Assembly: GCA_001821395.1 (NCBI GenBank)
Contig: MHLM01000001.1
Span: 96,001 to 160,000 of the forward strand
DNA length: 64,000 bases
Source: Candidatus Lloydbacteria bacterium RIFCSPHIGHO2_02_FULL_50_18
Lineage (GTDB): Bacteria; Patescibacteriota; Minisyncoccia; Phycocordibacterales; UBA6899
Reading direction: 5' to 3'
The position numbers were made by a program, and so were the translations under genes. Under the pieces are notes generated by a model. It saw only the letters and a program-made list of their open reading frames with translations, was not told the origin of the DNA and did not search any database. Of the stretch, positions 1 to 64,000 are shown one piece after another. The first letter of the stretch is position 1; the number at the start of each line of letters is the position of its first letter.

Positions 1-658
1 GACCCGTGATCTGCATCCAATGTTCCGTTATGACAAGCGGAACGGGAATATGTTTTGCGATTACCGCAAGCGTGTGTGGTAAACCGAATTCTCCGGACGT
101 TCCCCCGATCGGAACGGGAGGGATATCGAGTATCTCATGTCCCAACACATAGAGACCGGTATTCACTAAGCCGTCTGAGACCAAATGCTTTTCCTCTCTT
201 ATGCCGACGAAATTCCCCTTATCGTCAACAAGCATTTCGCCCCCCATTGCTTTGTTGTGAACACGAGAAACACAAACACCCCACGGAAGTGCAATAAGCC
301 TTCTAATGTCCTCTTTGGCATATAAGTCGTCACCCATCATCACCAAAAAACGTTCTCCAAGGAGCGGTTTTGCGGAAAGCAACGCGCCGGCAGTACCATT
401 CAGATCTTCCTGCACGGCGTAACGTATCGTCCTGCCGCCCCAGGAATCTCCTAAATAGTCCTTGATTTGATTCCCCTGATGCCCTATGACCAAAATGACG
501 TCCTTCACCTCACTCGGAAGTACTGCGAGCTTCCATTCAATAAGCGTTTTTCCATTCACCATCTGTAATGACTTTGGAGTGTCCTTGGTGAGCGGGTACA
601 TCCTTGTTCCCCTTCCCGCTGCAAGAATAACCGCCTGAATGTTTTTTTCGTCTCCCAT
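1..658 (-). CDS. Sugar-phosphate nucleotidyltransferase (NTP-transferase family), C-terminally truncated by window edge
   Basis: Reverse-strand translation from ATG at 656-658: MGDEKNIQAVILAAGKGTRMYPLTKDTPKSL... The G-x-G-T-R nucleotide-binding motif (LAAGKGTRM) is typical of glucose-1-P thymidylyl/uridylyl-transferases. The ORF is open to position 1. Confidence 0.7.
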   Translation of the reverse strand, partial: MGDEKNIQAVILAAGRGTRMYPLTKDTPKSLQMVNGKTLIEWKLAVLPSEVKDVILVIGHQGNQIKDYLGDSWGGRTIRYAVQEDLNGTAGALLSAKPLLGERFLVMMGDDLYAKEDIRRLIALPWGVCVSRVHNKAMGGEMLVDDKGNFVGIREEKHLVSDGLVNTGLYVLGHEILDIPPVPIGGTSGEFGLPHTLAVIAKHIPVPLVITEHWMQITG

Positions 659-838
659 ACAACACAGTATATCATTACTTGTAAATACCAGTTTTGAGGG
701 ATAAGTAGAACAATCGGTGTCGAAATCCTGATATGTTCATATACATATATTCACCGTTCGTCCAACACCATCTTCTCCACTCGATTTCCCCTGTTTGCTG
801 TTTGTGAAAATTTTCGTCTCGCATGCTAAAATGTCGAC

Positions 839-2230
839 ATGAAAAGCCCGTACATCTCAACCTCGCCCACAGGGCTTCGCCTCCCCCCTCAGCATATCGA
901 ATCTGAACAAGCACTCCTAGGTGCGATCCTCATTCGTACCGATTCGCTCTATGAGATATCTGACGCACTGCAATCGGAAATGTTCTACGCAGAAAAGCAT
1001 CGCATCATCTACGAGGCAATGCTCGATCTCCATCGAAAGCACGAGCCGATCGACCTCCTTACGCTCGCAGCAAGACTGGAAGAGCGCTCACACCTCGACC
1101 CTATCGGCGGTCGAGCATATCTCGTCGAGCTCGCCGGTATGGTTCCCTCATCAGCAAACGCAAAGTACTACGCCGAAACAGTGCACAAGAAGCATGTCTT
1201 ACGAAACTTGATCCATACGGCAGATCAAGTGTCCGAACTTGGATACAAAGAAGAACTACCACTAGAGGAAATACTCGATGAAGCAGAGAGCAAGATCTAT
1301 TCCGTCACCAACATCTCCTCAGGAAAAGGTATTCAAAACATCAAGGACGCCCTTGTGGAAGCGTGGGCACGCATCGAGAAGATTCACGAAGAAAAGGACG
1401 GGCTTCGCGGAGTACCAACGGGATTCCCAAGTCTCGACAAGATGCTCTCAGGTCTTCAGAAGTCAGACCTTATCATTCTTGCGGCGCGTCCATCAGTCGG
1501 TAAGACGACGCTCGCCCTCGACATCGCACGGCGTGCAGCCGTCGATCACAATATTCCCGTTGGCATCTTCTCTTTGGAAATGAGCTCGCAGCAGTTGATC
1601 GACCGCATGCTTGCGGCTGAAAGTTCGATCGACGCATGGAAACTTCGCACGGGAAAACTTTCGAAAGATCATGAGTTCGCATATCTGCGCGAAGGACTCG
1701 ATCGTCTTTCAAAAGCCCCGATCTTCATCAACGACCAAGCCGGTATCAACATCATGAACATGCGCTCCGCGGTTCGCCGCATGAAGAGCGAGCATAACCT
1801 CGGACTCGTCATCGTCGACTACCTTCAGCTGATGACTCCGCTCCACTCAACGGACTCGATGGTGCAGCAGGTCACGGAAATTTCTCGGTCTCTCAAGGGC
1901 CTCGCTAAAGACCTCGACGTGCCAGTACTAGCCCTCTCGCAGCTCTCACGTGCCGTTGAGGCGCGCGGAGGACGCCCAAGGCTATCCGACCTTCGCGACT
2001 CAGGTTCGATCGAGCAAGACGCCGACGTCGTCATGTTCATTCATCGTGAGGACAAGGCAAACAAAGACAAGGTGTCAGAAAAGCCGAATATCGCCGAGAT
2101 CATGATCGAAAAACATCGTAACGGACCCACGGGAATGGTCGAACTCTTCTTTGACGAGAAGCACACTACGTTCCGCGAAATAGACAAAAGCCACGGGGGT
2201 GGCGCTGAGTCTTTTGACGACGTCTTTTAG
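839..2230 (+). CDS. dnaB: Replicative DNA helicase DnaB
   Basis: 463 aa with an N-terminal DnaB domain, Walker A ARPSVGKTTLALD and RecA-like C-domain motifs (LSQLSRAVE, DADVVMFIHRED). Confidence 0.9.
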   Translation: MKSPYISTSPTGLRLPPQHIESEQALLGAILIRTDSLYEISDALQSEMFYAEKHRIIYEAMLDLHRKHEPIDLLTLAARLEERSHLDPIGGRAYLVELAGMVPSSANAKYYAETVHKKHVLRNLIHTADQVSELGYKEELPLEEILDEAESKIYSVTNISSGKGIQNIKDALVEAWARIEKIHEEKDGLRGVPTGFPSLDKMLSGLQKSDLIILAARPSVGKTTLALDIARRAAVDHNIPVGIFSLEMSSQQLIDRMLAAESSIDAWKLRTGKLSKDHEFAYLREGLDRLSKAPIFINDQAGINIMNMRSAVRRMKSEHNLGLVIVDYLQLMTPLHSTDSMVQQVTEISRSLKGLAKDLDVPVLALSQLSRAVEARGGRPRLSDLRDSGSIEQDADVVMFIHREDKANKDKVSEKPNIAEIMIEKHRNGPTGMVELFFDEKHTTFREIDKSHGGGAESFDDVF

Positions 2231-2256
2231 GGGATAAATGTGCTAATCTACAGCCT

Positions 2257-2874
2257 ATGGATCCGATCAATAGATTAGCGGCACTTTTTGCTGAATTCCC
2301 CGGAATCGGAGGAAGACAGTCTAAGCGCTTCGTTTTTCACCTCATCAAGAGGGATAAGGCCTATATCAATGAGCTAGTGAAGCTCATCCAATCGCTTCAG
2401 AGTTCGGTGTTCGAATGCACCCGCTGTCATCGCTACTTTATGAAAAAGTATCCGGATGCTCCGGAGGAATGTTTCATTTGCATCGACACGAGCCGTGATC
2501 ATCACACGCTGATGGTTGTCGAAAAAGATTCTGATCTAGAGGCAGTGGAGCGTAGCGGGACATATAAAGGTCTCTACTTCGTACTTGGCGGTACCCTCAC
2601 TATCCTTGAAAAAGACCCGAGTAGAAAGCTGCGGTTCAATGCCCTCCTTGATCTTGTGTCTCAAGAAAAAGATACGATCGAAGAAGTGATCATCGCCTGT
2701 GCGGTAACTCCGGAAAGTGAGCATACGTCCGAATACGTGGAGAGCATGCTTCTCCCCCTCATCCATGAGACCAATACCAAGATCACTCATCTTGGGCGCG
2801 GACTCTCGACCGGCACCGAGCTTGAATACTCCGATGCCGACACGCTTCGCTACGCACTGGAAGGAAGGAAATGA
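2257..2874 (+). CDS. recR: Recombination protein RecR
   Basis: 205 aa. N-terminal HhH (LIEEFPGIGGRQSKRFVFHL), a C4 zinc finger (CTRCHRY...CFIC) and a Toprim domain. Confidence 0.85.
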   Translation: MDPINRLAALFAEFPGIGGRQSKRFVFHLIKRDKAYINELVKLIQSLQSSVFECTRCHRYFMKKYPDAPEECFICIDTSRDHHTLMVVEKDSDLEAVERSGTYKGLYFVLGGTLTILEKDPSRKLRFNALLDLVSQEKDTIEEVIIACAVTPESEHTSEYVESMLLPLIHETNTKITHLGRGLSTGTELEYSDADTLRYALEGRK

Positions 2875-2917
2875 ACCTCCCCAGGGCTTATGCCGCAGAA
2901 GATTTGTGGGGGCGAAC

Positions 2918-2944
2918 AAAAAACACGCCCTTATAATGGGCGTG
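2918..2944 (-). terminator. Rho-independent terminator for the small minus-strand gene 2955-3188
   Basis: Hairpin cacgccc-ttataat-gggcgtg (2924-2944). It is preceded on + by an A-run, which is a T-run on the minus strand. Confidence 0.6.
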
Positions 2945-2954
2945 CTAACGTGAC

Positions 2955-3188
2955 TCAATGCACAAGTTTCTCGGGCGGACGAAGCGATCCATTACAGAGG
3001 ACCTTGATCGTGACGCCGGTTGTTTGCGCAACTATCTTCGTCGTTTTGTGTCCGTCGACCGCCCCGTGCGGTGCACAAAGGTAGGAGGGTTCACTCTTCG
3101 CATTCTTTTTGATCCCACTTTCCGGAGAGCAAGTGAGTTTTGCGAGCAAGGTAGGCTCTCCACATTCAGGACAAATTCCTTTTTGCAT
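2955..3188 (-). CDS. Small hypothetical zinc-ribbon-like protein (77 aa)
   Basis: MQKGICPECGEPTLLAKLTCSPESG... Strong SD AAGGAG sits 7 nt upstream of the ATG (minus strand cgttAAGGAGttagtATG). The gene has its own downstream terminator and contains a CxxC...C...C pattern. Confidence 0.55.
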   Translation of the reverse strand: MQKGICPECGEPTLLAKLTCSPESGIKKNAKSEPSYLCAPHGAVDGHKTTKIVAQTTGVTIKVLCNGSLRPPEKLVH

Positions 3189-3243
3189 ACTAACTCCTTA
3201 ACGTTGAGGATGATCATCTGTACAAAAGCTAGCACTCACAAGA

Positions 3244-3280
3244 TAAAAAACAAGTCCTCGCAAGAGGACTTTTGTTTTTT
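3244..3280. terminator. Bidirectional rho-independent terminator (serves rplU on minus strand)
   Basis: Hairpin gtcctcgcaagaggac (3254-3269) flanked by an A-run (3244-3250) and a T-run (3270-3280). It lies immediately after the rplU stop codon. Confidence 0.8.
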
Positions 3281-3623
3281 AGCCGATCGATTCGATCTTC
3301 ACCTCAGTGAAGGGCTGACGATGACCGTTCTTCTTGTAGTAACGACTCTTTGCACGATACTTAACGACCATCACCTTCTTGTGGCGTCCGTCGCCCACAA
3401 CCGATGCTGAGACCTTTGCTCCCGGGATATAAGGTGCTCCAACTGTTGTAGCCCCCTCACTGTCCATTAAAAGCACCTGATCAAAGACGATCTTGGTTCC
3501 AACCTCGTTAACCAAGGCTGGTTCGTTAGGCTTTGCCTCTTGAGATAATTTCTCAATTTTGAGGACATCGCCCACTTCAACCTTATACTGCTTTCCCCCT
3601 GTTTGTATTACTGCGAATGACAT
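3279..3623 (-). CDS. rplU: 50S ribosomal protein L21
   Basis: 114 aa: MSFAVIQTGGKQYKVEVGDVLKIEKL..., the canonical L21 N-terminus. Confidence 0.9.
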   Translation of the reverse strand: MSFAVIQTGGKQYKVEVGDVLKIEKLSQEAKPNEPALVNEVGTKIVFDQVLLMDSEGATTVGAPYIPGAKVSASVVGDGRHKKVMVVKYRAKSRYYKKNGHRQPFTEVKIESIG

Positions 3624-3632
3624 AGTGGAGCC

Positions 3633-3660
3633 ATTCTACATGCTTTTTTATATATTGCAA
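3633..3660 (-). promoter_or_regulatory. Putative sigma70 promoter for rplU
   Basis: Minus strand TTGCAA - 16 nt - TAGAAT, ending about 10 nt upstream of the rplU ATG. Confidence 0.45.
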
Positions 3661-3759
3661 ATAGCCGGTACTTGACATAATAATATAAGATGGCATTATT
3701 TGCCCGCTCGTGAGCGCACACTGCAGAAGAGCGAAAGGATGTACCCGTCAAAAATCCAT

Positions 3760-4854
3760 TTACGCATCCTCCATCCTTGGCTTCTCAAGAAGAGTGGGTT
3801 CAAGTCCCGGGGTATTCCCAGTTATACGTGTGACATCTTTGTCGAGTTTCCCCATTTCCTTATAAGCGGCGTTATAGTGGTTCACTGTCGTACTAAGCGC
3901 ATTTCCAAGCTTTCCCATATAGTCCTCATAAGCCTTAAGATGCTTTCCCAGCTCATCGACGCGCTTAATGATGTCTTTAGCAGATTCCTCGATCTTGAAG
4001 GCCTTAAAGCCGTACAAGACCGACTGGAGATAGGCCGCGAAGGTCGTCGGGGAAACAATGATGACCTTCTTTTCATTATAGGCATAGTCAATGAGATTCC
4101 TAGTATTCACCTTGATCGCCCCCACTTCATTCACCAAGAGGTCGTAATATATGCCCTCCGCGGGAATAAACATGAACGCAAACGGGAGCGTCCCCTCTTC
4201 AGGGCGAATATATTTTGAGGTTTCATCGATACGTTTCTTAAGATCGTTTTTGAATTCTTTTTCAAGCTCTTCACGCTGCTTGTCGTCGACCGCCATCGTC
4301 ACACGATTATAGTTATCAAGTGAAAACTTTGCGTCGACGGGAATGAAGCCATCTTTAGTGATGATGACCGCATCGACGGCGTCGTTGTTGAGAAAACGAT
4401 GCTGCATCTTATATGCACCGGGTGGCAGAATATTCGAGAGAATAAGCTCAAGCGATGCTTCGCCCAGGTTGCCGCGTTGTTTCTGGTGTTTGAGTACTTT
4501 TTCAAGATTCGCAAGCTGTTCTGCGATCGCCATGAATCGCGTCGTTGATTCGTTGGTCTTGGTCTGCTCGCGCGCTACTTCAACGAGACTCTTATTCATC
4601 TGCTCGTTTATCTCGCGAAGCAGTTTTTGTGATTCAGAGAATTGTGTCCGCACTGCCTCCGTCATGTCGCGGCGAGATTCCCCCATCTTTGAATCGATGG
4701 TCTTTGCGAGTTCCGCCATCTGCTGTTGAAGCATCAAAAGCGCCTGTGCATTGGCACTCTCTTTCGGAGTCACCTCAGTGCGCAACTTCAAATAGACCAG
4801 GGCGACGATTACTCCCACTAAACAACCAATGACAATGAAGATAAGGTTATCCAT
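3760..4854 (-). CDS. rmuC: DNA recombination protein RmuC
   Basis: 364 aa with an N-terminal TM helix, a long coiled coil and a C-terminal RmuC-family region (FMFIPAEGIYYDLL..., VIIVSPTTFAAYLQSV). Confidence 0.75.
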   Translation of the reverse strand: MDNLIFIVIGCLVGVIVALVYLKLRTEVTPKESANAQALLMLQQQMAELAKTIDSKMGESRRDMTEAVRTQFSESQKLLREINEQMNKSLVEVAREQTKTNESTTRFMAIAEQLANLEKVLKHQKQRGNLGEASLELILSNILPPGAYKMQHRFLNNDAVDAVIITKDGFIPVDAKFSLDNYNRVTMAVDDKQREELEKEFKNDLKKRIDETSKYIRPEEGTLPFAFMFIPAEGIYYDLLVNEVGAIKVNTRNLIDYAYNEKKVIIVSPTTFAAYLQSVLYGFKAFKIEESAKDIIKRVDELGKHLKAYEDYMGKLGNALSTTVNHYNAAYKEMGKLDKDVTRITGNTPGLEPTLLEKPRMEDA

Positions 4855-4872
4855 ATTCGATATCGTATCATG

Positions 4873-7587
4873 CTAGCGGCGACGCTCAAACAGGAAATAC
4901 TTAGCGACCTCAACGGCAAAAAGATTGGCAATGATTGCAATTAGAAGCGGGAGTAGGTGTGGGGTAATGGCCATGTCGCTCAAGCGAAGCAGGTGACGAA
5001 CTAATTCAATCTTCAGCGCAAGAACGAGGCCGAAAATTGCAAAAGCGAAGGCTCCGAGTAAATATCGATTTGTCCAAAATTTTATCCTGTGCAATGGTGC
5101 CCGCAGGTCTTTAAGAGAGAAAGCAATGAGTATCGTGCCGAGCGTCAAAAAGAGGAATGCGAGGGTGCGAGCGTCGGAAATAGGGAGCATGCGGACCTTT
5201 AAGAGATAGGCATAGAACAAAAGAATCGTTACTCCACCGGAAATTCCTACCGCAACGATGAATCTCGTTAATTGGGGGGAGAGCATATTGCGCGCGCCTG
5301 CAACCCTCGGGTCGCGGCGCATAAGATCTCCTTCCTTGGGCTCAAACGCAAACGCAAAATTCATAAATCCCTCCGTAAGCATGTTGGTCCATAGTATCTG
5401 GGCGGGCAATATGGGAATGGGGATCCCGAATGCAAGTGCACCGCCTACCGCAATGATCTCAGTAAATGATGTCGACAAAAGATATGCGACGATCTTTCGG
5501 AGATTGTCCACGATACGGCGACCCTCCTCTATCGCGGCAACGATGATCGCGAAACTGTTATTGAGCAGGACAAGATCTGATGCTTCTTTTGCCACTTCTG
5601 TTCCTGAGCCTAGTGCAACTCCGATGTTTGCAGCCCGCAATGCGGGAGCATCATTTACCCCGTCGCCGGTCATTGCAACGATCTCACCGGAAGCTGAAAG
5701 CACGCGAGTTAAACGAAGTTTATGCTCAGGTAGCATGCGCGCAAAAACAGTTGTCGTATGAAGCATCTTCACGAGATCCTCATCAGTTGCACTTTCAACG
5801 TCAGTCCCCATCGCGACATCGTCACCGTTTTTCCAAATACCGCACTCCCTTGCTATCGTCCTCGCAGTCTCAGGATTATCCCCTGTTGCCATAATAACGC
5901 GCGAGCCCGCAAGCTGTGCGATGCGGATCGCATCTTTGACATCATCACGAAGCGGATCATGCAGTACGATAAAACCGGCAAAAACAAGCCGCTCAGTGAT
6001 CTTTGCCCTTATTTGCGCAGTGTTTTCTTCAAATGACTCAACCGAGGTGTCTTGATATGCTACGCCGATCAATCGAAAGCCGTCACTGGTATATTGCTTA
6101 AGCTCTCGTTCAAGGCGTTCCTTGATCTCCTTAGCATTAATGTGCGTTTTCCCCTGCACATATACCTCGGTAGCATGCTCCAAAATATATTCCGGTGCCC
6201 CCGTAACATAAATACGATTATGCTTTAGTCCGCGCACATGATGCAGTGAAACCGCAACGCGGTATTTAGATTCGAACGGAAAAATATCGATGCGGGGATA
6301 ATTCTTCAAAAGCTCCGTTTGATTCAATCCCGATGCAAGGGCAGCAAGAACAACTGCGCGTTCGACAGGTCTCCCTCGTACGACCTGTTCAGAAAGTGAG
6401 TCCTCTGCGCCACCCTTACGCTCGATGAATGCATCCGAACACAGTGCGGCAAACTCGAGCACGTCTCGCTCGTCCCCGTGCACCTCGTGATCCTTATGCT
6501 CATCGACGCGATCGGCTACCGCAAGAATACCACCATACGTCACGACTTTCGCAACCACCATTTCTGCACGTGTCAGTGTTCCCGTTTTATCGGTGAGAAT
6601 AACCGTCGTAGATCCGAGTGTTTCTGCGGCCAAAAGATTTCGTACCAGACCACCCCGCTTCAGTATCGCCTCCATTCCCACCGCAAGCACGACCGTCACC
6701 GCCGCAGGTAGCCCCTCGGGAATAGCCGCAACGGCAATAGCGATCGAGATGAGCAATAGTTCCGTGAGTGGTTCGCCGCGCATGACTCCAAGCATAAAGA
6801 TGCCGAAAAGTGCAAAGAGTACTATATAGGACATGAGTCGGGCGACACGAGTAATATTTTCCTGGAGCGGAGTAAGCAGATCGCCACCCTCACCGAGTGA
6901 TACGGCGATTGCTCCTATGCGTGTCGCATTTCCTATGGCAACAACGACCCCCATACCTGAACCACCCGTTACGAGTGTGCCCATGAAAACCATGTTTTTC
7001 TGTTCCACAAAAGGTACGACGGTATCATACGCTTCGGTGCGCTTGTGCACATCGATCCACTCTCCGGTGAGCGGAGATTCATTCACATCAAGGTTATTCG
7101 CAGAAATAATCCGTATATCAGCCGGGACATTCACTCCGGTCTCAAGCACAACGAGATCTCCGGTGGTTAGGTCTTCAGCAGAAATGCGCTCCTTCATTCC
7201 GTTGCGCACCACTGTGGCAAATTTTTCTTGTGATTCACGCAAGCGCTCAAATGCGCTCGACGCACGACCTTCCTGATAGAGACTGATCGCAATATTGATG
7301 ATAAGGGCCAAAAAAATAACAGTAGAATCTACATACTGTCCAAGAAGCGTTGTCACGATTCCAGCACACAAGAGAATGAACGTCAGAGGATTTTTGAGCT
7401 CGCCGACAATTCGGTCGATCGGTGTTATCCTTTTTTCTTCCCTGAACGCATTTGGCCCAACCTCAGCGAGGCGCGAAAGTGCAGCCTTCGTTGTGAGTCC
7501 ATCCTTAAGGTCCGTGTGTAATATTTTTGCTACGGCTTCGCCATTCATGCGATACCATTCGTGTCCATCCGATTTTGTTTCATGCAT
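4873..7587 (-). CDS. Cation-transporting P-type ATPase (type II, Ca2+/Mg2+-like)
   Basis: Phosphorylation motif ILTDKTGTLT and hinge motif MTGDGVNDAPAL, with 8-10 TM helices and TGES-like GDLVVLETG. The start is chosen at the ATG giving MHETKSDGHEW, directly downstream of a TATAAT. The longer ORF from 7662 would overlap the upstream gene and its terminator. Confidence 0.85.
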   Translation of the reverse strand: MHETKSDGHEWYRMNGEAVAKILHTDLKDGLTTKAALSRLAEVGPNAFREEKRITPIDRIVGELKNPLTFILLCAGIVTTLLGQYVDSTVIFLALIINIAISLYQEGRASSAFERLRESQEKFATVVRNGMKERISAEDLTTGDLVVLETGVNVPADIRIISANNLDVNESPLTGEWIDVHKRTEAYDTVVPFVEQKNMVFMGTLVTGGSGMGVVVAIGNATRIGAIAVSLGEGGDLLTPLQENITRVARLMSYIVLFALFGIFMLGVMRGEPLTELLLISIAIAVAAIPEGLPAAVTVVLAVGMEAILKRGGLVRNLLAAETLGSTTVILTDKTGTLTRAEMVVAKVVTYGGILAVADRVDEHKDHEVHGDERDVLEFAALCSDAFIERKGGAEDSLSEQVVRGRPVERAVVLAALASGLNQTELLKNYPRIDIFPFESKYRVAVSLHHVRGLKHNRIYVTGAPEYILEHATEVYVQGKTHINAKEIKERLERELKQYTSDGFRLIGVAYQDTSVESFEENTAQIRAKITERLVFAGFIVLHDPLRDDVKDAIRIAQLAGSRVIMATGDNPETARTIARECGIWKNGDDVAMGTDVESATDEDLVKMLHTTTVFARMLPEHKLRLTRVLSASGEIVAMTGDGVNDAPALRAANIGVALGSGTEVAKEASDLVLLNNSFAIIVAAIEEGRRIVDNLRKIVAYLLSTSFTEIIAVGGALAFGIPIPILPAQILWTNMLTEGFMNFAFAFEPKEGDLMRRDPRVAGARNMLSPQLTRFIVAVGISGGVTILLFYAYLLKVRMLPISDARTLAFLFLTLGTILIAFSLKDLRAPLHRIKFWTNRYLLGAFAFAIFGLVLALKIELVRHLLRLSDMAITPHLLPLLIAIIANLFAVEVAKYFLFERRR

Positions 7588-7601
7588 CGTATTATTATAC
7601 C

Positions 7602-7627
7602 AAAAAAAAGAGGCCCGTATGGGCCTC
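7602..7627 (-). terminator. Rho-independent terminator after the GGDEF gene
   Basis: Minus strand gaggcccatacgggcctc followed by T8. Confidence 0.75.
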
Positions 7628-7642
7628 AGTGGGAGAACAAGT

Positions 7643-8320
7643 TTATGTTTTTTTTGCGTCACGCTCGCGCTTCATACGAAATACGGCACGGTCTGCGGCG
7701 AGGATCAGATCAAGGATCTTCTCGGGATCATTGATCGTGATCACCTTGAACGAAAAGGACATGAGCACTTCAGAAGTTTCATCGTTGATCCGATCAAGAC
7801 TCCACGGATACCGGCCAAACGACCGCTTGAGCTCATTCATGCGCATCTCGATGTATTCCGAAGAGATGCCCTCAGCGATGACGATAAACTCATCACCTCC
7901 GACGCGTCCCGCCATGTCATAATCGCGAAAATGATCATTGATCAAACGCCCAAAGACCCGCAGCACTTCATCACCGCCGGCATGACCAAAAGCAGTATTG
8001 ATGCTTTTGAACCGGTCGAGATCGAGCACCACAAGCGATCCGTAGGTTTCTCCATTCTTCAGCGTGCGCCTACGCATGCGCGGAAGTATGATCTTCTCAA
8101 TAAGCATAAAGAATGCATCCCGAGTGAACAGACCCGTTAGCTTATCCGTAATGAGTTGCTTGTGAGTACGCGCCAGGAAAATCGTAAGCGCATCCCACCC
8201 ACCGCGTTCAAACGACGACCTTGCCTCGACAAGAAAGCGCTGAAAAAGACTTATGGACGGCGTACGTTGCTTTTCGAAAACCTGAACTTCAGGCGGGACG
8301 ACCGATTTTAAAGCTGACAT
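7643..8320 (-). CDS. Diguanylate cyclase (GGDEF domain)
   Basis: DKLTGLFTRDAF and RVGGDEFIVIA (the GGDEF active site) are present. An alternative start at 8371 adds 17 aa. Confidence 0.8.
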   Translation of the reverse strand: MSALKSVVPPEVQVFEKQRTPSISLFQRFLVEARSSFERGGWDALTIFLARTHKQLITDKLTGLFTRDAFFMLIEKIILPRMRRRTLKNGETYGSLVVLDLDRFKSINTAFGHAGGDEVLRVFGRLINDHFRDYDMAGRVGGDEFIVIAEGISSEYIEMRMNELKRSFGRYPWSLDRINDETSEVLMSFSFKVITINDPEKILDLILAADRAVFRMKRERDAKKT

Positions 8321-8458
8321 TTTGATTCCTTTCGGTGTTCGTAAACTATTGAAAAACAGAACTCTGCGCAAACCATAGCACTGTTATCAATATTAGTCAA
8401 ATACTCGAATGACTATTTTGACGTTATACTCCCCTATATATTTGCTAATCCAACCACC

Positions 8459-8911
8459 ATGCTCCACCAACAAATTCGCGAAGAGATAAAAAACGCCATG
8501 CGTGCAAAAGAGACACTCAGACTTGAGGTCCTTCGCTCCATCCTAACCGGATTTATCAATGAATTGGTCGCAACGCGTCGAACACCGCAAGAGATACTTG
8601 AAGACGCCGGCTGTATCACGGTGATCAAACGCCAAGTAAAACAGCGCAAAGATTCCTACGAACAATTCATGGCGGGCGGACGCCCGGAGCTTGCACAGAA
8701 AGAGAAGGACGAGCTCGTTATCCTTGAGGCGTTCCTCCCTCAAATGATGGGGCGTGAAGAGATCAAGAAGATCGCAGAAAAAACAAAGGCCGAACTCGGA
8801 GTGACCGACAAAAGTGGAATGGGTAAATTCATCGGTGCAGTCATGAAAGCATGCGGCGGAAATGCGGATGGTAACGACGTGAAGGCCGTTGTCGAAGAAC
8901 TCCTCTCCTAG
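8459..8911 (+). CDS. yqeY: GatB/YqeY domain protein
   Basis: 150 aa: MLHQQIREEIKNAMRAKETLRLEVLRSIL..., a YqeY-family signature. Confidence 0.75.
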   Translation: MLHQQIREEIKNAMRAKETLRLEVLRSILTGFINELVATRRTPQEILEDAGCITVIKRQVKQRKDSYEQFMAGGRPELAQKEKDELVILEAFLPQMMGREEIKKIAEKTKAELGVTDKSGMGKFIGAVMKACGGNADGNDVKAVVEELLS

Positions 8912-9043
8912 CAAAAACAGGGATCATGTCACTCAAGCTACATAGGGTACCCCTATGTAGCTTTGCCATTGCGTAGATGCAATATTTATGATATAATGAA
9001 CCTAGCAAATTTAAGTACTTTTCATCATTTTCAGGAGATAAAA

Positions 9044-9733
9044 ATGCTCGATAAAATCATTCTCGCGGATGAGGTATCTCACCTCATCAAGACTACCTAT
9101 CGAGATACGCCGAAGGGCATGCTTCCGTTCAACCTCGCTTTCACCGACGTGATGAATAAACACGGCGTCACCGGAAGTGCCCGCGGTGGGCTCAAGTCTG
9201 AAATTGGTCGTATTCTTGCGACTCGTCCACGTACGACAAGAACGACGGGGATCAGCAAAAAGAGACCGACGACACCTTCTGTGAAAACGCAGGAATTCTC
9301 GGTGACCGAGAAGACACATAACCGAGTCATACTGGTTCATCTTTCAACTGGGTGCGAAATCACCTATGTCCACAGCACGGAGGGGCTGGTGGTCTGTAGC
9401 TCGCATAGGGGTTATCCGACACTTCAAGTGATAAGGCAAGGAGCAATTATTGCGGCATCATATTTTGTCGGCATGGACCAAGGGGTTATCGAGCAGTCAT
9501 CAATCACACTTGGCGAGCGTTCGGATGATATAGCGACCCTCACGATCGCAGGCAAATGGAAAATGATCGCCTGTCGAGGAGCAAAAGGCTCGATTGTGGC
9601 TCAAGTGAGTGATAGCAGGTCGGGCAAACCAGTCAAACAAAAAGACTTACCGGGGATGCTTCTTCAAGAGGCACGGGCTATTGTGTCCCGATATTTCATG
9701 GACACGCGCACCGGTGACTTTTTCACAAAATGA
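9044..9733 (+). CDS. Hypothetical protein (229 aa)
   Basis: Start MLDKIILADEV with SD caGGAGataaaaATG. An upstream promoter-like TTGCGT-17-TATAAT is present, and a terminator hairpin follows at 9747-9776. No recognisable family. Confidence 0.6.
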   Translation: MLDKIILADEVSHLIKTTYRDTPKGMLPFNLAFTDVMNKHGVTGSARGGLKSEIGRILATRPRTTRTTGISKKRPTTPSVKTQEFSVTEKTHNRVILVHLSTGCEITYVHSTEGLVVCSSHRGYPTLQVIRQGAIIAASYFVGMDQGVIEQSSITLGERSDDIATLTIAGKWKMIACRGAKGSIVAQVSDSRSGKPVKQKDLPGMLLQEARAIVSRYFMDTRTGDFFTK

Positions 9734-9746
9734 GCTTTTTTCCACA

Positions 9747-9776
9747 GATGCAACCCAAAAGGTTGCATCTTTTTTA
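9747..9776 (+). terminator. Rho-independent terminator
   Basis: gatgcaacc-caaaa-ggttgcatc followed by T7. Confidence 0.75.
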
Positions 9777-9820
9777 TTACAAAATGATATACTTTCTATA
9801 TTAACAATAACGCTGACATT

Positions 9821-10015
9821 ATGCAGAGCAATCATGCATACAATCTGATGAAGCAATATGTCCAGGAGCACAAGAGCCTCTGGCGTATCAAGCGAGATTA
9901 CATCAAGGATGCAAAAGGGCATCCGGATGCGATCGCTTTCTGGAAGAAAATGCAGGTCGAGAAAGAGAAGCATTTAGCGGAGCTACAGAAACTCGTCGCG
10001 AAATACACCAAATAA
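9821..10015 (+). CDS. Small hypothetical protein (64 aa)
   Basis: Lys-rich helical ORF followed by a terminator at 10044-10075. No SD was seen, so confidence is low. Confidence 0.35.
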   Translation: MQSNHAYNLMKQYVQEHKSLWRIKRDYIKDAKGHPDAIAFWKKMQVEKEKHLAELQKLVAKYTK

Positions 10016-10043
10016 TTATTTCCTTATTTGTCTGTAAACAATC

Positions 10044-10075
10044 CCCCGTGTCCGCAAGCACGCGGGTTTTGTTTT
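10044..10075 (+). terminator. Rho-independent terminator
   Basis: GC-rich hairpin cccgtgtccgcaagcacgcggg followed by ttttgtttt. Confidence 0.65.
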
Positions 10076-10114
10076 ATATAAAGCAAAAACGAAAACTTCA
10101 ACTTGTACTCAAAT

Positions 10115-10145
10115 GAAAAAACTTGCACAAAAGTGCAAGTTTTTA
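10115..10145. terminator. Bidirectional terminator (serves the LOG gene on the minus strand)
   Basis: aacttgcacaaaagtgcaagtt flanked by A5 and T5. Confidence 0.7.
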
Positions 10146-10166
10146 TATATGCTGCATTACGCGTAA

Positions 10167-10907
10167 CTAGAAGTTCGGCTCATGAAAATACTTCTTATAG
10201 AATTTATTGATGATCGCAACCGCCTCCTCGGGCGTATCGACAACATGAAAGAGTTCGAGATCTTCCTTGCTGATATTTCTTTCATCCAACATTTCTTTCC
10301 TGAACCACTCAGCCAAACCTCCCCAATAATCAGTACCAACGAGCACAATAGGAAAACGGGCGATCTTCTCCGTCTGAATAAGCGTCAGCGCTTCCGATAG
10401 TTCGTCAATCGTGCCATACCCTCCGGGAAGCACAACAAAACCTTGCGCATAGCGCATGAACATGACCTTACGTACAAAAAAATACTTAAAATTAAAGATC
10501 TTATCAGTATCAATAAACACATTATGATGCTGCTCGAATGGGAGCTGAATATTGAGTCCAACAGACCTTCCTCCTGCGCGTTGTGCACCCTTATTCGCCG
10601 CCTCCATAATACCCCCGCCGCCGCCCGAGATGATCCCATAACCGCACGTCGTGAGCTGGAAGGCGATCTCCTCTCCAAGCTTATAATACTTATTATTCGG
10701 ATCAGTGCGGGCGGAGCCAAAAATGGATACGCATGGGCCGATCTTGTTCAGACGCTCAAAGCCATCCACGAATTCAGCCATTACTTTAAAGATGTGCCAC
10801 GAGTCATTTCCCTTTAGTCCGCCGCCTTTCCATGTACGCTCCGTAACAGCGGCAAACGCTTTCTTAATGCGAGCTTCGCCACTTTTGGTGATTTCTTTCT
10901 TAGCCAT
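10167..10907 (-). CDS. LOG family protein (cytokinin riboside 5'-monophosphate phosphoribohydrolase-like, TIGR00730)
   Basis: GGGGGIMEAANKGA and PGGYGTIDEL motifs. Confidence 0.8.
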   Translation of the reverse strand: MAKKEITKSGEARIKKAFAAVTERTWKGGGLKGNDSWHIFKVMAEFVDGFERLNKIGPCVSIFGSARTDPNNKYYKLGEEIAFQLTTCGYGIISGGGGGIMEAANKGAQRAGGRSVGLNIQLPFEQHHNVFIDTDKIFNFKYFFVRKVMFMRYAQGFVVLPGGYGTIDELSEALTLIQTEKIARFPIVLVGTDYWGGLAEWFRKEMLDERNISKEDLELFHVVDTPEEAVAIINKFYKKYFHEPNF

Positions 10908-10976
10908 ATCATCTTAGAGTAGAGGTATGCCAAAAAAATGCAAGCCAGTTGTGCATCGAAGTAAAATAAGGGGCTG

Positions 10977-11519
10977 CTAAAGAATGCTTTCCAGTTGAGC
11001 GAGATCAACCACCACCTGATCCGGCGCTAAGAGTGCATCATGGAGCATTCCCTGCGCTAAGGGAACACGGTCAATGCGAATACAACGAATATCCGGATTT
11101 TTTCGCTTCACTTCATCGATATTCTGCGGTGAATCATCGACGAATGTATGTTCCCAGCCCGGGTCTCCGACACGTGATAAATATTTACTCGCCTCTTCAC
11201 CCTTACCGGTCAAATTGTCCGTACTACCCTGCGTAATAATGACATCATCAACAAGGGGGATGATCCCCGAACCGCGAAGCTTTTTTCGCTGCAGAACGAC
11301 ATTGACCGCATACGTGAGAATAACAATGCGATGAGTTAAGCGCACTCGCTTCAAAAAATTGACGGTATCCGGATAAAGATAACTCGCAAAATCCGGCGGG
11401 GCTATCTCGCCGGACGTCAATGCGAGGATCCGTTCAAAACGATTCGGACCGATCCACGCATACAGCTGATCGGTATCAAAAATGGTTCGGTCGAAATCGA
11501 GGAATACTATGGGCTTCAT
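10977..11519 (-). CDS. HAD-family hydrolase
   Basis: Start MKPIVFLDFDRTIF carries motif I DxDxT. The longer ORF begins at 11549. Confidence 0.65.
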   Translation of the reverse strand: MKPIVFLDFDRTIFDTDQLYAWIGPNRFERILALTSGEIAPPDFASYLYPDTVNFLKRVRLTHRIVILTYAVNVVLQRKKLRGSGIIPLVDDVIITQGSTDNLTGKGEEASKYLSRVGDPGWEHTFVDDSPQNIDEVKRKNPDIRCIRIDRVPLAQGMLHDALLAPDQVVVDLAQLESIL

Positions 11520-11555
11520 GTATTCACTATACCAGAAGCAGAAAGGCAATGGTGC

Positions 11556-12029
11556 CTACTTCGGCGTATCTGTTGCTGTTCCTGTCTGAAGCGAGAGATT
11601 TGCGAGTCCGTGCTGCAAAAATTCCTTATCATACATGTCGGCCCTTTCTTCAAGCAGATTCTCATAATTCTCTTCAGACATTTTTTCCTTAACGTCTTTC
11701 CCGTGCATCGCTTCGACATCACGCTCGGCAAGTTTCTCCGACAAGAGTTCAACCATGACATGGAGATCGTATTCATCCATCAACTTGTTCACTTCGGGGT
11801 CGTTCTCAAATACGCGCGAAGGATGATGATGCTCTTCACCCGCCAGCTTGTGTCGTGAAGTAGCCGCTGGATACCCGGCATCTTTTGCACGCGAAAAGAC
11901 GTACTGCTCAAGATCATCATACGCTACCTCAAAATCAATATCGCGATGACCGTTCGCGACCGTATTCGCTATATAGACCATCCGTAAAAGGGTCTTGAAT
12001 TGTTCGGGGGTGAATGCAAGTCCTATCAT
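11556..12029 (-). CDS. Hypothetical protein (157 aa)
   Basis: Acidic, helical ORF with no recognisable motif. Confidence 0.45.
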   Translation of the reverse strand: MIGLAFTPEQFKTLLRMVYIANTVANGHRDIDFEVAYDDLEQYVFSRAKDAGYPAATSRHKLAGEEHHHPSRVFENDPEVNKLMDEYDLHVMVELLSEKLAERDVEAMHGKDVKEKMSEENYENLLEERADMYDKEFLQHGLANLSLQTGTATDTPK

Positions 12030-12063
12030 AGAAAATGACTATAACACAACACCGGATGCGACA

Positions 12064-12324
12064 CTATTCGAAGAGCGCAGCGTTCGTTTCCGCATTGCGC
12101 TCATTCAATTTCTTCTGCACAACCTTTGCGGCATCGACATCCGCATGTGCTCGCTCAAACCCAGTCCTCGCGGGCGTTCCGCTTGCAGAAAGTGGCTGAA
12201 ACGAATCGGTCGCCGGAGGCAGTTGCGGCGTGAAATATATCTTTGTATACAATAGTCCGATGATCGCGACGATGACCATAAGTGCGATGAGTGGAAGATA
12301 GCCGCCTTCGCTGTTCTTTTGCAT
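12064..12324 (-). CDS. Small membrane-anchored hypothetical protein
   Basis: Start MQKNSEGGYLPLIALMVIVAIIGLLYTKIYF, with a single N-terminal TM helix. Confidence 0.45.
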   Translation of the reverse strand: MQKNSEGGYLPLIALMVIVAIIGLLYTKIYFTPQLPPATDSFQPLSASGTPARTGFERAHADVDAAKVVQKKLNERNAETNAALFE

Positions 12325-12391
12325 AAACAAATAGTAGCGATATTTAAGCAATGAGACAATATCAGGGCGCTCCCCAAAATAATAAAAATGT

Positions 12392-12823
12392 TCAATGGCC
12401 ACCTTTTGCGAACACCGTAAGCGCACGTCTCCGCACGAGGTGATCAGGTACGGTTTGCGCAACAAGAGCCCAGAATTCTTTGGAATGATCGAACATCACG
12501 AGATGACAGAGTTCGTGCACGATAATGTAATCCTGGAGCGGTTCGGGCAGTGTCAGGATCCGATAGTTAAAATTAAGATTCCCCTTCTTTGAACAGCTCC
12601 CCCAACGTGAGCGCTGATCCCTGATCGCGACCCTGTTGTACGCCAAATTGTAATGCCGATTCCACTCTGAGAGTTTGCGATGCACCAATATACGCGCTTC
12701 TTCTTTCTGTGCCGTATACGCCCGTTTTGAGCCCGTGAGACCGCCTATCCGACGTCGTTTGGTATAAATACGGTAGCGGACCGGGAATAGACCGAAGAGC
12801 CTTTTGAGGATGATGCGTGGCAT
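12392..12823 (-). CDS. YgjP-like metal-dependent hydrolase (DUF45/M48-like, HExxH)
   Basis: IIVHELCHLVMFDHSKEFWALV matches the DUF45 signature. Confidence 0.75.
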   Translation of the reverse strand: MPRIILKRLFGLFPVRYRIYTKRRRIGGLTGSKRAYTAQKEEARILVHRKLSEWNRHYNLAYNRVAIRDQRSRWGSCSKKGNLNFNYRILTLPEPLQDYIIVHELCHLVMFDHSKEFWALVAQTVPDHLVRRRALTVFAKGGH

Positions 12824-12879
12824 ATATAGGCAGTATTATCGCATGATACCTCTACCTCGGCACGTTTGACCTGTTCCCG

Positions 12880-13060
12880 ATAATTTACATGAAATGAAAC
12901 GGACCGCCATCGCGTCATAAGCAACAGCATGAGCCGGTGAACTATTTCAGCAATTGCCTTTTCGGCAGAAAGACGACCGTCGGGTTGTTTTTCCGGAAAC
13001 AGATCCAATTTTCGCATAGATCGCATCGACATCTTTTTTATTCATTTTTATGTAGGCCTA
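12880..13060 (-). pseudogene. Remnant of a PAS-domain gene (truncated paralog of 15350-15919)
   Basis: The translated fragment DLFPEKQPDGRLSAEKAIAEI matches NLSPEKQPDGRLSHEKAKEMI of the PAS protein. The DNA segment gaaagacg(a/g)ccgtcgggttgtttttccgga is shared with 15661-15695. Confidence 0.55.
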
Positions 13061-13104
13061 TTGATTTGATGGATGATGTGACACAAGGTCAATTATCCGC
13101 ACCA

Positions 13105-14925
13105 CTAAACGACAGGCAAACAAACAGTGATGGTCGTACCCTCAATGGGCCTGGACTCAACAGAAACAATTCCTCCATTTTTTTCTATGGCATCCTTTAT
13201 GAATACTTGATTTGCCGTTGCCGCGCCCTTCTCCTTATCACTCATACGGCCTGACGTGGGTATGGAGATTTTTAATAGGTCATCCTTCGAACTATCGAAT
13301 TCGGTACTGACAATGATTGTTTTAAGATATTTTTCAGTAGTTTCGTGCGAAATATGTATTGCCCCACCCTTTTTACCATGCTTGATCACATGATCCAGTA
13401 TGCCGAATATTGCATTTTCAATGACTGTCGGATTATCAACAAGGACGTTCAGAGATTCATCGGACGAGTCGTAATGCAAGCTGACCTCTTTTCGAAAAAG
13501 CAGTGGCATAAGAGCTATGTGTAACCGGTGTATCGTGGATATCATATCAAGCCCGATTTTTGATCGAATATTCATACGCTCAACCTCCTCGAGCAAATTA
13601 TCTATAATTTGAGTTATTTTCTGCGACTCATTTGCCAAAAGACTGATTCCTATCGACATGTCTGGGATAAGTTTTGTTATGCTCTCACGAGCATCGTTGA
13701 ACTGCTTAGCTACGGAATTAATGAGAGCCATTGGCACCTTCAGTTCCTGAACTTTATGCTGCAACACGATGAACATATCACCCAAACTGACTGTCATAGA
13801 ATTCATGCTTTCAGCAAGCTCGCTAAATTCGTCTCCCGTCTCTACCTCAATACGTTGAGAGAAATCGCCTGTTTTGATCGCTTCTGAGAGCGATTGAAAT
13901 TTCGACATTGGACTAATAAAAATGATGATTGTGCGATAAGCAAAAACAGAAACCAATAAAATACCTATCAGGAAAATAATAATACTCCTTACCACGATCG
14001 AGAGGACCGTATCCTCAACGCTCTGCATTCCTGTCTCTGTTACCAAGAAAAATGGGAGGTCTTCAAATTTAATCACCGAAATATTTTCGTTTTCTTTATC
14101 TTCCGCATCATAAATTTTTATCGTTACCATCTTCGTATAGGTATCGATGATTGTTTGCACCTCATTGTATTGTAACGGTACAACCTCCTTACCAAGCAAT
14201 TTACTCGTCTGTGTGATAAGTGCGATATTTTTAGACGAAAGTGTGCCAACACTTTTCAGAAAACGTTCGGATCGATTGGAAACTAAAATGATACCGAAAC
14301 TATCGGTAAGCATAACCGTACTTGTGTTTAACAGGTGACTGCGGAGGATCGAATCATCGATCTCGGTACTGTTTGTCTTGACCACCAAAACACCAACGAC
14401 ACTGCCGTCAGCGCTCTTTACTGGGTAAGAATAATAGTAGCCAAATTGATGGCTCGTGCTACCAATTGCAACATCAATATATGCATTACCACTCAATGCT
14501 TGTTTAAAATAATCCCGAAAACTATAGTCCTCTCCGATAAAACGCGCATCTGTTGAAACAAGGCCAATACCATGAGTATCCAAAAGGTAGATGGCCAAAT
14601 ATTTGACGTTTTCCTTTGTATATTCTGAAAAAATATCCAAAAGTACTTTTTTCTTCGCTTCGTCTGGGTGAATGGAAAAATCTCGCACTAAGGAGTTAGT
14701 CCCGAGCATTTTTGCAAATAGCTGATTAGTCTTTATCACCTGAGCAGTATGATGGACCTGCTCGGTCGCTATAACATTGATGTTGTTGATATTCCCCTCG
14801 ACAAGCGCAAAATTTACATAAAACGATATGACGAACGCCGTTAAAATACATAAAACAACAGATGATAAAACAAAAAGAATCGTTATTTTCGTTCGGACTG
14901 AAAAATTTCGGATATGAGATAGCAT
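13105..14925 (-). CDS. Cache-HAMP sensor histidine kinase-like protein (probable pseudokinase)
   Basis: N-terminal TM, a dCache-like periplasmic domain (YYSYPVKSADGSVVGVLVVK), a second TM and HAMP. The H-box-like segment is VQELKVPMALINSVAKQF, with Gln at the phospho-His position. The HATPase_c region has a degenerate N-box (ILDHVIKHG) and no DxGxG. Confidence 0.7.
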   Translation of the reverse strand: MLSHIRNFSVRTKITILFVLSSVVLCILTAFVISFYVNFALVEGNINNINVIATEQVHHTAQVIKTNQLFAKMLGTNSLVRDFSIHPDEAKKKVLLDIFSEYTKENVKYLAIYLLDTHGIGLVSTDARFIGEDYSFRDYFKQALSGNAYIDVAIGSTSHQFGYYYSYPVKSADGSVVGVLVVKTNSTEIDDSILRSHLLNTSTVMLTDSFGIILVSNRSERFLKSVGTLSSKNIALITQTSKLLGKEVVPLQYNEVQTIIDTYTKMVTIKIYDAEDKENENISVIKFEDLPFFLVTETGMQSVEDTVLSIVVRSIIIFLIGILLVSVFAYRTIIIFISPMSKFQSLSEAIKTGDFSQRIEVETGDEFSELAESMNSMTVSLGDMFIVLQHKVQELKVPMALINSVAKQFNDARESITKLIPDMSIGISLLANESQKITQIIDNLLEEVERMNIRSKIGLDMISTIHRLHIALMPLLFRKEVSLHYDSSDESLNVLVDNPTVIENAIFGILDHVIKHGKKGGAIHISHETTEKYLKTIIVSTEFDSSKDDLLKISIPTSGRMSDKEKGAATANQVFIKDAIEKNGGIVSVESRPIEGTTITVCLPVV

Positions 14926-15349
14926 AGAGATTTTTCTTAACCGGTAACTCGATCATTTGCCATCACCATGACACGGTGCACTCTCGGTCAATAATTTATT
15001 CCTAAAAAGACGGGTCCATTGCAAGAACATTGTTTGATACTCGCAGCAAGCGTTCTTTGTCCATTTTTATTAACAAGAGAATGCATTTTTCATCGTCGCG
15101 GGGCAAACACTTAACTCCATCAGTATACTATGTATTACAATAGGAAACCATATAATTTCTCACTGGAACATATCTTACCCGTATTGCTTCGGCGTTATCA
15201 TTGAGATCATTCTTGCGTCCCAAGATGACGCTCTTCGACAACGGTACACATGACGAAAGATTAGTGAAGTGCCTTTGTGAACCTTGCGAAAAGCAGAAAA
15301 AACGAAAAATATTCCACGACGACTAGGGCGGCAAGGATGGGGGCTTGTG

Positions 15350-15919
15350 CTATTTCTGCAATTTTCTCCGGATCTCTTCTATTTCGCTCCGTAGTTCGTT
15401 CTTTTCTATTTCATGCTTTTTCATCAACCGATTCATCTTTTCAACTTCCTCACTTTTCTCTTTTATGAGCAAGTGGTCTGCGATCTTCTCTTTTGTAACA
15501 TCTCTTACGGTGGCCTCAATGATCGACTGATCGCAAAGATCAATACGTGCAAGCAGTACTGTTGCAGGGAACTCTTCGCCATTCAGCCTGCGGTGTGTCC
15601 ATTCGAAAAAATGTGAGCCGTCATGCATCGCCGCGTTGATCATCTCCTTGGCCTTTTCGTGCGAAAGACGGCCGTCGGGTTGTTTTTCCGGAGAGAGATT
15701 CCAAGGTCCATTCGCAGTAAATTCTGTCTTATCTTTTGCTCCAAACATTTTTAATGCGGCGGCATTTCCATCGGTGAAACTCCATGCAGGAGGTTCAAGC
15801 GTCATAAGTGCGTCCGCAGAACTTTCAAAAAGCGCGCGGTAGCGCAATTCATCACCTTTTAAGACCTCTTCTAGCGTCTCACGATAGATTGCATCGACAT
15901 TTTTTTTATTAGTGTTCAT
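15350..15919 (-). CDS. PAS domain protein with C-terminal coiled coil
   Basis: ESSADALMTLEPPAWSFTDGNAAALKMFGAKDK..., a PAS fold. The C-terminus is a charged helix. Confidence 0.65.
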   Translation of the reverse strand: MNTNKKNVDAIYRETLEEVLKGDELRYRALFESSADALMTLEPPAWSFTDGNAAALKMFGAKDKTEFTANGPWNLSPEKQPDGRLSHEKAKEMINAAMHDGSHFFEWTHRRLNGEEFPATVLLARIDLCDQSIIEATVRDVTKEKIADHLLIKEKSEEVEKMNRLMKKHEIEKNELRSEIEEIRRKLQK

Positions 15920-15974
15920 GTGGGTTTATTAATTGATGAATAATGCATTTAAAATGACTGATCATGCCTCAAAC

Positions 15975-18023
15975 TCAAACGAATGGTAAGTACACCGACA
16001 CGGTCGTCCCTGCTCCCAATTCGGATTCAATAGTGATGATTCCACTGTTTTCTTCTATGTTATTCTTGATGGTCAGCAGACCTAATTGGGGCACTTTTGC
16101 GTATTCGACACTTATTGATTTCGGGGTAGGAGCATATATTTTTAACATATCCTCCTTAGAAATTCCGAGCCCGTTATCTCTAATGATCGTTTTGAAATAT
16201 TTTCCCGCAGCATCATGTTCAATAAATATATCTCCGCCGCGCTTACTGAATTTGATTGCGTTATCCAGCAGACCTGCAAATGATCGTTCGATCAATTCCG
16301 GATCATCGACCAGAACGTGAACGAAGGTTTCGGGCGGTTCATAGTGGATAGCCACCTCCGACAGAGAAGCAGAGGGGACCAGACGGGCCTGCAGACTCTT
16401 GAGCATCGTTACGAGGTCAAATATCATTTTATGTCTAATGTTCGCACCCTCGATCTCATCAAGGAGGCCGTCTACCATTTGCGTTATTTCTTGCGAAGCA
16501 TCAACAATAAGGCTGATCCCCATCGACATGTCCGGAATGAGCGCCGTGATCTTCTGTCGCGCATCATTGAATTGCTTAGCTACGGAATTGATGATGATAA
16601 GAGGGGGCTTCAATTCCTGAATGACACTTGCAATCAAGTCTGTTTTTCTCTTTTCTAACAATAATTCTTCTGTTGTGTTTCTTAAAGTTACGATGCATCC
16701 GGTCACGACATTATTGTCATTCTTTATCGGCGCGGCGCTGCTCACGACCGATACTTCATTTCCTCCTTTGTCGACGATCACAGTATGATCTTCCGAAGAT
16801 CTTTTTTCTCCACCAAGCATCGCCTCTTCAATGAACAATATGTTCGCTTTTTTATCACCCACTCTCACCAGTTTCACAATATCCTTAAAATTCTGACCCA
16901 TCGCCTCCTCGTCCGTGATATCGGTAAAATCTTCCATTACATTATTCCAAAGCGCTATCTTCCAATTTCTATCTATTACCAACATGCCGTCACTGATACT
17001 ATTAAGATAGACCTTCTCCCTACGGCGCAATTCGCTCGAGACGGAAAATATTTTCAAGACTAGCAGCGTAAGCAACAATAGAAATAATCCGACTATAATG
17101 TCCACAAAAGCCACGTGCGTCAAACTGGAATAATAGTCCGCAAAAGCAAACTGTGTCGGACGTTGAACGACAACGCCCCATTTGTACTCGGGAATTTGCC
17201 CGTACGCAGAAAGCGCCTCCTCGCCCCCCATTTCATCATAGGTAATCTCTACGAAGCTTTTGCCACTCAATACTTCTTTTACCGCACTGACCTGCGAATA
17301 ATTAACAAACCCATTATTGAGATCAAAATACGGATGCACGAGCAGGTTGCCATTCTTATCTATAAGATAGGTAAAACCGCCGGGTCCAACATCAACATTA
17401 CGGATCCACGCGGCAATTTTATCCAGTGAAGTTTGAACAAGAAGATATCCGACAACAACGTTCTTTTCGTCACGCACCGGCGCGGCGACGACAGTAACAT
17501 ACACTTCTGGGTGGATTCCCCTTTTGAACACCCCGCTAATTTCTAGCTTTCCCGTAACCGTAATATTTTTGTACCATTCACGATCAGCACGACTTTGTCC
17601 GATGATCGACGGATCGGCAGGATACACATCAATAAGTATGCCGGCTGGATCGAGCAGTGCAACGCCAACAACATCAGAATTACCCATGGCGATATTCCCT
17701 AACAAAAGACTGTTTTTATCCCATTTTGCCTCCTTTGTGTAGTTTACGATATTTGCCTTCGACGCATGCGTAATGACAAGATCCTCAAGAAGATCCAACC
17801 TTGGGGTTACAATGCTCTTCGTATGTTCAACAAGTGCAGCACTGCGCTCATACACGTCAGTTCTCAATACATTCCGATAGGTGACAAAATCATATCCGGT
17901 TGCCAAAATATATGGAACCATTACTGCGAGAATGATCAACAGCCTACTTCTCCAGGAGGTTGGTTCTACAAAGGAAACACTATTGGACACTCGTTTCAGA
18001 ACCTCTTTGACCATATTTAGCAA
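15975..18023 (-). CDS. Cache-PAS sensor histidine kinase-like protein (H-box His replaced by Gln)
   Basis: TM, a dCache-like domain, TM, PAS, then the H-box-like ASVIQELKPPLIIINSVAKQF. HATPase_c is present with N-box LLDNAIKFS and G1 RDNGLGI. Confidence 0.75.
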   Translation of the reverse strand: MLNMVKEVLKRVSNSVSFVEPTSWRSRLLIILAVMVPYILATGYDFVTYRNVLRTDVYERSAALVEHTKSIVTPRLDLLEDLVITHASKANIVNYTKEAKWDKNSLLLGNIAMGNSDVVGVALLDPAGILIDVYPADPSIIGQSRADREWYKNITVTGKLEISGVFKRGIHPEVYVTVVAAPVRDEKNVVVGYLLVQTSLDKIAAWIRNVDVGPGGFTYLIDKNGNLLVHPYFDLNNGFVNYSQVSAVKEVLSGKSFVEITYDEMGGEEALSAYGQIPEYKWGVVVQRPTQFAFADYYSSLTHVAFVDIIVGLFLLLLTLLVLKIFSVSSELRRREKVYLNSISDGMLVIDRNWKIALWNNVMEDFTDITDEEAMGQNFKDIVKLVRVGDKKANILFIEEAMLGGEKRSSEDHTVIVDKGGNEVSVVSSAAPIKNDNNVVTGCIVTLRNTTEELLLEKRKTDLIASVIQELKPPLIIINSVAKQFNDARQKITALIPDMSMGISLIVDASQEITQMVDGLLDEIEGANIRHKMIFDLVTMLKSLQARLVPSASLSEVAIHYEPPETFVHVLVDDPELIERSFAGLLDNAIKFSKRGGDIFIEHDAAGKYFKTIIRDNGLGISKEDMLKIYAPTPKSISVEYAKVPQLGLLTIKNNIEENSGIITIESELGAGTTVSVYLPFV

Positions 18024-18182
18024 AATTTTTTTGTTGTTCGTAAAAAATTCGAACGTAAGACCACGTCAGTATACTACAAATTATAGTAAGGGACCATGAA
18101 GTTACTCAATAGTAACACGTTCTGAGTACGTCCTTCCGTATTTTTTAGAACCTGCACTTCCATATCTCATTTGCAATCGCCC

Positions 18183-21100
18183 CTAATCCAGCTTTTTAGT
18201 CCCTCGTTTTGCGATCATTCCGGAAAGCGGGAACAAACAAGCAAATACCGTGTCCTCACCGACCTTTGATGTGAACCAGATCTTCCCGCCCGCATTTTCG
18301 ACGATCTGCTTCACAACATACAGCCCGAGCCCTGTACCATCCACGTCCTGTTTTTGGGCATTACTTGCCCGAAACATCTTCTGAAATATCTGTGACTGTT
18401 CACCTTCGGGGATCGGCTCTCCGTTGTTTGACACACTAAAGATGACGTTGCCGCCGTCAGCATGAAGCACTACCGTGATTCTCCCATTATCCTGGGTGTA
18501 CTTAACCGCATTCGAAATAAAATTCTGAAACACCACACGCAGCAGCTTCGCATCGGCAGGGATGATCGGTAATTGCGCGTCGAAGTGCGTGATCATCTGA
18601 TGACCTTTTTGTGCGATACGTCCCTCCATTTCCTTGAGTACCTCATTGCACACTGCGACGAAATCAGTCGGCGTCGGCTCAACGATGAAGACGCCCATCT
18701 CAATACGAGAAACATTGAGGAGTGCGTGGATCAATTCGTTGATACGCGTATTCAGAGAGTAAGTCTCACGCAATATCTCCTTCTGATTATCGGGCATTTC
18801 ACCGTAATCACCATCCAAGAGCATCTCAAGATTCCACTGTATCGCGCCGACTGGAGTCTTTAATTGGTGCGAAGCGAGTGAGACAAATTCGGTTTTTTCC
18901 CTATCGACGATCGATTCTTTCGTGATGTCCCAATTCACACCAACCATCTTGATTGCCTTTCCGTCACCGTCACGCTCGACGAGCGCATGGTCTTGAATAT
19001 AATGCGTTTCCCCACTTGGCCATATGATACGAAATTGCATATTGAACTCCTTTTCACCTCTTAGTGCCGCCTGGATAGCATCGTCTCTCAATTTTTTGTC
19101 ATCAGGGTGCAGTCTTTTTTGCCACGCCTCGAACGTTCTCTCGGACTCTTCTTTCGACATTGCGTACAGCGCGTACATTTGATCATTCCATGAGATCTTG
19201 TCTTTTGTGATATCCCATTCCCACACACCGATCTGTGCCGACTCGGTTGCAAGAGCCAGTCTCCGCGATACTTTTGCAAGATTCTCTTTTTCGCTTTCAA
19301 CGTCATCTAAAATATTAAGCACTGCTTTTTTGGTATTTTCCAGTTCGGCAATATTTGTCACGAGGTCACTGTTCGCATTTTCCGCATACGCGATCGCCTG
19401 TTTTTTTGACCGTGCAGTCACATATATCACACCAAAAAGCGCAAAGCTCATTAACAGGCCGACCACGACAATGAGGTAGCGCAACACGGCATAGGTACGG
19501 CCATTCGGAAGTAATGGCGCATTAGTAAATTCGATCGTCCATGGGTGATCAGCCACATACATCGTTACCGTAGTTCTGAACGTAAGATCCGACGCCCACC
19601 CCTCTACGCCCTCGCTCGCATCGAACATTAATCGTTCGGGAAGCATTCGCAGTCCGTCATAGATGCGGAATGTGATGTCCGCGCTTTTGAAAGCCTGACT
19701 TCCGCGTACAAGTTCGGCGGCATCGATCACGCTGAACACATAACCGAAGACGCTTTCTGGCTGCCGGGAAACACTGCCAGACGCAACATCGCCCCAATGT
19801 ACGGGGGCGTACGCGACGAAACCCGCCTTCATGCCTGCCCCCTCCTGTTGCATCAACATCACTCGGCCGGAGATAGAGGCCTCACCAGAGGCGCTTGCCG
19901 ACGCCATCGCACTGCGCCTCGTCTTCTCCGTAGACATATCAAAACCTATGGACCGACGATCCATTTCCGTAGGGGGCTCCACATAAAGAATGGGTGTATA
20001 TGCACTTCTCTCGCCTTCGGGTGTGATAACAAAATCAGGAAGCCCCTCTTTGCGCATAGAAGCAATGAATGCATCTTTTTCATCGGATGAAACGATCTGT
20101 GCAAATCCCAAACCCTGTATGCCGGGATAATTCTTGAACACTTTGATCGCCGTAAGATATGCACGCCATTCATCTCTGCTTACGGTTTGACTCGCAGCAA
20201 AGAGGCCTCCGGTTCCTCGGAGCGTATTGACGTAGATCTCCATCTGCTTTTGAATGTTAGCGCTGATCTCAGCGACCTCAGTAGCGAAATGAGACTGCTT
20301 TTCCTTCTCAGCATTTGCTTCAAATAAATAATACACGACAAACGTGATCGCGATGCTCACAATAAATATGATCAGAGCGATCCAATTTTCCCTCCAGAAA
20401 TTTTTGACCATTGTTACTTGTCGAATGTACATTAACATGAACAAAACGAGAAGAAGGAGCAAGAATGGGACTCCGAACTGAAAGAAAATGATCTTATTTC
20501 GCTCTTGTTCCGCCATTTGTACGTGCGCCCGGACACTTTCATCTGTATATGTATTTAAAAATTGGTTATATGGCAGCGATCTTTCACCGGTCTTTATGTC
20601 AAAATAAAAATAATCTATTGAAAAATCTTCCATTTTCACGACGTGACCAGAGATCGGTTCGATCCACATAAAAAGATCGCTTGAGAGCTTTACCCCGCGG
20701 GTCTCCGGTACCCCGGGAAGGAATCCCATGAGCTCCGTTTGGTCGGTCGGCTCAATATTGCTTTTTTGGTACTTGAATACTTTTAACCCGTACAAGGTCT
20801 CCTCACCTACGTACTTCATCTGTGAAGGAGTGTTGTTGCTTGCATGCCAGTACGTGAAAGAACTACCCCCCTTGAGCCATCTGGGCGCAAAAAGATACCC
20901 GTCCCTATCTCTATCTCCGGCACCCCTTACGTGTTGCCCGTTCAGCGCATTTATCCCATAGAGTGGCTCTGCGCGAAAGATGGTCTTTCCGTCCAGTGAT
21001 GCGACGTGAAATATATTTTTTATCGTGAAGATGAATCCCGCATACGAAACGACCTCATAAGAAAAATCCGTTTTGGAGTATTGTTCAGCACCAAATTCAC

Positions 21101-21290
21101 CAATGGATGCATCATAAAAATTATCAACAGACACCATGTCCGCCTTGTACGTAAAATCGCTCGGTATCATCAATAGATACGGGGCGACAAGAAAATACCA
21201 TAACGGGACAAATAGCAAGACTGCAAAAGAAAATATGTTCCTGCGCACATATTGAATAAAGGCTGTGATCGTATGTTTTATCTTATCCAT
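18183..21290 (-). CDS. CHASE-PAS sensor histidine kinase (canonical)
   Basis: 1035 aa. It has a large extracytoplasmic N-region, a CHASE-like domain (GIQGLGFAQ..., PILYVEP), PAS, an intact H-box SLASHQLKTPVGAI, an N-box and G-boxes DGTGLGLYVV. Confidence 0.8.
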   Translation of the reverse strand: MDKIKHTITAFIQYVRRNIFSFAVLLFVPLWYFLVAPYLLMIPSDFTYKADMVSVDNFYDASIGEFGAEQYSKTDFSYEVVSYAGFIFTIKNIFHVASLDGKTIFRAEPLYGINALNGQHVRGAGDRDRDGYLFAPRWLKGGSSFTYWHASNNTPSQMKYVGEETLYGLKVFKYQKSNIEPTDQTELMGFLPGVPETRGVKLSSDLFMWIEPISGHVVKMEDFSIDYFYFDIKTGERSLPYNQFLNTYTDESVRAHVQMAEQERNKIIFFQFGVPFLLLLLVLFMLMYIRQVTMVKNFWRENWIALIIFIVSIAITFVVYYLFEANAEKEKQSHFATEVAEISANIQKQMEIYVNTLRGTGGLFAASQTVSRDEWRAYLTAIKVFKNYPGIQGLGFAQIVSSDEKDAFIASMRKEGLPDFVITPEGERSAYTPILYVEPPTEMDRRSIGFDMSTEKTRRSAMASASASGEASISGRVMLMQQEGAGMKAGFVAYAPVHWGDVASGSVSRQPESVFGYVFSVIDAAELVRGSQAFKSADITFRIYDGLRMLPERLMFDASEGVEGWASDLTFRTTVTMYVADHPWTIEFTNAPLLPNGRTYAVLRYLIVVVGLLMSFALFGVIYVTARSKKQAIAYAENANSDLVTNIAELENTKKAVLNILDDVESEKENLAKVSRRLALATESAQIGVWEWDITKDKISWNDQMYALYAMSKEESERTFEAWQKRLHPDDKKLRDDAIQAALRGEKEFNMQFRIIWPSGETHYIQDHALVERDGDGKAIKMVGVNWDITKESIVDREKTEFVSLASHQLKTPVGAIQWNLEMLLDGDYGEMPDNQKEILRETYSLNTRINELIHALLNVSRIEMGVFIVEPTPTDFVAVCNEVLKEMEGRIAQKGHQMITHFDAQLPIIPADAKLLRVVFQNFISNAVKYTQDNGRITVVLHADGGNVIFSVSNNGEPIPEGEQSQIFQKMFRASNAQKQDVDGTGLGLYVVKQIVENAGGKIWFTSKVGEDTVFACLFPLSGMIAKRGTKKLD

Positions 21291-21473
21291 ATATGATGCT
21301 CCGGTATTTATACAGAAAATTCATCATTACCCAGAATATTTTTCTATGACTCCATAAAGTATAGCAAATAAAATGTTTGAACCATATGGACGCGTTTATA
21401 CATGAGACAAAGTCCTTAGATCGGCGTTCGCGCAAAAAAACTCGGTGGAAAAAGTTTGTACCGATAATTCCCT

Positions 21474-21872
21474 CTACCGTTCTTGCCATAAAGAAACGAC
21501 AAGCGGGTTAAGGGAGCCGGTAGTAATGTGAACATTACGGACGATATCACTCACGGAACCAACAACGGCGATCGCACGTGATGTTCCACCGGTATTGCTC
21601 ACCGTATATGTACAAGTGCTCTCGTTAAGCATTACGTTCCCCGTGCCGGTGTATGAATTATTTTCACGTAGTGTTTCTAGCGCAACCTCCGCACAAGCAT
21701 TCACAAGAGCCTTGGCGTGAACTCCATTTCTTGTGTTAATACTCCCCCTGATCGACCACATACTGCTTGTTGCGAGTGCAAGAGTGAGGGAAAGCGCAGT
21801 ACCGCCGAGAACGATGACGATGAAAAGCGTCGAGAATCCTTTTTGAACTTTTTTGTGGAAAAGATATTTCAT
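21474..21872 (-). CDS. Prepilin-like (pseudopilin) protein
   Basis: N-terminus MKYLFHKKVQKG-FSTLFIVIVLGGTAL is a class III signal-like region. It lacks Glu5. Confidence 0.5.
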   Translation of the reverse strand: MKYLFHKKVQKGFSTLFIVIVLGGTALSLTLALATSSMWSIRGSINTRNGVHAKALVNACAEVALETLRENNSYTGTGNVMLNESTCTYTVSNTGGTSRAIAVVGSVSDIVRNVHITTGSLNPLVVSLWQER

Positions 21873-21873
21873 A

Positions 21874-22386
21874 TCATTTACGTAATGCTCCGCTACCGTC
21901 AAAACGCACCACGTACGGAATGCCGGCACCGGCATTTGTCGTTGCACTCGTCAGTACAAAGCTGACTTGGACGATGTTAGGCGTACCCGGTTGAGAAAAG
22001 TTCGAGAAGATAAGATCGCTTATGATAACTTTGTTATTAGTGAGCTCAATCGGAGCACCGACACCTTCAGTGACATAGAGCACCCCGCCGCTTGCAGAGA
22101 ACGTCGTAGGACTCGTAGCGGGCGTTTCAGTGATCACACTCAGAAGTCCACCGAGCGCACCGACGGCGGGACTATTGACCTGACTGGCATTACGGAGCGT
22201 TTGCGTTATTGTTTTTATTGCACGCGAGCCCTGAGCGTTCACCTCAAACACGCTTTGACTGTGCAAACGCGCGGAGATGAGGCCAGCGGAAAAACTCATC
22301 AGCCCGATCACGAACACGCCGAATATCGCCACGTAGACGATCATTTCTATAAGTGAGAAGCCTTTTTGCATATCATATATTTTCAT
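21874..22386 (-). CDS. Type IV pilin-like protein (prepilin N-terminal cleavage/methylation domain)
   Basis: MKIYDMQKG|FSLIEMIVYVAIFGV is the canonical G-F-x-x-x-E prepilin motif. Confidence 0.75.
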   Translation of the reverse strand: MKIYDMQKGFSLIEMIVYVAIFGVFVIGLMSFSAGLISARLHSQSVFEVNAQGSRAIKTITQTLRNASQVNSPAVGALGGLLSVITETPATSPTTFSASGGVLYVTEGVGAPIELTNNKVIISDLIFSNFSQPGTPNIVQVSFVLTSATTNAGAGIPYVVRFDGSGALRK

Positions 22387-22387
22387 A

Positions 22388-24091
22388 TCATAAGGGCGTC
22401 AGACCGACACTAAAGACATGTTTCACCGTGGAGCCAGACGTCCCAATGCTATCGATAACCCCCGTTACTCCCGGTGCAACAATGAACCTGCGATAACTGG
22501 CCCTCGAGAAATCTGATGTGTTTGCACCGCGATCGTAATCTTCGGTCCACCCGCCCCCCTGCGTGAGCGGATTGGCAAACGTGCGCACGGTGGTAGTGTA
22601 CATGCTTGCAAAGACGAGCACTGTTGTGTTGGCGGTTGGAATCGTCATTGATGCGGCACGATAGGTCGTATTACTGACCACGTATTTCGTATTTGAAAAT
22701 ACAGAAATGGGATTTAAGACATCAAAGCAACCACGATATGCGGATAGCGTTACTGCGATCTTTGAGGCGGCGCTAAATCCAAATGTATAATTTGCCCCCT
22801 CAGCCGCTCCTGCGATCTTGTAATAGAGTGCCTGATTGTAGTTACCATTCCTGTGACGGCCGACAAGATTCCATCCAGCGGGTATCACCGACAATCTATC
22901 GATATTTGCGGCAGGATTATGAAGGATGTGAGCAAAAAGAATATCCCCCGCGGCGACTCCGGTTGGCTTCGTTACAACCGCTGAAGCAGATGACGCAGAA
23001 TCGTACACGGTTGGAATACCGACCGGTGCTGAGGCAACAACGCAAGTAGCTGCACCCGTCGTAAATGTTCCATCAGCTGAATAGCCCGTTCCCGTGGTGT
23101 TTATCGCATAGCCACGATAGTAGTACGTCGTTGCTGCAGTGAATCCCGTACGTGCCTGGGTAAATATGCCAAGCGTCGTTCCTCCTTCCGCGACACAATT
23201 TGTCGTAGGTGCGGGTGTTGTTCCCCAACATATTCCGCGCTCTCCGATCGAGGCCGGAATACCGAGTGACGTGACGTTTGCTCCAAGTGTCGCGGTCGTC
23301 TCGGTAATAAGGGCTGCGGTTGGAGTAGTAACCGTGGGGATCACATATTCTTCATACGTAATAGTGCATAATTTTGTGTCGCCATTGGCAAGCATAATGC
23401 TATTTCCAAGGCAATCAGCAGAAAGTGTCAGAGCGTAATTGGGGTCGATCGTTGTCAAAAAAGTGTACACACCGGGACCGAGCGTCATCGTGAACGGTGA
23501 ATAAACGATCGGAATATTCACGGTATTCTGCACGGGTGGTTCTACGGAATTATCCCACGCCAACGTCTGAAGACTATTGGGAAGGAAGTCGCCGAGGACT
23601 TTTGTACCACCATGATTCACTACCGTCTTGTTCACCGTGAGCCCAATATTGAGCGGTGCACGCCAATTCGTAAGATACGTATCCATGGCAACCGTGTGAA
23701 TTCCTAGAACCTGGTCTTCCCACGAAACGACCGTATGTATCCTCTTTTGATCGCTATTGACGGTCGAGAGCGTGACCGTTCGCGAGAAAATACCCTGCAC
23801 ATCGAATGAACCGGATAGGGCCCAAACATTAGCGAGATTGGCGAGACCATAAGTGCCGTCGGGCAAATTTACGAAATCATACTGCGCATCGCGCAGATTT
23901 CTTATTATCTCAAAAGATGCTTCGGCAAGAAAAGCGGCTCTCTCACTGTTCGCGACATGTCGCGCATTACGTGCAACGGTTGTTGTGGCACCTATTGTAG
24001 CAACAACAAAAACCATAAACACTGATAATGCGATCAGTATCTCGATCAAAGAAGATCCGCGACTATTAATATGTGATGGTACCTTTTGCAT
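22388..24091 (-). CDS. Large type IV pilin-like protein (567 aa)
   Basis: N-terminus RG|SSLIEILIALSVFMVFVV is a prepilin motif with Glu5. The long Thr/Gly/Ala-rich beta-rich C-region suggests a minor or tip pilin or an adhesin. Confidence 0.7.
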   Translation of the reverse strand: MQKVPSHINSRGSSLIEILIALSVFMVFVVATIGATTTVARNARHVANSERAAFLAEASFEIIRNLRDAQYDFVNLPDGTYGLANLANVWALSGSFDVQGIFSRTVTLSTVNSDQKRIHTVVSWEDQVLGIHTVAMDTYLTNWRAPLNIGLTVNKTVVNHGGTKVLGDFLPNSLQTLAWDNSVEPPVQNTVNIPIVYSPFTMTLGPGVYTFLTTIDPNYALTLSADCLGNSIMLANGDTKLCTITYEEYVIPTVTTPTAALITETTATLGANVTSLGIPASIGERGICWGTTPAPTTNCVAEGGTTLGIFTQARTGFTAATTYYYRGYAINTTGTGYSADGTFTTGAATCVVASAPVGIPTVYDSASSASAVVTKPTGVAAGDILFAHILHNPAANIDRLSVIPAGWNLVGRHRNGNYNQALYYKIAGAAEGANYTFGFSAASKIAVTLSAYRGCFDVLNPISVFSNTKYVVSNTTYRAASMTIPTANTTVLVFASMYTTTVRTFANPLTQGGGWTEDYDRGANTSDFSRASYRRFIVAPGVTGVIDSIGTSGSTVKHVFSVGLTPL

Positions 24092-24527
24092 TGATGATAA
24101 TATTCCTTACACCAAAACTATTCGTGAGCGTTACCGAACCTGCCCCACCCGTGTTTCCCGTAACTTTCTCGAAGACGATCTCGGAAAGCCCTCCTGCGAA
24201 TACGCCACTCGGCAGGTCGAGCTTCTGGTCTGCTGAGATATCTCTTAGGGCATAGACCCCACCCTTAAAGACGACCACGGAACTCGTAAGTAATGCTACC
24301 CCCCATGGTGAGTCGGCTTTCCCCGACTCCGCATTCGCCTGTGCGTGACGGAGCGCCCCGACGACTCCCATCGTCGCGATCTCGAGATTTTCATGAGCCT
24401 TGAAACTGCCGTAGACTGTTATGGAGACCGCAGTAAGCAACATTATAATGCCAACGACCACGATCAACTCGACGAGTGTGATCCCACGGTGTGATGATCC
24501 TTTAATTGATCTGACTTGATAGTCCAT
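24066..24527 (-). CDS. Type IV pilin-like protein
   Basis: Start MDYQVRSIKGSSHRG|ITLVELIVVVGIIMLL is a prepilin motif. Confidence 0.7.
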   Translation of the reverse strand: MDYQVRSIKGSSHRGITLVELIVVVGIIMLLTAVSITVYGSFKAHENLEIATMGVVGALRHAQANAESGKADSPWGVALLTSSVVVFKGGVYALRDISADQKLDLPSGVFAGGLSEIVFEKVTGNTGGAGSVTLTNSFGVRNIIINAKGTITY

Positions 24528-25638
24528 ATAGTGGTCCCATGATAGCGAGCACAATAAAGCCGACGATCAGACCCACCACGATCAAAACGATCGGTTCTAA
24601 TATGGTGGCAAGATCACGCGACATTGCGTCTGTTTTTTCTTCAAAAATAATACCGATGCGGATGAATGTTTCCGACAACTTCCCGGACTTTTCGGCGGAG
24701 ATAATAAGCTGCTGTATCGGAATGGGAATGAATCGATCTATGTTCAGTAGACTGCCAAATGCTTCTCTGAACGATTCCCCGCGGAGCACGCTTGATTGCA
24801 GGTGCTCATAAAACCTTGCGTATGAGTCATATGATGTCCCTCTTTTGACCGAATCAAGCGCGTCAGCAACCGGGAATCCGGCTTGCAAAAGCACGCCGAA
24901 GATATACCCGAAACGCGCAACCTCGACCCCCTGCACGAGATCTTTTATCCCTGGTATGTGAAAAAGAATTACATCGCCGATGAATTTGGTTCTTTTATAA
25001 AAAAAACATGTATATACCAGAAGACCGATAGCGATGACGGATATAGGCACCGCAAAAGCACCATACTGCTCAAAGAAAGAGCCCATAGAGACCAATATTC
25101 TCGTCGCAAGAGGAAGCTCTCCCTTTGTTTCTGAAAAAATAGCGACAATCTTCGGTAGCACGAGCCACGCACTTCCCAGTGCGATGATAAGAGCGAGAAA
25201 AAAGACGATGCCCGGATACAACAATGCGGACCGGAGTCGTGAGTGGAACATCTTCTCTTTGTGCTGCTGAACGGTGACAAGATTCAAATGATCTGACAGC
25301 CTTCCCGCCTCCTCACCCGAACGAATGAGCGAGATGATGCGTTCTGAAAAAAGTTTTGTCTCCGAAAACGACCTCCAAAGCGGCATTCCCGAATTCACCA
25401 TCGACTCGATCGCAGCGGTAATCTTCTTCATCTTGCGTGTCTTGACCGAAAGACTGAGTGCTGCAAGGGCTGCGGATATCCCCATACCGGAAGAAATGAG
25501 CAGGCTCAAGTTTTCGATGAAATAGTCACGCTCATCACCGAAACCAACACTGAGGTACGGCCAGTCGGGGCGATATTCGAATGGGACTTCTTTAAAACCC
25601 TCATGTTCACGCGATTTTCGAAATTTTATTTGTTGCAT
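24502..25638 (-). CDS. pilC: Type IV pilus assembly platform protein PilC (GspF family)
   Basis: 378 aa with two GspF repeats and 3 TM helices. Confidence 0.8.
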   Translation of the reverse strand: MQQIKFRKSREHEGFKEVPFEYRPDWPYLSVGFGDERDYFIENLSLLISSGMGISAALAALSLSVKTRKMKKITAAIESMVNSGMPLWRSFSETKLFSERIISLIRSGEEAGRLSDHLNLVTVQQHKEKMFHSRLRSALLYPGIVFFLALIIALGSAWLVLPKIVAIFSETKGELPLATRILVSMGSFFEQYGAFAVPISVIAIGLLVYTCFFYKRTKFIGDVILFHIPGIKDLVQGVEVARFGYIFGVLLQAGFPVADALDSVKRGTSYDSYARFYEHLQSSVLRGESFREAFGSLLNIDRFIPIPIQQLIISAEKSGKLSETFIRIGIIFEEKTDAMSRDLATILEPIVLIVVGLIVGFIVLAIMGPLYGLSSQIN

Positions 25639-25647
25639 GGTCGTTTA

Positions 25648-27294
25648 TTAAGAACCGACAACACGAAGCACTTCTTCGATGGTTGTCATACCAGCTTTTA
25701 CTTTTTCGATGCCATCCTCAAACATGGAGACGAATCCCTGGCTCTTGATGAGCGCCATCACGTCTTTGGTCGACGGGCTCTTTGCAATAAGATTTTGTAG
25801 CTCAGGAGAGGTGCTTAAAAACTCAAATACTCCGATACGCCCCTTATACCCAGTATGCGAACAAACCTCACAGCCGTTTCCCTTATAAAGGGTCGCCCCA
25901 TCCTTAAAATGTCGGGCAACCTCCGAGCCAAACGACTCGAGCTCAGCGACCTTGTTTATGCGAAAACTTACCTTACACGAATCACAAATTTTGCGTACGA
26001 GCCTTTGACCAACGATCAACTCGAGCGTCGAGCCGACCAAAAATGGCTCAACGCCCATATCGATGAAACGTGGGATTGCTGTTGCCGCATTATTGGCGTG
26101 AAAGGTCGAAAGCATTAGATGCCCCGTCAACGCTGCGTTGACCGCGATATCAGCCGTTTCAAGATCGCGGATTTCTCCGACAAAGATGGTGTTCGGGTCT
26201 TGACGCATGATCGCGCGAAGTCCGTTTCCGAACGTCAGATTCGTCTGAGTATTGACCTGGATCTGATTTATTCCGTGGATCTTATATTCGACCGGATCTT
26301 CGATCGTCGTGATGTTCGTGCCCCTCGTATTGATGATCTTGATGATCGAGTAGAGCGTTGTTGTCTTACCGCTCCCCGTAGGACCAGTTACTAGGATCAT
26401 GCCGAACGGCTTCTTTGCGCTTTTAATGATCTGTTCCTGTAATGCGAGAGATAATCCAATGTCACTCAGACCGAGATCACGGACGGATGAAGAAAGAATG
26501 CGGATAGCGACCTTTTCCCCGTCGAGCGTAGGAACTATCGACACCCGGAGGTCGACCATCTCTGTGTGACTCGGAGATGCGTAGCGAATGACCCCGTCCT
26601 GTGCACTGAAATGCTCATCGATACGTAACTTGGACTGGACCTTCAAACGATTGACGATATTCTCATAGTATTCTTTCGGCATTTCGCCGACATCATGAAG
26701 TACGCCGTCTATCCTGAAGCGGATGACAACGCGATGCTCTTCGGGTTCACAATGAATATCGGACACCTTGAGCAGTAACGCCTCCTCAAATATCTGATTG
26801 ATGATCTCCGGAGCTGCACGCCCCTTGCTATCGATGATCTTCGCGAAGATCGCCCCTAATCCCAGATGGTAGTTCGCAAAGATAGCATCAATTTCATCAG
26901 GGATTGCGAGAGTGATCGTCAGTTTTTTATCGGGAAATAGCGGCTGCAGATTCGCCAAGAGTTCTTCCTGTGTGGGGTCATCAGTTGCGATGACTACGTC
27001 TGAACCTTTTTGTGAATAAACTACCGTACGATATTTTTTGGCAAGCTCCTCGGGAATAAGAAAAACCTGTTCTTTTCTGGGGCTGTGCGCTTCGAGATCG
27101 GAATAAGAAACCCCGAAAGACTCTGCGAATGCCTGACCGATGATTGCCCTCGAAAGCAAGCCCTGACCGAGCAAATAATCAACGAATGAACCGCGATGTT
27201 CTTTCGCGTATTCTTCCGCGATTGCAATATCTTTTTCTTCGATATAATTCCCGGCAAGAAGAACTTTTTTGATCGCTTCGTCATTAAAATTCAT
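25648..27294 (-). CDS. pilB: Type IV pilus assembly ATPase PilB (GspE family)
   Basis: Walker A GPTGSGKTTTLYS, Asp and His boxes, and a tetracysteine CDSC...CEVC. Confidence 0.85.
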   Translation of the reverse strand: MNFNDEAIKKVLLAGNYIEEKDIAIAEEYAKEHRGSFVDYLLGQGLLSRAIIGQAFAESFGVSYSDLEAHSPRKEQVFLIPEELAKKYRTVVYSQKGSDVVIATDDPTQEELLANLQPLFPDKKLTITLAIPDEIDAIFANYHLGLGAIFAKIIDSKGRAAPEIINQIFEEALLLKVSDIHCEPEEHRVVIRFRIDGVLHDVGEMPKEYYENIVNRLKVQSKLRIDEHFSAQDGVIRYASPSHTEMVDLRVSIVPTLDGEKVAIRILSSSVRDLGLSDIGLSLALQEQIIKSAKKPFGMILVTGPTGSGKTTTLYSIIKIINTRGTNITTIEDPVEYKIHGINQIQVNTQTNLTFGNGLRAIMRQDPNTIFVGEIRDLETADIAVNAALTGHLMLSTFHANNAATAIPRFIDMGVEPFLVGSTLELIVGQRLVRKICDSCKVSFRINKVAELESFGSEVARHFKDGATLYKGNGCEVCSHTGYKGRIGVFEFLSTSPELQNLIAKSPSTKDVMALIKSQGFVSMFEDGIEKVKAGMTTIEEVLRVVGS

Positions 27295-27306
27295 AAAAAT
27301 TACTCG

Positions 27307-27693
27307 TTATTTTTTTTGAAATAATTGTTCGACCCTTCTAATAACCTCGGCGATCGGCGTATCGGATTTGGAAATAAAGTCTGTAGCCCCCAGTGAGCGC
27401 GCCTTCTTCTCGTCTTCTTCCTGACTAAGATTCGACAAAACGAGAATGGGTATCTTGTTGTTTTTTTTCTGTAATCGTTCAAGGACCTCAAAGCCGTTCA
27501 CGATAGGCATGATGAGGTCGCACACGAGAAGATCAAAATGAGAGCGTTCAATCAAGGAGAGCGCCTCTTCTCCGTTCGGCACACTCTCCGCATAAAAACC
27601 CGAATTTTGGAGTTTTAAAACAAGCGCACGTGAATACGCCCTTTCATCCTCAGCAATAAGAATCCTCTTCTTACTTTTCTCACTTGGCGGCAT
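27307..27693 (-). CDS. Response regulator receiver domain protein (CheY-like, stand-alone)
   Basis: KRILIAEDERAYSRALVLKL... with a phospho-Asp in FDLLVCDLIMP and a conserved K in ILVLSNLS. Confidence 0.75.
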   Translation of the reverse strand: MPPSEKSKKRILIAEDERAYSRALVLKLQNSGFYAESVPNGEEALSLIERSHFDLLVCDLIMPIVNGFEVLERLQKKNNKIPILVLSNLSQEEDEKKARSLGATDFISKSDTPIAEVIRRVEQLFQKK

Positions 27694-27859
27694 CAATAAA
27701 GTGTAACACAATTTTTATAGAAGCTTTAATTTATTGCATACGTGAATATGCCAACAAGCGATAGTTTCCGTACGAACGATTTACCAAATTCTCATCTGGT
27801 AGACATCGCAACCATGGCAATGGGGCTTAGCGCTCAGTCAACCGCGCATGACCGATGGT

Positions 27860-29320
27860 TTATGATCCTTTATGCGATGCCTCCTCGAGCTTCTCCTTAA
27901 GATCGGCTATCTCTTTTTTTAATTCGGTCATCTTCAACTCCCGTCCGATCATGAATTTATTCATCTGCTCGGTTTCTTTCATCATTTTTTTCAGATCGTC
28001 CGTTCGCACGGCCACTTTCACTTCAAGACTCTTGTCTTTTTCCTCGAGTGATCGCTTGAATTCTTCCGTCCTGTCTAAGACTTCTTTTTCAAGATATTTA
28101 CTTTTTTCTTCCATCACTTTTTCCAATTCTTTCGTGCGTTCACGCACCTTGTTCTCAAGGGCCGTAAAGGTATCCCCCAAGCTAGTAGTCATAGCATTCA
28201 TCGTTTCAGCGAGTTCGCCGAATTCATCGTCCGTCTTGACCTCTACCCGCTGGGAAAAATCTCCCCTCTTGATCGCCTCCGACAGTGACCGTAATTTTGA
28301 AAGCGGGCTAATAAAAATGATTATTGCACGATACGTCAAAAAGGAGACGAGCAAGATACCTAACAAAAAAATCGCGATGATCTTCATGACAATCGACAGT
28401 ACGGTGTCTTCAACACCTTGCATCCCGATCTCTGAGACCAGGTAGAATGGGAGGTCGTCAAATTTGATCACTGAAATATTCTCGTTTTCGTTATCTTTCG
28501 GATCAAAATAGTTTATTGTGACACTCCCGGTGTAGGTATCTATGATCTTTTGCACCTCGTTATATTGAAGCGGTACCACCTCTTTGCCAAGCAACTTATT
28601 CGTCTCTGCGATTAATGCGGAATTCTCAGGAGAAAGAGCGCCGATGCTTTTTAAAAAACGATCCGGGCGGTTTGAGACCAAAATGATGCCAAAACCATCA
28701 GTAAGCATTACGGAACTTGTGTTTGACAGCTCACTGCGCAAGATCGAATTGTCGATCTCAGTATTACTAGCCTTGACCACCACAATTCCGATCACAGTAC
28801 CACCGTCATCTTTTACTGGATAAGAAAAATAATAACCAAATTGATTACTTACGCTGCCGATCGCGTTATCAATATACGCTTCGCCGCGCATTGCAAATTT
28901 ATAATAATCGCGAAAACTATAATTCTGACCGACGAAACGCACATCTGTTGAAACAACACCTGAGCCGTGAGTATCCAAGAGGTAAATGGCAAGATACTTG
29001 CTGTTTTCCTTTGTGTAACCTGAAAAAACATCTAAAAGTTCTTTCCCTTTCGTCTCGTTCGGATTGAGGAAATACTCTCTCACCAGGGAATTCGTCCCAA
29101 GCATTTTTGAAAAAAGCTGATCGGTCTTAATGATCTGAGCGGTATAGTGGACCTGTTCGATCGCTATCTTGTTGATGTTGCTGATGTTCCCTTCAATGAG
29201 CGCGATATTGACGTAGAAATAGGTGACGAGCGTCGTAAGCGCGCATAAAAAAATAGACAATAAAACAAATAGGATCGTGATCTTTGCTCGTACTGAAGAA
29301 ATTCGGATCTTGGGTAACAT
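27860..29320 (-). CDS. Cache-HAMP signalling protein with C-terminal coiled coil (kinase-less paralog of 13105-14925)
   Basis: The N-terminal 370 aa are about 70% identical to the 13105-14925 protein (the same FLCxLT...YVN(I/F)AL(I/V)EGNI(S/N)NIN and YFSYPVK blocks). HAMP is followed by a 110-aa heptad-rich charged coiled coil with no HATPase. Confidence 0.7.
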   Translation of the reverse strand: MLPKIRISSVRAKITILFVLLSIFLCALTTLVTYFYVNIALIEGNISNINKIAIEQVHYTAQIIKTDQLFSKMLGTNSLVREYFLNPNETKGKELLDVFSGYTKENSKYLAIYLLDTHGSGVVSTDVRFVGQNYSFRDYYKFAMRGEAYIDNAIGSVSNQFGYYFSYPVKDDGGTVIGIVVVKASNTEIDNSILRSELSNTSSVMLTDGFGIILVSNRPDRFLKSIGALSPENSALIAETNKLLGKEVVPLQYNEVQKIIDTYTGSVTINYFDPKDNENENISVIKFDDLPFYLVSEIGMQGVEDTVLSIVMKIIAIFLLGILLVSFLTYRAIIIFISPLSKLRSLSEAIKRGDFSQRVEVKTDDEFGELAETMNAMTTSLGDTFTALENKVRERTKELEKVMEEKSKYLEKEVLDRTEEFKRSLEEKDKSLEVKVAVRTDDLKKMMKETEQMNKFMIGRELKMTELKKEIADLKEKLEEASHKGS

Positions 29321-29432
29321 AGAGGTCTTTCTTATGAAAAAACGTCACACGTGTCGTTGCTATAATGATAGCACCAATGGCCATTGAACAAAAATAACTG
29401 GGGCACGAAGTTCCCCGTATATGATCAGGGCG

Positions 29433-29825
29433 CTACGCACCGTAGGGATTGCTGCCATTCGCCCAACTTGATTCGAGATAGACCGCAGGACTGTCGGGGA
29501 GGAGTTTTCCCGTTTGCATATTTTGGATATGTACAAGCGGAGTTGCTCCGCCATTGCGCGCGATGATGACCCAGCTTAGTTCCGGATGTTGCTCTGCTAC
29601 TTCGCCATACATGAATCCACGAAATGCGTCAGTTCCGGAATCAATCACCATTGCCTCGGGGAAATTGTGAGCGATGTTTCTCGCCACTGCACTTTCAGCC
29701 AAGATCGGCAGATCGCGAAATTCCAGATGGGTTCCTTTTATTTTTTTTTGCAGCCAAACTGCGCGATAAGCGGACGGACCGCCTTCATAGTGTTCATTCT
29801 GGTTGATCTGTTCAAAATTATTCAT
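29433..29825 (-). CDS. Hypothetical protein (130 aa)
   Basis: ORF with no recognisable motif. Confidence 0.4.
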   Translation of the reverse strand: MNNFEQINQNEHYEGGPSAYRAVWLQKKIKGTHLEFRDLPILAESAVARNIAHNFPEAMVIDSGTDAFRGFMYGEVAEQHPELSWVIIARNGGATPLVHIQNMQTGKLLPDSPAVYLESSWANGSNPYGA

Positions 29826-29864
29826 AGTCTCTGTAATTATACAATACGTGAGCCCTTGGATTCA

Positions 29865-29899
29865 ATTATATCTTTATTATATACGTCTCCCCCATGCAG
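29865..29899. repeat. 35-bp direct repeat, copy 1 (copy 2 at 34287-34321)
   Basis: ttatatctttattatatacgtctcc(c/g)ccatgcagc, 34/35 identical. Confidence 0.85.
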
Positions 29900-29937
29900 C
29901 ACACCTCTTAAATATTAGCGCTGAGACTGTTCAAAGT

Positions 29938-29954
29938 GCTGCGGGGCTTGGAGT
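29938..29954 (-). repeat. Partial copy of the tRNA-Gln 3' end (att-like direct repeat)
   Basis: ctgcggggcttggagtc versus ctgcgggacttggagtc at the 3' end of the intact tRNA-Gln (35899-35915): 16/17, same orientation. Confidence 0.7.
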
Positions 29955-30250
29955 CACCCACATGTCCTGACAAAAAGATATTCACTACAATCTTTTTGCT
30001 GAATGAATCGGTCTCGGAAAAATCATACCAACCACAGTGGGGATATACCACCCCTTCTACTCTCGTAACTAGGCGTCTCGGTCACTATTTCATTCATAAC
30101 GCCGGCGGCGCCACTGTCTCTCTCAAATTTTCTGGACAAAATGCTCGCACGACCAACAAGGGGTTTGTCTACTCACCAGAAAAGTACAGAATATAGGTAT
30201 CCCCCTGCCAACTTGGGAGTATGCACAGAAATAAAATCAATACCCGCTGG

Positions 30251-30913
30251 CTAATCCTCTTTTTCTATGAGACCGTCTTTCAACCAAATCACTCGGTCCA
30301 TATACTTTCTATCCTCCGGCTCGTGGGTGATCATAATGATGGTCTGATTGAGCTCCTTGTTCAGCTTCTGAAAAAGCCGATACACCACCTCCGATGAAAC
30401 CGTGTCGAGATTTGCAGTTGCTTCATCTGCAAAGAGTATTTTGGGGCTATTAATGAGGGCCCGCGCAATCGCAACGCGCTGTTGTTCACCGCCTGACATC
30501 TCTCCAGGGTAATGATGCAGTCTCTCTTCTAATCCCACAAGCTTCAAGAGTTCTGAAGCTCGTTCCTCGTTATGCGTACCACCAAGGGCCATTCCGGGAA
30601 AATAAACATTCTCAAGTGCAGTAAATTCAGCAATAAGCGCATACTCCTGAAATACATACCCCAAATGATTAAGACGAAATGAGGTGCGCTCAGCATCAGA
30701 AAGGGCAAGAATATCAACATTATCGATGAGCACTGTGCCGGATGTCGGAATATCAAGAAGTCCCAATTGATGCAAGAGTGTTGATTTACCGGATCCACTT
30801 CTCCCCATGAGCGCGACAAACTCGCCCTTCTTTATTTCAAACGAAACCCCCCTCAACGCTCGAGTTGGAACTTCTCCGGGATATGTCTTTGTAAGATTGT
30901 TTACCTTGATCAT
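30251..30913 (-). CDS. ABC transporter ATP-binding protein (MacB/LolD-like)
   Basis: Walker A GRSGSGKSTLL, signature LSGGEQQRVAIARAL and Walker B ILFADE. Confidence 0.85.
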   Translation of the reverse strand: MIKVNNLTKTYPGEVPTRALRGVSFEIKKGEFVALMGRSGSGKSTLLHQLGLLDIPTSGTVLIDNVDILALSDAERTSFRLNHLGYVFQEYALIAEFTALENVYFPGMALGGTHNEERASELLKLVGLEERLHHYPGEMSGGEQQRVAIARALINSPKILFADEATANLDTVSSEVVYRLFQKLNKELNQTIIMITHEPEDRKYMDRVIWLKDGLIEKED

Positions 30914-30924
30914 AATGAATGTGT

Positions 30925-32157
30925 TTAACCCCAGATTGATCTTAAGATATTCTGCCTCGCTACCATTTTTGCAGGAATAAATCCCGCAAAGATTCCCGAA
31001 ATAGTAAGACTGATAATGTTGATAAAAATCTCAATGGGAGTGTACACCAAACTTGCGCTCCCAAACGGCATCGGAATTGGCCGCATTTGCAACAGTGGGA
31101 CCACAAGGGAAAAAACAATCAAAAGCCCCAGCATGGTTCCAAGAGTGACATAGAAAAGGGACTGGAGAACATACGATACCTCGATGATACTTTCCTTGAT
31201 GCCGATTGCTTTTAATATGCCAATTTGTCTGCGCTTGTTCACTGCGTTCACATAAATCATCACAAAGATTGTGATTGCGGCAACAATAATACTAATGACT
31301 GTGACAATAACCGCGATAATATCGAATGCATCAACAAGAATACCGACGGTACTAAGGCGATTCGTGTATTTTTCGATCTTTAAGTTTGGCGCTATCGCTC
31401 CAATCTGCTCGGCGTACTCATCGAGTGTTCCTCGGCCAAGATCCATTCGTACCATGATCTCTGAAGCATTGTCATAAACCGACAATATGGACTCCGCCTC
31501 CTCTGCTGAAATGAATGCAGTGCCTCCAACCGACCCACCCATGCTGATCTTAAATATTCCCCTTATCGTATACGTTCGGGTGATGCCATTGGAATAGGTC
31601 ACCTGGACTTCATCTCCGACAATGGCGCCACCAAGGTCTGATGTTTGCTTTGTCCCAAATCCGCCGGAGAGATTTGCTCCGAGTACGATCTCGTCATTTT
31701 TCAGATCATCTGGGAATTCACCAGAAACGATATTTTTATAGACCGTGAGGATCTTTTTTTCCTCCGATTGAGTCACGCCAACTACTGGTGCAGAGACTCG
31801 CTTGAATTCACCCATCTTTTCCTTGTCATACGCGAACGAACCACCCAACTGATAGTGTCGAGCCGTTCCAATAACTCCAGGAATTGTTCCGATCTGCGCA
31901 CGCACCTTCTCTTGGTTCAAGATAAATTCCTTGACCGTCGGTTCCTCTTGCGGCATGACAATAATATGCGCAGTCGAATTGTCTATCATTGACCGCATGA
32001 TCCCGTCAGAAAAACCGTTCAGAAATCCGGAGACAAACATCAAATTGAAGAATGAGAGAGATAAAATAAATACAGTGAAGACTGCCGTAGACTTATTGCC
32101 CCTCGTGATAGTTTTATAAGCAACAAAAAATGCTGTTTTCAAGTCAGTTCCATTCAT
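30925..32157 (-). CDS. ABC transporter permease (FtsX/MacB-type)
   Basis: 410 aa with an N-terminal TM, a large periplasmic domain and a C-terminal 3-TM FtsX-like region. Confidence 0.75.
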   Translation of the reverse strand: MNGTDLKTAFFVAYKTITRGNKSTAVFTVFILSLSFFNLMFVSGFLNGFSDGIMRSMIDNSTAHIIVMPQEEPTVKEFILNQEKVRAQIGTIPGVIGTARHYQLGGSFAYDKEKMGEFKRVSAPVVGVTQSEEKKILTVYKNIVSGEFPDDLKNDEIVLGANLSGGFGTKQTSDLGGAIVGDEVQVTYSNGITRTYTIRGIFKISMGGSVGGTAFISAEEAESILSVYDNASEIMVRMDLGRGTLDEYAEQIGAIAPNLKIEKYTNRLSTVGILVDAFDIIAVIVTVISIIVAAITIFVMIYVNAVNKRRQIGILKAIGIKESIIEVSYVLQSLFYVTLGTMLGLLIVFSLVVPLLQMRPIPMPFGSASLVYTPIEIFINIISLTISGIFAGFIPAKMVARQNILRSIWG

Positions 32158-32160
32158 GAT

Positions 32161-33711
32161 CTATTTTTGCTTTTTCTCAGCACCAAGAATAACCTGATCT
32201 CCATCGAAAAGACCCGAAATGATCTCGATCATACCGACATCGTTCTCGATGCCCGTATGTACCTCTGTCTCTGTCACCTGACCATCCGTAAGCGTCTGCA
32301 CTATCTTTTTTCCATCCTTGCTTTGTACGGCACTCGCGGGGACAAAAAGTGCATCTTCTGAAATTGCAGTGTTGATCCACACATTAGCCGTCATCCCCGA
32401 TCGAATGCGTTCGTCCACCTTGTCGAACAATATCGTTGTCTGATAATACACGGCACCGCCAATAATTGTCTCAACGGGATCAATAGTAACGACCTTTCCG
32501 CTAAATTCCTCATCTTCAATGGCATCAAACGTGATCCTCGCCTTCTGTCCAATACGTACATTCACAATCTTGTCTTCGACGACATTTAATTGTATTTGCA
32601 ATGCACCACCTGCGGCAAGTGACACTACAATTATGTCTGCACCAACAACCTCACCAACCTCACCCCGGACGTTCGTTACCATGGAGGATACCGGTGCAGA
32701 GATCGTCAAATCCCTCCTCTGTGCTTCTGTCCTCGTAAGGGAAGCTTCTGCTTGTATGATTTGCGCCTGATACACGGCAATATCCGACGACCTTGCCGGG
32801 GCAGTCTTTAGGGTGAGCTGATTCTCTGCGATGTGGAGGGCTGATTCTTTCATTTGGAGATTTTCTTCCGCAAGAAGAAGGTTTGACAGCGCAATGTCAA
32901 CATTCGTTCGCGCTGTGGAAATATCAGTCTTCCACTTATCGATTGTCGCTTGAGTAATCTTGGAACTTGGAGTAAGCGCGTTTACCATCAAGGCCTCATT
33001 CACAAGAAATGCCTTTACCTGTGAGGTATTTTTTTTAGCAAGAGTTGTTGCCAGAACAAGATCGCTCTCCGCTGAAACCTCCGCGAGACTTCCAGCCCAC
33101 TCATTGAGTGTCACCTCGATCCCAACCCTCGCCTCTAGTACCGCGCGCTCAAGTTGCATATCGAACGGAAAACTAAAGAGTAATTGTGGATTAGATGTTT
33201 TAGGATTATCGAACAATTGGTCAGACCTTGCTCGCACTGCGTCATCGGACCGAGTATAGGCACCTTGTAATCTATCAATCATATTCTTCTTTGCATCAAG
33301 AAGTGACTGCTCGGCATTATACACTGCAGTCTCAGAGATACTCACGTCTTCGGGTGACGCTCCACTTAATAGCTGACTTAATTTTGCCTTCTGAAGGTCT
33401 ATTCCCGCTTGCATTTCTTTTACCTGTGCATCGAGCTGAGTGGTATCTTGTTTGGCGAGAAGTTTGCCTGCTGAAATCTTGTCACCAACACGCGCATTCA
33501 AAAAAACAAGCTTGCCGCTTCCCTTGAAGCGCAAGTCAATCTGTGTTGGAGATTCGACTTTTCCACTTGCAGAAACCTCCTGAACAATATCCCCTCTTTT
33601 TGCAACCGCAAGAGTGTAGGAAGGAGCATTCAAACGCTGCATCAAAAAAATGCCGCTAATAGCCAGGGCAATCAGGGTTCCCAATGCGGTAAATAAGATT
33701 TTCTTGTTCAT
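32161..33711 (-). CDS. HlyD-family periplasmic adaptor (membrane fusion protein)
   Basis: N-terminal TM, a biotinyl/lipoyl-like beta hairpin, long coiled coils and a C-terminal beta-barrel region. Confidence 0.75.
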   Translation of the reverse strand: MNKKILFTALGTLIALAISGIFLMQRLNAPSYTLAVAKRGDIVQEVSASGKVESPTQIDLRFKGSGKLVFLNARVGDKISAGKLLAKQDTTQLDAQVKEMQAGIDLQKAKLSQLLSGASPEDVSISETAVYNAEQSLLDAKKNMIDRLQGAYTRSDDAVRARSDQLFDNPKTSNPQLLFSFPFDMQLERAVLEARVGIEVTLNEWAGSLAEVSAESDLVLATTLAKKNTSQVKAFLVNEALMVNALTPSSKITQATIDKWKTDISTARTNVDIALSNLLLAEENLQMKESALHIAENQLTLKTAPARSSDIAVYQAQIIQAEASLTRTEAQRRDLTISAPVSSMVTNVRGEVGEVVGADIIVVSLAAGGALQIQLNVVEDKIVNVRIGQKARITFDAIEDEEFSGKVVTIDPVETIIGGAVYYQTTILFDKVDERIRSGMTANVWINTAISEDALFVPASAVQSKDGKKIVQTLTDGQVTETEVHTGIENDVGMIEIISGLFDGDQVILGAEKKQK

Positions 33712-33824
33712 AAAATACACAAATAATAAAGAGTAAAAAAGACGCAGTCATTTCATTCCACTGCAATTCATCATAATATAAAATATCTTTACAAGCAAGT
33801 TACTTTATGATAAAGTAAACCAAA

Positions 33825-34280
33825 ATGGAACGTAAGGAAACGATAGAAAAACTCATCGCCTCAATACACAAGGAGACTCGGGCTGCGGGGCTTTTTGTGC
33901 ACACTATATCCGAGATCACTGGGATACATTCTACCGACATACGCTGTTTAGAATTTTTAAGTGAGGCACACTCCGCGACTGCCGGAGAACTTGGGAGGGC
34001 TACGGGGCTTACGACAGGGGCAGTCACTGCGATGATCGACAGGCTTGAAAATGGGGGCTTTGTAAAGCGCGAAGCGGATAAAAAAGACCGAAGAAAGATC
34101 ATCATCAGACTCCTGGGAATTCCGAAAAAGCTCAAATTGGTACGGGAAATGTTCTCAAAGCAAATACCCGACATTCTCGCTGAGTACAATACGGCGGAAT
34201 TACTATTGATTGCGAACTGGAACATAAAAATGGCCGCCGTATTTCACGAAAAAATAAGTAAACTCAAAGCAAAAGACTAA
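33825..34280 (+). CDS. MarR-family transcriptional regulator
   Basis: Winged HTH (TAGELGRATGLTTGAVTAMIDRLENGGFV). It is divergent from the efflux operon. Confidence 0.75.
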   Translation: MERKETIEKLIASIHKETRAAGLFVHTISEITGIHSTDIRCLEFLSEAHSATAGELGRATGLTTGAVTAMIDRLENGGFVKREADKKDRRKIIIRLLGIPKKLKLVREMFSKQIPDILAEYNTAELLLIANWNIKMAAVFHEKISKLKAKD

Positions 34281-34286
34281 CATCGC

Positions 34287-34321
34287 TTATATCTTTATTA
34301 TATACGTCTCCGCCATGCAGC
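34287..34321. repeat. 35-bp direct repeat, copy 2
   Basis: See 29865-29899. Confidence 0.85.
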
Positions 34322-34585
34322 GCTTCACAACAAAAACGACATGCGACGTATCTCTTGAATTTATAGGCAACTGAGCCCATTGATCGGGTAATGCCTCGTG
34401 AGACCTCGGAAGCGTATTCTCGCATCGGTTTCCCGTCTTTTGTGCTAAGGTGTCTCGGTTGAGGCCCTCTTGGACGAAATGGGCTTCTGCACAAATGCTG
34501 AAAACCACGTGTGCTCGGTGCGACAAATTGCTATCTTGGCAAAAAAACGATAGCCTTCGAACAGAGCCTGCTGACTGGGGTCATC

Positions 34586-34822
34586 ATGTCATCAATGAAA
34601 TCGGAGTTCCTCAATCATGCAAAATCAATGCTGGAACAGAAGCATGGGAATGTGCTTACGGACGTCGAAAAGCAACTAGTGCTTCAAGCATTTACGGCAT
34701 GGGAGTCACGGTGGAACGATAAGTCGCCGTCATGCACGCTTGATTGCCAGTGGCCGACATTTTCTCAAGAGGAAAAGTGCTCTACAGTGGAACGATTTTG
34801 CAATTCGTATATAAATCCGTAA
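34586..34822 (+). CDS. Hypothetical small protein
   Basis: ORF beginning MSSMKSEFLNHAK, with no SD. Confidence 0.3.
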   Translation: MSSMKSEFLNHAKSMLEQKHGNVLTDVEKQLVLQAFTAWESRWNDKSPSCTLDCQWPTFSQEEKCSTVERFCNSYINP

Positions 34823-35146
34823 ACGAAAGCCGCCGCACAAGAGTGTGGCTTTTTATTTATTTGCTTAATTCAAAAAATAAACATCGTGTCGTGCTAATCG
34901 GTCACTTACGATTTCATGAACGGCCTCTCGGTCATACGAACCTATTCTCGCACTCTGCCTTTCGAAGTGCTGGATGACTCGGTCGCGGATAATTCCTTGT
35001 GAGACGTTGTAAGGATATTCTCACACCCCCTTCACCTCTTGTGCTGATGGGAGTCGGTCAGTAAATATCCCAGAGATTCTTGCTTGCTAAACACAGTGAG
35101 TTCGAGTAGTCTTTGACGCAGAACATTGTTGAGGTAAGGGGTAGTC

Positions 35147-35815
35147 ATGTTGATATATGCCGTAATTGGTACGCTTGTGGTCGCACTGCTCATCTTCTTG
35201 GCGTGCCGTTATTTTCGAAATCATTGCCTCGAGTGCAAAAAGAGGACTGACTGGGACAAATATGACTCCTGCAAAGCGTGCAATGCGGAGCACGAAGCAC
35301 GGGTGTCAAAGCACCGAGAAGAAATGACGGGGCGCATGATTGCGGTCACCCATGAAGTACTTGCACAATCAAGGGCAGAAACGGAAGAATTCGGTTTTAG
35401 TGATTACGATTTCCTCGATAGACCCTGCATGGTCTGTTCGCCTGGCCGGACTACTAGTCACCGAGAACTCTTTCGAGAGCGTGGTCTCGCGGGTAATCCG
35501 CAAGCATGCCAAGATTATTATTGGAACACTCACGTTCCCCTTGCAAGAAAGGCGCACAAAGATCGCGAGTCAAAGAAATTTTGGAAGCGCTGGCTGTACA
35601 TCCCACCGACAAAAGAGGAGGAGGAAGCGGTCAGTCGAGTGAGCTGGTGGCTAAAGAATGCACTCAGTGCGGGTCGTGACGATCTTGCCCAGCTACGCGA
35701 GTACCGGACGTATCACGAAAAGCCTGACCATTGGATGGACATGACTACCAAACAACTCATGGAGCGCCGACTCTCGCGCGCAAAGAAGGCACTAGATTTA
35801 AATATTGATCGGTAA
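35147..35815 (+). CDS. Hypothetical membrane-anchored zinc-ribbon protein
   Basis: N-terminal TM helix, then CLECKK...CKACN. A terminator follows at 35826-35850. Confidence 0.5.
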   Translation: MLIYAVIGTLVVALLIFLACRYFRNHCLECKKRTDWDKYDSCKACNAEHEARVSKHREEMTGRMIAVTHEVLAQSRAETEEFGFSDYDFLDRPCMVCSPGRTTSHRELFRERGLAGNPQACQDYYWNTHVPLARKAHKDRESKKFWKRWLYIPPTKEEEEAVSRVSWWLKNALSAGRDDLAQLREYRTYHEKPDHWMDMTTKQLMERRLSRAKKALDLNIDR

Positions 35816-35825
35816 TGTTTATTTC

Positions 35826-35850
35826 GGGGCCATTAGCGCCCCTTTTTGTT
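35826..35850 (+). terminator. Rho-independent terminator
   Basis: ggggc-cattagc-gcccc followed by tttttgtt. Confidence 0.7.
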
Positions 35851-35898
35851 ATACAAAATATCTTATGCCTCTCGGTCATCCGAACCGATTCTTGATAG

Positions 35899-35969
35899 CT
35901 GCGGGACTTGGAGTCGAACCAAAATTGACGGATTCAAAGTCCGCTGTCCTACCATTAGACGATCCCGCA
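35899..35969 (-). tRNA. tRNA-Gln (anticodon UUG)
   Basis: Manual fold: acceptor UGCGGGA/UCCCGCA with U1-A72 (typical of bacterial tRNA-Gln), anticodon loop CU-UUG-AA, and T-arm UUUGG-UUCGACU-CCAAG. No encoded CCA. Confidence 0.8.
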
Positions 35970-36046
35970 ATAACAGGATAATAGCATTTTATATACGAAA
36001 GACAAAAAAACCGCCGTTACTACGGCGGTGACTGCTTCAACCGATA

Positions 36047-36451
36047 TCACGAATCGCACAATGTCCATTTTGCAGGATTATTCGTATGCTTTGATTGCGT
36101 AATTACCGCCCATTGTGGATCACCATGATTGTGAACGGGGGTAATCGTCTGCAGTGTGTATTCACCCATTTTCTGACTCATGTCTGACCTAAAAACATCA
36201 TCATTGGTGATAGTGCTCGGGTCCCTCTCCGGATGAATACTCGCAAAGAATTCCCTTCGCCAGCCGCGGAGGTCCCCTGTCACAATTGTTCTCTGTACAA
36301 AGATGAATTCGGGACCTGCATTGCAAATGAAATTATAGCGGTGGCCCGTCCCGTCTTCGATCAGGGAAGCATAGGGCGGCAGATTCAGGAAGATGTCTCT
36401 ATTGATCACGGGGTACTCCCCTAGGATGGTGTTTGCATCTCCAGAAACCAT
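36047..36451 (-). CDS. Hypothetical protein (paralog of 36546-36920)
   Basis: Shares the blocks FVQRTIVTGDLRGW and AVITQSKHTNNP with the neighbouring ORF. An alternative TTG start at 36475 is possible. Confidence 0.5.
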   Translation of the reverse strand: MVSGDANTILGEYPVINRDIFLNLPPYASLIEDGTGHRYNFICNAGPEFIFVQRTIVTGDLRGWRREFFASIHPERDPSTITNDDVFRSDMSQKMGEYTLQTITPVHNHGDPQWAVITQSKHTNNPAKWTLCDS

Positions 36452-36545
36452 AATACCAAATATGTATTTTGGCAACTATATATAAAAAATTCACCGCCGA
36501 AATTCGGAGGTGAATGGAGGGTGAAAAGTAAAAAATTAAGAGTGC

Positions 36546-36920
36546 TCAACTCTTAAACCAATCGCGGGGATCGTTCACCATGAACTTCTGAGTGACGATC
36601 ACCGCTTCCGGATTTCCTTCTCGATCACGGACGATTACTTCAACATAAAAAGCACCATAATTTTCCCGCACATCCATCTTGAGCATATCCCCTTGTTTCA
36701 AAGCACGAGGATCTGCATTCACGAGACAAGCATTTTCTTGCTTCAGCCAACCGTTAAAGTGGCGGATAACAATAGTGCGCTGTACATACAGCCGCTGCTC
36801 GTCGATGAACGCCAGGACCGCAAGTTCTTCTCGAGTACCGATTTTACAAATAGTATCGAGCGCAAATACACCGCGAAATGATTCCATCTTTGCCTCTTCT
36901 TGAGGTGGAACAAACAACAC
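36546..36920 (-). CDS. Hypothetical protein (paralog of 36047-36451)
   Basis: YVQRTIVIRHFNGW and AVIVTQKFMVNDP blocks. A terminator hairpin lies at about 36489-36520. Confidence 0.5.
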   Translation of the reverse strand: MLFVPPQEEAKMESFRGVFALDTICKIGTREELAVLAFIDEQRLYVQRTIVIRHFNGWLKQENACLVNADPRALKQGDMLKMDVRENYGAFYVEVIVRDREGNPEAVIVTQKFMVNDPRDWFKS

Positions 36921-36958
36921 CTAAATACCGTTATAGAGGGTGTTGGCAAGAACGTCAA

Positions 36959-37996
36959 CTACTTCCCTTCTCCGGCAACTTTAATAAGCGCTAATTCTAT
37001 CGGGAGCGTCGGTACCGTACTAAATCCGATCTCACGGGTCGCATCGAGAAATGCATAGAGTACATGAGAGTTGATCTTCTTTTCGGGAGAATTTGCCAAT
37101 CGCAACAGAAAAACGAGATCATCAGGAGTGAACTCATCTTTGTAATGACCTTCGGCGTTTTTGTCATAACGCAGCATGAGCGTCGCACGCATCTTTTCAA
37201 GAATGAGTCTCAAGTAGACCTTCATATCAACGTGTTCATCTTTGGCACTTTGTATCGCCGACAAACCGTCGGAAATATTTCCTGACTCGATGGATCCCAG
37301 AACGCGGTTCACAAGATCATGCGTCGGTGCTCCGACGATGCGAGAAACGGTGTCGACATCAAGCCGTCGGTCCTTCGCGGCTACCAGCACTTTTTCAAGT
37401 ACCGAAAGCGTATCGCGAAACGAGCCGTCGCCAAACATCGCAATGATGTCTGCTGAAGGACTGTCGATTGTTACCTGCTCCTTTTTCGCCGTATCGAGCA
37501 CATATTTTTTTAATTCATCGAGAGTCGGATCACGAAACACAAACGACTGGCATCGTGAGATTATGGTATCGGGGAGCTTATCTCTATCGGTGGTCGCAAG
37601 AATAAATACCGCATGCGCGGGAGGTTCCTCCAGAGTCTTGAGGAGTGCATTGAATGCTTCCTTGGTGAGCATGTGTACCTCATCGATAATGTAGACCTTG
37701 TACGGGGATTCGAATGGCATCGAGCGTACCGACTCACGAAGCTCGCGAATGTCGTCAATAGAACGATTTGAGGCACCGTCCATCTCATAGAGATCCGACG
37801 GTTTACACCCAATTTCGGCGGCAAAGATACGCGCAACGCTTGTCTTGCCCGTTCCTCGGCCTCCCGAAAAAAGATAGGCATGAGAAATAGATTTATCCTC
37901 AATCTCACGCAAGAGTATAGAAACAACCTCGTGCTGTCCCTGCACGTCTTCAAACTTACTGGGTCTATATTTCCGATATAAAGCGAGCTCGCTCAT
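36959..37996 (-). CDS. dnaX: DNA polymerase III subunit gamma/tau (short form)
   Basis: YRKYRP, Walker A GGRGTGKTSVARI, and a DEVHML box. Confidence 0.85.
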   Translation of the reverse strand: MSELALYRKYRPSKFEDVQGQHEVVSILLREIEDKSISHAYLFSGGRGTGKTSVARIFAAEIGCKPSDLYEMDGASNRSIDDIRELRESVRSMPFESPYKVYIIDEVHMLTKEAFNALLKTLEEPPAHAVFILATTDRDKLPDTIISRCQSFVFRDPTLDELKKYVLDTAKKEQVTIDSPSADIIAMFGDGSFRDTLSVLEKVLVAAKDRRLDVDTVSRIVGAPTHDLVNRVLGSIESGNISDGLSAIQSAKDEHVDMKVYLRLILEKMRATLMLRYDKNAEGHYKDEFTPDDLVFLLRLANSPEKKINSHVLYAFLDATREIGFSTVPTLPIELALIKVAGEGK

Positions 37997-38104
37997 GTGA
38001 AGAGTATAGCCTGTCTGATACACCTTCTGCAAAGGGATATGCTCGGTCGCGGGGGTGCAACAAAATAGCCCCGACCGTACTGGCGGGGCTATGTTGATGA
38101 AATA

Positions 38105-38323
38105 CTAACAAACGTCAGGGCCGTGGCTTCCGCAACAAAGCTCACCGAGCGCCTCATTCGTTGACGCCTGAATAGCGTCTTTGTGACAGCATGATTCTGC
38201 AGTTTTGCCGCACGGGCATTTTCCATGCTCATCAAGCACCACTTTTTTTTCGTCAGCGGAACATGCGGCAACGCCCTTTTTATCAGACCCTGCACATGCG
38301 CAATCTCCTCCGCAGCCTCCCAT
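38105..38323 (-). CDS. Cys-rich metallothionein-like small protein (72 aa, 13 Cys)
   Basis: MGGCGGDCACAGSDKKGVAACSAD...GKCPCGKTAESCCHKD...ELCCGSHGPDVC. Its start overlaps the stop of the upstream gene (TAATG). Confidence 0.55.
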   Translation of the reverse strand: MGGCGGDCACAGSDKKGVAACSADEKKVVLDEHGKCPCGKTAESCCHKDAIQASTNEALGELCCGSHGPDVC

Positions 38324-38817
38324 TATGATTTTTTCTTCTTAGCTGGAGCCTTCTTGACCGACGCCTTTTTAACAGAGACTTTCTTGGCAACACCTTTCTT
38401 TGCGACGACCTTTCTTACCGTCTTCACTGCTTTCTTTACAGTTTTTTGAACCGCCTTCTTGGCGACTGATCCGCCCTTCTTTGCGGTGCGTGTAAGCTCG
38501 CGCTCGACGTTCTTCCAGTTCTTTTTGAGTTCCACTGCAGCACGATCGAGGTCACTCGCCTTGATCGAGGTCATATTCCCGTAAACCTCTGTCGCGTTAT
38601 CAATGATGGCTGCGTATGCCTTCTGATCAAGCTTCTTCATTTTCTTTGCCGCCTTCATGACATCAGCCTCCAGGTCTCCAACCCACTTTGCCGCCTTTTT
38701 GCGATGAGCTCCTGCATCCTTACTGCCATAAAAATAATACCCCGCTCCGGCCGCGGCCGCTGCTGCGAGCCCCAGACCGACTCCGACTGCTACTTTCTGC
38801 TTATTGACCTTTGCCAT
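38323..38817 (-). CDS. Lys/Ala-rich basic protein with histone H1-like KKAVKK repeats and an N-terminal hydrophobic segment
   Basis: The C-terminus reads AKKAVQKTVKKAVKTVRKVVAKKGVAKKVSVKKASVKKAPAKKKKS. The N-terminus is VAVGVGLGLAAAAAAGAGYYFY. Confidence 0.55.
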   Translation of the reverse strand: MAKVNKQKVAVGVGLGLAAAAAAGAGYYFYGSKDAGAHRKKAAKWVGDLEADVMKAAKKMKKLDQKAYAAIIDNATEVYGNMTSIKASDLDRAAVELKKNWKNVERELTRTAKKGGSVAKKAVQKTVKKAVKTVRKVVAKKGVAKKVSVKKASVKKAPAKKKKS

Positions 38818-38847
38818 ATATTTAAAATTAAATGAATAACACTCATG

Positions 38848-39153
38848 CTACACACCAGCGTCATGCTTATGCTTGCCGCGGGCTTTTTTATTACGTGATA
38901 CAACAGAAGCGAAAAAATCACTCACGTGCTTCACCTTCATTCCCTCTTCGCGAACCCTTGCTCGCAATATCCGGATATCATCACGAATATCGTTGCTCTC
39001 CAAAGTGACATTTTTCATCACCTCGTCAAAGCTTTTGAGAATTCGGATCACATAGAATAATGCAACGATGAGCAATACTCCGAGAGCGATGACCACTCCC
39101 GTAGTTGCAACGAAGAACACATCCATCTTGAAAAAATCATCCATATGATGCAA
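38848..39153 (-). CDS. Small membrane protein (hypothetical)
   Basis: One TM helix (VFFVATTGVVIALGVLLIVALFYVI) followed by a charged tail. Confidence 0.5.
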   Translation of the reverse strand: MHHMDDFFKMDVFFVATTGVVIALGVLLIVALFYVIRILKSFDEVMKNVTLESNDIRDDIRILRARVREEGMKVKHVSDFFASVVSRNKKARGKHKHDAGV

Positions 39154-39185
39154 CTATTATATACCACCCCGCTTTCAGTGCAAAC

Positions 39186-39208
39186 AAAAACCCCTCAACA
39201 ATGAGGGG
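39186..39208 (-). terminator. Rho-independent terminator
   Basis: cccctcaacaatgagggg with a T-run on the minus strand. Confidence 0.65.
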
Positions 39209-39454
39209 TCAGCGATGAATGATGAGGCGCAGGGCGGCTTTGATCATGACCAGCCCCATGATACATGAGAGGAGCGGAATGATGAGCATAAACGAGAATT
39301 TGATGTCGTAGATCACTACGATAGAGAAGTAGGCACACCCGGCAAGCAAGTGCAGCATGCCCCAGATCATGAGACAAAATCCCGCCTTACGCCGAGACTT
39401 TTCAAGGCGGAACGCACGCACGAAGGACTCTGCGAGGTCAACAACGAGCTTCAT
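39209..39454 (-). CDS. Small membrane protein (hypothetical)
   Basis: Two TM helices. The start was chosen at MKLVVD. Confidence 0.4.
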   Translation of the reverse strand: MKLVVDLAESFVRAFRLEKSRRKAGFCLMIWGMLHLLAGCAYFSIVVIYDIKFSFMLIIPLLSCIMGLVMIKAALRLIIHR

Positions 39455-39521
39455 TGAATGAACTCCTTCTACGAATACGGATATCTGTTCATAGCATAGT
39501 ACGAGTGGTACTAATGTCAAT

Positions 39522-40481
39522 TCAACGATCCGTATCAGACAAAAAATCAGTCACGATGGATTCTATCTCCGCCGCCCCACCGGCCTCCATAAGTCTGACG
39601 CGTAATTCCTTTGCGCCGTCGAAGCCATTCACATACGCTTTGTAATGCTTCTTCATCACGGCAAAATTCTTCACATCGCCCAATAGTTCCACGAAGAGCC
39701 TAGTGTGTTCGAGCATGATGGCAAAGCGCTCTGCTAATTTCATTTCATCCAACGATCTGCCGGCAAACAAAAATGGATTACCAAAGATCGCACGGCCGAG
39801 CATGATGCCGTCCGCGCCTGTTTCTTCTGCTTTCTTTTGTGCATCATCGAGATCTTTCACGTCACCGTTGCCGATGATGAGCGTACCCGTTCCTTTCGCC
39901 ATTCGGACCGCTTCCGCTATGTGCTCCCACCTGGCCGGAACATCGGACATTTCTTTTCTCGTTCGTGCGTGTACGGTGATTGCCGCAGGCTTCGCATCAA
40001 GGAGTGCAGAAAGCCACGTATCAAGTTCAACAGCGTTATACCCCACACGCGTCTTCACTGACACGGGGAGCTGGGGTGCACCCTCTTTTGTTGCGGCAAT
40101 GATCTCTTGCGCAAGTTTTGGATGCTTCATCAGACTTGCCCCACCGCCTTGCTTCTCGACGTTCTTATCGGGACAACCCATATTGATATCGATACCATCG
40201 AACCCGAGTTGTGCGATCAATGCTGCAACCTTAAAAAAATGATCGGGCTTTGACCCAAAGACCTGTGCAACGATAGGGCGCTCTTCCTCCGTATACAAGA
40301 GGTCCTTCAAGAGCACTGCGCTTCCCGGCGACAAAAGACCGTCCACGGCGACGAACTCAGTCCAGAGCACATCGGGCTTTCCGTACTTTGCAACAATACG
40401 TCGAAGGGCGGCATCGGTGACATCGGCCATCGGCGCAAGAGCAAAAAAAGGTTTCGGGAGTTGTGCCCAGAAGTTTGACAT
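39522..40481 (-). CDS. dus: tRNA-dihydrouridine synthase
   Basis: FALAPMADVTDAALRRI, GFDGIDINMGCP, and the TIM-barrel catalytic Cys. Confidence 0.85.
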   Translation of the reverse strand: MSNFWAQLPKPFFALAPMADVTDAALRRIVAKYGKPDVLWTEFVAVDGLLSPGSAVLLKDLLYTEEERPIVAQVFGSKPDHFFKVAALIAQLGFDGIDINMGCPDKNVEKQGGGASLMKHPKLAQEIIAATKEGAPQLPVSVKTRVGYNAVELDTWLSALLDAKPAAITVHARTRKEMSDVPARWEHIAEAVRMAKGTGTLIIGNGDVKDLDDAQKKAEETGADGIMLGRAIFGNPFLFAGRSLDEMKLAERFAIMLEHTRLFVELLGDVKNFAVMKKHYKAYVNGFDGAKELRVRLMEAGGAAEIESIVTDFLSDTDR

Positions 40482-40560
40482 TATGGAACTATAAGGTAGT
40501 TCGCAGGGTGGCGTCAACCACATTACTCCTTAATAAACAGACGTCACAAGACGATCGCAT

Positions 40561-43239
40561 TTACTGAACCGGAGGCTGATCAGGCAAACGGAGAAGCGCC
40601 TGATCGAATGCGGAGAGCGGTTCATCTTTCTTTTCCTCTGTCATCAAGCGCGGAAAATCTGCACGCGTGAAAACGAGTGTCGAACCCTGCTCGAGCTTAC
40701 CGCCGATGATCTTCTCGGCGACCTTTTGCTCTATCACCTCTTGGACAGCGCGTGTCATCGGGCGCGCACCCATGTCGGGATCGACACCATCAAGCATGAC
40801 CGCATCGATGACCGTATCATTGATGACCAAATTGATACTTTTTTCACGAAGACGCTTTTGCAGCTTTTTCAGCATGAGTTCTGCTATGCGACGATAATCG
40901 GGAACGGTCAACGGATGGAACAAAATAATGCCGTCGAAACGATTGAAGAGTTCGGGCTTCAGCTTTCCCTGACCGATGATAGTATCAATGATCTCTTTTT
41001 TAACGCTTTCGAGTTCTTTTCCCTCGTGCATTGCCTCGCGTATCTGCGGCGCACCTGCATTCGATGTCGCGATAAAGATCGTATTGCGCGCATTCACCTT
41101 CTTCCCCTGTGCATCATGAAAGACTCCTTCGTCCAAGACCTGAAGAAAGAGATCGAGCACCTTGGTATTCGTCTTTTCAAACTCGTCGAGCAGAAGGACT
41201 CCGTAGGGCTGTTCCTTGAGCAATATTGTAAGTGCTCCGGGTGTTCCATCCATTCCGCCGATCATGCGATCGAGCCCATCATCACCCTGATATTCACTCA
41301 TATCGAGACGCGCCATCGCATTCTCGTTCCCAAAGAACACCGTCGCTAGGGCTTTTGCCGTTTCCGTCTTTCCCACTCCGGTCGGTCCCAAGAAAAGGAA
41401 TGCACCGATCGGTCTGTTCATGTTACGCACACCCGCTCGGGAGCGACGCATGGCATTCGCAATAACTTGAAGCGCCTCCTCCTGACCAACAACGAGTTTT
41501 TGCATAATCGTCTCAAGATTGAGCAATCTATCCCGCTCTTCCTCGCTAATATCACCAACGGGAATACTGGTCTTTTCGTGGATGAATCGCAGCACATCCA
41601 CTTTCTTGACGATGTGCCCTCCGTGCGCAAGCATGCTTGGCGTCAGTTCAACCAAGATATCGATCGCCTTGTCCGGCATGACCCCTTCGCTGAAATAGTG
41701 CTGCGCCCCGCTGATGATCTCAGTGATCGCGGGATAGGTGAAAAAGATGGGATTTCTCCGTTCGGTCTCCTCAGCGACCTCCTCGATGATGCGAACGAGT
41801 GACGCTTCAGCCGGCTCCGTAAGCATCACCTTCTCAAAACGTTTCATGATCGCATTGTTCGGCTCAATGAATTGATGAAATCGGGAATTATCCGCAGTCG
41901 CGATGACTTGAATGAAATCCCCGGAGAGATACGGATCGAGAATGCCGACCACGTCCGCATCAATTGCGAGCGCACCCTGAATAAATCCCGGCAGGTCATC
42001 AATGACGAGAATAATATTCCCCGCCTTTACGGCGTCATTCATGATACGGATAAAAGACGTTTCAAGTTCCTGCTTTGTTTTCATCGTCGCGATGAACGCA
42101 TTCGCATCAAAAGCCATGACCCGCTTGTGCATTAACGTCGGATTGATGTATCCGTTCATGATATCCCGTGCAAAATCCAAGATCACGTCCATTTTACCTG
42201 TGCCTTCTTCACCAACAAGAATAGCATTCGCTTCCTTCGAGCGGGACAAAACGACCTCGAGCTGCTTGATCTGCTCGCTTCCGTAAATGAAGTTAAAACT
42301 CGAACCTCCTCCGATCGCTTCTTTAGTGAGGTCATGACTGAACCGACTGAGCGCATATGCGGAACCGTACGCAAAGTCTGCACCGAACGACGGCGACTGT
42401 CCGAGCGACACCTTACCCCAATAACGTTTTTTCTGTTTTCTTTTTTTGATCTGTCGCTCCACCCACTCGGTCGCTCCGACAAGTTCGCGCTTTCTCACTC
42501 CGAGTCCAAAGAGAAACTGGTAGAAATCCGGATCCAATTCGGTTATTTTGTTTGAAAGATCAAACAGCGTGAAAACTTCACGAAGCTCAGATTCCTTTTC
42601 TGCAAAATTCACGATGGTTGTTCTGTTCTTCAAATACTCTCTGACCGATTCCTCGCCGATGCCGCAACGAGTGAGAATATGCCGTCCATATCGTGAGGTG
42701 GCAAATGCAAAGAGGAGGTCTCCGTGTGCAACGACATAATATATTTCCGCTACCTCGTAATTTGGGATCGTATATGGGGTCTGCGCCCCCACAGCGCCAC
42801 GCTCGAGGAGTGCCTCGACATAATAATAGTAAGAATTGCCGTAGAAGCGAAGCATCTTCATTGTAAGCCAGACCGCAAAAGCCATGAGAAAAATGCCATT
42901 TCCGATAGGATTTTTTGTATCAAGCGGAATACGAGTTCCGCCGACAAAAGGAATGAGGTTCGGAATCGGGGCACTCGTAGGTATCGCGACCTGATCGGCA
43001 CTTGGGACGGTCACCGTATCACCGAAAAACTGCTGATATTGCGTGGGGATAGCGACACCACTCAAAAGCTTCGCCCTGATAAGGGGGGCACAGAGTATTC
43101 CGAGATAGATGATAACGATCGTTCCGCTCAAAACAGAAACCCATCCGCGGATTTTTCTTGATAATACTGCGTCAAGAACGATCGTTTTGTGATAACGCTC
43201 TGCCGGTTCTTTAAAAAAACTGTTATTGAATCCAAGCAT
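40561..43239 (-). CDS. Membrane-anchored ClpA/ClpB-like class I AAA+ ATPase
   Basis: The N-terminal ~300 aa contain 2-3 TM helices. D1 has a degenerate Walker A GEEGTGKM (Met in place of Thr/Ser). D2 is intact: GPTGVGKTETAKALA, LLLDEFEKTNTKVLDLFLQVLDEG, TIFIATSNAG. Confidence 0.75.
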   Translation of the reverse strand: MLGFNNSFFKEPAERYHKTIVLDAVLSRKIRGWVSVLSGTIVIIYLGILCAPLIRAKLLSGVAIPTQYQQFFGDTVTVPSADQVAIPTSAPIPNLIPFVGGTRIPLDTKNPIGNGIFLMAFAVWLTMKMLRFYGNSYYYYVEALLERGAVGAQTPYTIPNYEVAEIYYVVAHGDLLFAFATSRYGRHILTRCGIGEESVREYLKNRTTIVNFAEKESELREVFTLFDLSNKITELDPDFYQFLFGLGVRKRELVGATEWVERQIKKRKQKKRYWGKVSLGQSPSFGADFAYGSAYALSRFSHDLTKEAIGGGSSFNFIYGSEQIKQLEVVLSRSKEANAILVGEEGTGKMDVILDFARDIMNGYINPTLMHKRVMAFDANAFIATMKTKQELETSFIRIMNDAVKAGNIILVIDDLPGFIQGALAIDADVVGILDPYLSGDFIQVIATADNSRFHQFIEPNNAIMKRFEKVMLTEPAEASLVRIIEEVAEETERRNPIFFTYPAITEIISGAQHYFSEGVMPDKAIDILVELTPSMLAHGGHIVKKVDVLRFIHEKTSIPVGDISEEERDRLLNLETIMQKLVVGQEEALQVIANAMRRSRAGVRNMNRPIGAFLFLGPTGVGKTETAKALATVFFGNENAMARLDMSEYQGDDGLDRMIGGMDGTPGALTILLKEQPYGVLLLDEFEKTNTKVLDLFLQVLDEGVFHDAQGKKVNARNTIFIATSNAGAPQIREAMHEGKELESVKKEIIDTIIGQGKLKPELFNRFDGIILFHPLTVPDYRRIAELMLKKLQKRLREKSINLVINDTVIDAVMLDGVDPDMGARPMTRAVQEVIEQKVAEKIIGGKLEQGSTLVFTRADFPRLMTEEKKDEPLSAFDQALLRLPDQPPVQ

Positions 43240-43241
43240 GA

Positions 43242-43703
43242 TCAGAAGGTCAGTGAATGAATTCCGGTAATGAAAAAATGTCCGACAAGAATAGGGAGGA
43301 TCGTCCACAGCAAGATGATCGCCATACCAAGAAGCAGTACGATAAAAAAGCAAATAATGGCAATACCGATGAGCGCACTACGGAGCACAAAGCCGACCAT
43401 CCGCATGATAAAATTGACGACCATGTTGCCAAAAAACTCTCCTGGATCAATGATCAGACTTACTTTTTTCTCCTGAAGCCTCTTGAACGGAGCGACCCAG
43501 CTTCGCACGACGTCAGGAAAAGAAAAAAGATGATTCACATACCAAAGATAGTTCCACCAAATGTGGACAATATCCACATAGGCCAGTGAATAGTGCCAAA
43601 CAAAGTAATCTCGCATGAGCGCCAATAGGGGCATATAGTAAAAGTATATCATGGAGCGGGCAACAACGAATAGCGAGTAGCAAATATGTATAAAAAACCG
43701 CAA
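43242..43703 (-). CDS. Polytopic membrane protein (hypothetical), immediately upstream of the AAA+ gene
   Basis: Four predicted TM helices. Its stop abuts the start of the AAA+ gene. Confidence 0.55.
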   Translation of the reverse strand: MRFFIHICYSLFVVARSMIYFYYMPLLALMRDYFVWHYSLAYVDIVHIWWNYLWYVNHLFSFPDVVRSWVAPFKRLQEKKVSLIIDPGEFFGNMVVNFIMRMVGFVLRSALIGIAIICFFIVLLLGMAIILLWTILPILVGHFFITGIHSLTF

Positions 43704-43737
43704 ACCATTAATGGCGTGCGGTTGTTGTTCAACGGAT

Positions 43738-44331
43738 CTACCTGTACTTATTACACCGAATGAGCTGAGTAAAGTCGTTTTGGTCTTTTATAGCCAGGCA
43801 CATGCCACTCTCATAAAATTCAAATCCATCTCTAGTGATCGCACCGTCAGCACTGTCGGTATCGAGTCTAAAAAAATAACCAGAGACAAATCCATCATTT
43901 GCAGTCTTTAACAGAACACTGTGTCCCTCAGGTTCCACCCTTCCACGATCACGTGCGCGATACTTGATTGTCAGCAATAGTTCGCGTGCTCCTCTATATT
44001 CATGTTTCGCAATAAGTTTTGCCGCCGCAAGCATATCCGTTTCATTGCGGAGCAACGCCAGTGCATGATCCAATTGCTCATATCGTTTAGAGTTCCCCTG
44101 GCAAGAACGATATGCGAAAGTATCGGCATAGACGAGGGCGCCCACTGCCTCGCTAACATCCCCTGACTTGATGGCAAGCGCCGCGTACTTCTCGAACACA
44201 GCGATCTGCCGTTTCATTTTTTGCATTTGCGGCGCACTCATCGAATCGCAGCGCTCTGTGAGTGGCGCGGCAAAGGAAATTTCGGGTAACGCGATAGCAA
44301 GCACAGCAAAAAATATTTTGACAAAATTCAT
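43738..44331 (-). CDS. Secreted hypothetical protein
   Basis: Signal peptide MNFVKIFFAVLAIALPEISFA. Confidence 0.5.
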   Translation of the reverse strand: MNFVKIFFAVLAIALPEISFAAPLTERCDSMSAPQMQKMKRQIAVFEKYAALAIKSGDVSEAVGALVYADTFAYRSCQGNSKRYEQLDHALALLRNETDMLAAAKLIAKHEYRGARELLLTIKYRARDRGRVEPEGHSVLLKTANDGFVSGYFFRLDTDSADGAITRDGFEFYESGMCLAIKDQNDFTQLIRCNKYR

Positions 44332-44412
44332 GATTATCCTTTTCTGCGTGGTCCTAAAACATGGTACCATAAAAACGATAGAAGTCAACATAATGCTACC
44401 AATAGATGGCGG

Positions 44413-45255
44413 CTACTTATAGAATATTTTATTGCCAAAACGCAAGTCGATCGACTTCACCGTTGTTGTCCCCTTCTTTGTACGCGCGATCTCCTCTTCA
44501 GCAAGCTTCAAGTTTGCAACACTTGCGCTCGGATCCTTCGATGAGGTCCATGAAAAAATCCATGGCTTGTCACTCGTGAAGGAGTAATCATGCTCATCAA
44601 GCTGGTCGATCTCATGCACGAAAATTCCCTCCTTTTCCAGCTCAGCAATAACGGCATACACTCTTTCGAGTTCTTCTTTCGGAAGCATAAATAATCCGAT
44701 CGGAGTATCCTGTTCGCTTTCACCCGCAATATTGGTGCGATAAATATCGAACGGGTAACCGGAGTACTCCGGAGCAAGCGCAAATACATAACCCTCACTG
44801 TCGGCGAGATAACAAATACCGCGGTCAGTCGTCGAGGCCTCAGCGCCACTCATGCACCAGAGATGCTTTGGCAGATACTCTATTATATTGATCTTCAGTA
44901 TCTTTTTTGCCTCAACGTTCATGTCGACCGCTTTGATGTGCGCATCAAAAGCGAGTAACGCAAGTGAAAGTTCCGAGCTTGGGTAAAAGAGTGCATTGTT
45001 GCGGTCTATCCTCCAAAGGATCTTTTCGGAAAGTAGTTTTTGTGCGATATTCCTGATCTCATCTGCACTACTTGCTACCGCTCCGGAGACCTCGATCGTA
45101 CTGATGCGAATAGCCTCCCGCTCCGCCCCCCAACTCACCGCGAAAAAAAGAAAATACCCAATCAATAAAAACTGACAGAGCCGTTCGAACGCGAGATCAA
45201 TGCGACGCATCCGGGCTCGTCCTGATTTAAGTGTTTTACGCGAGAGAAAGGCCAT
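44413..45255 (-). CDS. FtsQ/DivIB-like cell division protein (POTRA domain)
   Basis: N-terminal TM and a POTRA-like IRISTIEVSG, with a beta-rich C-domain. Confidence 0.5.
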   Translation of the reverse strand: MAFLSRKTLKSGRARMRRIDLAFERLCQFLLIGYFLFFAVSWGAEREAIRISTIEVSGAVASSADEIRNIAQKLLSEKILWRIDRNNALFYPSSELSLALLAFDAHIKAVDMNVEAKKILKINIIEYLPKHLWCMSGAEASTTDRGICYLADSEGYVFALAPEYSGYPFDIYRTNIAGESEQDTPIGLFMLPKEELERVYAVIAELEKEGIFVHEIDQLDEHDYSFTSDKPWIFSWTSSKDPSASVANLKLAEEEIARTKKGTTTVKSIDLRFGNKIFYK

Positions 45256-45264
45256 ACGCAGAGT

Positions 45265-46530
45265 TTAACCCCCGATGACACTTTTGCCCATGAATTGCTG
45301 CAGCGCTTCCGGAACACGGATCGTACCGTCGGACTGCTGATAGTTCTCAACAATAGAAACAAGGATGCGCGGTGTCGGAATGGCGGTGCAATTAAGCGAG
45401 TGCACAAATCGTAATTTCCCCTCCTTATCGCGATAACGCATATTGAGTCGTCTCGTCTGGAAATCATGAAAATACGACGCGGAACTGATCTCGCGATACT
45501 TCCCTTCACCGGGTACCCACAATTCGATATCATACTTCTTTACCTGACCGAGACCGAGATCTCCTCCGCAATTAACGACCGTGTGATACGGGATACCCAA
45601 GAGCTCAATGAATTCTTCGGTATTGCGGTTGATCTCCTCGTGAAGACGCACCGATTCTTCATGGCTCCCCTCGCACAGTACGACCTGCTCCCATTTAAAG
45701 AATTCATGGACACGGATAAGTCCGCGCGTGTCTTTCCCGTGCGCCCCCGCTTCGCGTCGGAAACATGGAGAGAAAGCGAGGAACTTGATCGGACCGCCCG
45801 AAATATCGATCGTCTCGTCCATATAGTAACCCATCGTGGCAACCTCACCTGTTCCGGCGAGAAAATCGCCGTCTTGGGTCTTATACAGGTCATCTTCGCC
45901 CTGAGGAAGATATCCGGTGCCGAGAAATGTTTCACGCCGTACGAGTGATGGGACGAGCATCGGCATGAAGCCTTTTGCGCCCCAGTGCTTGATCGCGAGT
46001 TGCCAAACCGCATTCGCGAGCATGAAGCCGTCACCCTTGAGAAAATAGCCGCGAAAACCGGACACTTTTGTCCCTCGCTCGAAATCGACCATGTCGTGCT
46101 TTTCCATGAGGTCGATGTGGCTTTGCGCAGGGAAAGGAAATGCGGTCGGTTCACCCCAGCGTTTCACCTCCTGATTCTCTGCATCGCTCTCGCCGTCCGG
46201 AACAGAGATGTCGGGCACGTTCGGTACCTGCAGCATCTCAAACCGCCAGCCCTCCATCACTCCCTTTAATTCTTCTTCTTTTGCCATGAGCGTATCCTTC
46301 AAGAGCTTCATCTGATCGATCATTGACTGTCGTTCGGTCTGATCGCTCGCACGCGCGATCTTGTCGGTATATGAATTCTGCTCAGCGCGCATTGTCTCAA
46401 CCTCAGTGAGCAATGCGGAGCGCCGGCCTTCCAAACGCAACAGTTCATCTACATTAAAATCAATACGCTTCTTTTTGGCCGCCGCCTTGATGAGGTCGGG
46501 GTTTTCTCTTATGAATTTTATATCAAGCAT
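45265..46530 (-). CDS. serS: Seryl-tRNA synthetase
   Basis: MLDIKFIRENPDLIKAAAKKK, class II motifs. Confidence 0.9.
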   Translation of the reverse strand: MLDIKFIRENPDLIKAAAKKKRIDFNVDELLRLEGRRSALLTEVETMRAEQNSYTDKIARASDQTERQSMIDQMKLLKDTLMAKEEELKGVMEGWRFEMLQVPNVPDISVPDGESDAENQEVKRWGEPTAFPFPAQSHIDLMEKHDMVDFERGTKVSGFRGYFLKGDGFMLANAVWQLAIKHWGAKGFMPMLVPSLVRRETFLGTGYLPQGEDDLYKTQDGDFLAGTGEVATMGYYMDETIDISGGPIKFLAFSPCFRREAGAHGKDTRGLIRVHEFFKWEQVVLCEGSHEESVRLHEEINRNTEEFIELLGIPYHTVVNCGGDLGLGQVKKYDIELWVPGEGKYREISSASYFHDFQTRRLNMRYRDKEGKLRFVHSLNCTAIPTPRILVSIVENYQQSDGTIRVPEALQQFMGKSVIGG

Positions 46531-46587
46531 GGAAACATCATAGCAAAACTGCGGGAAAAAGAAAAAAGTACAAAAAAAGCCGGATGT

Positions 46588-46899
46588 TCATCCTGCTTTC
46601 TTGTCGTAACGATTTGGCTTCATATAACGTTCCGCATCCTTTTCACCGAACAAATTGCAAACATCAAGAACATCAAGCGCGTAAAGAAATTTCTTCCATG
46701 CAAATTTCACAACTGTGAATGCGCCAATCGTTGCGCAAGTATAGGCAATCAGCTGCGGGTGAAAAAAATGAGCGCTCAATGTGACCCACAATGACTGAAT
46801 GGCATTTGTACCGAAATGATATACACAGACAATACCGAGCAGTGCAGTCACGACAGAAACAACGACAACTACATATAATCTGAATCTAATGTTGCTCAA
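46588..46899 (-). CDS. Small membrane protein (hypothetical)
   Basis: Three TM helices. Confidence 0.45.
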   Translation of the reverse strand: MSNIRFRLYVVVVVSVVTALLGIVCVYHFGTNAIQSLWVTLSAHFFHPQLIAYTCATIGAFTVVKFAWKKFLYALDVLDVCNLFGEKDAERYMKPNRYDKKAG

Positions 46900-47007
46900 T
46901 TTCTATACCCCTTATACGGTGTCGCATTTCTTGCAAAAGAATATCACTGGATTATCATCTGTCAACTTTCCTGCGATTGCGTTACTTGATCTATAATAGA
47001 ATGCATC

Positions 47008-47880
47008 ATGGGATATACAATCAGACAACTTTCCGACCAGGAGTTCCCTCCCCAGCTTCTCGAAATACCCGAGCCCCCGAAAGAATTATGGCTCGCCGGT
47101 GAACTCCCATCACCCGATACAGTGCTCCTTACCGTCGTCGGTGCACGCAAGCACACCTCGTACGGAAGAGAAGCATGCGAGGAAATCATTGCGGGGCTTG
47201 CGGGATACGACATCACCATTGTCTCCGGACTCGCCATTGGCATTGATGCGATCGCGCACGAGTCGGCGATACGCGCAGGACTTATGACCATCGCTGTTCC
47301 GGGATCGGGACTTGACCCTCGTGTGCTTTATCCGCGCACCAATTACCAACTTGCCGAGCGGATTCTTGAAGCAGGCGGTGCGCTGCTTTCTGAGTTTGCA
47401 CCCGATACCCCTCCTGCTCCGTGGACGTTCCCAAAGAGGAATCGCATCATGGCGGGTCTTGCCCGCGCGACACTCCTTATCGAAGCACAAGAAAGATCCG
47501 GTACGCTCATCACCGCGCGACTTGCCACGGACTATAACCGAGAGCTTCTCGTTGTGCCTGGAAGCATCTTTTCTCCGCTTTCAAAAGGAACGAATCAATT
47601 CATCGCACTCGGGGCAACGCCGGTGACCTCCGCCGCCGACGTGCTCCGAGCGCTTGGATTTAACACTGAGGATATGGCGGAAAAAGTAGAGATCGATCTT
47701 TCACAATTCCCTTCCGATGAGCGAGCAGTGCTTGAGCTCCTCACCGAGCCACTGGAGCGTGAGCGGCTCATTACGCAAATGGGGGTAAGCGCGAGCGATG
47801 CGAATGTGCTTTTGATGAGACTCGAGATCAATGGATACATATCGGATACACCGGAGGGCATTCGCAGGAACTATATATAA
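47008..47880 (+). CDS. dprA: DNA-processing protein DprA (Smf)
   Basis: Rossmann-like VVGARKHTSYGREACEEIIAGLA...VSGLAIGIDAIAHE. Classic dprA-topA synteny. Confidence 0.85.
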   Translation: MGYTIRQLSDQEFPPQLLEIPEPPKELWLAGELPSPDTVLLTVVGARKHTSYGREACEEIIAGLAGYDITIVSGLAIGIDAIAHESAIRAGLMTIAVPGSGLDPRVLYPRTNYQLAERILEAGGALLSEFAPDTPPAPWTFPKRNRIMAGLARATLLIEAQERSGTLITARLATDYNRELLVVPGSIFSPLSKGTNQFIALGATPVTSAADVLRALGFNTEDMAEKVEIDLSQFPSDERAVLELLTEPLERERLITQMGVSASDANVLLMRLEINGYISDTPEGIRRNYI

Positions 47881-48056
47881 TAGCAATGGTAATTACTGCG
47901 TAAGGAAGTCTGCGCAACGTGTGCCAACGTTGCATTTTCACTATTCACAACGCGAAGAAACATGATGATAGCGGTGCTCTTTTTGAAATTTATTTTTTAT
48001 CCACGATTTGCAAATTATTTTTTGGCATGATACTTATTGAAAGCATGTCAGTAGCA

Positions 48057-50243
48057 ATGAAAAACAAAACGCTGGTCATTGTCGAGTCACCGACAAAGAT
48101 CAAGAAGCTTGAAGCCTACCTTGGCGATGACTACATCGTCCTCGCTTCCGTTGGACATATTCGCGACCTCCCAAAATCCAATAAGGTCGCTATCGATATC
48201 GATGGCGGTTTTGTACCGCATTATGAAATTGTTCCGGGGAAGGACAAGGTGGTTCGCGAACTCAAGGAGGCGGCGAAGGTCGTCAAAGAAGTCCTCCTCG
48301 CAACCGACCCCGACCGCGAAGGCGAGGCTATCGCCTGGCACATCGTCGAAGTCCTCGGCCTAAAAAATGCAAAACGTATCGTATTTCATGAAATCACTGA
48401 ATCTGCAATACAAGAAGCGGTGAAACACCCCCGTCCAATCGATGAAAACCTCCGCCAGGCACAGGAAGCACGACGCATCCTTGATCGTCTCGTAGGATAT
48501 GACCTTTCGGGACTTATCTGGAAAAAAGTTCGCTATGGCCTCTCTGCGGGACGCGTGCAATCCCCGGCGCTCCGTATCATCATGGAGCGGGAACGAGAGA
48601 TCCGTGCGTTCATTCCGGAAACATTCTGGAGACTGACCGCGGACGTTGCGACCGCAAAAAAAGAACCATTCACGCTCACCTGTAGCGAGGAGCCGAGAGA
48701 CAAAGAACTTGTAGACAGGATCCTCAAAGAAGGAAAGATGAATGACTGGTATGTCCTCGAAGTGAAAGAAACCCAGGTTGCGCGCACGCCGAAGACTCCT
48801 TTTACTACCTCAACACTCCAGCAGTCCGCATCAACTCGACTCGGACTGTCCCCCTCGCGCACGATGCAGATCGCACAGAAACTTTATGAGGCCGGACTCA
48901 TCAGTTATATGCGTACCGATAGCACCAATCTCGCGCAAGAGGCGCAGAAAGAAATTCTCGCTATGATCGAAAAGACCTATGGCAAGGAAAAGGCGATGGC
49001 ACGTACCTACAAAACGAAGAGCAAGAATGCACAAGAAGCACATGAAGCAATTCGTCCCACGAGCGCATCAAAGAAAAAGGCGGGACTAACTCCAGAGCAG
49101 CAAAGTCTCTATGCCCTGATATGGGAGCGCACGATCGCATCGCAGATGATCGATGCCACCACATTGCGTACAAAAATAGTGGCGAATATAGAGGGAGCAA
49201 AGCAGCCAATTCCCGATTTTCATGCGAACGGATCGCGTATCATCGCAAAAGGATGGCTCGAAGCGGATCCCGATGCCGCTGGCGAAGAAGTCACTCTTCC
49301 AAAAGTTTCATCCGGAGATAAGCTCATACTAAAACAGCTCGACGCCCTCGAGAAGCAAACCGAACCGCTTCCCCGTTACACCGAGGCGGGTCTCATTAAG
49401 GAGCTCGACAAACGCGACATCGGTCGACCGTCGACCTATGCTTCCATCCTCCGGACCATCACCACGAGAGGTTACGTGAATAAAGAAGGCAAGACGCTCA
49501 TACCGACTGATACCGGGGATGTCGTCAGTTCATTCCTCGAACAACACTTTGCCAAATACATCAGTGACACATTCACTGCAGAGATAGAGCAAAAACTCGA
49601 TGATATCGCCCTCGGGAAACGAAAATATGCAAAGACGCTGAAAGAATTTTATGATCCATTCAAAAAAGATGTGAAATCGAAAGATAAAATTGAGAAGATT
49701 ACCAACCTTGGTGAGGCACCGATGGGACTGCTTTGTCCAAAGTGCGGCGGCAATATGATCATCAAGCTCGGCAAGAACGGCAAGTTCTTATCATGCGCAA
49801 AATTTCCGGATTGTGACGGATTGCGCGGTATCGACGGACAAGAGATCGAGGGCCCCCGTCTCACCGGAGAAAAATGCCCCGACTGCGAGAAGGGTGACCT
49901 CATCGAGCGCGAGGGTAAGTTCGGACGATTCATTGCTTGTGCAAACTATCCGAAATGCAAATACATCAAAAAAGATGCCAATCTTAACCCGGTCACCTCA
50001 AGCGGAGTCAAATGTAATATCTGCAACGAGGGCGACATGATCGAGCGACGTGGCAGATTCGGGATATTTTGGTCATGTTCGAACTATCCGAAATGCAAAC
50101 ATGCGATCAAGGCGAAACCGACGGGGAAATTATGCCCAATGTGCCAAGCACTCATGATGGAAGGTACGAAAACAATTCCCGAGAGATGTTCAAAAAAGGA
50201 GTGCCCCAACCATAACCCGCACAAGCTCAATAAACCCAAATAG
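48057..50243 (+). CDS. topA: DNA topoisomerase I
   Basis: Toprim MKNKTLVIVESPTKIKKLEAYLG and the active-site region, with C-terminal C4 zinc ribbons (CPKCGG...C.C). The upstream 46 codons of the long ORF are excluded. Confidence 0.9.
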   Translation: MKNKTLVIVESPTKIKKLEAYLGDDYIVLASVGHIRDLPKSNKVAIDIDGGFVPHYEIVPGKDKVVRELKEAAKVVKEVLLATDPDREGEAIAWHIVEVLGLKNAKRIVFHEITESAIQEAVKHPRPIDENLRQAQEARRILDRLVGYDLSGLIWKKVRYGLSAGRVQSPALRIIMEREREIRAFIPETFWRLTADVATAKKEPFTLTCSEEPRDKELVDRILKEGKMNDWYVLEVKETQVARTPKTPFTTSTLQQSASTRLGLSPSRTMQIAQKLYEAGLISYMRTDSTNLAQEAQKEILAMIEKTYGKEKAMARTYKTKSKNAQEAHEAIRPTSASKKKAGLTPEQQSLYALIWERTIASQMIDATTLRTKIVANIEGAKQPIPDFHANGSRIIAKGWLEADPDAAGEEVTLPKVSSGDKLILKQLDALEKQTEPLPRYTEAGLIKELDKRDIGRPSTYASILRTITTRGYVNKEGKTLIPTDTGDVVSSFLEQHFAKYISDTFTAEIEQKLDDIALGKRKYAKTLKEFYDPFKKDVKSKDKIEKITNLGEAPMGLLCPKCGGNMIIKLGKNGKFLSCAKFPDCDGLRGIDGQEIEGPRLTGEKCPDCEKGDLIEREGKFGRFIACANYPKCKYIKKDANLNPVTSSGVKCNICNEGDMIERRGRFGIFWSCSNYPKCKHAIKAKPTGKLCPMCQALMMEGTKTIPERCSKKECPNHNPHKLNKPK

Positions 50244-50543
50244 GTAGCTTGCAATCTGCATTGCAAGCGGAAAATTGTTTTTGTGAGACGGAGCATTGTT
50301 TCGCCAGCAGGCGAAACGCGAGTCGGGGTCGCGAGCGTTTTCGTTCGACGGAACGAAAACGACTTGTGACCAAAAACTATTCCCGAACGATGCAGCAAGA
50401 AGGAGTGCCCGAATCATAACCCCCACAAACTGAACAAGCTCACATAACACAAATACCACCCGCTCCAGAGAGCGGGTGATTGATTCTTGCTCAACTACCT
50501 ACTTTTTCATCTGTACACAGTTGCACAAATCTGATTTTTCGTT

Positions 50544-52016
50544 ATGATAAAAAATATGGAACATGTCAAGACACTCACCGAAATTACTGAAGTCATGCGC
50601 AGTAAGGAAAAAGAGCACATCGATCTCGTGACAAAGGCCTATAACTTTGCTGAACAAGCGCACCACGGACAGAAACGCTACTCCGGGGATCCGTACTTTA
50701 TCCACGTTGCAGCGGTAGGATATACCCTTGCGGAGATGGGCATGGATACGACCACCATCTCAGCAGGGCTCCTGCATGACGTCGTCGAGGACGCAATGGT
50801 ATCTGAAGATGATATCGAGCGAGAATTCGGAAAAGAGATCCGTTTTCTTGTCGACGGTGTCACAAAGCTCGGTAAGCTCAAATATCATGGGGTCGAAAGA
50901 CATGTCGAAAGCTTGCGCAAACTTTTCGTTTCCACCGCAAAGGACCTGCGAGTCATCATCATCAAGCTTGCCGATCGATTGCATAATGTGAGCACACTTA
51001 AATATATACCGAAGGCCAAGCAGCATCGTATCGCCATGGAGACACTCGAGATCTATGCACCGATCGCAAATCGTCTCTCCATCGGTAAGATCAAGGGCCA
51101 GCTCGAGGATTACTCCTTCCCTTTTGCTTATCCCGAAAAATACGAAGAACTTCAAGCACTGCTCAAGGAGCGAAATAAGGACAATGAAAAGCGTTTGGAA
51201 AAAATATATCGCGGAATCCAGATAGAGCTTGTAAAGAGCGGAATCGTAAATGTGCATGGTGAGTACCGCATCAAGCGCATGTACAGTCTTTATAAGAAAC
51301 TCGCGGAACATGACATGGACATCAGCAAGATCTATGACCTGTCTGCACTGCGGATCGTTGTCCCGACCCTTGCGGACTGTTATCGTGCGCTTGGTATCGT
51401 ACACAGCGTCTGGAGACCGCTTCCCGGCCGCATCAAAGACTATATTGCCTTTCCAAAACCAAACGGCTACCAATCACTGCACACAACGATATTCACCGGC
51501 GACGGCGGCATCGTTGAGGTACAATTTCGCACCGAGGAGATGGACCGCGATGCGGCGCTCGGAATTGCAGCGCACTTTGCATACAAAGAAGGAATTCCGG
51601 GCGACGTGAGTGGCAAACTTCCCAATAAGCTCGATTGGGTGAAGCAAGTTTCGCTATTACAGAAAAATATTTCCGCGTCTGGAGAATACCTTGAAAATCT
51701 TAAGGTTGATTTTTTCGGTGATCGCATATTTCTTTTCACTCCCAAGGGTGACGTTGTCGATCTTCCTCAGGACTCCAGTCCGATCGATTTTGCCTATGCC
51801 ATCCACTCGGATATCGGAGAACATATTTCCGGCGCAAAGATCAACGGAAAATTTCTCGCACTTGATACAAAATTGCACAACGGGGATATCGTCGAAGTCA
51901 TCACCAAAAAAAATGCGAAGCCGTCGATCAAATGGGTTGATTATGCGAAAACAACTTTTGCAAAGCGCAGTATTCGTTCATATCTGCAAAAAGAAGAGGA
52001 GAAACGAAAGCGTTAA
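50544..52016 (+). CDS. rel: Bifunctional (p)ppGpp synthetase/hydrolase, short Rel/SpoT form (HD-synthetase-TGS)
   Basis: HD motif HDVVED, synthetase RIKRMYSLYKK...GYQSLHTT, and TGS. Confidence 0.85.
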   Translation: MIKNMEHVKTLTEITEVMRSKEKEHIDLVTKAYNFAEQAHHGQKRYSGDPYFIHVAAVGYTLAEMGMDTTTISAGLLHDVVEDAMVSEDDIEREFGKEIRFLVDGVTKLGKLKYHGVERHVESLRKLFVSTAKDLRVIIIKLADRLHNVSTLKYIPKAKQHRIAMETLEIYAPIANRLSIGKIKGQLEDYSFPFAYPEKYEELQALLKERNKDNEKRLEKIYRGIQIELVKSGIVNVHGEYRIKRMYSLYKKLAEHDMDISKIYDLSALRIVVPTLADCYRALGIVHSVWRPLPGRIKDYIAFPKPNGYQSLHTTIFTGDGGIVEVQFRTEEMDRDAALGIAAHFAYKEGIPGDVSGKLPNKLDWVKQVSLLQKNISASGEYLENLKVDFFGDRIFLFTPKGDVVDLPQDSSPIDFAYAIHSDIGEHISGAKINGKFLALDTKLHNGDIVEVITKKNAKPSIKWVDYAKTTFAKRSIRSYLQKEEEKRKR

Positions 52017-52114
52017 GGCCTCATCCATTAATAAGTTGCTATAAAAAATGGCTGATGCACAGAGGACCGTCAACACCAATAACGATGAGGTTATTGGTGG
52101 ACGAGTCCTAAGCC

Positions 52115-53290
52115 CTAGATCGAAAAATTGCTGACCGAGTAGAGAGCGTCGTCTTCGGACTCATCGGTCTTTTTTATCTCACCTTCTGCTTCCGGTATCG
52201 CTTCTCGGTCACCTGGAGGCTCATGATGCTCATCGTCGGAAATATCGGTACTGAATCGTTGGAACGAGTCGAGGTGGTCGGGGGCGTCATCAAGAGGTAT
52301 GAGCGGGGCTTGCGGAGCCTCAAACGGCGCAAAAGAATGTCCATCACGGGGAATGACCTCGTCGTGCGATATGCGAATCGGAGTACTCTCCTCGAGTGTT
52401 TTCATTGCCTTGCTTGTGTCCGATGCGGCGGTCGAGGCTTTACGCAGCAGTGAAAGCTGTTCGGAAAAATGCACCTTATCGAGCAATGCACGCAGGTCAT
52501 CACTGGAGAAGAAATCAATGACCAACTTTCCGCCCCCTACCTGTCGACGTTCGATGGAAACGCGCGTTCCTAGGGTTTCCGCAAGCTCCTTTTCAATGAG
52601 CTCCATCTCGGGATCGCGAGGGATCTTGCTGCGTACCCGCTCTTTTGCGATGTGCCGCGCGATCTGTTCTGCCTCCCTCACGGTGAGCTTTTTGAAAAGA
52701 ATTTCTTTATAGAGCGTATTCTGTTCTTCTTTTCGATCGGTAAGCATCATCAAAGGGCGTGCATGCCCCTCAGTGATGCGCCCCTGCGCAAGCGCATCGA
52801 GGATCTCTTTCGGAAGTACGAGCAATCGCAATGTATTCGAAACATACTCACGACTCTTCCCCACTTTCTTTGCGATCTCAGTGTGCTTCAAGCTAAATTC
52901 TTGTGCAAGCCGCGCAAATGAAATAGCGCGATCAACGGGATTGAGGTCTTCGCGCTGCAAGTTCTCGATGATGGCGAGCTCGAGCTTGAGACGCGGATCG
53001 GTCACCGCCTGAATGATAGCCGGCACACGCAAGAGTCCCGCAAGCCTGGAGGCGCGCAAACGACGCTCTCCTGCGATGAGTTCGTATTCCACGACCATTC
53101 CCCCATCAGGTAGCTCAACTTCGCTTCGCGTGACGACGAGCGGCTGAAGCACCCCATACTGGCGGATAGAGTCTGCAAGGTCACGCAAATGAGCTTCGTC
53201 AAACTCTTTTCTCGGCTGATAGGGATTCGGTTTGATCTTCTCGACTTCGATCCAAAAAATGGCGTTGTTTATAAATTCAGACATGCGCAC
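52115..53290 (-). CDS. parB: ParB/Spo0J-like partition protein with long acidic C-terminal extension
   Basis: ParB N-domain GERRLRASRLAGL and HTH. Confidence 0.75.
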   Translation of the reverse strand: MRMSEFINNAIFWIEVEKIKPNPYQPRKEFDEAHLRDLADSIRQYGVLQPLVVTRSEVELPDGGMVVEYELIAGERRLRASRLAGLLRVPAIIQAVTDPRLKLELAIIENLQREDLNPVDRAISFARLAQEFSLKHTEIAKKVGKSREYVSNTLRLLVLPKEILDALAQGRITEGHARPLMMLTDRKEEQNTLYKEILFKKLTVREAEQIARHIAKERVRSKIPRDPEMELIEKELAETLGTRVSIERRQVGGGKLVIDFFSSDDLRALLDKVHFSEQLSLLRKASTAASDTSKAMKTLEESTPIRISHDEVIPRDGHSFAPFEAPQAPLIPLDDAPDHLDSFQRFSTDISDDEHHEPPGDREAIPEAEGEIKKTDESEDDALYSVSNFSI

Positions 53291-53597
53291 ATTCTAGCAT
53301 AGAACCACCCGCCGCAATGATGTGTACAAAGTGTTGATGAGTTTGATTTTTGGATGCGAGTTCGTTACACTATCCCCACAAGCTGGAGTGGCGGAATGGT
53401 AGACGCGTGAGGTGCTGGATTAGCGAAGCAGCGCTTCGCAAGCACCGCAAGGTCGGAGCCATGTCGAGGCTTTGTGAGACAGGCGAGACGGGGTCGCAAG
53501 AACTTATGAGCGAAGCGAATTAGTTACTTGAGACCGACGTAGTCGTGCGCAGTGTGGATGTCGTGAGAATTGTTCAAAAAAATAAATAGTTCGTATT

Positions 53598-53678
53598 GCC
53601 GGAGTGGCGGAATGGTAGACGCGCACGACTCAAAATCGTGTTTCGAAAGAAGTGAGGGTTCAAGTCCCTCCTCCGGCA
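53598..53678 (+). tRNA. tRNA-Leu (anticodon CAA)
   Basis: Acceptor GCCGGAG/CUCCGGC, anticodon loop CU-CAA-AA, a 13-nt variable arm (type II), and T-arm GAGGG-UUCAAGU-CCCUC. It is followed by a hairpin plus T-run at 53694-53713. Confidence 0.8.
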
Positions 53679-53730
53679 CATTTTGAAAAATCAGCCCATG
53701 TGGGCGATTTTTCTTATGTGCCGGAGAGAA

Positions 53731-54067
53731 AGTGCTCTGCGGCACTTTCGTGAGGGACTTGAAAAGCTTTGCGATGTTTATAAAGAATTCTTATTCTGAA
53801 TAAACCGCAAGGGTGTACTGACCGAGTAGCGGTCAAGTCCCCTCTTTCTTTGACAAAAAACGTAGTAACTCGTGACCAAGTCTGATACCCTTGCGTGCTT
53901 TCGTGAGGGACTTGAAAGGGATTTCGATATTTTCAAGGAGCCATGCTCCGAGAAAATCGAAATCCACCTGGCGAAGTAATCGCCAAGTCCCTCGTTAATT
54001 GCATCAATAAGACCTAGTGATTCGTGACCAAGTCCGAGAGTACTGCTCGGCTTCCGTGAGGTGACCC
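53731..54067. repeat. Degenerate tandem repeats containing tRNA-Leu T-arm-like fragments
   Basis: Repeated ctttcgtgagggacttgaaa(ag/gg) at 53745 and 53895, with cttccgtgaggtgaccc at 54048. T-arm-like caagtccc cores occur at 53830, 53878, 53985 and 54030. Confidence 0.6.
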
Positions 54068-54162
54068 ACTAGAGACGCGCATGATTGTACCTGCGCATTG
54101 CACTCATACATATTCTCAAGTAGAGTTGACTCAGAATCTCATAGTCAATTTACGGAGGAAAA

Positions 54163-54642
54163 ATGCAACAAATATCGTCCCTCGGTGAGCTTTCGGCGAT
54201 ACAAAGTACCGCACTCGATGAAGCACTTCTAGTGCTAGAAAACTCCTACAATCCCTATTCTCACTTTTGTGTCGGGGCATGCCTCTATACACAAGACGGA
54301 AAACTGGTATCCGGAACAAATGTCGAAAACGCTGCGTATGGTTCAACCATTTGCGCCGAACGTTCCGCCATTTTGAGTGCAAATGCACTCGGAATCAGAC
54401 GATTCATTGGCATTGCGATCATCGCGCGCGGAGAAAATTTCGACACAACGGAAGTCACTGGTCCGTGCGGAAGCTGTCGGCAAATGCTTTATGAACTTTC
54501 GCAAATTTCGAACTGCGACCTAGAGATCGTTCTTTCGACGTCAAAGAAGGATAAGATCATCGTAACAACAATCAAGGAACTTCTCCCGCTCGCCTTTGGC
54601 CCAGTTGATCTCGGCATCGACATCACCAAGTATCAAAAATAA
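54163..54642 (+). CDS. cdd: Cytidine deaminase
   Basis: CAERSAI...CGSCRQ zinc-binding motifs. Confidence 0.85.
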   Translation: MQQISSLGELSAIQSTALDEALLVLENSYNPYSHFCVGACLYTQDGKLVSGTNVENAAYGSTICAERSAILSANALGIRRFIGIAIIARGENFDTTEVTGPCGSCRQMLYELSQISNCDLEIVLSTSKKDKIIVTTIKELLPLAFGPVDLGIDITKYQK

Positions 54643-54690
54643 TATGTCGGCAATAAAAAAGCGCTCTGATCGAGCGCTTTTTACTTGTAA

Positions 54691-55314
54691 CTATATCTTC
54701 CCAACCAGCTCAATCCCCGGCTTGAGTGTGACCTCTCCCGGTTCCCAGCTTGCGGGACACACATTGCCACCATGCTCAGCGACAAACTTTGCCGCACGTA
54801 ATTTGCGGAGCAACTCCTTTCCGCTTCGTCCGATCGCATTGTCGTTGATCTCCATCGTCTTCAGCACCCCCTCAGGATCAACAATGAAGCTTCCGCGCAG
54901 AGAAAGCCCCGAGTCCCCGCCATCGGCAATATACGTTCCGAAGAGCATCGAAAGACTTCCGTCGGGGTCGGCGACCATCGGATATTGGATCTTCTTGATT
55001 GCAACCGAAGAATCGTGCCATGCTTTGTGTGCGTACACCGTGTCAGTAGAAACCGAAAGCACCTCTGCACCTTCCTTTTTAAATTCTTCATACATGTCCG
55101 CCATTTCTTCAAGCTCAGTCGGGCAGACGAACGTAAAGTCTGCAGGGTAAAAGAAATAGATAACCCACTTTCCAAGGAGGTCTTTTGTCTTAATTTTCGT
55201 CAATGCATCATTTTTAGTATCGTAGACGGCAAGCTCCATCTCTGGGAGCTTATCTCCGATCGACAGTGATACGTCAACCAGATCTCCACCGCATGCACAG
55301 GTCTCTTCATTCAT
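54691..55314 (-). CDS. Peroxiredoxin (AhpC/TSA, typical 2-Cys)
   Basis: FFFYPADFTFVCPTE peroxidatic Cys motif and a resolving Cys near the C-terminus (GGNVCPAS). There is a ~20-aa N-extension. Confidence 0.85.
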   Translation of the reverse strand: MNEETCACGGDLVDVSLSIGDKLPEMELAVYDTKNDALTKIKTKDLLGKWVIYFFYPADFTFVCPTELEEMADMYEEFKKEGAEVLSVSTDTVYAHKAWHDSSVAIKKIQYPMVADPDGSLSMLFGTYIADGGDSGLSLRGSFIVDPEGVLKTMEINDNAIGRSGKELLRKLRAAKFVAEHGGNVCPASWEPGEVTLKPGIELVGKI

Positions 55315-55382
55315 AAGTGTATAATTTTATATGTAAGGCCCAAATTATAGCATTTTTCGTGAAAAGTTCTATACTCTCAAAC

Positions 55383-56285
55383 ATGAATAATGAGAAGCCA
55401 AAAATAGTCGTCGTTGTCGGTCCGACGGCATCGGGAAAGAGCGATCTCGCGGTAATTATCGCGCAAAAATTTAACGGCGAAGTAATTTCCGCGGATTCAC
55501 GTCAAGTATATACAGGGCTCGATATCGGAACAGGAAAAGTGACCGAAGAAGAGATGGGCGGAGTCACTCATCACCTGCTTTCTGTCGTATCTCCGGAGGT
55601 CATCTTTACGGTAAGTGAGTATCGCACCATGGCACAACATGCGATCGACGAGATACTTGCGCGGGGAAAACTGCCCATCATCTGCGGTGGTACAGGATTT
55701 TATATTCAAGCTCTCGTTGACGGGATACAGTTGCCCGATGCACCACCGAACCCAAGGCTGCGCGAAACACTGTCTGCGTTCACGACAACAGCGCTTTTTG
55801 AAAAACTCACAGCCCTTGATCCGGATTTCGCCGACATCGTCGACAAGCACAATCCGCACCGACTCATTCGCGCCATCGAGATCGCGTCAGCGCTCGGGCA
55901 CGTTCCCTCTCTCGAAAAACATCCGCTGTATGATCCGTGCTTTATCGGCATCTCAACAGATCTCTATACACTCCGTGAGCGCATTCACAAAAGACTCCTC
56001 GCACGCCTCAATGCCGGAATGCTTGATGAAATAAAAAGACTTCACGCGGAGGGACTGTTGTGGGAGCGAATGGAGGCGCTCGGACTGGAATATCGCTATC
56101 TTGCGCGCCACCTCACGGGGAAGCTTTCGTTCGACGAGATGACGAAAGAGTTAGAAAATGAGATCTTCCATTATGCCAAAAGACAAATGACCTGGTTCAA
56201 ACGCGATAACCGTATTCATTGGTTTGAAAAAGATGATCTCGTCGCTGTCGAAAAGGAGGTAGGGAAACATCTCCTTCGAGAATGA
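55383..56285 (+). CDS. miaA: tRNA dimethylallyltransferase
   Basis: P-loop VVVGPTASGKSDLAV, with SADSRQVY. Confidence 0.85.
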   Translation: MNNEKPKIVVVVGPTASGKSDLAVIIAQKFNGEVISADSRQVYTGLDIGTGKVTEEEMGGVTHHLLSVVSPEVIFTVSEYRTMAQHAIDEILARGKLPIICGGTGFYIQALVDGIQLPDAPPNPRLRETLSAFTTTALFEKLTALDPDFADIVDKHNPHRLIRAIEIASALGHVPSLEKHPLYDPCFIGISTDLYTLRERIHKRLLARLNAGMLDEIKRLHAEGLLWERMEALGLEYRYLARHLTGKLSFDEMTKELENEIFHYAKRQMTWFKRDNRIHWFEKDDLVAVEKEVGKHLLRE

Positions 56286-56348
56286 TCCTTAAAATATAAA
56301 TTATGTAATTCATATCGGTCGATACAAATTACATAATATATTAACATC

Positions 56349-56376
56349 AAAAACCCCACTCATGGTGGGGTTTTTT
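56349..56376. terminator. Bidirectional terminator
   Basis: aaaaa-ccccactcatggtgggg-tttttt. Confidence 0.8.
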
Positions 56377-56380
56377 ACGA

Positions 56381-57313
56381 CTATTCCTCGCCCATATATT
56401 CGGGCGGGAGAACAAAGACGTGATAATGCGAACGCTCAATGATGAACAGAATTTTATGCTTTTGTTGATCGGCGATAAGCCGGGCCTCAAGCCATGCGCG
56501 TTTCTGTTGACCAATATCCTTCAGACCGAGATCAAGCGAGGACCCACTTGTATGGGTGGAGCACAGAAATGCATAGCGACAGTCTGCGGGCGATAGCCCT
56601 CGCCTCACCTCTTTTGCCTGATCCTCAAAGGAGCGAATCATCGAAGTAACGCGAAGCGGAACGAAATGCTCACCGGCCTGCTCTTCCAGCGCAAAATGCT
56701 GATGCATATCATGAGCAAGTCCCGCGATATAATCGCGCACCCATGGACGAGTGAACCTCCTGTCGGGAGGGATCTCTTTTGACACCACTTCAACGTAAGG
56801 AGACGATATCTCCACAAGCTGACCTCCCGCTTCACGTCGGATATCCGCGAGATCGCGATATCCTCGAAGCCGAAATGTGCGCGCGAGACAAACTTCATGC
56901 CCATGATGCGCCGTGGATCCGCGCAGTGCGGACCAAAAGGCCCTGAGTCCGTTTTCCTCGCGTGCGGTCTGCTCTCGAAACACGAAATCCACTACAGCTC
57001 CAGTGCGATTCGTCTCAGTCACATGGCGGATGCATTCCGAAAATGCATCACGTATCGCCTCTTGCTTCGAGGAAAGCAATAGCTTCGCACCAAGCGGCAC
57101 TCGAGATGGATCGGCAACCGGTGGCAGCTTATTCTGTCTCACTTTGTGCTTTCCGGACCGTTGGGGCTTCTTTACCTTCTTGCACAGCTTTTGTTTATGA
57201 TTCTTCCGGCACTCCGCGCGAACGGACGTGTACTCCGTAGCCGGTGCGGCAAATGTGCTTCCAAAAAGGAGCACCATGAACAAAGCGGCTATCGCTCGTG
57301 CAATATGCTTCAT
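56381..57313 (-). CDS. Secreted LAS/M15-like peptidase (putative D-Ala-D-Ala carboxypeptidase-like)
   Basis: Signal peptide. STHTSGSSLD resembles SxHxxGxAxD and ERSHYH resembles the ExxH zinc motif. Confidence 0.4.
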   Translation of the reverse strand: MKHIARAIAALFMVLLFGSTFAAPATEYTSVRAECRKNHKQKLCKKVKKPQRSGKHKVRQNKLPPVADPSRVPLGAKLLLSSKQEAIRDAFSECIRHVTETNRTGAVVDFVFREQTAREENGLRAFWSALRGSTAHHGHEVCLARTFRLRGYRDLADIRREAGGQLVEISSPYVEVVSKEIPPDRRFTRPWVRDYIAGLAHDMHQHFALEEQAGEHFVPLRVTSMIRSFEDQAKEVRRGLSPADCRYAFLCSTHTSGSSLDLGLKDIGQQKRAWLEARLIADQQKHKILFIIERSHYHVFVLPPEYMGEE

Positions 57314-57378
57314 TGCGTTCCCCCTTCAAAGAAACCTCTACGTTCACGCTAACATGCCTTAGGGTTTGCGCAAGGAGA

Positions 57379-57398
57379 GAAATCAGCGGGCCCACGAG
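57379..57398 (-). repeat. Partial copy of the tRNA-Trp 3' end
   Basis: gcgggcccacgagga(a/g)tcga matches 57554-57573 (19/20). Confidence 0.65.
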
Positions 57399-57554
57399 GA
57401 ATCGATCGCAGTACCGTTCGTTGCGGTCACAGATAATTTCCTCGCCGTCGCACGGAAATTTCCGCGACCCCGACTCGCAACCTCGCTTGCTAGCTCGGTA
57501 TCAGCTCCGTCTCCCGCAAAGCGAAAAACTGCATTCGCAGTTATTTCGTCTTTG

Positions 57555-57625
57555 CGGGCCCACGAGGAGTCGAACCTCGGACTCTTCTTTTGGAGAGAAG
57601 AATTTTACCGCTAAACTATAGGCCC
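57555..57625 (-). tRNA. tRNA-Trp (anticodon CCA)
   Basis: Acceptor GGGCCUA/UGGGCCC, anticodon loop CU-CCA-AA, and T-arm CGAGG-UUCGACU-CCUCG. Confidence 0.8.
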
Positions 57626-57664
57626 TGTATGGGAGAATATAACACGCAACGGGTATTGCTTCAA

Positions 57665-57690
57665 CAAAAAACCACCGAGGGGTGGTTTTT
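57665..57690. terminator. Bidirectional terminator after rpmG
   Basis: aaaaaa-ccaccgaggggtgg-tttttt. Confidence 0.75.
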
Positions 57691-57693
57691 TGA

Positions 57694-57849
57694 TTACTTC
57701 TTTGCTTCTTTGAACGTGACGCGCTTGCGGAGTTTTGCGCTGTATTTCTTGAGTTCGATCTTGCGCGTGACGAGCTTCTTATTCTTGCTGGTCCAGTAGA
57801 CCTCGCCTGTTTCCTTGTGTTTAAGCTGTATGAGATTATCTTGTGACAT
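57694..57849 (-). CDS. rpmG: 50S ribosomal protein L33 (Cys-less form)
   Basis: 51 aa: [51 protein letters not shown]. It was missed by the ORF track because it is under 60 aa. rpmG-tRNA-Trp synteny is common. Confidence 0.75.
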
Positions 57850-57923
57850 ATGGGTCTTGTTAGGTGTTAGCAGGTTACCAAATACCCCTCAAAATGGCAA
57901 GTAGGGCCACCAAATAACAGACC

Positions 57924-59066
57924 CTAAATAACGTAAAATCGCTTGATGAGTGGATTCAGCCTCGTCACCACCTCATAATGCGTCGTAGCGGCAAATTGAG
58001 CCATTTCAGAGGACTCGATAAGCTCTTTGCCTTGTTTGCCGATGAGCACCACTTCATCCCCCATGCGCACGTTCGGAATGTCGGTCACGTCGACCACGAT
58101 CATGTCCATAGCGACACGCCCGACAATGCCGGCGCTTTTCCCCCCGATGAGTACCCTTCCCTTGCTCGACAACATCCTTGGTATTCCGTGCCAATACCCA
58201 ACAGGGATCACCGCAAGCCGCGAATCGCGCCGGAGCATCTCCGTAGAGTCATACCCCACGCGCTCACCTTTCTTTACCTCCTTAACCTCGCCGACAACGG
58301 CCTTCCAGGCAAGTACGGGATACAGGGCGATCGACCGCGACAGATGGTACTTCGCCTCATCAGACGGCCAGAGCCCATAGCAGCCAATACCGATGCGTAC
58401 CATATCGTAATGCGTATTCGGATAAAGCATCGCGCCGCCCGTTGCCGCAGCATGACAGATCGGGTCGTGCCCCGCTTCATAGAATAATACTTTCCACTTT
58501 TCAAATTCAGCCGCTTGCCGTTTCGTAGCATCGCTATTCCTCGGGTTTTTTGCTTCAGCGAAATGGGTGTACAGACCTTCGACACGAAAAATACGGAGTG
58601 GAGTTTGAGCAATTTCACGAAGTAGCTTTAGTGCTTCTTCCATCTGGAATCCTTGACGATGCATTCCGGTATCGACCTTGATGTGTACGAGGAGTGGTTT
58701 TTTTGACGGTGGTAATTTGCACACCTCTTTGAACTGAGCAAAAGAAGATATCGTAATACTGATGTTGTGTTTTCTCGCGTCACGGTAAAGTGAAGGCAAC
58801 GTGAAACCGAGAACGAGGATGGGTACATTGATTCCATTTTTTCGTAACGCCATCGCTTCGGTGATCGAATCAACACCAAGCCAGTCAGCGCCGAGGCGCA
58901 CCATTTCCGGCGCAAATTCATGCAGATTGTGCCCATACGCATTCGACTTCACCACCGCCATCATCATCGTCTTCTTCCCGATCAACTTCCGAAACGTACG
59001 ATAATTTTTCGCTATCGCGCGTTTGTCGACCTCGATCCATGTACGTAAATTCTCTGCATATTTCAT
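57924..59066 (-). CDS. alr: Alanine racemase
   Basis: PLP-Lys motif AVVKSNAYGHN and a C-terminal beta domain. The start is at MKYAENL. Confidence 0.85.
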   Translation of the reverse strand: MKYAENLRTWIEVDKRAIAKNYRTFRKLIGKKTMMMAVVKSNAYGHNLHEFAPEMVRLGADWLGVDSITEAMALRKNGINVPILVLGFTLPSLYRDARKHNISITISSFAQFKEVCKLPPSKKPLLVHIKVDTGMHRQGFQMEEALKLLREIAQTPLRIFRVEGLYTHFAEAKNPRNSDATKRQAAEFEKWKVLFYEAGHDPICHAAATGGAMLYPNTHYDMVRIGIGCYGLWPSDEAKYHLSRSIALYPVLAWKAVVGEVKEVKKGERVGYDSTEMLRRDSRLAVIPVGYWHGIPRMLSSKGRVLIGGKSAGIVGRVAMDMIVVDVTDIPNVRMGDEVVLIGKQGKELIESSEMAQFAATTHYEVVTRLNPLIKRFYVI

Positions 59067-59261
59067 AACAACATCATAACACTGAACAAACGATATGGAG
59101 CAGACTTTAGGCCTCAATGCGATTGAATAGCTATGCACCGATTGCAATACAGAGGGATGTCGCAACCGAAAGCACGGCGATGGCGAATCATTCTATGACA
59201 GCAATACGACGAAACGGTGTTTTACAAATAAAGACGAAGCTGTTATATTGCATTCACAAAT

Positions 59262-59348
59262 GCGTAGGTGGCGGAGCGGTCAATCGCAATAGACTGTAAA
59301 TCTATCGTCCTATGGGCTACGCAGGTTCGAATCCTGCCCTACGCACCA
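59262..59348 (+). tRNA. tRNA-Tyr (anticodon GUA), CCA encoded
   Basis: Acceptor GCGUAGG/CCUACGC, anticodon loop CU-GUA-AA, a long variable arm, and T-arm GCAGG-UUCGAAU-CCUGC, with CCA. Confidence 0.8.
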
Positions 59349-59388
59349 AATAAAATGAGCATCCCTTCCGAGGGATGCTCATTTTATT
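59349..59388 (+). terminator. Long perfect hairpin downstream of tRNA-Tyr
   Basis: aataaaatgagcatccct-tccg-agggatgctcattttatt, an 18-bp stem. Confidence 0.6.
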
Positions 59389-59390
59389 AT

Positions 59391-59560
59391 GCGTAGAGCA
59401 AGCGAAGCTTGCGGGCAGGATTCGAAGACCCTGAGTTTATCGTAGCGAGCTTGTCCTCAAGCGATGCGAGATTCGAAGGGTGTACTGTCCATGTAATGGA
59501 AGAAACTCCTGCCCTTTCAATATGGCTTCCGGCAGGATTCGAAGCCGTTCTCCCATGTTT
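59391..59560. repeat. Three degenerate ~58-nt tandem repeats with tRNA-Tyr T-arm-like cores (caggattcgaag)
   Basis: gcgggcaggattcgaag (59413), gcgagattcgaag (59466) and ccggcaggattcgaag (59530), compared with the tRNA-Tyr gcaggttcgaatcc. Confidence 0.55.
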
Positions 59561-59663
59561 TTGAGCGATGGCTTTGCATCGTGAAAAAATGGGCGACATT
59601 GTTTACTTGCGAACAAACCGACCCTATGGTCGGTTTTACGTATGGTGTCCAGATATATGCCCT

Positions 59664-61778
59664 CTAAATAGCACCACTCTTACATTGCTTACATAAGTCA
59701 CGTACATTCTCGGGAACATAATCACACGACGGTGCGAGTTTGAAATTCTCGCAGACATTTGCGGGCATTCCGCCACCCGACGCGCCAGCAGGAGGCATCA
59801 TACCGGTCGGAATTCCTGCGGGAAGCTCTCCGCTCTTTGGAACTCCCTCGGGACGATAACCTGCTTCGGGGATGCCCTCCTTAGGAATACCCGCTGGCAT
59901 TCCGGCAGGTCTAAAACTCTGCATGCACTCAGCGATAAACGGCTGTACGTCTTCCGGTCCTCGTATTGTAGAAACATCACCGATCTTCGACTTGATACAG
60001 TCACGCATTTCCGCTGGCGCCTGCTCGAGCATCTTATCCATTATTGCAGTCGCATTAGCCGCACATGATTGAAATGCATTCCCCATGTCGGGAGAAAGCT
60101 CGATGCCGTCTCCATTCATGATCTTTTCTACGACATCTTTTCCAAGTTTCTCTTCGATACATGCGCGCATTTCCGGCGGCATCTTCTCAAGACCTTCGCG
60201 CGCCTGTTGCATTCCGCTCTCACGCATGGACTCAAAACACTTTCTCACGATATCTCCGCTTTGCGCATCCATTTCCCCACCCGAAAGCATCTTATCGAGC
60301 CCGCTCGACCCAAGCCCTTTTTCGATACAGGCTTTTGCCTCGGGTGTTGCGATATCCATCGCTGCACTTATCTTTTCTTTTATCTTAGGCATCATATCTG
60401 CCATGCAACCCTTGATCAACTGACCCATATTTTGTGTGGGCATGAACGTACCTTCTGATATCTTTGCCAGCGCTTCTTCTCCTAATTTTTCCTTTAGGCA
60501 TACACGCGCTTCTTCAGGAAGCTGCGGCAAACCGGCACGCAATTGACCCATTCCATCTTTGATCTCTTTCAATTGCTCGGCTGGAATGAGGCCATACTTT
60601 TCGGCAAACTTAAAACATTCTTCCTGGTGCGACGTATCATTACAATACGCCTCACAAGTTTCACGAGAACGGCACCCACCGGGACCCTCTCCGCCGGTCT
60701 TCCTCGCCATCTCGGCATCTTCCTTTGAAATGAGCCCTGCTTTCTCGGCGAAGTTCACACATTCATCGGCATGATCACTTTCGGAACAATATGCTTCACA
60801 AAGCGCTTTTGTTGTGCACTTTCCGGGAGTTTCACCCGACTTCATAAATGGGAGTACTCTGCGCGACTCTGCGACATCTTTTGGATCAATGAACCCTGCT
60901 TTCTCGGCAAACGTGAGACATTCATCAGCATGGGTCGTATCAGCGCAATATGATTCACATGATTTTTTGTCTGTGCAGCCACCCGGAAGCGTCGCGCCTT
61001 CTGCAAGTACTCTGGATATCCGTTTCGCGTCCTGCAATACATCTTTCGGTATCAGGTTGTGTCGTTCTGCAAATAAGAGGCATTCATCCAAATGCGCGAC
61101 TCCATTGCAGTACGCCTCGCATGTTTTTTGGTCCTTACATGCACCGGGACCGTCTCCTCGGAGAACATCGGCAAACTCCCTCGCGCGAGCAGCCTCTTCC
61201 TTTGAGATCATGCCATTTTCTTCCGCATAATCCGTACACGCTACGATGTGCGCCTTGTCATCACAGTACGTCTTGCAGGACGACTGGTCCTTACAATTTC
61301 CGAGCTTAGTGATGGGAAATTTATTCTTCTCAGTTTCCGATCGCTGCAGATGCCCGACCGCACCAAACACACTATCGGTCACGACACCGTCATTGGTGAA
61401 CGTATACACGCGCCCCCACAAATTCAACCTCATATCATCGGGACGCTGCGTCTGATACGAAGTGGAATATATCCCTTTTGTACCCTCGTTGAAACCACTG
61501 ACGCTCCAGTTCATGTCGGCGGCAGTGTATCGAATCGTATATATTTTTCCTGCCATGAGCGTTCCCATGGGGTCGCTCGAACCCTTCCAGCCGGAATCAT
61601 CAAAATTGGCTGTATCAAAATTCACGTAAAATGTTTTTCCCGACTTGATGTACGACTGCCATGGCCCGAGTTCGGGTGCCGCAAACGCAACGATCACCGA
61701 GCTCATGAATATTCCCGCACAAACGATCAGCACTGCAATGTGTCCTGCGAGCACATTCTTCATGTGAAAATTTTTCAT
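59664..61778 (-). CDS. Secreted Cys/His/Met-rich tandem-repeat protein (704 aa)
   Basis: Signal peptide MKNFHMKNVLAGHIAVLIVCAGIF. It has at least six ~45-aa modules G-x-C-x6-C-x3-C-x5-H-x3-C-x2-FAEK-x-G-(L/I)-I, followed by four P-E-x3-C-I-x2-K-L-G modules and a Met/Pro/Gly-rich tail. Confidence 0.7.
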   Translation of the reverse strand: MKNFHMKNVLAGHIAVLIVCAGIFMSSVIVAFAAPELGPWQSYIKSGKTFYVNFDTANFDDSGWKGSSDPMGTLMAGKIYTIRYTAADMNWSVSGFNEGTKGIYSTSYQTQRPDDMRLNLWGRVYTFTNDGVVTDSVFGAVGHLQRSETEKNKFPITKLGNCKDQSSCKTYCDDKAHIVACTDYAEENGMISKEEAARAREFADVLRGDGPGACKDQKTCEAYCNGVAHLDECLLFAERHNLIPKDVLQDAKRISRVLAEGATLPGGCTDKKSCESYCADTTHADECLTFAEKAGFIDPKDVAESRRVLPFMKSGETPGKCTTKALCEAYCSESDHADECVNFAEKAGLISKEDAEMARKTGGEGPGGCRSRETCEAYCNDTSHQEECFKFAEKYGLIPAEQLKEIKDGMGQLRAGLPQLPEEARVCLKEKLGEEALAKISEGTFMPTQNMGQLIKGCMADMMPKIKEKISAAMDIATPEAKACIEKGLGSSGLDKMLSGGEMDAQSGDIVRKCFESMRESGMQQAREGLEKMPPEMRACIEEKLGKDVVEKIMNGDGIELSPDMGNAFQSCAANATAIMDKMLEQAPAEMRDCIKSKIGDVSTIRGPEDVQPFIAECMQSFRPAGMPAGIPKEGIPEAGYRPEGVPKSGELPAGIPTGMMPPAGASGGGMPANVCENFKLAPSCDYVPENVRDLCKQCKSGAI

Positions 61779-61782
61779 ATCG

Positions 61783-62070
61783 CTAGAAAGGATTCTGATA
61801 AGTGTCGGTATACGGATTGACCGTTTTTTCGAACGGATTCGTATCAGGCATCTTTTCGACTGGATTGGATGCACCAGTTTTTTGATAAATATCTCCACCA
61901 AAAGATTCGGCGGGTACCGCCTCTGCCGGTGTGGCATTTGTATCACTTCCTGATAATGTGTTGTCGGTCCCCTTTTGAGAAGTACCGAAATAAAACCAAA
62001 ACATAAACCCTAAAATGACGGCGAACACGAGCGCGGCAAGCGCAAGTAGTACATTTTTTTTCATGATCAA
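61783..62070 (-). CDS. Small secreted hypothetical protein (95 aa)
   Basis: Signal peptide. Its stop lies 4 nt upstream of the start of the large gene. Confidence 0.5.
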   Translation of the reverse strand: MIMKKNVLLALAALVFAVILGFMFWFYFGTSQKGTDNTLSGSDTNATPAEAVPAESFGGDIYQKTGASNPVEKMPDTNPFEKTVNPYTDTYQNPF

Positions 62071-62228
62071 ATTTTATCATATCAAAAAGTATAGTGCGAA
62101 CAGCCGGACTCCACTATGTCGTACCTGATCGACAACATATCGTTACAGAGACACATCTTTACCAGGATCTCGATCATCAATTCAAAACGATGAGCTGTGA
62201 CCATAATGACCCAGCGACTCTGCTCAAA

Positions 62229-62253
62229 GAAAAACCGGCGTTCGCCGGTTTTT
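62229..62253. terminator. Bidirectional terminator after clpB
   Basis: aaaaa-ccggcgttcgccgg-ttttt. Confidence 0.75.
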
Positions 62254-62258
62254 CTTTA

Positions 62259-64000
62259 TTACACCTTCACATTGGACTTCACTCTCACTTTTGAGCGAAT
62301 GGGTTCTCTCTTTTTGTCCACCTTGATGTCGATCTCTTCGCCTTTCATTCCGACAGTGACTAACCCCCCGGACATCATACGTTCTCTGATGATCGCTGAA
62401 GCGACCGGAGTGAGGATCTTGTCTTGGATCAGTCTGCGAAGCGGCCGCGCACCATACTGCGGATTGTATCCGGCCTTTGCAAGATAGCCGAGCGCATCAT
62501 TCGAGATGACCAGCTTGATTTCTTTCGTGAGCAATCGTTCACGAAGTTTTTCAACCTGTAGCGTGACAATATTCTTCAGCGCTTCAGGAGAAAGAATATC
62601 AAACATGATGATGTCATCGAGACGATTCAGAAACTCGGGTCTGAAGTAATCTTTCAACCGAAGCATCACCTTGTCCTTGGTCTGGGTATATTCCTCCGCA
62701 TCGTTCGCATTACCAAAGCCGATCGTCTGCATCTTGTCGATGAATTCGCTTCCGATATTGGAAGTCATCACAATGACGGTATTCTTAAAGTTGACAACGC
62801 GACCCTTGGAATCAGTGAGTCGTCCATCGTCTAAGACTTGAAGCAGGATGTTGAATACCTCAGGATGGGCTTTTTCTATTTCGTCGAAAAGAATGACGGA
62901 GTACGGGCGATGGCGCACCATTTCAGTCAAATTGCCTGACTCTTCATAGCCCACATAGCCGGGAGGAGCTCCGATCAGCTTGGAAACGGCAAATTTCTCC
63001 ATGTATTCGGACATATCAACACGGATCATCGACTTCTCATCGTCGAAGAGAAATCCCGTAAGCGCCTTGGTAAGTTCGGTCTTACCGACTCCTGTTGGAC
63101 CCAAAAAGAGGAACGATCCAATCGGTCGACCCGGGTCGGCGATGCCGACACGCGAACGCTTGATAGCATCGGCGATCTTTTGGATGGCCGCATCCTGCCC
63201 GACCACGCGCTTGCGCAGCTCGTCCTCGATGCGGTTCAGCTTGGATGCCTCTTCCTCAAGCATGCGCGACAAAGGAACTCCGGTCCATTTCGAAACAACT
63301 TTGGCGATGTCCGGCTCGGTCACCTCCTCGTGCAATATCCGCCGTGAGCTTTGCAATTTTTTTAACTTGGCGGTTTTCTCGATCAGCGATTTTTCCAGTG
63401 CGGGAATTTTCCCATAACGGATCTCTGCCGCCTTCGCAAGATCACTACGCAATTCAGCATTTTCAGCCTCGAGTCGAAATGTTTCAAGCTCTTTTTTGAT
63501 ATTGCGGAGTGCTAACACAAGCTCTTTTTCATTCTTCCATTTTAATTCAAATTCACGCGTTTCTTCTTTGAGATCAGCAATCTCCTTGCTGATGATCTTC
63601 ATGCGGTCCTTTGCCTTTTTCCCCGCAGCGCCTTCGGACTCCTGTTTCAAGGCTTCATTTTCAATTTCCAGGCGCATGATCTTGCGATGTGTCTGCTCAA
63701 GGATCGTTGGCTTGTTTTCCAATTCGATGCGCAGTGACGATGCGGCTTCGTCGATAAGATCGACCGCCTTGTCGGGAAGAAAACGATCGGAGATATAACG
63801 GCTCGACAGATTCACTGCCGCCAAGATAGAGTCATCGGTGATCTTCACGCCGTGAAATATCTCGTATTTCTCCTTGAGTCCGCGCAAAATAGCCACCGCA
63901 TCCTCGATCGAGGGTTCGTTGATATAGACCGGCTGAAAACGTCGCGTAAGCGCCGGGTCCTTTTCGATATATTTTTGATACTCCTTAAGTGTGGTCGCAC
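62259..64000 (-). CDS. clpB: Chaperone ClpB (3' portion; N-terminus beyond window end)
   Basis: Reading frame open to position 64000: ...ATTLKEYQKYIEKDPALTRRFQPVYINEPSIEDAVAILRGLKEKYE..., then the middle coiled-coil domain and NBD2 with GPTGVGKTELTKALT and ILFDEIEKAHPEVFNILLQVLDDG. Confidence 0.9.
   Translation of the reverse strand, partial: ATTLKEYQKYIEKDPALTRRFQPVYINEPSIEDAVAILRGLKEKYEIFHGVKITDDSILAAVNLSSRYISDRFLPDKAVDLIDEAASSLRIELENKPTILEQTHRKIMRLEIENEALKQESEGAAGKKAKDRMKIISKEIADLKEETREFELKWKNEKELVLALRNIKKELETFRLEAENAELRSDLAKAAEIRYGKIPALEKSLIEKTAKLKKLQSSRRILHEEVTEPDIAKVVSKWTGVPLSRMLEEEASKLNRIEDELRKRVVGQDAAIQKIADAIKRSRVGIADPGRPIGSFLFLGPTGVGKTELTKALTGFLFDDEKSMIRVDMSEYMEKFAVSKLIGAPPGYVGYEESGNLTEMVRHRPYSVILFDEIEKAHPEVFNILLQVLDDGRLTDSKGRVVNFKNTVIVMTSNIGSEFIDKMQTIGFGNANDAEEYTQTKDKVMLRLKDYFRPEFLNRLDDIIMFDILSPEALKNIVTLQVEKLRERLLTKEIKLVISNDALGYLAKAGYNPQYGARPLRRLIQDKILTPVASAIIRERMMSGGLVTVGMKGEEIDIKVDKKREPIRSKVRVKSNVKV

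Follow-up and report, generated by a model that had tools for sequence, protein, structure and literature searches.

Apparent tandem duplication of a kinase-like gene and a PAS gene, with a chimeric sensor protein and decay of one PAS copy, in Candidatus Lloydbacteria

Organization of the locus

The window analysed here is a 64,000-nucleotide stretch (positions 96,001 to 160,000) of contig MHLM01000001.1 from Candidatus Lloydbacteria bacterium RIFCSPHIGHO2_02_FULL_50_18. Its minus strand carries two kinase-like genes (K1 and K2), an intact PAS gene and the remnant of a second PAS gene (PAS'), located between a CHASE kinase gene and a gene for a YgjP-like metallopeptidase (Table 1); all four open reading frames of the original prediction (K1, PAS, K2 and the remnant) lie in the order and at the positions predicted. 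A further sensor gene (K3) is found elsewhere in the window.

Table 1. Features of the locus and of K3 (positions within the window)
Feature	Position	Strand	Description	Pfam
CHASE kinase gene	18183..21290	-	Directly 5' of K1; CHASE-PAS-HisKA-HATPase_c, canonical histidine kinase	
Spacer i1	18024..18182	-	Between CHASE kinase gene and K1	
K1	15975..18023	-	dCache_1-TM-PAS-DHp-like-HATPase_c	
PAS	15350..15919	-	Stand-alone PAS protein, 189 aa, intact, C-terminal coiled-coil tail	PAS_9
Junction spacer	14926..15349	-	424 nt, 5' of K2	
K2	13105..14925	-		dCache_1, HAMP; HATPase_c sub-threshold
K2, K3-type half	13752..14939	-	14-nt leader and codons 1 to ~391 (about 391-394)	
K2, K1-type half	13105..13751	-	DHp-like and degenerate HATPase_c	
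K1-PAS spacer copy and PAS' start	13016..13104	-		
PAS' core and PAS' last 13 nt	12942..13008	-		
Native PAS-to-YgjP spacer	12824..12941	-		
YgjP-like metallopeptidase gene	12392..12823	-	Downstream neighbour, synteny anchor	PF01863 (1.4e-34)
K3	27860..29320	-	dCache_1-TM-HAMP-coiled coil, without kinase core	
Receiver-domain gene	27307..27711		After K3	

The CHASE kinase has Pfam matches to CHASE (4.8e-49), HisKA and HATPase_c, and the His of its H-box (SHQLKTPV) is present. It is adjacent to the array, and no receiver gene adjoins K1 or K2. The spacer that follows it, i1, contains the highest-scoring sigma-70-like sequence in a promoter scan of the region (TTGAGT-18-TATAAT, 18109-18080; 10/12 matches) and a conserved box, TAGTATACTGA; it is 76% conserved in a relative (locus L008), a diverged copy lies 5' of K2, and it is predicted to be the likely promoter of K1. 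Translation of K1 probably begins at the ATG at 18014, giving a protein of 679 aa, in agreement with gene callers and with the ortholog P0122 (59% amino acid identity); Pfam assigns dCache_1, PAS_9 and HATPase_c (9e-12). The PAS protein is 90-94% identical in amino acid sequence to copies in relatives (dN/dS 0.05). The YgjP gene is also present in contig L007 and in a more distant Ca. Lloydbacteria locus (L015).

Traces of a tandem duplication

Positions 13016-13751 and 15884-16621 are 62% identical over 755 nt (E 3e-55), and colinear similarity runs from the final ~215 codons of K1 and K2 across the spacer that follows the stop codon to the PAS start and the PAS core. Over those ~215 codons K1 and K2 share 62% of nucleotides and 47% of amino acids (43-50% for the cores); the PAS' start block matches 15884-15934 at 80% over 50-51 nt, and the PAS' core matches 15651-15704 at 87-88% over ~54 nt (E 7e-11). 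Four direct-repeat families recur colinearly and in the same order, with spacings of 2870 (kinase core), 2868 (PAS start), 2695 (PAS core) and 2946 (promoter box). The region 3' of K2 aligns with the spacer and PAS gene at z = 17.8, a score reached in 0 of 500 dinucleotide shuffles, and a 30-mer singled out in the original prediction is present at just two places in the window (12968-12997 and 15663-15692; 0 expected from 100 shuffles). By alignment, shuffling and repeat search alike, the similarity between the two units extends far beyond the ~30-nt PAS core, as the original prediction of a segmental duplication requires. The copies are adjacent, colinear and on the same strand, as in a tandem segmental duplication.

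The spacer 5' of K2 contains a novel junction, in which the 3' end of the repeated unit is joined to its 5' end; the same junction is present in L008. Its first ~38 nt (15349-~15312) are native DNA from downstream of PAS; they are followed by a decayed copy of the CHASE kinase 3' end (~15296-15272), a copy of i1 with its box at 15130-15120, and the remnant of the start of a second K1 (K1'), an open reading frame (15064-15002) that reads MDKERLLRVSNNVLAMDPSF up to a stop codon. K1 itself begins MVKEVLKRVSNSVSFVEP, and 11 of 18 residues are identical between the two. Local alignment of the spacer with 18262-17960 gives z 7.7 (0/500 shuffles; control region z -0.5), and blastn gives 61.8% identity over 152 nt. 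The parts were also read from a three-way alignment with L008, where the PAS 3' end (93% identical to that of the window) is followed by ~49 nt, the CHASE 3' fragment FVPLSGMITKKGIKRIY with its stop, i1 and an intact K1 ortholog. About 60 nt of the CHASE kinase 3' end are included in the duplicated segment, and copies of this end are seen both in L008 and in the spacer of the window; this 3' end, the K1 promoter region and the first 18 codons of K1 are all sequences that belong to the locus itself.

The PAS' remnant consists of three PAS-derived blocks, ~100 of 570 nt in all. The start block (13045-13016) encodes MNKKDVDAIY, compared with MNTNKKNVDAIY in PAS; the original ATG has become ATA, and a new in-frame ATG is present at 13045. 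The core block (13008-12955) reads LDLFPEKQPDGRLSAEKA, and four of its ~7 differences from PAS are synonymous third-position changes. Joined directly to it is the last block (12954-12942, ATTGCTGAAATAG), the final 13 nt of the gene including TAG, which was placed by alignment with the PAS ends of W, R and S. One deletion removed ~172 nt before the core (frameshifting) and another ~283 nt after it. The 180-bp remnant originally reported to match the PAS interior is indeed PAS-derived, but in these three blocks rather than as a single piece. The 95-aa open reading frame at 12745-13032 is an accidental frame that crosses the native PAS-YgjP spacer and runs 79 nt into the start of the YgjP gene; it has no Pfam family. 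Positions 953-1595 of L007 match window positions 12955-12303 at 76.5%, and the PAS-YgjP spacer alone matches at 69% over 156 nt (E 8e-18); this native spacer follows the remnant just as it follows PAS in L007, which places PAS' where the ancestral array ended downstream. Paralog homology together with disabling lesions supports the classification of PAS' as a pseudogene, and the 95-aa frame should be annotated as a pseudogene fragment.

Contig L007 has the order K1-type core, PAS, YgjP with no K2 between, although of the K gene only the final 113 codons lie on the contig. At L015, YgjP is preceded by a patatin-like gene, and K and PAS genes are absent from that YgjP locus.

K2 as a chimera and the kinase-like cores

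K2 is a chimera in which a K3-type sensor half is fused in frame to a K1-type core at the H-box. Positions 13743-14939 align without gaps to K3 (28138-29334) at 72.8% over 1,197 nt; this half encodes dCache_1, a transmembrane segment, HAMP and a signalling helix up to SLGDMFIVLQHKV. The breakpoint falls within ~10 nt (13745-13752), in frame: across 13770-13740 sliding identity to the K3 type drops from 0.5-0.9 to ~0.2 as identity to the K1 type rises from ~0.3 to 0.6-0.9. The two halves have different closest paralogs on either side of this sharp breakpoint, and the Cache regions of K1 and K2 are only ~24% identical, with similarity confined to the C-terminal ~215 residues. The core of the original prediction, segmental duplication with pseudogenisation of one PAS copy, is upheld, but K2, with its K3-type sensor half, is no plain duplicate of K1. 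K3, which had been proposed as a third paralog, is one only with respect to the K2 sensor half and not to the whole module, as it has no kinase-like core; a nucleotide-level relationship between K3 and K1 was not detectable. The chimeric structure was overlooked in the original prediction.

The K3 architecture is widespread (P0174, P0180, P0182 and P0184): K3-like Cache-HAMP-only proteins of ~437 aa are found in other Paceibacterota, and the K3 ortholog P0169 lies in a syntenic locus (L010; 83% nucleotide identity). The K2 architecture was found only in the window and in P0168, its full-length ortholog. Among outside sequences, those nearest to the K1 core (P0194, P0197, P0200 and P0206) have a K1-like PAS together with HisKA and HATPase_c. 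K3 is a representative of the donor type for the K2 sensor half, and the swap presumably ran from the K3 type to K2.

In the K1 H-box (VIQELKPPL), Gln stands in place of His; the N (DNAIKF) and G1 (DNGLGI) boxes are kept, and G2 is degenerate (PQLGL). The DHp-like segment of K2 (QELKVPMALINSVAKQF) likewise has Gln at the acceptor position, G1 and G2 are absent, in the window copy the N box carries His instead of Asn, and HATPase_c scores 17.5 bits against a Pfam cutoff of 26.4. Gln replaces the phospho-acceptor His in all four K genes (K1 and K2 of window and relative) and aligns to the His of VicK (4i5s), of HK853-class kinases and of the window's CHASE kinase. Neither protein has a HisKA Pfam match or the acceptor His of that class. 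Homology to solved kinases extends over DHp and CA: positions 11-235 of the core profile match VicK-like 4i5s (3.8e-12), SrrB 6paj and HK853 3dge. With core dN/dS of 0.22 (K1) and 0.25 (K2), the fold is under selection while the catalytic His is missing, the pattern of a pseudokinase. The core family is confined to this lineage, with only two clusters at E <= 1e-30 among 1.84 billion representatives and no comparably close relative in genome and metagenome scans. On sequence grounds, K1 and K2 are most likely histidine pseudokinases that act via protein contacts rather than phosphotransfer, with the adjacent CHASE kinase, a response regulator or the PAS protein as candidate partners; Gln at the acceptor site is also compatible with other activities. 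An unqualified "histidine kinase" label is inadvisable for either gene.

Between the window and the relative, dN/dS is 0.23 for K1 and 0.13 for K2, whose ortholog P0168 is 70% identical in amino acid sequence and has the same chimeric structure; within K2 it is 0.08 for the K3-type half and 0.25 for the K1-type half. K2 thus appears to be still functional and under purifying selection, so that only PAS' is decaying. In the relative (L009), a PAS segment from near codon 142 begins 20 nt past the K2 stop, whereas the window retains the start, core and last 13 nt. Since the junction is shared with the relative and a different part of PAS survives there, the duplication is judged to be old rather than recent, and the decay to have been independent. 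Values of dS (1.2 for K1, 1.3 for K2, 0.56 for K3 and 0.63 for PAS) are higher for the kinase-like genes, so some "orthologs" may be differentially retained older paralogs, or the values may be saturated. The 2-3 kb contigs of the relative (SRR22388057) end in a common 28-nt overlap; its order could be K2-PAS'-junction-K1-PAS, opposite to that in the window, or it could hold three units. Its 313 nt 5' of K2 (L009 1-313) do not significantly resemble the junction spacer of the window.

Origin of the array and comparison with known systems

These features are probably the product of a tandem duplication, a sensor swap that made K2, and decay of PAS', for which we infer the following order. A ~2.9-kb tandem duplication in an ancestor of the Parcubacteria-like host lineage, from ~60 nt before the CHASE kinase stop to ~38 nt past the PAS stop, would have produced the array CHASE-K1-PAS-(junction)-K1'-PAS'-YgjP. 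In place of codons ~20-466 of K1' (Cache, TM and PAS), the second unit would have received a copied Cache-TM-HAMP half from a K3-type sensor, with the in-frame joint precisely at the H-box codon; this would have given K2 a new input on a K1-type DHp/CA-like core. K2 would have been retained under purifying selection, and PAS' seems to have been functional for some time, its core differences being mostly synonymous. PAS' would then have been destroyed by the two internal deletions here, while the K2-side PAS copy of the relative would have lost a different part.

Alternatively, K2 with its PAS fragment might have been inserted between PAS and YgjP from another locus in the genome or by horizontal transfer of a related module, with the K1-PAS likeness reflecting family membership. 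The PAS gene directly adjoining YgjP in L007 would fit such an insertion, as would the dissimilar DNA upstream of K2 in L009 and the K1 and K2 cores, which are more diverged than the neighbouring PAS blocks. We consider it improbable, however: the spacer before K2 carries the local CHASE 3' end, the K1 promoter region and the first 18 codons of K1, the remnant is bordered by the native YgjP-side spacer, and the core family is confined to the lineage. Nor is it at all probable that the Cache-HAMP-core architecture of K2 is ancestral and K3 a derivative that lost its core, with no swap into a K1 duplicate. The sensor halves of K2 and K3 differ by a dS of ~1.5-1.7, about as deep as K2 of the window from K2 of the relative, and the polarity of the swap is therefore not given by distances alone; more distant sensor homologs are in fact Cache-HAMP-PAS-HisKA-HATPase kinases. 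Against this stand the K1-type start codon region just 5' of K2, the grouping of the K2 core with K1 cores rather than with the PAS and HisKA (His) kinases on homologous Cache-HAMP sensors, the core-less K3-like proteins of other Paceibacterota and the synteny of the K3 locus in the relative.

It is also very hard to credit the match in the 95-aa frame to chance or to a conserved PAS motif (PEKQPDGRLS, frequent in this PAS subfamily), or to see the frame as a genuine small gene, even though the motif recurs in many phyla (>100 PAS proteins matching at 45-65% identity) and the gene callers of two assemblies predict a gene of 91-95 aa here. The match holds at the DNA level, where 54 nt are 87% identical and most differences are synonymous, and it is colinear with the PAS start block, spacer and kinase core; most of the frame is DNA that is intergenic in L007, and the missing Pfam match and the overlap with YgjP also speak against a gene.

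Within the favoured history of duplication, swap and decay, a further reading is conceivable, if rather doubtful: K1 and K2 may be lineage-restricted, Cache-linked Gln pseudokinases that partner the small PAS protein via the cytoplasmic PAS domain of K1, so that the swap, by removing this domain from K2, would have made PAS' dispensable and led to its independent loss in two lineages. If true, the locus would be a natural experiment that exposes, in CPR bacteria, a PAS-PAS partnership as well as signalling independent of phosphorylation, with output possibly into the CHASE kinase and the type IV pilus cluster that neighbour the array. The locus also reveals His-less kinase-like sensors under selection in an uncultivated lineage, and offers a target for the question of pseudokinase signalling.

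Four canonical Paceibacterota kinases of the dCache/PAS-HisKA-HATPase_c type (P0194, P0197, P0200 and P0206; profile scores 94-113 bits) are the closest outside relatives of K1. They share with it the PAS segment (IVFIEEAML...), the DHp and the CA, arranged in one and the same order, and in P0206 a Cache-like N-terminal region is present as well. These kinases have VHDLRSPL, with His, and GTGLGLYIVK (G2) where K1 has VIQELKPPL and PQLGLLTIK; K2 is also without G1. In the engineered chimeric sensor kinases Taz and Cph8, the fusion lies near the DHp. As in these, a foreign sensor and linker helix are joined in frame in K2 to the DHp of another kinase near the H-box; K2, in contrast, is a natural protein, is joined right at the acceptor codon and has a catalytically degenerate output module.

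DivL of Caulobacter is reported to bind a response regulator and to modulate another kinase (PMC4211667). Like DivL and PsmA of Streptomyces (PMC12963549), K1 and K2 combine a DHp/CA fold under purifying selection with the loss of the phospho-acceptor His. DivL has Tyr at the site, is cytoplasmic and has multiple PAS domains, whereas in K1 and K2 the residue is Gln and the dCache sensor is extracytoplasmic; they also come from a very narrow and unrelated CPR lineage, with sequence kinship only at the general HisKA/HATPase_c level.

Alm, Huang & Arkin (2006; PMC1630713) describe lineage-specific kinase duplication with domain shuffling as the principal origin of new kinases, and the event type described here is already known, a clear but ordinary case of bacterial signalling-gene evolution. 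Intermediates on this accepted route to new sensor kinases are rarely visible; here nearly all steps are kept in 5 kb, in a host from a group with small genomes. K2 follows the published pattern as a lineage-internal duplicate and an orphan without an adjacent response regulator, bearing a different N-terminal sensor. It departs from that pattern in that the duplicated genes are pseudokinases and the co-duplicated partner gene decays, the donor type lies in the same window, the breakpoint is resolved to ~10 nt at the H-box, and both the junction, with its upstream-gene fragment, and the dead start of the replaced gene survive.

Tandem duplication and decay of the second PAS gene

A tandem duplication underlies the two kinase-like membrane sensor genes K1 and K2 and the small PAS-protein genes that follow them (PAS, intact, after K1; PAS′, decayed, after K2). 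The original prediction was right about this and about the PAS pseudogene, but wrong in treating K1 and K2 as paralogs over their full length, in the role that it gave to the Cache-HAMP sensor K3, and in implying a recent event. The minus-strand reading frames that it listed were all found as given, and its shared 30-mer occurs exactly twice in the window (none expected by chance). Nucleotide alignment extends the similarity far beyond this ~30-nt PAS core, on the evidence of a 62% match over 755 nt (13016-13751 and 15884-16621; E = 3e-55), colinear repeats, and the match of the stretch downstream of K2 to the spacer plus PAS gene (z = 17.8, dinucleotide shuffles). A further pair, 12956-13008 and 15651-15704, is 87% identical (E = 7e-11). 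An independent repeat search of the window recovered four colinear direct-repeat families: D1 in the kinase-like core (spacing 2870 nt), D4 at the PAS start (2868 nt), D3 in the PAS core (2695 nt), and D2 at a promoter-region box (2946 nt). At the protein level, K1 and K2 are 47% identical in the last 215 residues and only about 24% in the Cache region.

Genes of the locus and adjoining cluster, with the parts of the PAS-K2 spacer, in gene direction
Feature	Coordinates	Strand	Description
K3	27860-29320	minus	
Receiver protein	27307-27711	minus	
PilB/T2SSE ATPase	25648-27294	minus	
PilC/T2SSF	24502-25638	minus	
Pilin-like ORFs	21474-24554	minus	N_methyl motif
CHASE kinase	18183-21290	minus	canonical CHASE-PAS-HisKA-HATPase_c kinase, upstream of K1
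K1	15975-18023	minus	probable ATG 18014, 679 aa from it; Pfam dCache_1, PAS_9, HATPase_c
PAS	15350-15919	minus	189 aa; Pfam PAS_9
Junction part 1			about 38 nt common to the DNA after every PAS copy
Junction part 2	about 15296-15272	minus	decayed copy of the final CHASE-kinase codons
Junction part 3	15130-15120 (box)	minus	copy of the K1 upstream spacer with box TAGTATACTGA
Junction part 4	15064-15002	minus	20-codon ORF MDKERLLRVSNNVLAMDPSF*, matching MVKEVLKRVSNSVSFVEP of K1
K2	13105-14925	minus	606 aa; Pfam dCache_1, HAMP, sub-threshold HATPase_c match
Remnant ORF	12745-13032	minus	95 aa; no Pfam domain
YgjP-like gene	12392-12823	minus	143 aa; YgjP-like metallopeptidase (Pfam)

The 424-nt spacer between PAS and K2 contains four parts of recognisable origin, which indicate that the duplicated unit began about 60 nt inside the 3′ end of the CHASE-kinase gene and ended about 38 nt beyond the PAS stop, a length of roughly 2.9 kb, with a K1-type gene originally at its start. 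The spacer matches 18262-17960 with z = 7.7 (0/500 shuffles), against z = -0.5 for a control region. The sigma-70-like site that scores best across the region (18109-18080) lies in K1's copy of the spacer. An Rfam scan of 12000-18500 gave no match, so the spacer is not a known RNA, and a terminator scan found no convincing terminator 3′ of PAS or K2.

The blocks of PAS′ were placed by local alignment and blastn; default MAFFT put the start block wrongly. Downstream of the K2 stop, a copy of the K1-PAS spacer is followed by the PAS start block (MNKKDVDAIY against MNTNKKNVDAIY in PAS; 80% identical over 50 nt), in which the original ATG has become ATA and a new in-frame ATG lies at 13045. After this block ~172 nt are deleted and the frame is shifted; the core block (13008-12955, LDLFPEKQPDGRLSAEKA) is immediately followed by the terminal 13 nt of PAS (12954-12942, ATTGCTGAAATAG), implying the deletion of another ~283 nt. 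The predicted decay is thus borne out by two deletions, a frameshift, and the loss of the original start codon. About seven differences separate the core blocks of PAS′ and PAS, and the four that are synonymous third-position changes suggest that PAS′ stayed functional for a while before it was disrupted.

From 12955 down, the window is homologous to the PAS-YgjP spacer of L007, a contig of a relative (76.5% over 656 nt; spacer alone, 69%), and the presence of this native spacer places the remnant at the ancestral downstream end of the array. The 95-aa ORF appears to be mostly a chance frame across former intergenic DNA. The YgjP-like gene beyond it has the same short form (143-156 aa) in the window, in L007 (1075-1509), and in L015, a Candidatus Lloydbacteria contig (1294-1764), aligning in all three organisms to positions 102-204 only of the PF01863 profile; this conservation indicates a short variant, and truncation by rearrangement is ruled out.

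Chimeric structure of K2

The stretch of K2 that begins 14 nt before its ATG and ends at codon ~394 (13743-14939) aligns without gaps over 1197 nt with the K3 locus (28138-29334; 72.8%). K3 has a dCache_1-TM-HAMP-coiled coil architecture and no kinase core. Sliding identity along K2 stops resembling K3 and begins to resemble K1 in the space of about 10 nt (13745-13752), where the proteins read ...SLGDTFTALENKV RERTKELEK (K3), ...SLGDMFIVLQHKV QELKVPMALINSVAKQF (K2), and ...KTDLIASVI QELKPPLIIINSVAKQF (K1); the fusion joint is the codon that normally encodes the phospho-acceptor histidine.

We favour a swap from a K3-type gene into K2 on three grounds: other Paceibacterota have core-less K3-like proteins (~437 aa), and a relative shows synteny at the K3 locus; the nearest outside relatives of the K1 core join a K1-like PAS to HisKA and HATPase_c; and the K2 architecture is seen only in the window and one relative. 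One outside relative of the K1 core (P0206) additionally has a Cache-like N-terminal region.

The C-termini of K3 (27860-28150) and PAS (15350-15450), both proteins without an output domain, are similar coiled-coil tails (ETEQMNKFMIGRELKMTELKKEIADLKEKLE and EVEKMNRLMKKHEIEKNELRSEIEEIRRKLQ; 39% over 31 aa, E = 4e-4) that may serve as a shared interaction or output helix. In the ANAN16-1 assembly (ERZ28563591), K2 is broken into 208 and 402 aa by a ~42-nt patch (L003 2273-2321, corresponding to window ~14292-14407) containing a 38-nt inverted copy of 14292-14329, and K3 is broken into 387 and 84 aa (L011 5723-7140). Both genes are intact in every other assembly; the splits are strain variants or assembly errors.

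Relatives and selection

The K1-PAS-K2 locus is unchanged across many groundwater metagenome assemblies. The names of homologs, together with a 72%-identical syntenic contig of a Candidatus Lloydbacteria MAG, assign the organism to Parcubacteria/Paceibacterota. More distant stand-alone PAS homologs (P0005 and P0024) have no kinase-like gene adjoining, so the K-PAS pairing is neither ancient nor widespread.

Three short Logan contigs represent the relatives. On L007 (SRR22387763), the final 113 codons of a K1-type gene are followed by an intact PAS (90% aa), 108 nt, and YgjP, with neither K2 nor remnant between PAS and YgjP (the K gene is only partly on the contig). L009 (SRR22388057) encodes a full-length K2 ortholog of the same chimeric structure (P0168, 70% aa), with a PAS segment from near codon 142 beginning 20 nt past the K2 stop; the surviving part differs from that in the window. 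At the start of L008 (SRR22388057) stands the 3′ end of a PAS gene, 93% identical to that in the window and bearing an in-frame TGA; next come ~49 nt, a 3′ fragment of the CHASE gene (FVPLSGMITKKGIKRIY*), the spacer found upstream of K1, an intact ortholog of K1 (P0122, 59% aa), and a further PAS gene. With the junction and the chimeric K2 both present in the relative, duplication and chimera predate the split of the two organisms, contrary to the recency first implied. The L008 TGA (within 1-126; EKMN*LMKKHE) stands 30 codons before the PAS stop, where the window has CGA (Arg), and is the second PAS lesion of independent origin. In the window and the relative, PAS copies have decayed independently.

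The last 28 nt of L009 are the first 28 nt of L008. This overlap is explained equally well by adjacency (K2-PAS′-junction-K1-PAS) and by an array of three units in which a 32-nt repeat node lies between two PAS copies. For the DNA preceding K2 in the relative (L009 1-313), comparison with the window junction spacer gave two short colinear matches that were not significant (z ≤ 2.0). Unequal crossing-over between such repeats could add units or delete K2, giving a state like that of L007.

Between the window and the SRR22388057 relative, dN/dS is 0.13 for K2 overall (sensor half, 0.08; core, 0.25), 0.23 for K1, 0.11 for K3, and 0.05 for PAS, the last value applying to the L007 copy as well as the L008 copy. 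By this measure K2 still works as a gene, and PAS′ alone is dying. Synonymous divergence is about 1.2-1.3 for K1 and K2 and about 0.6 for K3 and PAS, an unevenness for which strict orthology of the K genes is taken with caution; the higher values could stem from saturation, from faster evolution, or from older paralogs having been retained differentially. Divergence within K1 (15975-18014 against L008 409-2448) is very uneven (Cache, 46% aa, dS 1.9; PAS domain, 79%, dS 0.73; core, 68%, dS 0.96): either the extracytoplasmic sensor is the fastest-evolving part, or exchange between units has made K1 a mosaic.

Probable pseudokinase character and place among known systems

Compared with the window's CHASE kinase and the solved kinases VicK-like 4i5s, SrrB, and HK853, K1 and K2 of both organisms have Gln in place of the acceptor His (window 16570-16660 and 13700-13790; L008 and L009). 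In K1 the N and G1 boxes are present and the G2 box (ATP lid) is degenerate; K2 has lost G1 and G2, and its window copy the N-box Asn also. Despite the lost motifs, dN/dS of the cores is 0.22-0.25. The nearest outside relatives retain VHDLRSPL and GTGLGL. When 1.84 billion representatives were searched exhaustively, the K1 and K2 clusters alone scored >411 bits (next match, 113 bits); a K1/K2 core profile found no match in GTDB genomes and two kinases only, at 26% identity, in JGI metagenomes, so neither collection added relatives. The acceptor Gln, lost boxes, and isolated clusters mark K1 and K2, by sequence, as most likely lineage-restricted, derived histidine pseudokinases. DivL (PMC4211667) and PsmA (PMC12963549) are known histidine pseudokinases, and by analogy K1 and K2 probably act through protein contacts; no response regulator gene adjoins them.

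A type IV pilus-like cluster is flanked on both sides by the sensors (13105-29320, all minus strand), and pilus function may be under their control. It is possible, but in our view improbable, that K1 and PAS are partners in phosphorylation-independent signalling and that the parallel disappearance of PAS′, once K2 was without a PAS domain of its own, is a sign of this. The locus represents no new kind of system. Alm et al. (PMC1630713) described how kinase genes are duplicated within lineages, with shuffling of N-terminal sensors and loss of the adjacent regulator, and the locus is a well-preserved instance of that pattern, with the pseudokinase character as an added twist.

Follow-up and report, generated by a model that had tools for sequence, protein, structure and literature searches.

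Glutamine at the phospho-acceptor position of two Cache-domain histidine kinase homologues encoded near type IV pilus genes of a Candidatus Lloydbacteria bacterium

What can a sensor of the histidine kinase (HK) family contribute once the His to be phosphorylated is gone? We studied this question for two membrane sensor proteins, A and B, from a CPR bacterium of groundwater (Candidatus Lloydbacteria). The CPR group is characterised by small genomes, and its members are assumed to rely on type IV pili for host contact and DNA uptake. An earlier note on the window, i.e., the whole stretch of 64,000 nucleotides analysed here, had described A and B as paralogous Cache-domain proteins with Gln instead of His that are likely phosphorylation-dead or else use a non-canonical mechanism.

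Gene order and domain architecture

The genes considered in the following are all encoded on the minus strand:

12970..13056, minus strand: remnant of a second D-like gene, just after A
13105..14925, minus strand: protein A, 606 aa; TM, dCache_1 (63-226), TM, HAMP (337-381), DHp (about 386-453), degenerate CA (to 606)
15350..15919, minus strand: protein D, 189 aa; PAS domain and C-terminal helix
15975..18023, minus strand: protein B, 682 aa, His-less HK homologue; TM, dCache_1 (residues 102-286), TM, PAS (340-453), DHp (about 455-530), CA/HATPase_c (574-682)
18183..21290, minus strand: protein C, 1035 aa; CHASE-PAS-HisKA-HATPase_c kinase
21474..27294, minus strand: type IV pilus genes, listed in the next three lines
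21474-21947, 21874-22386, 22388-24091 and 24066-24554, minus strand: four further pilus-gene proteins, three of the four with N-terminal methylation motif
24502-25638, minus strand: PilC-like platform protein (T2SSF)
25648-27294, minus strand: PilB-like ATPase (T2SSE and MshEN)
27307..27693, minus strand: single-domain response regulator, 128 aa (Response_reg, 83 bits)
27860..29320, minus strand: protein E, 486 aa; dCache_1, HAMP and C-terminal coiled coil

Both open reading frames (A, B) exist where the earlier note had placed them, and every peptide quoted there was found. With TTG as start codon, B has 682 aa; database gene calls use the next ATG and give 679 aa. The Cache assignment is borne out by Pfam dCache_1 (PF02743; A: E 7e-17, 62.1 bits; B: E 6e-21, 75.4 bits; both above the cut-off of 45 bits), and in both proteins the domain is flanked by two transmembrane segments, visible as hydrophobic stretches in the sequences. 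What needs correction is the gene order: A and B had been located directly upstream of the type IV pilus operon, but on the minus strand they are 3' (downstream) of the pilus genes. Five sensory proteins (E, C, B, A, D) and one receiver protein are encoded on the same strand as the pilus genes. The single-domain response regulator is immediately 5' of pilB, and no further receiver domain was found in the gene-bearing stretches of the window that were scanned (about 3.1-56.5 kb). D starts 55 nt after B. The coiled coil of E ends in a motif of the 'MxGRELKMxELKKEI'-type family, to which the respective motif of D also belongs.

The phospho-acceptor position and the ATP-binding motifs

The H-box segments of the three kinase-like proteins are as follows:

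16602..16619, minus strand: H-box remnant QELKPP of B, residues 469-474; Gln469 codon CAG
13732..13749, minus strand: H-box remnant QELKVP of A, residues 393-398; Gln393 codon CAG
18852-18872, minus strand: H-box SHQLKTP of C, intact

Pairwise, family and 35-sequence alignments concur in placing Gln469 of B and Gln393 of A in the column of the phospho-acceptor His, as had been proposed. Within the phmmer comparison to PDB chains, B 'liasviQelkppl' is aligned to VicK 'fvsnvsHelrtpl', SrrB 'fianvsHelrtpi' and HK853 'fianisHelrtpl'. The same column is found by MAFFT when aligning the 10 nearest relatives and C, and it contains His in 32/32 canonical homologues of the 35-sequence alignment. Neither A nor B has a HisKA Pfam match, even at E<=1, while Glu at H+1 is retained in both (QELK). 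C, the sole intact-looking kinase of the gene string, matches HisKA with 44.8 and HATPase_c with 91.6 bits, in agreement with the canonical H-box ascribed to it before.

Another His, e.g., the one in LQHKV, might have taken over the phospho-acceptor position in both proteins. The DHp regions of A and B, however, share no His: only His390 of A (LQHKV) and His531 of B are present, helix 1 of B's DHp has none, and LQHKV corresponds to 'ENRV' in P0182, the orthologue of A from another species. We consider chance or error an unlikely source of the Gln substitution, since all but 4 of about 195 further HK domains in the alignment have His, since A and B both use the codon CAG and P0182 has Gln as well, and since the identical A protein is found on 17 contigs of several assemblies.

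The substitution is accompanied by changes at H+4. Thr/Asn at this position is crucial for HisKA phosphatase activity (PMC12963549), and the canonical homologues of the 35-sequence alignment have Thr (30/32) or Ser (2/32). In its place, B has Pro473 and A has Val397; P0182 has Val, too.

The ATP-binding motifs are located as follows:

16077..16271, minus strand: ATP-binding motifs of B
16245-16271, minus strand: N box of B, LLDNAIKFS, kept (Asn588)
16161-16181, minus strand: G1 box of B, RDNGLGI, kept (D616-x-G-x-G)
16119-16139, minus strand: F box of B, IYAPTPK, degenerate
16077-16094, minus strand: G2 box of B, VPQLGL, degenerate, two of three Gly lost (V/Q/G)
13207..13401, minus strand: degenerate ATP-binding motifs of A
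13375-13401, minus strand: N box of A, ILDHVIKHG, Asn replaced by His
13291-13311, minus strand: G1 of A, VSTEFDS, lost, no DxGxG
13207-13224, minus strand: G2 of A, AATANQ, lost, glycines replaced by A/T/N

Canonical homologues carry an ATP lid with F box 'F(E/D)(R/K)' and G2 'G-T-G-L-G-L' (31-32 of 32). The earlier note had attributed lid degeneracy to A only. For A this holds, i.e., the exchange of Asn for His in the N box and the absence of DxGxG are both seen in the alignment, and the F box reads ISIPTSG. B does keep its N and G1 boxes as stated, along with G3 (GAGTT), but its lid is not intact. Respective Pfam HATPase_c scores are 45.8 bits for B and 17.5 bits for A, the latter under the cut-off. 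P0182 keeps the N-box Asn and has no G1, such that the N-box loss of A is an additional change not shared by its orthologue. A fragment of the B orthologue from the related contig L009 has N and G1 along with a degenerate G2 (VPGLDF). Given the conservation of the N, G1 and G3 boxes in two species, B may still bind nucleotide and might thus have some catalytic role left.

Structure prediction for the DHp region, which had been suggested earlier, yields a helical hairpin for B. The AlphaFold model of residues 442-682 (mean pLDDT 81.5) comprises helices 3-51 and 58-86 and an alpha/beta domain, with values above 90 for the CA domain and a disordered, low-confidence ATP lid. Best PDB matches of the model in Foldseek are ZraS, HK853, WalK, DivL and RetS, the top ones all being histidine kinases, and phmmer matches HK853, VicK, SrrB and ZraS across residues 455-681. 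The model of B thus shows a DHp hairpin of helices and, C-terminal to it, a CA domain of the Bergerat fold; the same is predicted for A via its 47% identity to B.

Origin, relatives and selection

The paralogy assigned to A and B applies to the DHp-CA module (C-terminal 215 aa) and not to the Cache sensors, since A is a chimera that carries an E-type sensor on a B-type C-terminus. Residues 1-394 of A share 71% identity with E (Cache-HAMP sensor), and residues 392-606 match the C-terminal 215 aa of B at 47% identity; between the Cache sensors of A and B, identity is about 21%. E is the source-like paralogue of A's sensor. Between paralogues, the DHp is 66-77% identical (A vs. B helices: 66%) compared to 39-45% for the CA domain. 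At +8, +11 and +15 from the His position, A, B and P0182 have I/L, S and Q, as read from the sequences; these positions correspond to the HK853 residues rewired for regulator specificity (named in PDB entry titles). They differ from those of C, which argues against a simple competition with C for one regulator.

The homologue survey proposed earlier found that the nearest canonical relatives of B all retain the His. The ten nearest ones, including P0051, all have 'HDLRxP', 'LFTPYFR' and 'GTGLGL'. P0051, P0034, P0039 and P0043 (from uncultured bacteria) are canonical dCache-PAS-HisKA-HATPase_c kinases and the nearest kin of B. They resemble B in their homologous PAS (e.g., 'ENIVFIEEAMLYG' vs. 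'ANILFIEEAMLGG' in B) and CA domains; unlike A and B, all four keep the His ('HDLRxP'), the F box ('LFTPYFR') and G2 ('GTGLGL'). P0051 has the same architecture as B (684 aa), and its gene directly follows that of a stand-alone receiver protein. No other close relatives of A or B were found in an exhaustive search of 1.84 billion proteins.

A and B are maintained under purifying selection, and neither gene is decaying. Both open reading frames are intact (606 and 682 codons) despite synonymous saturation between them (pS 0.72), whereas pN is 0.34 overall and 0.21 in the DHp (range 0.21-0.39). For A and P0182, dN/dS is 0.13 overall, 0.17 in the DHp and 0.29 in the CA domain, the most relaxed part; for the tail of B and L009 it is about 0.06. 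D is the best-conserved gene of the unit (90% amino acid identity to the related species, dN/dS 0.05). The D-like remnant consists of two pieces (13056-13012 and 13007-12970) with an internal deletion in between; they resemble L009's D gene at about 85% identity. The remnant shows that there was an ancestral unit of a kinase-like and a PAS gene, which became duplicated. In L009, A is absent at the syntenic position between D and a YgjP-like gene. Given this absence, the additional N-box loss and the decayed partner gene, A may be dispensable or about to be lost.

The locus thereby offers a clean, datable example of the origin and diversification of a pseudokinase family, with the probable order of loss of the His, duplication of the kinase-plus-PAS unit, and sensor swap with loss of the second PAS gene.

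Sensor pseudokinases and alternative explanations

The suggestion that A and B are phosphorylation-dead sensor pseudokinases, the first of the two options in the earlier note, agrees with all of the evidence and is supported by the replacement of His by Gln and by the lack of an alternative conserved His in the DHp; lost Thr/Asn, degenerate ATP lids and purifying selection back it further. With Gln where the phosphorylated His should be, we infer that both proteins are catalytically dead. They combine a kept fold, an absent phospho-acceptor His and a gene under selection, i.e., the marks of a histidine pseudokinase. Such proteins are already known (DivL, PsmA), so that A and B are not a new kind but new lineage-restricted members of this class.

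DivL from Caulobacter crescentus likewise lacks the phospho-acceptor His in a class I DHp-CA fold, and its PAS domains precede the DHp, as does the PAS of B. In contrast to A and B, it has Tyr at the His position and is not a Cache-type transmembrane sensor. DivL binds the single-domain response regulator DivK~P and modulates a bona fide kinase (PMC4211667). B matches the DivL structure (4q20) both in sequence (phmmer E 1.6e-5) and in fold. PsmA from Streptomyces is a hybrid histidine pseudokinase for which experiments found no autophosphorylation; its H-box His is missing, the residue being species-dependent with Gln in S. avermitilis (PMC12963549). It shares with A and B the degenerate ATP-binding motifs, the missing D/ExxT/N phosphatase motif and the conservation of residues past the lost His (PMC12963549). 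PsmA differs in being a cytoplasmic hybrid: it has a receiver domain and interacts with DivIVA at the tips of hyphae. It also differs in lineage, sensors and context, and the Gln itself is conserved in A and B. No specific orthology to DivL or PsmA is seen: DivL (4q20) scores 26.8 bits, below the 48-55 bits of ordinary kinases, and the proteins closest to B are canonical kinases of the Cache-PAS type. RetS from Pseudomonas aeruginosa, whose structures are among the fold matches, is like A and B a transmembrane sensor with DHp-CA core. RetS signals independently of its own His by direct contact with the kinase GacS; unlike A and B, it keeps a His and carries receiver domains.

Our explanation of the locus, to which we assign a probability of about 0.62 as a whole, is that of transmembrane sensor pseudokinases that arose by loss of the His and subsequent duplication, are read out by protein contact and modulate the pili. 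The ancestor would have belonged to the canonical dCache-PAS-HisKA-HATPase_c family with H-box 'HDLR(S/A)P'; its phospho-acceptor His would have been exchanged for Gln, and Thr/Ser at H+4 as well as most of the ATP lid would have gone. Following the His loss, the unit of kinase-like and PAS protein would have been duplicated, whereupon one copy gained the Cache-HAMP sensor of gene E, giving A, and its PAS partner gene decayed. Sensing would be kept by the extracellular dCache of both proteins, the cytoplasmic PAS of B and the HAMP of A, and both would still form the DHp hairpin. Presumed unable to autophosphorylate on His or to work as HisKA-type phosphatases, A and B would pass on ligand-driven DHp movements by protein-protein contact instead of phosphotransfer. 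Their highly conserved DHp surface most plausibly binds one common partner; putative candidates are the PAS-coil protein D, the single-domain response regulator beside pilB and the CHASE kinase C. Binding would then modulate the signals by which the type IV pilus genes of the same string are controlled, an output suggested by gene order. In a more specific version, A, B and D form a phosphorylation-independent transmembrane unit: the two pseudokinases, nearly identical in their DHp surface, would bind one small partner in common (D or the single-domain receiver) and in this way gate the CHASE kinase or the pilus motor. This would be a 'reverse' or scaffold circuit for the control of type IV pili, similar to that of DivL. 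We regard this version as speculative and improbable in its detail.

Loss of the His need not abolish all activity, as His-substituted EnvZ and NtrB mutants retain phosphatase activity. A and B could thus bind a response regulator in its phosphorylated form, leading to its dephosphorylation or sequestration and opposing C. The retained Glu at H+1, the regulator-binding DHp surface (as in HK853) being their best-conserved part, the stand-alone receiver gene in the string and the pairing of P0051 with such a receiver fit this scenario. Catalytic dephosphorylation is nevertheless unlikely given that Pro (B) or Val (A, P0182) has taken the place of the crucial H+4 Thr/Asn (PMC12963549), and pure sequestration is a sub-case of the pseudokinase explanation. 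B, and perhaps A, might also use the Bergerat-fold domain to phosphorylate a target other than its own H-box position, i.e., Ser/Thr/Tyr or a His on another protein such as D or C. HK-derived Ser kinases and plant subfamily-2 ethylene receptors are precedents. In favour, B retains Asn588, D616-x-G-x-G and G3 within a confidently modelled CA domain (pLDDT above 90), its L009 orthologue fragment has N and G1, and the C-terminal helix of D contains a His (KKHEIEKNEL) that is conserved in L009. But B and its orthologue are devoid of the F box and of two G2 glycines out of three, N, G1 and G2 are all missing in A, His390 of A and His531 of B are unshared with the former missing in P0182, and the wider D-like family has a conserved Arg ('MVGRELKM') where D has its His, which is thus not a family-wide phospho-site. 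Such kinase activity seems quite improbable.

Least of all do we expect functionless relics, i.e., decaying kinase duplicates in which Gln marks a dead gene. In favour are the related contig without A, the deleted D-like remnant beside A, the unshared N-box loss of A and its relaxed CA domain (dN/dS 0.29). Opposed to this are the intact reading frames at saturated synonymous divergence, the dN/dS values of 0.13 (A) and about 0.06 (tail of B), the conservation of Gln and DHp sequence over paralogues and species, and the 17 contigs with identical A protein.

If A and B are functional sensor pseudokinases, part of the regulation would run via protein contacts instead of phosphorylation, like for Caulobacter DivL: two of the five sensory proteins on the pilus strand (A, B) would have given up phosphotransfer and are yet conserved. 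Should the DivL-like circuit hold, pilus control would hence bear on host attachment or DNA uptake in a CPR bacterium with reduced genome. For such genes, the annotation 'histidine kinase', which is also the UniRef name of A, is misleading.

Glutamine at the phospho-acceptor position

All open reading frames named in the earlier note are present, and each of its quoted peptides is found in the sequence. The window belongs to a groundwater Lloydbacteria member of the Parcubacteria/CPR. The two His-less histidine-kinase homologues (A and B) and the genes needed to place them are the following.

Genes of the A/B region
12970-13056, minus: remnant (pseudogene) of a second D-like PAS gene (13056-13012 and 13007-12970), directly after A
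13105-14925, minus: A, 606 aa, OGZ05185.1
15350-15919, minus: D, small PAS-coil gene, directly after B
15975-18023, minus: B, 682 aa from a TTG start, 679 aa from the next ATG in database gene calls
18183-21290, minus: C, CHASE kinase, 1035 aa, OGZ05188.1
27307-27693, minus: single-domain receiver, 128 aa
27860-29320, minus: E, Cache-HAMP-coil paralogue of A's sensor

The minus-strand order is E, receiver, PilB, PilC, four pilin-like genes, C, B, D, A and the D remnant. A and B thus lie downstream of the pilus genes, whereas the earlier note placed them upstream.

According to Pfam, A and B have dCache_1 in common, with HAMP in A and PAS in B. The ATP-binding domain (CA; HATPase_c) reaches 45.8 bits in B, a clear match, but stays below threshold in A (17.5 bits), and HisKA has no match in either, even at E<=1. 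C shows CHASE, PAS_3, HisKA (44.8 bits) and HATPase_c (91.6 bits). The NCBIfam full-length kinase models WalK, PnpS, PhoR and AtoS cover residues 331-681 of B with scores far below their cut-offs.

In a phmmer search against all PDB chains, LIASVIQELKPPL of B is aligned with FVSNVSHELRTPL of VicK, FIANVSHELRTPI of SrrB and FIANISHELRTPL of HK853, which puts Gln469 of B on the phospho-acceptor His. The register is identical when B is compared with C by BLASTP. When B, A, C and the ten nearest relatives are aligned with MAFFT, Gln469 (B) and Gln393 (A) fall into a column that is otherwise all His, and within a 35-sequence alignment this column is His in 32/32 canonical homologues. The replacement of His by Gln reported in the earlier note is thus confirmed. 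An AlphaFold model of B 442-682 (mean pLDDT 81.5; CA domain >90, ATP lid of low confidence) forms the helical hairpin that carries the H-box (DHp), with Gln469 (model residue 28) within helix 1. Its best PDB matches are ZraS, HK853, WalK, DivL and RetS.

Could another residue take over, or the Gln be an artefact? The DHp histidines of A and B are not shared, and no alternative His is conserved in the DHp. The one suspected in 'LQHKV' (A His390) is without counterpart in B and reads 'ENRV' in the A orthologue P0182, while the sole His of B's DHp region, His531 at the end of helix 2, is Ser in A. A donor supplied in trans by D, whose KKHEIEKNEL resembles an H-[DE]-x3-[QN]-x-L box, is unlikely, since the wider D-like family has Arg there ('MVGRELKM'). 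A sequencing error is rejected as well: A and B each use a CAG codon there, the Gln recurs in the A orthologue, and 17 contigs encode an identical copy of A.

Degenerate catalytic motifs and a conserved DHp segment

The remaining catalytic motifs were compared with the canonical homologues.

Catalytic motifs in canonical homologues, B and A
H+4 residue (E/DxxT/N phosphatase motif): canonical Thr 30/32, Ser 2/32; B Pro; A Val
N box Asn: canonical 32/32; B LLDNAIKFS, kept; A ILDHVIKHG, Asn to His
G1 box Asp, Gly, Gly: canonical 31/32, 32/32, 31/32; B RDNGLGI, kept; A VSTEFDS, lost
F box: canonical Phe 27/32, 'LFTPYFR' in B's nearest relatives; B IYAPTPK, degenerate; A ISIPTSG, degenerate
G2 box, three Gly: canonical 31-32/32 each; B V-P-Q-L-G-L; A A-A-T-A-N-Q

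The contrast drawn before between a degenerate A and an intact B holds for A only. Since the F and G2 boxes of B are degenerate, its ATP lid is damaged too, and the earlier picture was too generous to B. C, otherwise 'canonical', has SNNGEPI as G1 box (18411-18431), i.e., Asn for the adenine-binding Asp and Pro for the second Gly; none of the other aligned canonical homologues (32 in all, C included) has these substitutions.

The DHp segment 'QELKxPxxxINSVAKQFNDARxxIxxLIPDMSxGISL' is nearly invariant across A, B and P0182, the conserved surface of A and B being 'INSVAKQFNDAR...LIPDMS'. In the DHp, the paralogues are as similar to each other (66-77% identity) as the orthologues are (73%). Judged from the HK853-RR468 pair, this segment would be a surface for partner docking and dimerisation, which suggests that A and B may share a partner or form heterodimers.

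The best explanation for A and B is that they are sensor pseudokinases whose signalling runs via protein contacts. We infer that catalysis was lost in both; a partner of A and B and an output on the pilus are likewise presumed. The pseudokinase interpretation put forward before is supported, with corrections that include B's lid and the position relative to the pilus genes. DivL, a pseudokinase already characterised, reads out a response regulator and in turn controls a genuine kinase (PMC4211667), and PsmA of Streptomyces is a histidine pseudokinase (PMC12963549). The kind is thus already known, and A and B are new members. Particular to their module are the Cache-type transmembrane sensors, the presence of two copies, one with a swapped sensor, the location in one gene string with pilus genes of a CPR bacterium, and the narrow Lloydbacteria lineage.

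Ancestry, duplication and selection

A profile search run exhaustively over 1.84 billion representative proteins returned A and B alone below E 1e-30, the next match scoring 101 bits. Further searches for Gln-type relatives gave at best 28% identity besides the A cluster itself and P0182 (word-indexed protein search), generic kinases only (JGI metagenome scan for INSVAKQ and FNDAR patterns) and distant kinases of Pedobacter and Prevotella only (genome-contig scan). On these searches, the Gln-type module appears confined to a narrow Lloydbacteria lineage.

B's nearest real relatives are canonical kinases (P0034, P0039, P0055, P0043, P0051, P0062 and others) with a homologous PAS domain, the H-box 'HDLR(S/A)P', the F box 'LFTPYFR' and the G2 box 'GTGLGL'. 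B is therefore a branch of an ordinary kinase family that has secondarily lost its His. P0051 (684 aa) has the same dCache-PAS-kinase architecture as B, and its gene directly follows that of a 132-aa stand-alone receiver. Among ~195 other kinase domains compared, the His is independently absent in 4 (P0148 Gln, P0048 Lys, P0095 Glu, P0115 Asn). These are unrelated and carry the substitution within otherwise canonical H-boxes, e.g., 'STSQELRTPL'; P0048 and P0115 have two kinase-like domain matches apiece.

Residues 1-394 of A (TM, dCache, TM, HAMP) are 71% identical to E, which ends in a coiled coil in place of A's kinase-like part, and residues 392-606 are 47% identical to B, the junction coinciding exactly with the H-box. 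Between the two Cache domains of A and B, identity is only ~21%. A is thus a chimera of an E-type sensor and a B-type C-terminal module. The D-like remnant after A consists of the start-codon region and an internal piece with ~177 nt deleted between them. Because B is followed by D and A by this remnant, the ancestral unit was a kinase-like gene plus a PAS gene, a pair that was later duplicated. Since Gln occurs in both copies, the most parsimonious reading is that His was lost before the duplication.

D and E both end in a 'MxGRELKMxELKKEIxELKEK'-type helix, with a divergent motif in D (KKHEIEKNEL). D-like proteins (PAS plus this helix, ~160-320 aa, no recognised output domain) are widespread, with 132 matches at E<=1e-5 under source names of Parcubacteria/Paceibacterota, Omnitrophota, Elusimicrobia, Margulisiibacteriota and Desulfosalsimonadaceae.

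Between A and B, synonymous sites are saturated (pS 0.72) and pN is 0.34 overall, 0.21 in the DHp and 0.39 in the CA domain, so their similarity is old and maintained. Recent gene conversion as the source of the alike DHp segments is rejected, since saturation at synonymous sites extends to the DHp (pS 0.68). P0182, found on a Logan contig of a related species (L010), is 70% identical to A and keeps 'VQELKVPL' and the N-box Asn, with G1 and G2 lost as in A. Its dN/dS against A is 0.13 overall, 0.17 for DHp and 0.29 for CA, A's most relaxed part.

A second related contig, L009, includes the final 113 codons from a B orthologue, a stretch without the H-box; there the N and G1 boxes are intact, whereas G2 has degenerated (VPGLDF). 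Next after this tail comes D (90% identical, dN/dS 0.05), with a YgjP-like gene immediately behind it. Both A and B are under purifying selection. At the D/YgjP-like position of L009, A and the D remnant are absent (2.5-kb segment 12872-15346 missing); A may be dispensable, or sited elsewhere, in relatives.

L009 1-2617 matches window 11054-16207 at ~84% nt identity, with the order B tail, D, YgjP-like gene and 157-aa gene shared. At the start of L010, 23 nt (positions 1-23) are identical to 27491-27513 within the receiver gene (…IMPIVNG…), which reflects either an assembly join or a real rearrangement with a piece of the receiver gene ahead of the A orthologue. Its final 30 nt correspond to the 3' part of D (15449-15478).

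Further observations in the neighbourhood

Besides the single-domain receiver, no receiver domain was seen in the window stretches with genes scanned (~3.1-56.5 kb). Consensus promoters and terminators were no more numerous across 12300-21600 than in shuffled sequence, so the scan is uninformative on operon structure. About 5 kb downstream of A, a 242-aa ORF (7643-8371, minus) encodes a stand-alone GGDEF protein (87.9 bits); c-di-GMP signalling may thus occur in this CPR genome. Among the pilin-like genes, one encodes a 567-aa protein (22388-24091, minus), far larger than is usual for a pilin; Pfam shows nothing in it beyond a weak N-terminal methylation motif.

Follow-up and report, generated by a model that had tools for sequence, protein, structure and literature searches.

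Within the window, by which we mean the whole 64-kb stretch of DNA that was analysed, a variable region lies beside a tRNA-Gln gene and holds an efflux operon, its neighbouring marR gene, other accessory genes and several short repeats. Its features are as follows:

29433–29825, minus strand: u130, a 130-aa orphan accessory gene with no function assigned
29836–29865, minus strand: best sigma-70-like promoter of u130, TTGAAT-18-TATAAT (10/12 consensus match), abutting R1 from outside
29866–29900: R1, copy 1 of a 35-mer, adjoining the -35 box of the u130 promoter on its upstream side
29901–29937: spacer a, 37 nt from R1 to the tRNA fragment T', unrelated to the sequence adjoining R2
29938–29962, minus strand: T', a degenerate second copy of the tRNA-Gln 3' end (17/18 over 29938–29955, then an indel)
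29963–30250: stretch c, 288 nt of non-coding DNA between the ABC stop codon and T'
30251–30913, minus strand: ABC ATPase (Pfam)
30925–32157, minus strand: FtsX permease (Pfam)
32161–33720, minus strand: MFP (Pfam)
33800–33818: 19-bp perfect palindrome TTACTTTATCATAAAGTAA in the marR-MFP intergenic region
33825–34280, plus strand: marR regulator gene (Pfam), divergent from the efflux operon
34287–34321: R2, copy 2 of the 35-mer, its first base 7 nt past the marR stop codon (last base 34280)
34322–34822, plus strand: segment b and a small ORF (34511–34822, or from the ATG at 34586)
34923–34948: S2, a 26-mer that matches the sequence next to the tRNA 3' end at 24/26 positions
35147–35815, plus strand: 222-aa orphan gene, Cys-rich, with an N-terminal TM helix and its own terminator
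35867–35892: S1, a 26-mer ending 5 nt short of the tRNA-Gln 3' end
35898–35969, minus strand: tRNA-Gln(ttg), T, the proximal anchor of the variable region (ARAGORN, Rfam)

The MFP, FtsX and ABC genes (30251–33720) form a MacAB-type efflux operon, which is kept as a unit in the relatives' loci L098–L124. T' is the distal att-like repeat of the island, and its alignment score was reached by 0 of 2000 shuffles. A second tRNA fragment (T'') was considered beside S2 and is not significant, while a weak third copy of the S motif, S3, is found in stretch c at 30070–30084 (26 of 2000 shuffles). The small ORF that follows segment b has its own terminator at 34832–34849 and no Pfam match. Homologs of the 222-aa gene (51–64%) occur in unrelated contexts, one of them adjoining a gene with an rve domain. 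The locus also carries a dCache/HAMP paralog. The motif GTCTCGGT in the non-coding DNA of the island was unconvincing as a recurrent element (56 observed vs 42 expected). No Phage_integrase, Resolvase, rve or DDE match was found in the island or in window ORFs of at least 150 aa, and no integrase gene lies in the islets examined around the module. Terminal inverted repeats were not found, and the insert ends ACACCTCTT... and ...ACATCGC are not inverted repeats of each other.

The 35-mer reads TTATATCTTTATTATATACGTCTCC[C/G]CCATGCAGC. Its two copies, offset by 4421 nt, share 34 of 35 bases, which confirms what an earlier, sequence-only reading of this DNA had reported; that reading also placed copy 2 correctly, starting 7 nt after the marR stop, and set copy 1 one base too low. 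No match of this kind appeared in 100 shuffles. Outside the 35 nt no similarity was detected on either side by gapped self-BLAST and alignment, and the sequences adjoining the GC-rich ends of R1 and R2 (a and b) proved unrelated when aligned. The same arrangement is present in the same-population contigs L001–L015, which were assembled independently (ENA, Logan, JGI) and are all identical, with no population variants at the junctions; therefore the repeat is not an assembly artefact. Recurrent contig ends fall at 34387/34391, 35042 and 35969, and samples containing this population include SRR3989338 and the runs underlying ERZ27254752 and ERZ28563591. By alignment the 35-mer is unrelated to tRNA-Gln, neither strand folds stably above background (z-scores -0.5 to +1.2), and the tRNA is the only RNA family that an Rfam search matched. 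A core, GGNGACGTA, common to the 35-mer and the inner 16-mer repeat of L116 occurs at chance frequency (8 observed vs ~9 expected). The repeat is real and non-random, and it is an ordinary feature.

Even with up to 13 mismatches allowed, the window holds no third copy, and none was found in 9.2 kb more of the genome on one side (73 kb of the ~1 Mb host genome in all), in 1.52 Mb of relatives' loci or at any of 27 other module loci. The core also gave zero matches in GTDB genomes, IMG/VR and JGI metagenomes, counts which are weak evidence because the organism's own contigs evidently lie outside those three collections. The search for further copies that had been proposed as a check on the sequence-only reading thus speaks against a generic dispersed repeat.

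It had also been suggested that the 35-mer looks like a portable promoter or recombination site, based on a minus-strand -10-like box in copy 1. This box, TATATAAT, is indeed present at 29883–29876, although it lies 51 nt upstream of the ATG at 29825 and not ~45 nt. The promoter idea is not supported, since a sigma-70 consensus scan detected no -35/-10 pair within either copy, and the best promoter, which is the top match across 29300–36600, lies one base outside copy 1, occurs once and is not included in the duplication. On the minus strand downstream of copy 2 there is only antisense marR. A recurring promoter motif, TTGAATCCAAGG, was not enriched.

Only two homologs of u130 were found, both diverged and each in a different context. 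The homolog at locus L016 has 77% amino acid identity and another upstream neighbour than in the window, and the promoter is kept there as TTGAAT-18-TATCAT. Nucleotide homology to L016 extends to window position 29889 and so covers the AT-rich ~24 nt of R1, at an identity of only ~65–70%, leaving the GC-rich 11 nt uncovered. Because this AT-rich part aligns with the same upstream region in L016, copy 1 is probably the native flank of u130.

The efflux genes behave differently from their surroundings. In more than 20 relatives the conserved module consists of four genes only (marR-MFP-FtsX-ABC), with homology stopping at the marR and ABC stop codons, and what surrounds the module differs in every relative. 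The marR copies that adjoin the efflux operon there are 55–82% identical. Judged from these comparisons, marR-MFP-FtsX-ABC is a horizontally mobile four-gene module. In L124 a distance of 114 nt separates the marR stop from a tRNA-Gln 3' end, and L099 has the same junction; in L122 the module is bracketed by tRNA-Gln-like fragments and in L116 by a 23-mer of the tRNA 3' end. The usual boundaries of the module are therefore tRNA-Gln 3'-end repeats (L122, L124, L099, and T/T' here) and not the 35-mer, which none of the modules in the 20+ relatives carries. This speaks against the 35-mer as a cassette boundary, as it had been proposed to be. The synteny comparison proposed alongside it does bring out the mobility of the module, but it could not supply an empty site: followed through the pilus ATPase gene, synteny led to GTDB relatives of no more than ~70% identity at best. 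One of them, L020, carries a diverged efflux operon at this position, lacking marR, u130 and the dCache gene, and the distance is too great for such a reconstruction.

Homology to L098, L099, L122 and L124 stops at 34267–34286. For L099, L124 and L122 it passes the stop codon, the last common bases being GCGA (34283–34286), and R2 begins at 34287. The marR terminator hairpin of L099 and L124 is missing here, and copy 2 stands in its place. Along the window the order is R1 (29866), T' (29938), R2 (34287) and tRNA-Gln (35898), and therefore the two pairs of repeats, 35-mer and tRNA, interleave, with copy 1 outside the tRNA-bounded island. The nested structure that the sequence-only reading had drawn inside this island is not what is found, while its broader point, that the repeat is tied to DNA rearrangement of the efflux/MarR genes beside tRNA-Gln, is supported. 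Such interleaving is as expected if two alleles with a common flank were joined in tandem; it does not suit a simple nested insertion.

The explanation that we lean toward, with somewhat more belief than doubt, is that the 35-mer may be a recombination scar: a flank common to two versions of the tRNA-Gln region would have been retained in duplicate as these were linked in tandem, whether through a single crossover or through one-ended illegitimate recombination. Copy 1 would be ordinary chromosomal flank upstream of the -35 box of the u130 promoter and downstream of a tRNA-Gln integration hot spot. The efflux islet would originally have been bounded by the intact tRNA (T) and by T' at 29938–29962, and its tRNA-proximal junction would then have been replaced by ~1.6 kb of other accessory DNA (S1, the 222-aa gene, S2, the small ORF and segment b) ending in copy 2. 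In the simplest history a tandem join brought together two alternative versions of the region, and as both would have ended in the same flank (35-mer, promoter, u130), that flank would have been kept twice. One possible route is that a circular intermediate integrated by a single (Campbell-type) crossover within the 35-bp identity, a length that counts against the reading, being close to the lower limit for RecA-dependent exchange. Another is one-ended, homology-facilitated illegitimate recombination of incoming DNA; the window encodes DprA and type IV pilus genes, which is compatible with DNA uptake. A scar should have one native copy, and homology to L016 does run into R1, at modest identity; it should also end where homology breaks, as R2 does at 34287 for four module relatives. 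Neither of the parental alleles, tRNA-spacer-marR...T'-a-R-u130 or tRNA-...-b-R-u130, was found among the genomes and contigs searched, collections that lack this MAG and its close relatives, and the history given here, with its order of events and its recombination pathway, is therefore a reconstruction.

One alternative, which we consider unlikely, is that the 35-mer pair was left over incidentally from several independent rearrangements, for example a partial duplication of the region upstream of u130 that was later trimmed by deletions, with no direct link to the arrival of either the module or the 1.6 kb. The locus is heavily rearranged, as its dCache/HAMP paralog, S1/S2 repeats, tRNA fragments and orphan genes attest, and this would suit such a history. 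Yet it requires more events than one junction-forming recombination, and the end of copy 2 matches the homology breakpoint of the module to the nucleotide.

Less likely again is that the 35-mer is the attL/attR core of a site-specific recombinase encoded elsewhere, so that a 4.4-kb unit (marR to ABC plus c, T' and a) would move as a circle. A near-perfect direct repeat does bracket a module known as mobile, its 35 bp are typical of an att identity block, and direct repeats bracket other copies of the module too. However, no recombinase gene is present in the 4.4-kb unit or in the whole 64 kb, and what brackets the module in relatives is either a tRNA 3'-end repeat or some unrelated sequence, in no case the 35-mer, which is itself unrelated to the tRNA. 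An excised or empty form is also absent among the same-population contigs L001–L015. A repeat that marks an integration target is expected to recur at the ends of the element in other hosts, and this is seen for the T/T' pair but not for the 35-mer.

The last alternative of some substance concerns regulation, and here the palindrome at 33800–33818 has to be considered. It is probably the MarR operator: it is kept in L098, L099, L122, L123 and L124 and is unique within the window at up to 1 mismatch. An operator-like site at 2433–2451 falls inside the recR coding region and is probably due to chance. The 35-mer holds CTTTATTATATAC, which differs by 2 mismatches from the operator core CTTTAT-N-ATAAAG; in CTTTAT-T-ATATAC one half-site is perfect and the other matches at 4/6, a comparison made post hoc. 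The likeness is reached by 0.2–0.8% of composition-matched shuffles (p ~0.002–0.008; post hoc, as one among some five ideas tested), and the 35-mer thus bears a weak resemblance to the MarR operator, which makes for a minor rival. This rival would have the 35-mer be a regulatory element under selection in two places, as a MarR-binding site, an UP-element or a promoter part, with u130 and any transcription entering the module from the marR end answering the same signal. Copy 1 lies at about -37 to -71 from the likely start site, a range in which UP elements and activators operate, and the 35-mer carries a TATAAT. Still, we regard this reading as improbable. Equally good chance matches to the operator occur elsewhere, the likeness is weaker in L016 (4 mismatches, by inspection), the internal TATAAT has no -35 partner at either copy, copy 2 faces only antisense marR, and identity as high as 34/35 is a sign of duplication rather than of convergence. 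A pure scar model, for its part, does not predict that the 35-mer should beat most shuffles in its likeness to the operator core, and this counts against the scar.

A much bolder proposal, which we hold to be very unlikely, is that the DNA downstream of tRNA-Gln serves these CPR bacteria as a cassette-exchange hot spot, integron-like but without an integron integrase. Small promoter-bearing units, which could be the 222-aa gene, the small ORF, the efflux module and u130, would be added serially in a recombinase-independent or trans-acting way, with the 35-mer and the 26-mer S as reusable crossover sites. Hardly credible at all is a dispersed REP- or MITE-like repeat or a transposon target-site duplication, for which nothing speaks beyond the 35-mer being a short intergenic repeat, given its count of only two in 73 kb and of zero in the relatives and collections searched, its lack of a hairpin (z-scores as above), the absence of terminal inverted repeats and of a transposase, and a length of 35 bp that far exceeds the 2–15 bp of known target duplications.

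The 35-mer itself carries little weight, as duplication at a junction is typical of recombination around acquired DNA. As one consequence, the R1/R2 pair could support RecA-mediated loss of the 4.4-kb segment. Of more general interest is that a marR-regulated MacAB-type efflux module moves as a discrete four-gene unit among Parcubacteria/Lloydbacteria and usually lands at tRNA-Gln 3' ends, with no integrase close by. A streamlined groundwater CPR genome keeps a layered variable region beside tRNA-Gln, and this offers a concrete and testable case of accessory gene acquisition by ultra-small, probably naturally transformable bacteria. The 19-bp perfect palindrome, in addition, offers a clean candidate for a MarR operator.

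Several known systems can be compared with this locus. Integron cassette arrays likewise consist of small mobile units set in series, each with its own promoter or terminator and with short repeats between them. In contrast to attC sites, the 35-mer shows no imperfect palindrome or hairpin, no IntI was found, and the repeats between the units differ from each other (T, S and R). tRNA-linked islands of the tyrosine-integrase type are closer, since T/T' bracket the module here, as equivalent repeats do in L122 and L116, and in L124 and L099 the module directly adjoins the tRNA end. This fit applies to T/T' and not to the 35-mer, which is unrelated to the tRNA, and the islets examined hold no integrase gene.

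Homology-facilitated illegitimate recombination, or sequential displacement, is known from Acinetobacter, S. pneumoniae and P. stutzeri, and one-ended illegitimate insertion beside a conserved anchor was proposed for the arrays of T6SS effector-immunity modules in V. cholerae (PMC5361080). Unlike those systems, the present organism offers only DprA and the pilus genes as features compatible with natural transformation. As in them, modules pile up serially by a conserved anchor, which here is tRNA-Gln at one end and the u130 flank at the other. Of the two junctions, one would be homologous and one illegitimate, with remnants of earlier flanks left behind. Campbell-type integration is the other close parallel. 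It was shown experimentally in E. coli that a single crossover of a circle duplicates the common homology on both sides of the insert (PMC3240628). The duplicated homology there is 109–950 bp (PMC3240628), whereas here it is 35 bp and the circle is hypothetical. In both cases, as the scar reading has it for this locus, the direct repeat is the stretch common to insert and target, with one copy being the native target; an element-encoded recombinase is unnecessary, and the repeats can mediate the loss of the insert again.

The genome of a groundwater Candidatus Lloydbacteria bacterium from Rifle (CPR/Parcubacteria) carries the 35-mer TTATATCTTTATTATATACGTCTCC[C/G]CCATGCAGC twice on one strand, at 29866-29900 (R1) and 34287-34321 (R2), 4421 nt apart and with 34/35 positions identical. 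This is the identity already reported by the sequence-only reading, in which the coordinate of the first copy was one base too low. No other non-coding repeat of the 64 kb is as perfect as this pair, and chance is ruled out (a match in 0/100 shuffles). The identity ends abruptly on both sides, and the segments that flank the GC-rich ends of the two copies (a and b) are mutually unrelated. No third copy is found within the window, even allowing 13 mismatches, and neither half repeats there; the sequence-only reading had also considered a generic repeat with many copies elsewhere, and none was seen beyond the pair in 73 kb of the ~1-Mb genome. The arrangement matches base for base in contigs that were assembled independently from this population (L001-L015; ENA, Logan and JGI), hence it is no assembly artefact. 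Neither strand of the 35-mer folds better than background, and no Rfam family matches it. Scanning GTDB genomes, IMG/VR and JGI metagenomes gave zero matches. The organism is evidently missing from these collections: the metagenome contig scan did not return even L007 and L010, JGI contigs that do hold the 35-mer, such that negatives from that collection are not exhaustive. The pilus ATPase of the nearest GTDB relatives is only ~70% identical.

The features of the region are listed here in minus-strand order; the tRNA and the efflux operon are both encoded on this strand.

35969-35898, minus strand: intact tRNA-Gln(ttg), T, first in order
35867-35892, after T: 26-mer S1
After S1: 222-aa orphan gene, antisense to the listed strand
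34923-34948, after the 222-aa gene: S2, second copy of the 26-mer (24/26)
After S2: small ORF, antisense
Between the small ORF and R2: segment b
34287-34321: R2, then 6 nt, then marR (antisense)
33800-33818, between marR and the MFP gene: perfect 19-bp palindrome
After the palindrome: MFP, FtsX and ABC genes, in that order
Between ABC and T': segment c, 288 nt
29962-29938, after c: T', 25-nt fragment of the tRNA-Gln 3' end
Between T' and R1: segment a, 37 nt
29866-29900: R1, then a sigma-70-like promoter, then u130 (130-aa gene, 29433-29825, minus strand), then a dCache/HAMP gene

T' is genuine, with 17/18 identity to the tRNA-Gln 3' end and a score that 0/2000 shuffles reach. On the plus strand the order is R1, T', R2 and T; the repeat pairs interleave and R1 falls outside the tRNA-bounded island, instead of the nested structure that had been proposed. 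The 26-mer, GCCTCTCGGTCAT(C/A)CGAACC(G/T)ATTCT, adjoins the tRNA-Gln 3' end as S1 and recurs 944 nt off as S2, the two copies bracketing the 222-aa orphan gene, and a weak third copy lies near T' (30070-30084; 26/2000 shuffles score equally well). S1 and S2 may be the trace of a separate event resembling that of the 35-mer, or arm-type binding sites. Other tRNAs also have nearby partial duplicates: the tRNA-Leu 5' end (53382-53407 vs 53598-53623, 25/26, 216 nt upstream), the tRNA-Trp 3' end (57386-57422 vs 57554-57590, 76%) and, in the relative L098, a tRNA-Gln with fragments on either side (11305-11358 and ~11537-11567). Such tRNA-fragment scars are common in these genomes.

The marR-MFP-FtsX-ABC unit is present in >25 other contigs, where FtsX is 67-92% identical and the genomic context differs in each. 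The closest copies by nucleotide are those of L098 (76%) and L099 (80.5%), to which the window is homologous from 34267 or 34283 to 30253 or 30261, a span limited to the unit between its marR and ABC stops. In four relatives the alignment with the window continues past the marR stop codon as far as 'GCGA' (34283-34286), which is conserved, and R2 starts at the next base. L099 and L124 have a bidirectional terminator hairpin after marR; the window lacks it. On the ABC side homology ends at the ABC stop codon. In the relatives' module loci (1.52 Mb in total) nothing similar to the 35-mer was found at <=9 mismatches. Since it is absent from these loci and the homology ends before R2, the comparison indicates that the 35-mer is no part of the mobile module, and its earlier description as the boundary of the efflux cassette does not hold. 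In L020 (CAZJQE010000006.1, 6025-9518), the closest of the GTDB relatives that have a long contig, a far more diverged MFP-FtsX-ABC operon (30-54% aa) lies directly upstream of response-regulator and pilus ATPase genes, in position and orientation as in the window; marR, u130 and the dCache gene are missing there, and the genes ahead of the operon encode a GNAT protein and an IS200-like Y1 transposase. About 2-7 kb to the left of the window (L129, 2067-7178), a second marR-type regulator adjoins an efflux system of the RND type (ACR_tran), and the host genome has at least two MarR-linked efflux loci.

In various Parcubacteria the module is bracketed by, or abuts, repeats of tRNA 3' ends, mostly of tRNA-Gln, and these are its usual limits. 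The distance from the marR stop to the end of a tRNA-Gln(ctg) (9251-9322) is 114 nt in L124, where the two genes are oriented to each other as in the window. L099 has this junction in common, starting at the final tRNA bases (~215-235) and continuing inward, but no intact tRNA. Fragments resembling the tRNA-Gln 3' end lie on one strand on either side of the module in L122 (1874-1893 and 6244-6262), and an exact 23-nt direct repeat resembling a tRNA 3' end brackets it in L116 (2559-2581 and 7666-7688). The canonical islet is thus a tRNA-Gln 3' end, a terminator spacer of ~115-125 nt, marR to ABC, 200-290 nt and a tRNA-Gln 3' fragment. L098 and L104 have a tRNA-Gln ~1 kb past ABC, the module of L098 being in the opposite orientation to that of the window. 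The module of L110 is flanked by inverted rather than direct repeats, long ones of ~170 nt or more (~300-560 and 4640-4860; also L111), which could mean that the module is invertible, given the differing orientations to tRNA-Gln in L098 and the window, or could be an artefact of short-contig assembly. In the window the distal half of the islet (ABC, c and T') is intact, with repeats at 35898-35924 on the tRNA side and at T', and in place of the proximal spacer there is a 1.58-kb stretch of different accessory DNA, with R2 at its end. The 222-aa gene of this DNA is found elsewhere in unrelated contexts, once adjoining an rve-domain gene. No integrase gene was seen within the module islets examined in Parcubacteria, and the module behaves as an integrase-less tRNA-associated mobile islet.

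One of the questions is which copy is native. Only two homologs of u130, both diverged, exist among 5.8 billion proteins. One of them, in L016, is 77% identical (aa) and keeps the promoter as TTGAAT-18-TATCAT. Nucleotide homology with the window runs from the u130 stop codon to window position 29889, covering the AT-rich ~24 nt of R1 at modest identity (~65-70% with indels), and then stops. Since the homology runs into R1 although the neighbours differ both upstream and downstream, R1 appears to derive, in part at least, from the ancestral sequence upstream of u130. The neighbouring dCache/HAMP gene (27860-29320) has a recent paralog at a distance of 14 kb (13105-14925); the two are 71% identical (aa) across their first 394 residues and ~80% identical (nt) in blocks, and their C-termini differ. 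In L003 the dCache/HAMP gene beside u130 is split, with a 43-nt length difference.

A portable promoter had been another proposed role, and from the consensus scan this is unsupported, because neither copy contains a -35/-10 pair, TATATAAT inside the repeat (29883-29876) is without an acceptable -35 partner at either copy, and the minus strand downstream of R2 holds nothing but marR antisense. The best sigma-70-like site of the 7.3-kb region (TTGAAT-18-TATAAT, 10/12, 29865-29836) starts one base past the end of R1 and is not duplicated. R1 itself lies at about -37 to -71, a position expected of UP elements and activator sites.

A rival reading takes the 35-mer as a regulatory element. The perfect palindrome between marR and MFP, TTACTTTATCATAAAGTAA, is almost invariant in five diverged lineages by phylogenetic footprinting (L098, L099, L122, L123 and L124), and its half-sites can still be recognised in more distant lineages; it is likely the MarR operator, overlapping the efflux promoter. 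The 35-mer contains CTTTAT-T-ATATAC, two mismatches from the operator core CTTTAT-N-ATAAAG, a match equalled by 0.2-0.8% of composition-matched shuffles; this is the one point in favour. However, the match was found post hoc as one of about five ideas tried, chance sites elsewhere equal it, it is weaker in L016, and regulation would leave 34/35 identity over 35 nt unexplained. A further site with three mismatches to the palindrome (2433-2451; 0.02 expected by chance) lies within the recR coding region and is probably fortuitous. An att site served by a recombinase acting in trans would be an unlikely alternative, and it lacks positive support: no recombinase was found in the window, other copies of the module are without the 35-mer, and the same-population contigs L001-L015 include no excised form. 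Dispersed-repeat and transposon readings failed their defining tests (no third copy in 73 kb, and no structure, terminal inverted repeats or transposase; 35 bp is too long).

The data fit a recombination scar. The island, and all window ORFs of at least 150 aa, lack tyrosine or serine recombinases and transposases, and the segment between R1 and R2 has no terminal inverted repeats. At 35 bp, the repeat far exceeds the known target-site duplications. The tRNA-Gln variable region may once have existed in two versions, (i) the efflux islet followed by T'-a-R-promoter-u130 and (ii) S-222aa-S-ORF-b followed by R-promoter-u130, whose joining in tandem would have retained the shared flank twice. The GC-rich end of the repeat would then be the point where both versions begin to resemble each other, and the new joint with the module would lie at the AT-rich end of R2. 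The joining could have used a circular intermediate and a single crossover via the 35-bp identity, or incoming linear DNA and one-ended, homology-facilitated illegitimate recombination. The window encodes DprA, a DNA-processing protein of natural transformation (47008-47880), and a type IV pilus/T2SS-like cluster (22388-27294), which are compatible with DNA uptake and competence-mediated gene acquisition, a step that we infer. No parental allele of either version was found, and the order of events is a reconstruction. Independent contigs of the same population stop at common points (L012 and L015 at 34387, L014 at 34391, L003 and L004 at 35042, and L002 and L009 exactly at the tRNA-Gln 5' end, 35969), which hints at co-existing strain variants that diverge there. 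What is kept of the sequence-only interpretation is a genuine rearrangement footprint; its promoter, cassette boundary and nesting are given up.

The more useful by-products are the integrase-less, tRNA-Gln-associated mobile efflux islet in CPR genomes and its candidate operator. The feature itself is of a kind already known, a junction duplication in a tRNA-linked variable region: single crossovers duplicate the shared homology on either side of the insert (PMC3240628), and the one-ended illegitimate route was proposed for serial module arrays beside a conserved anchor (PMC5361080).
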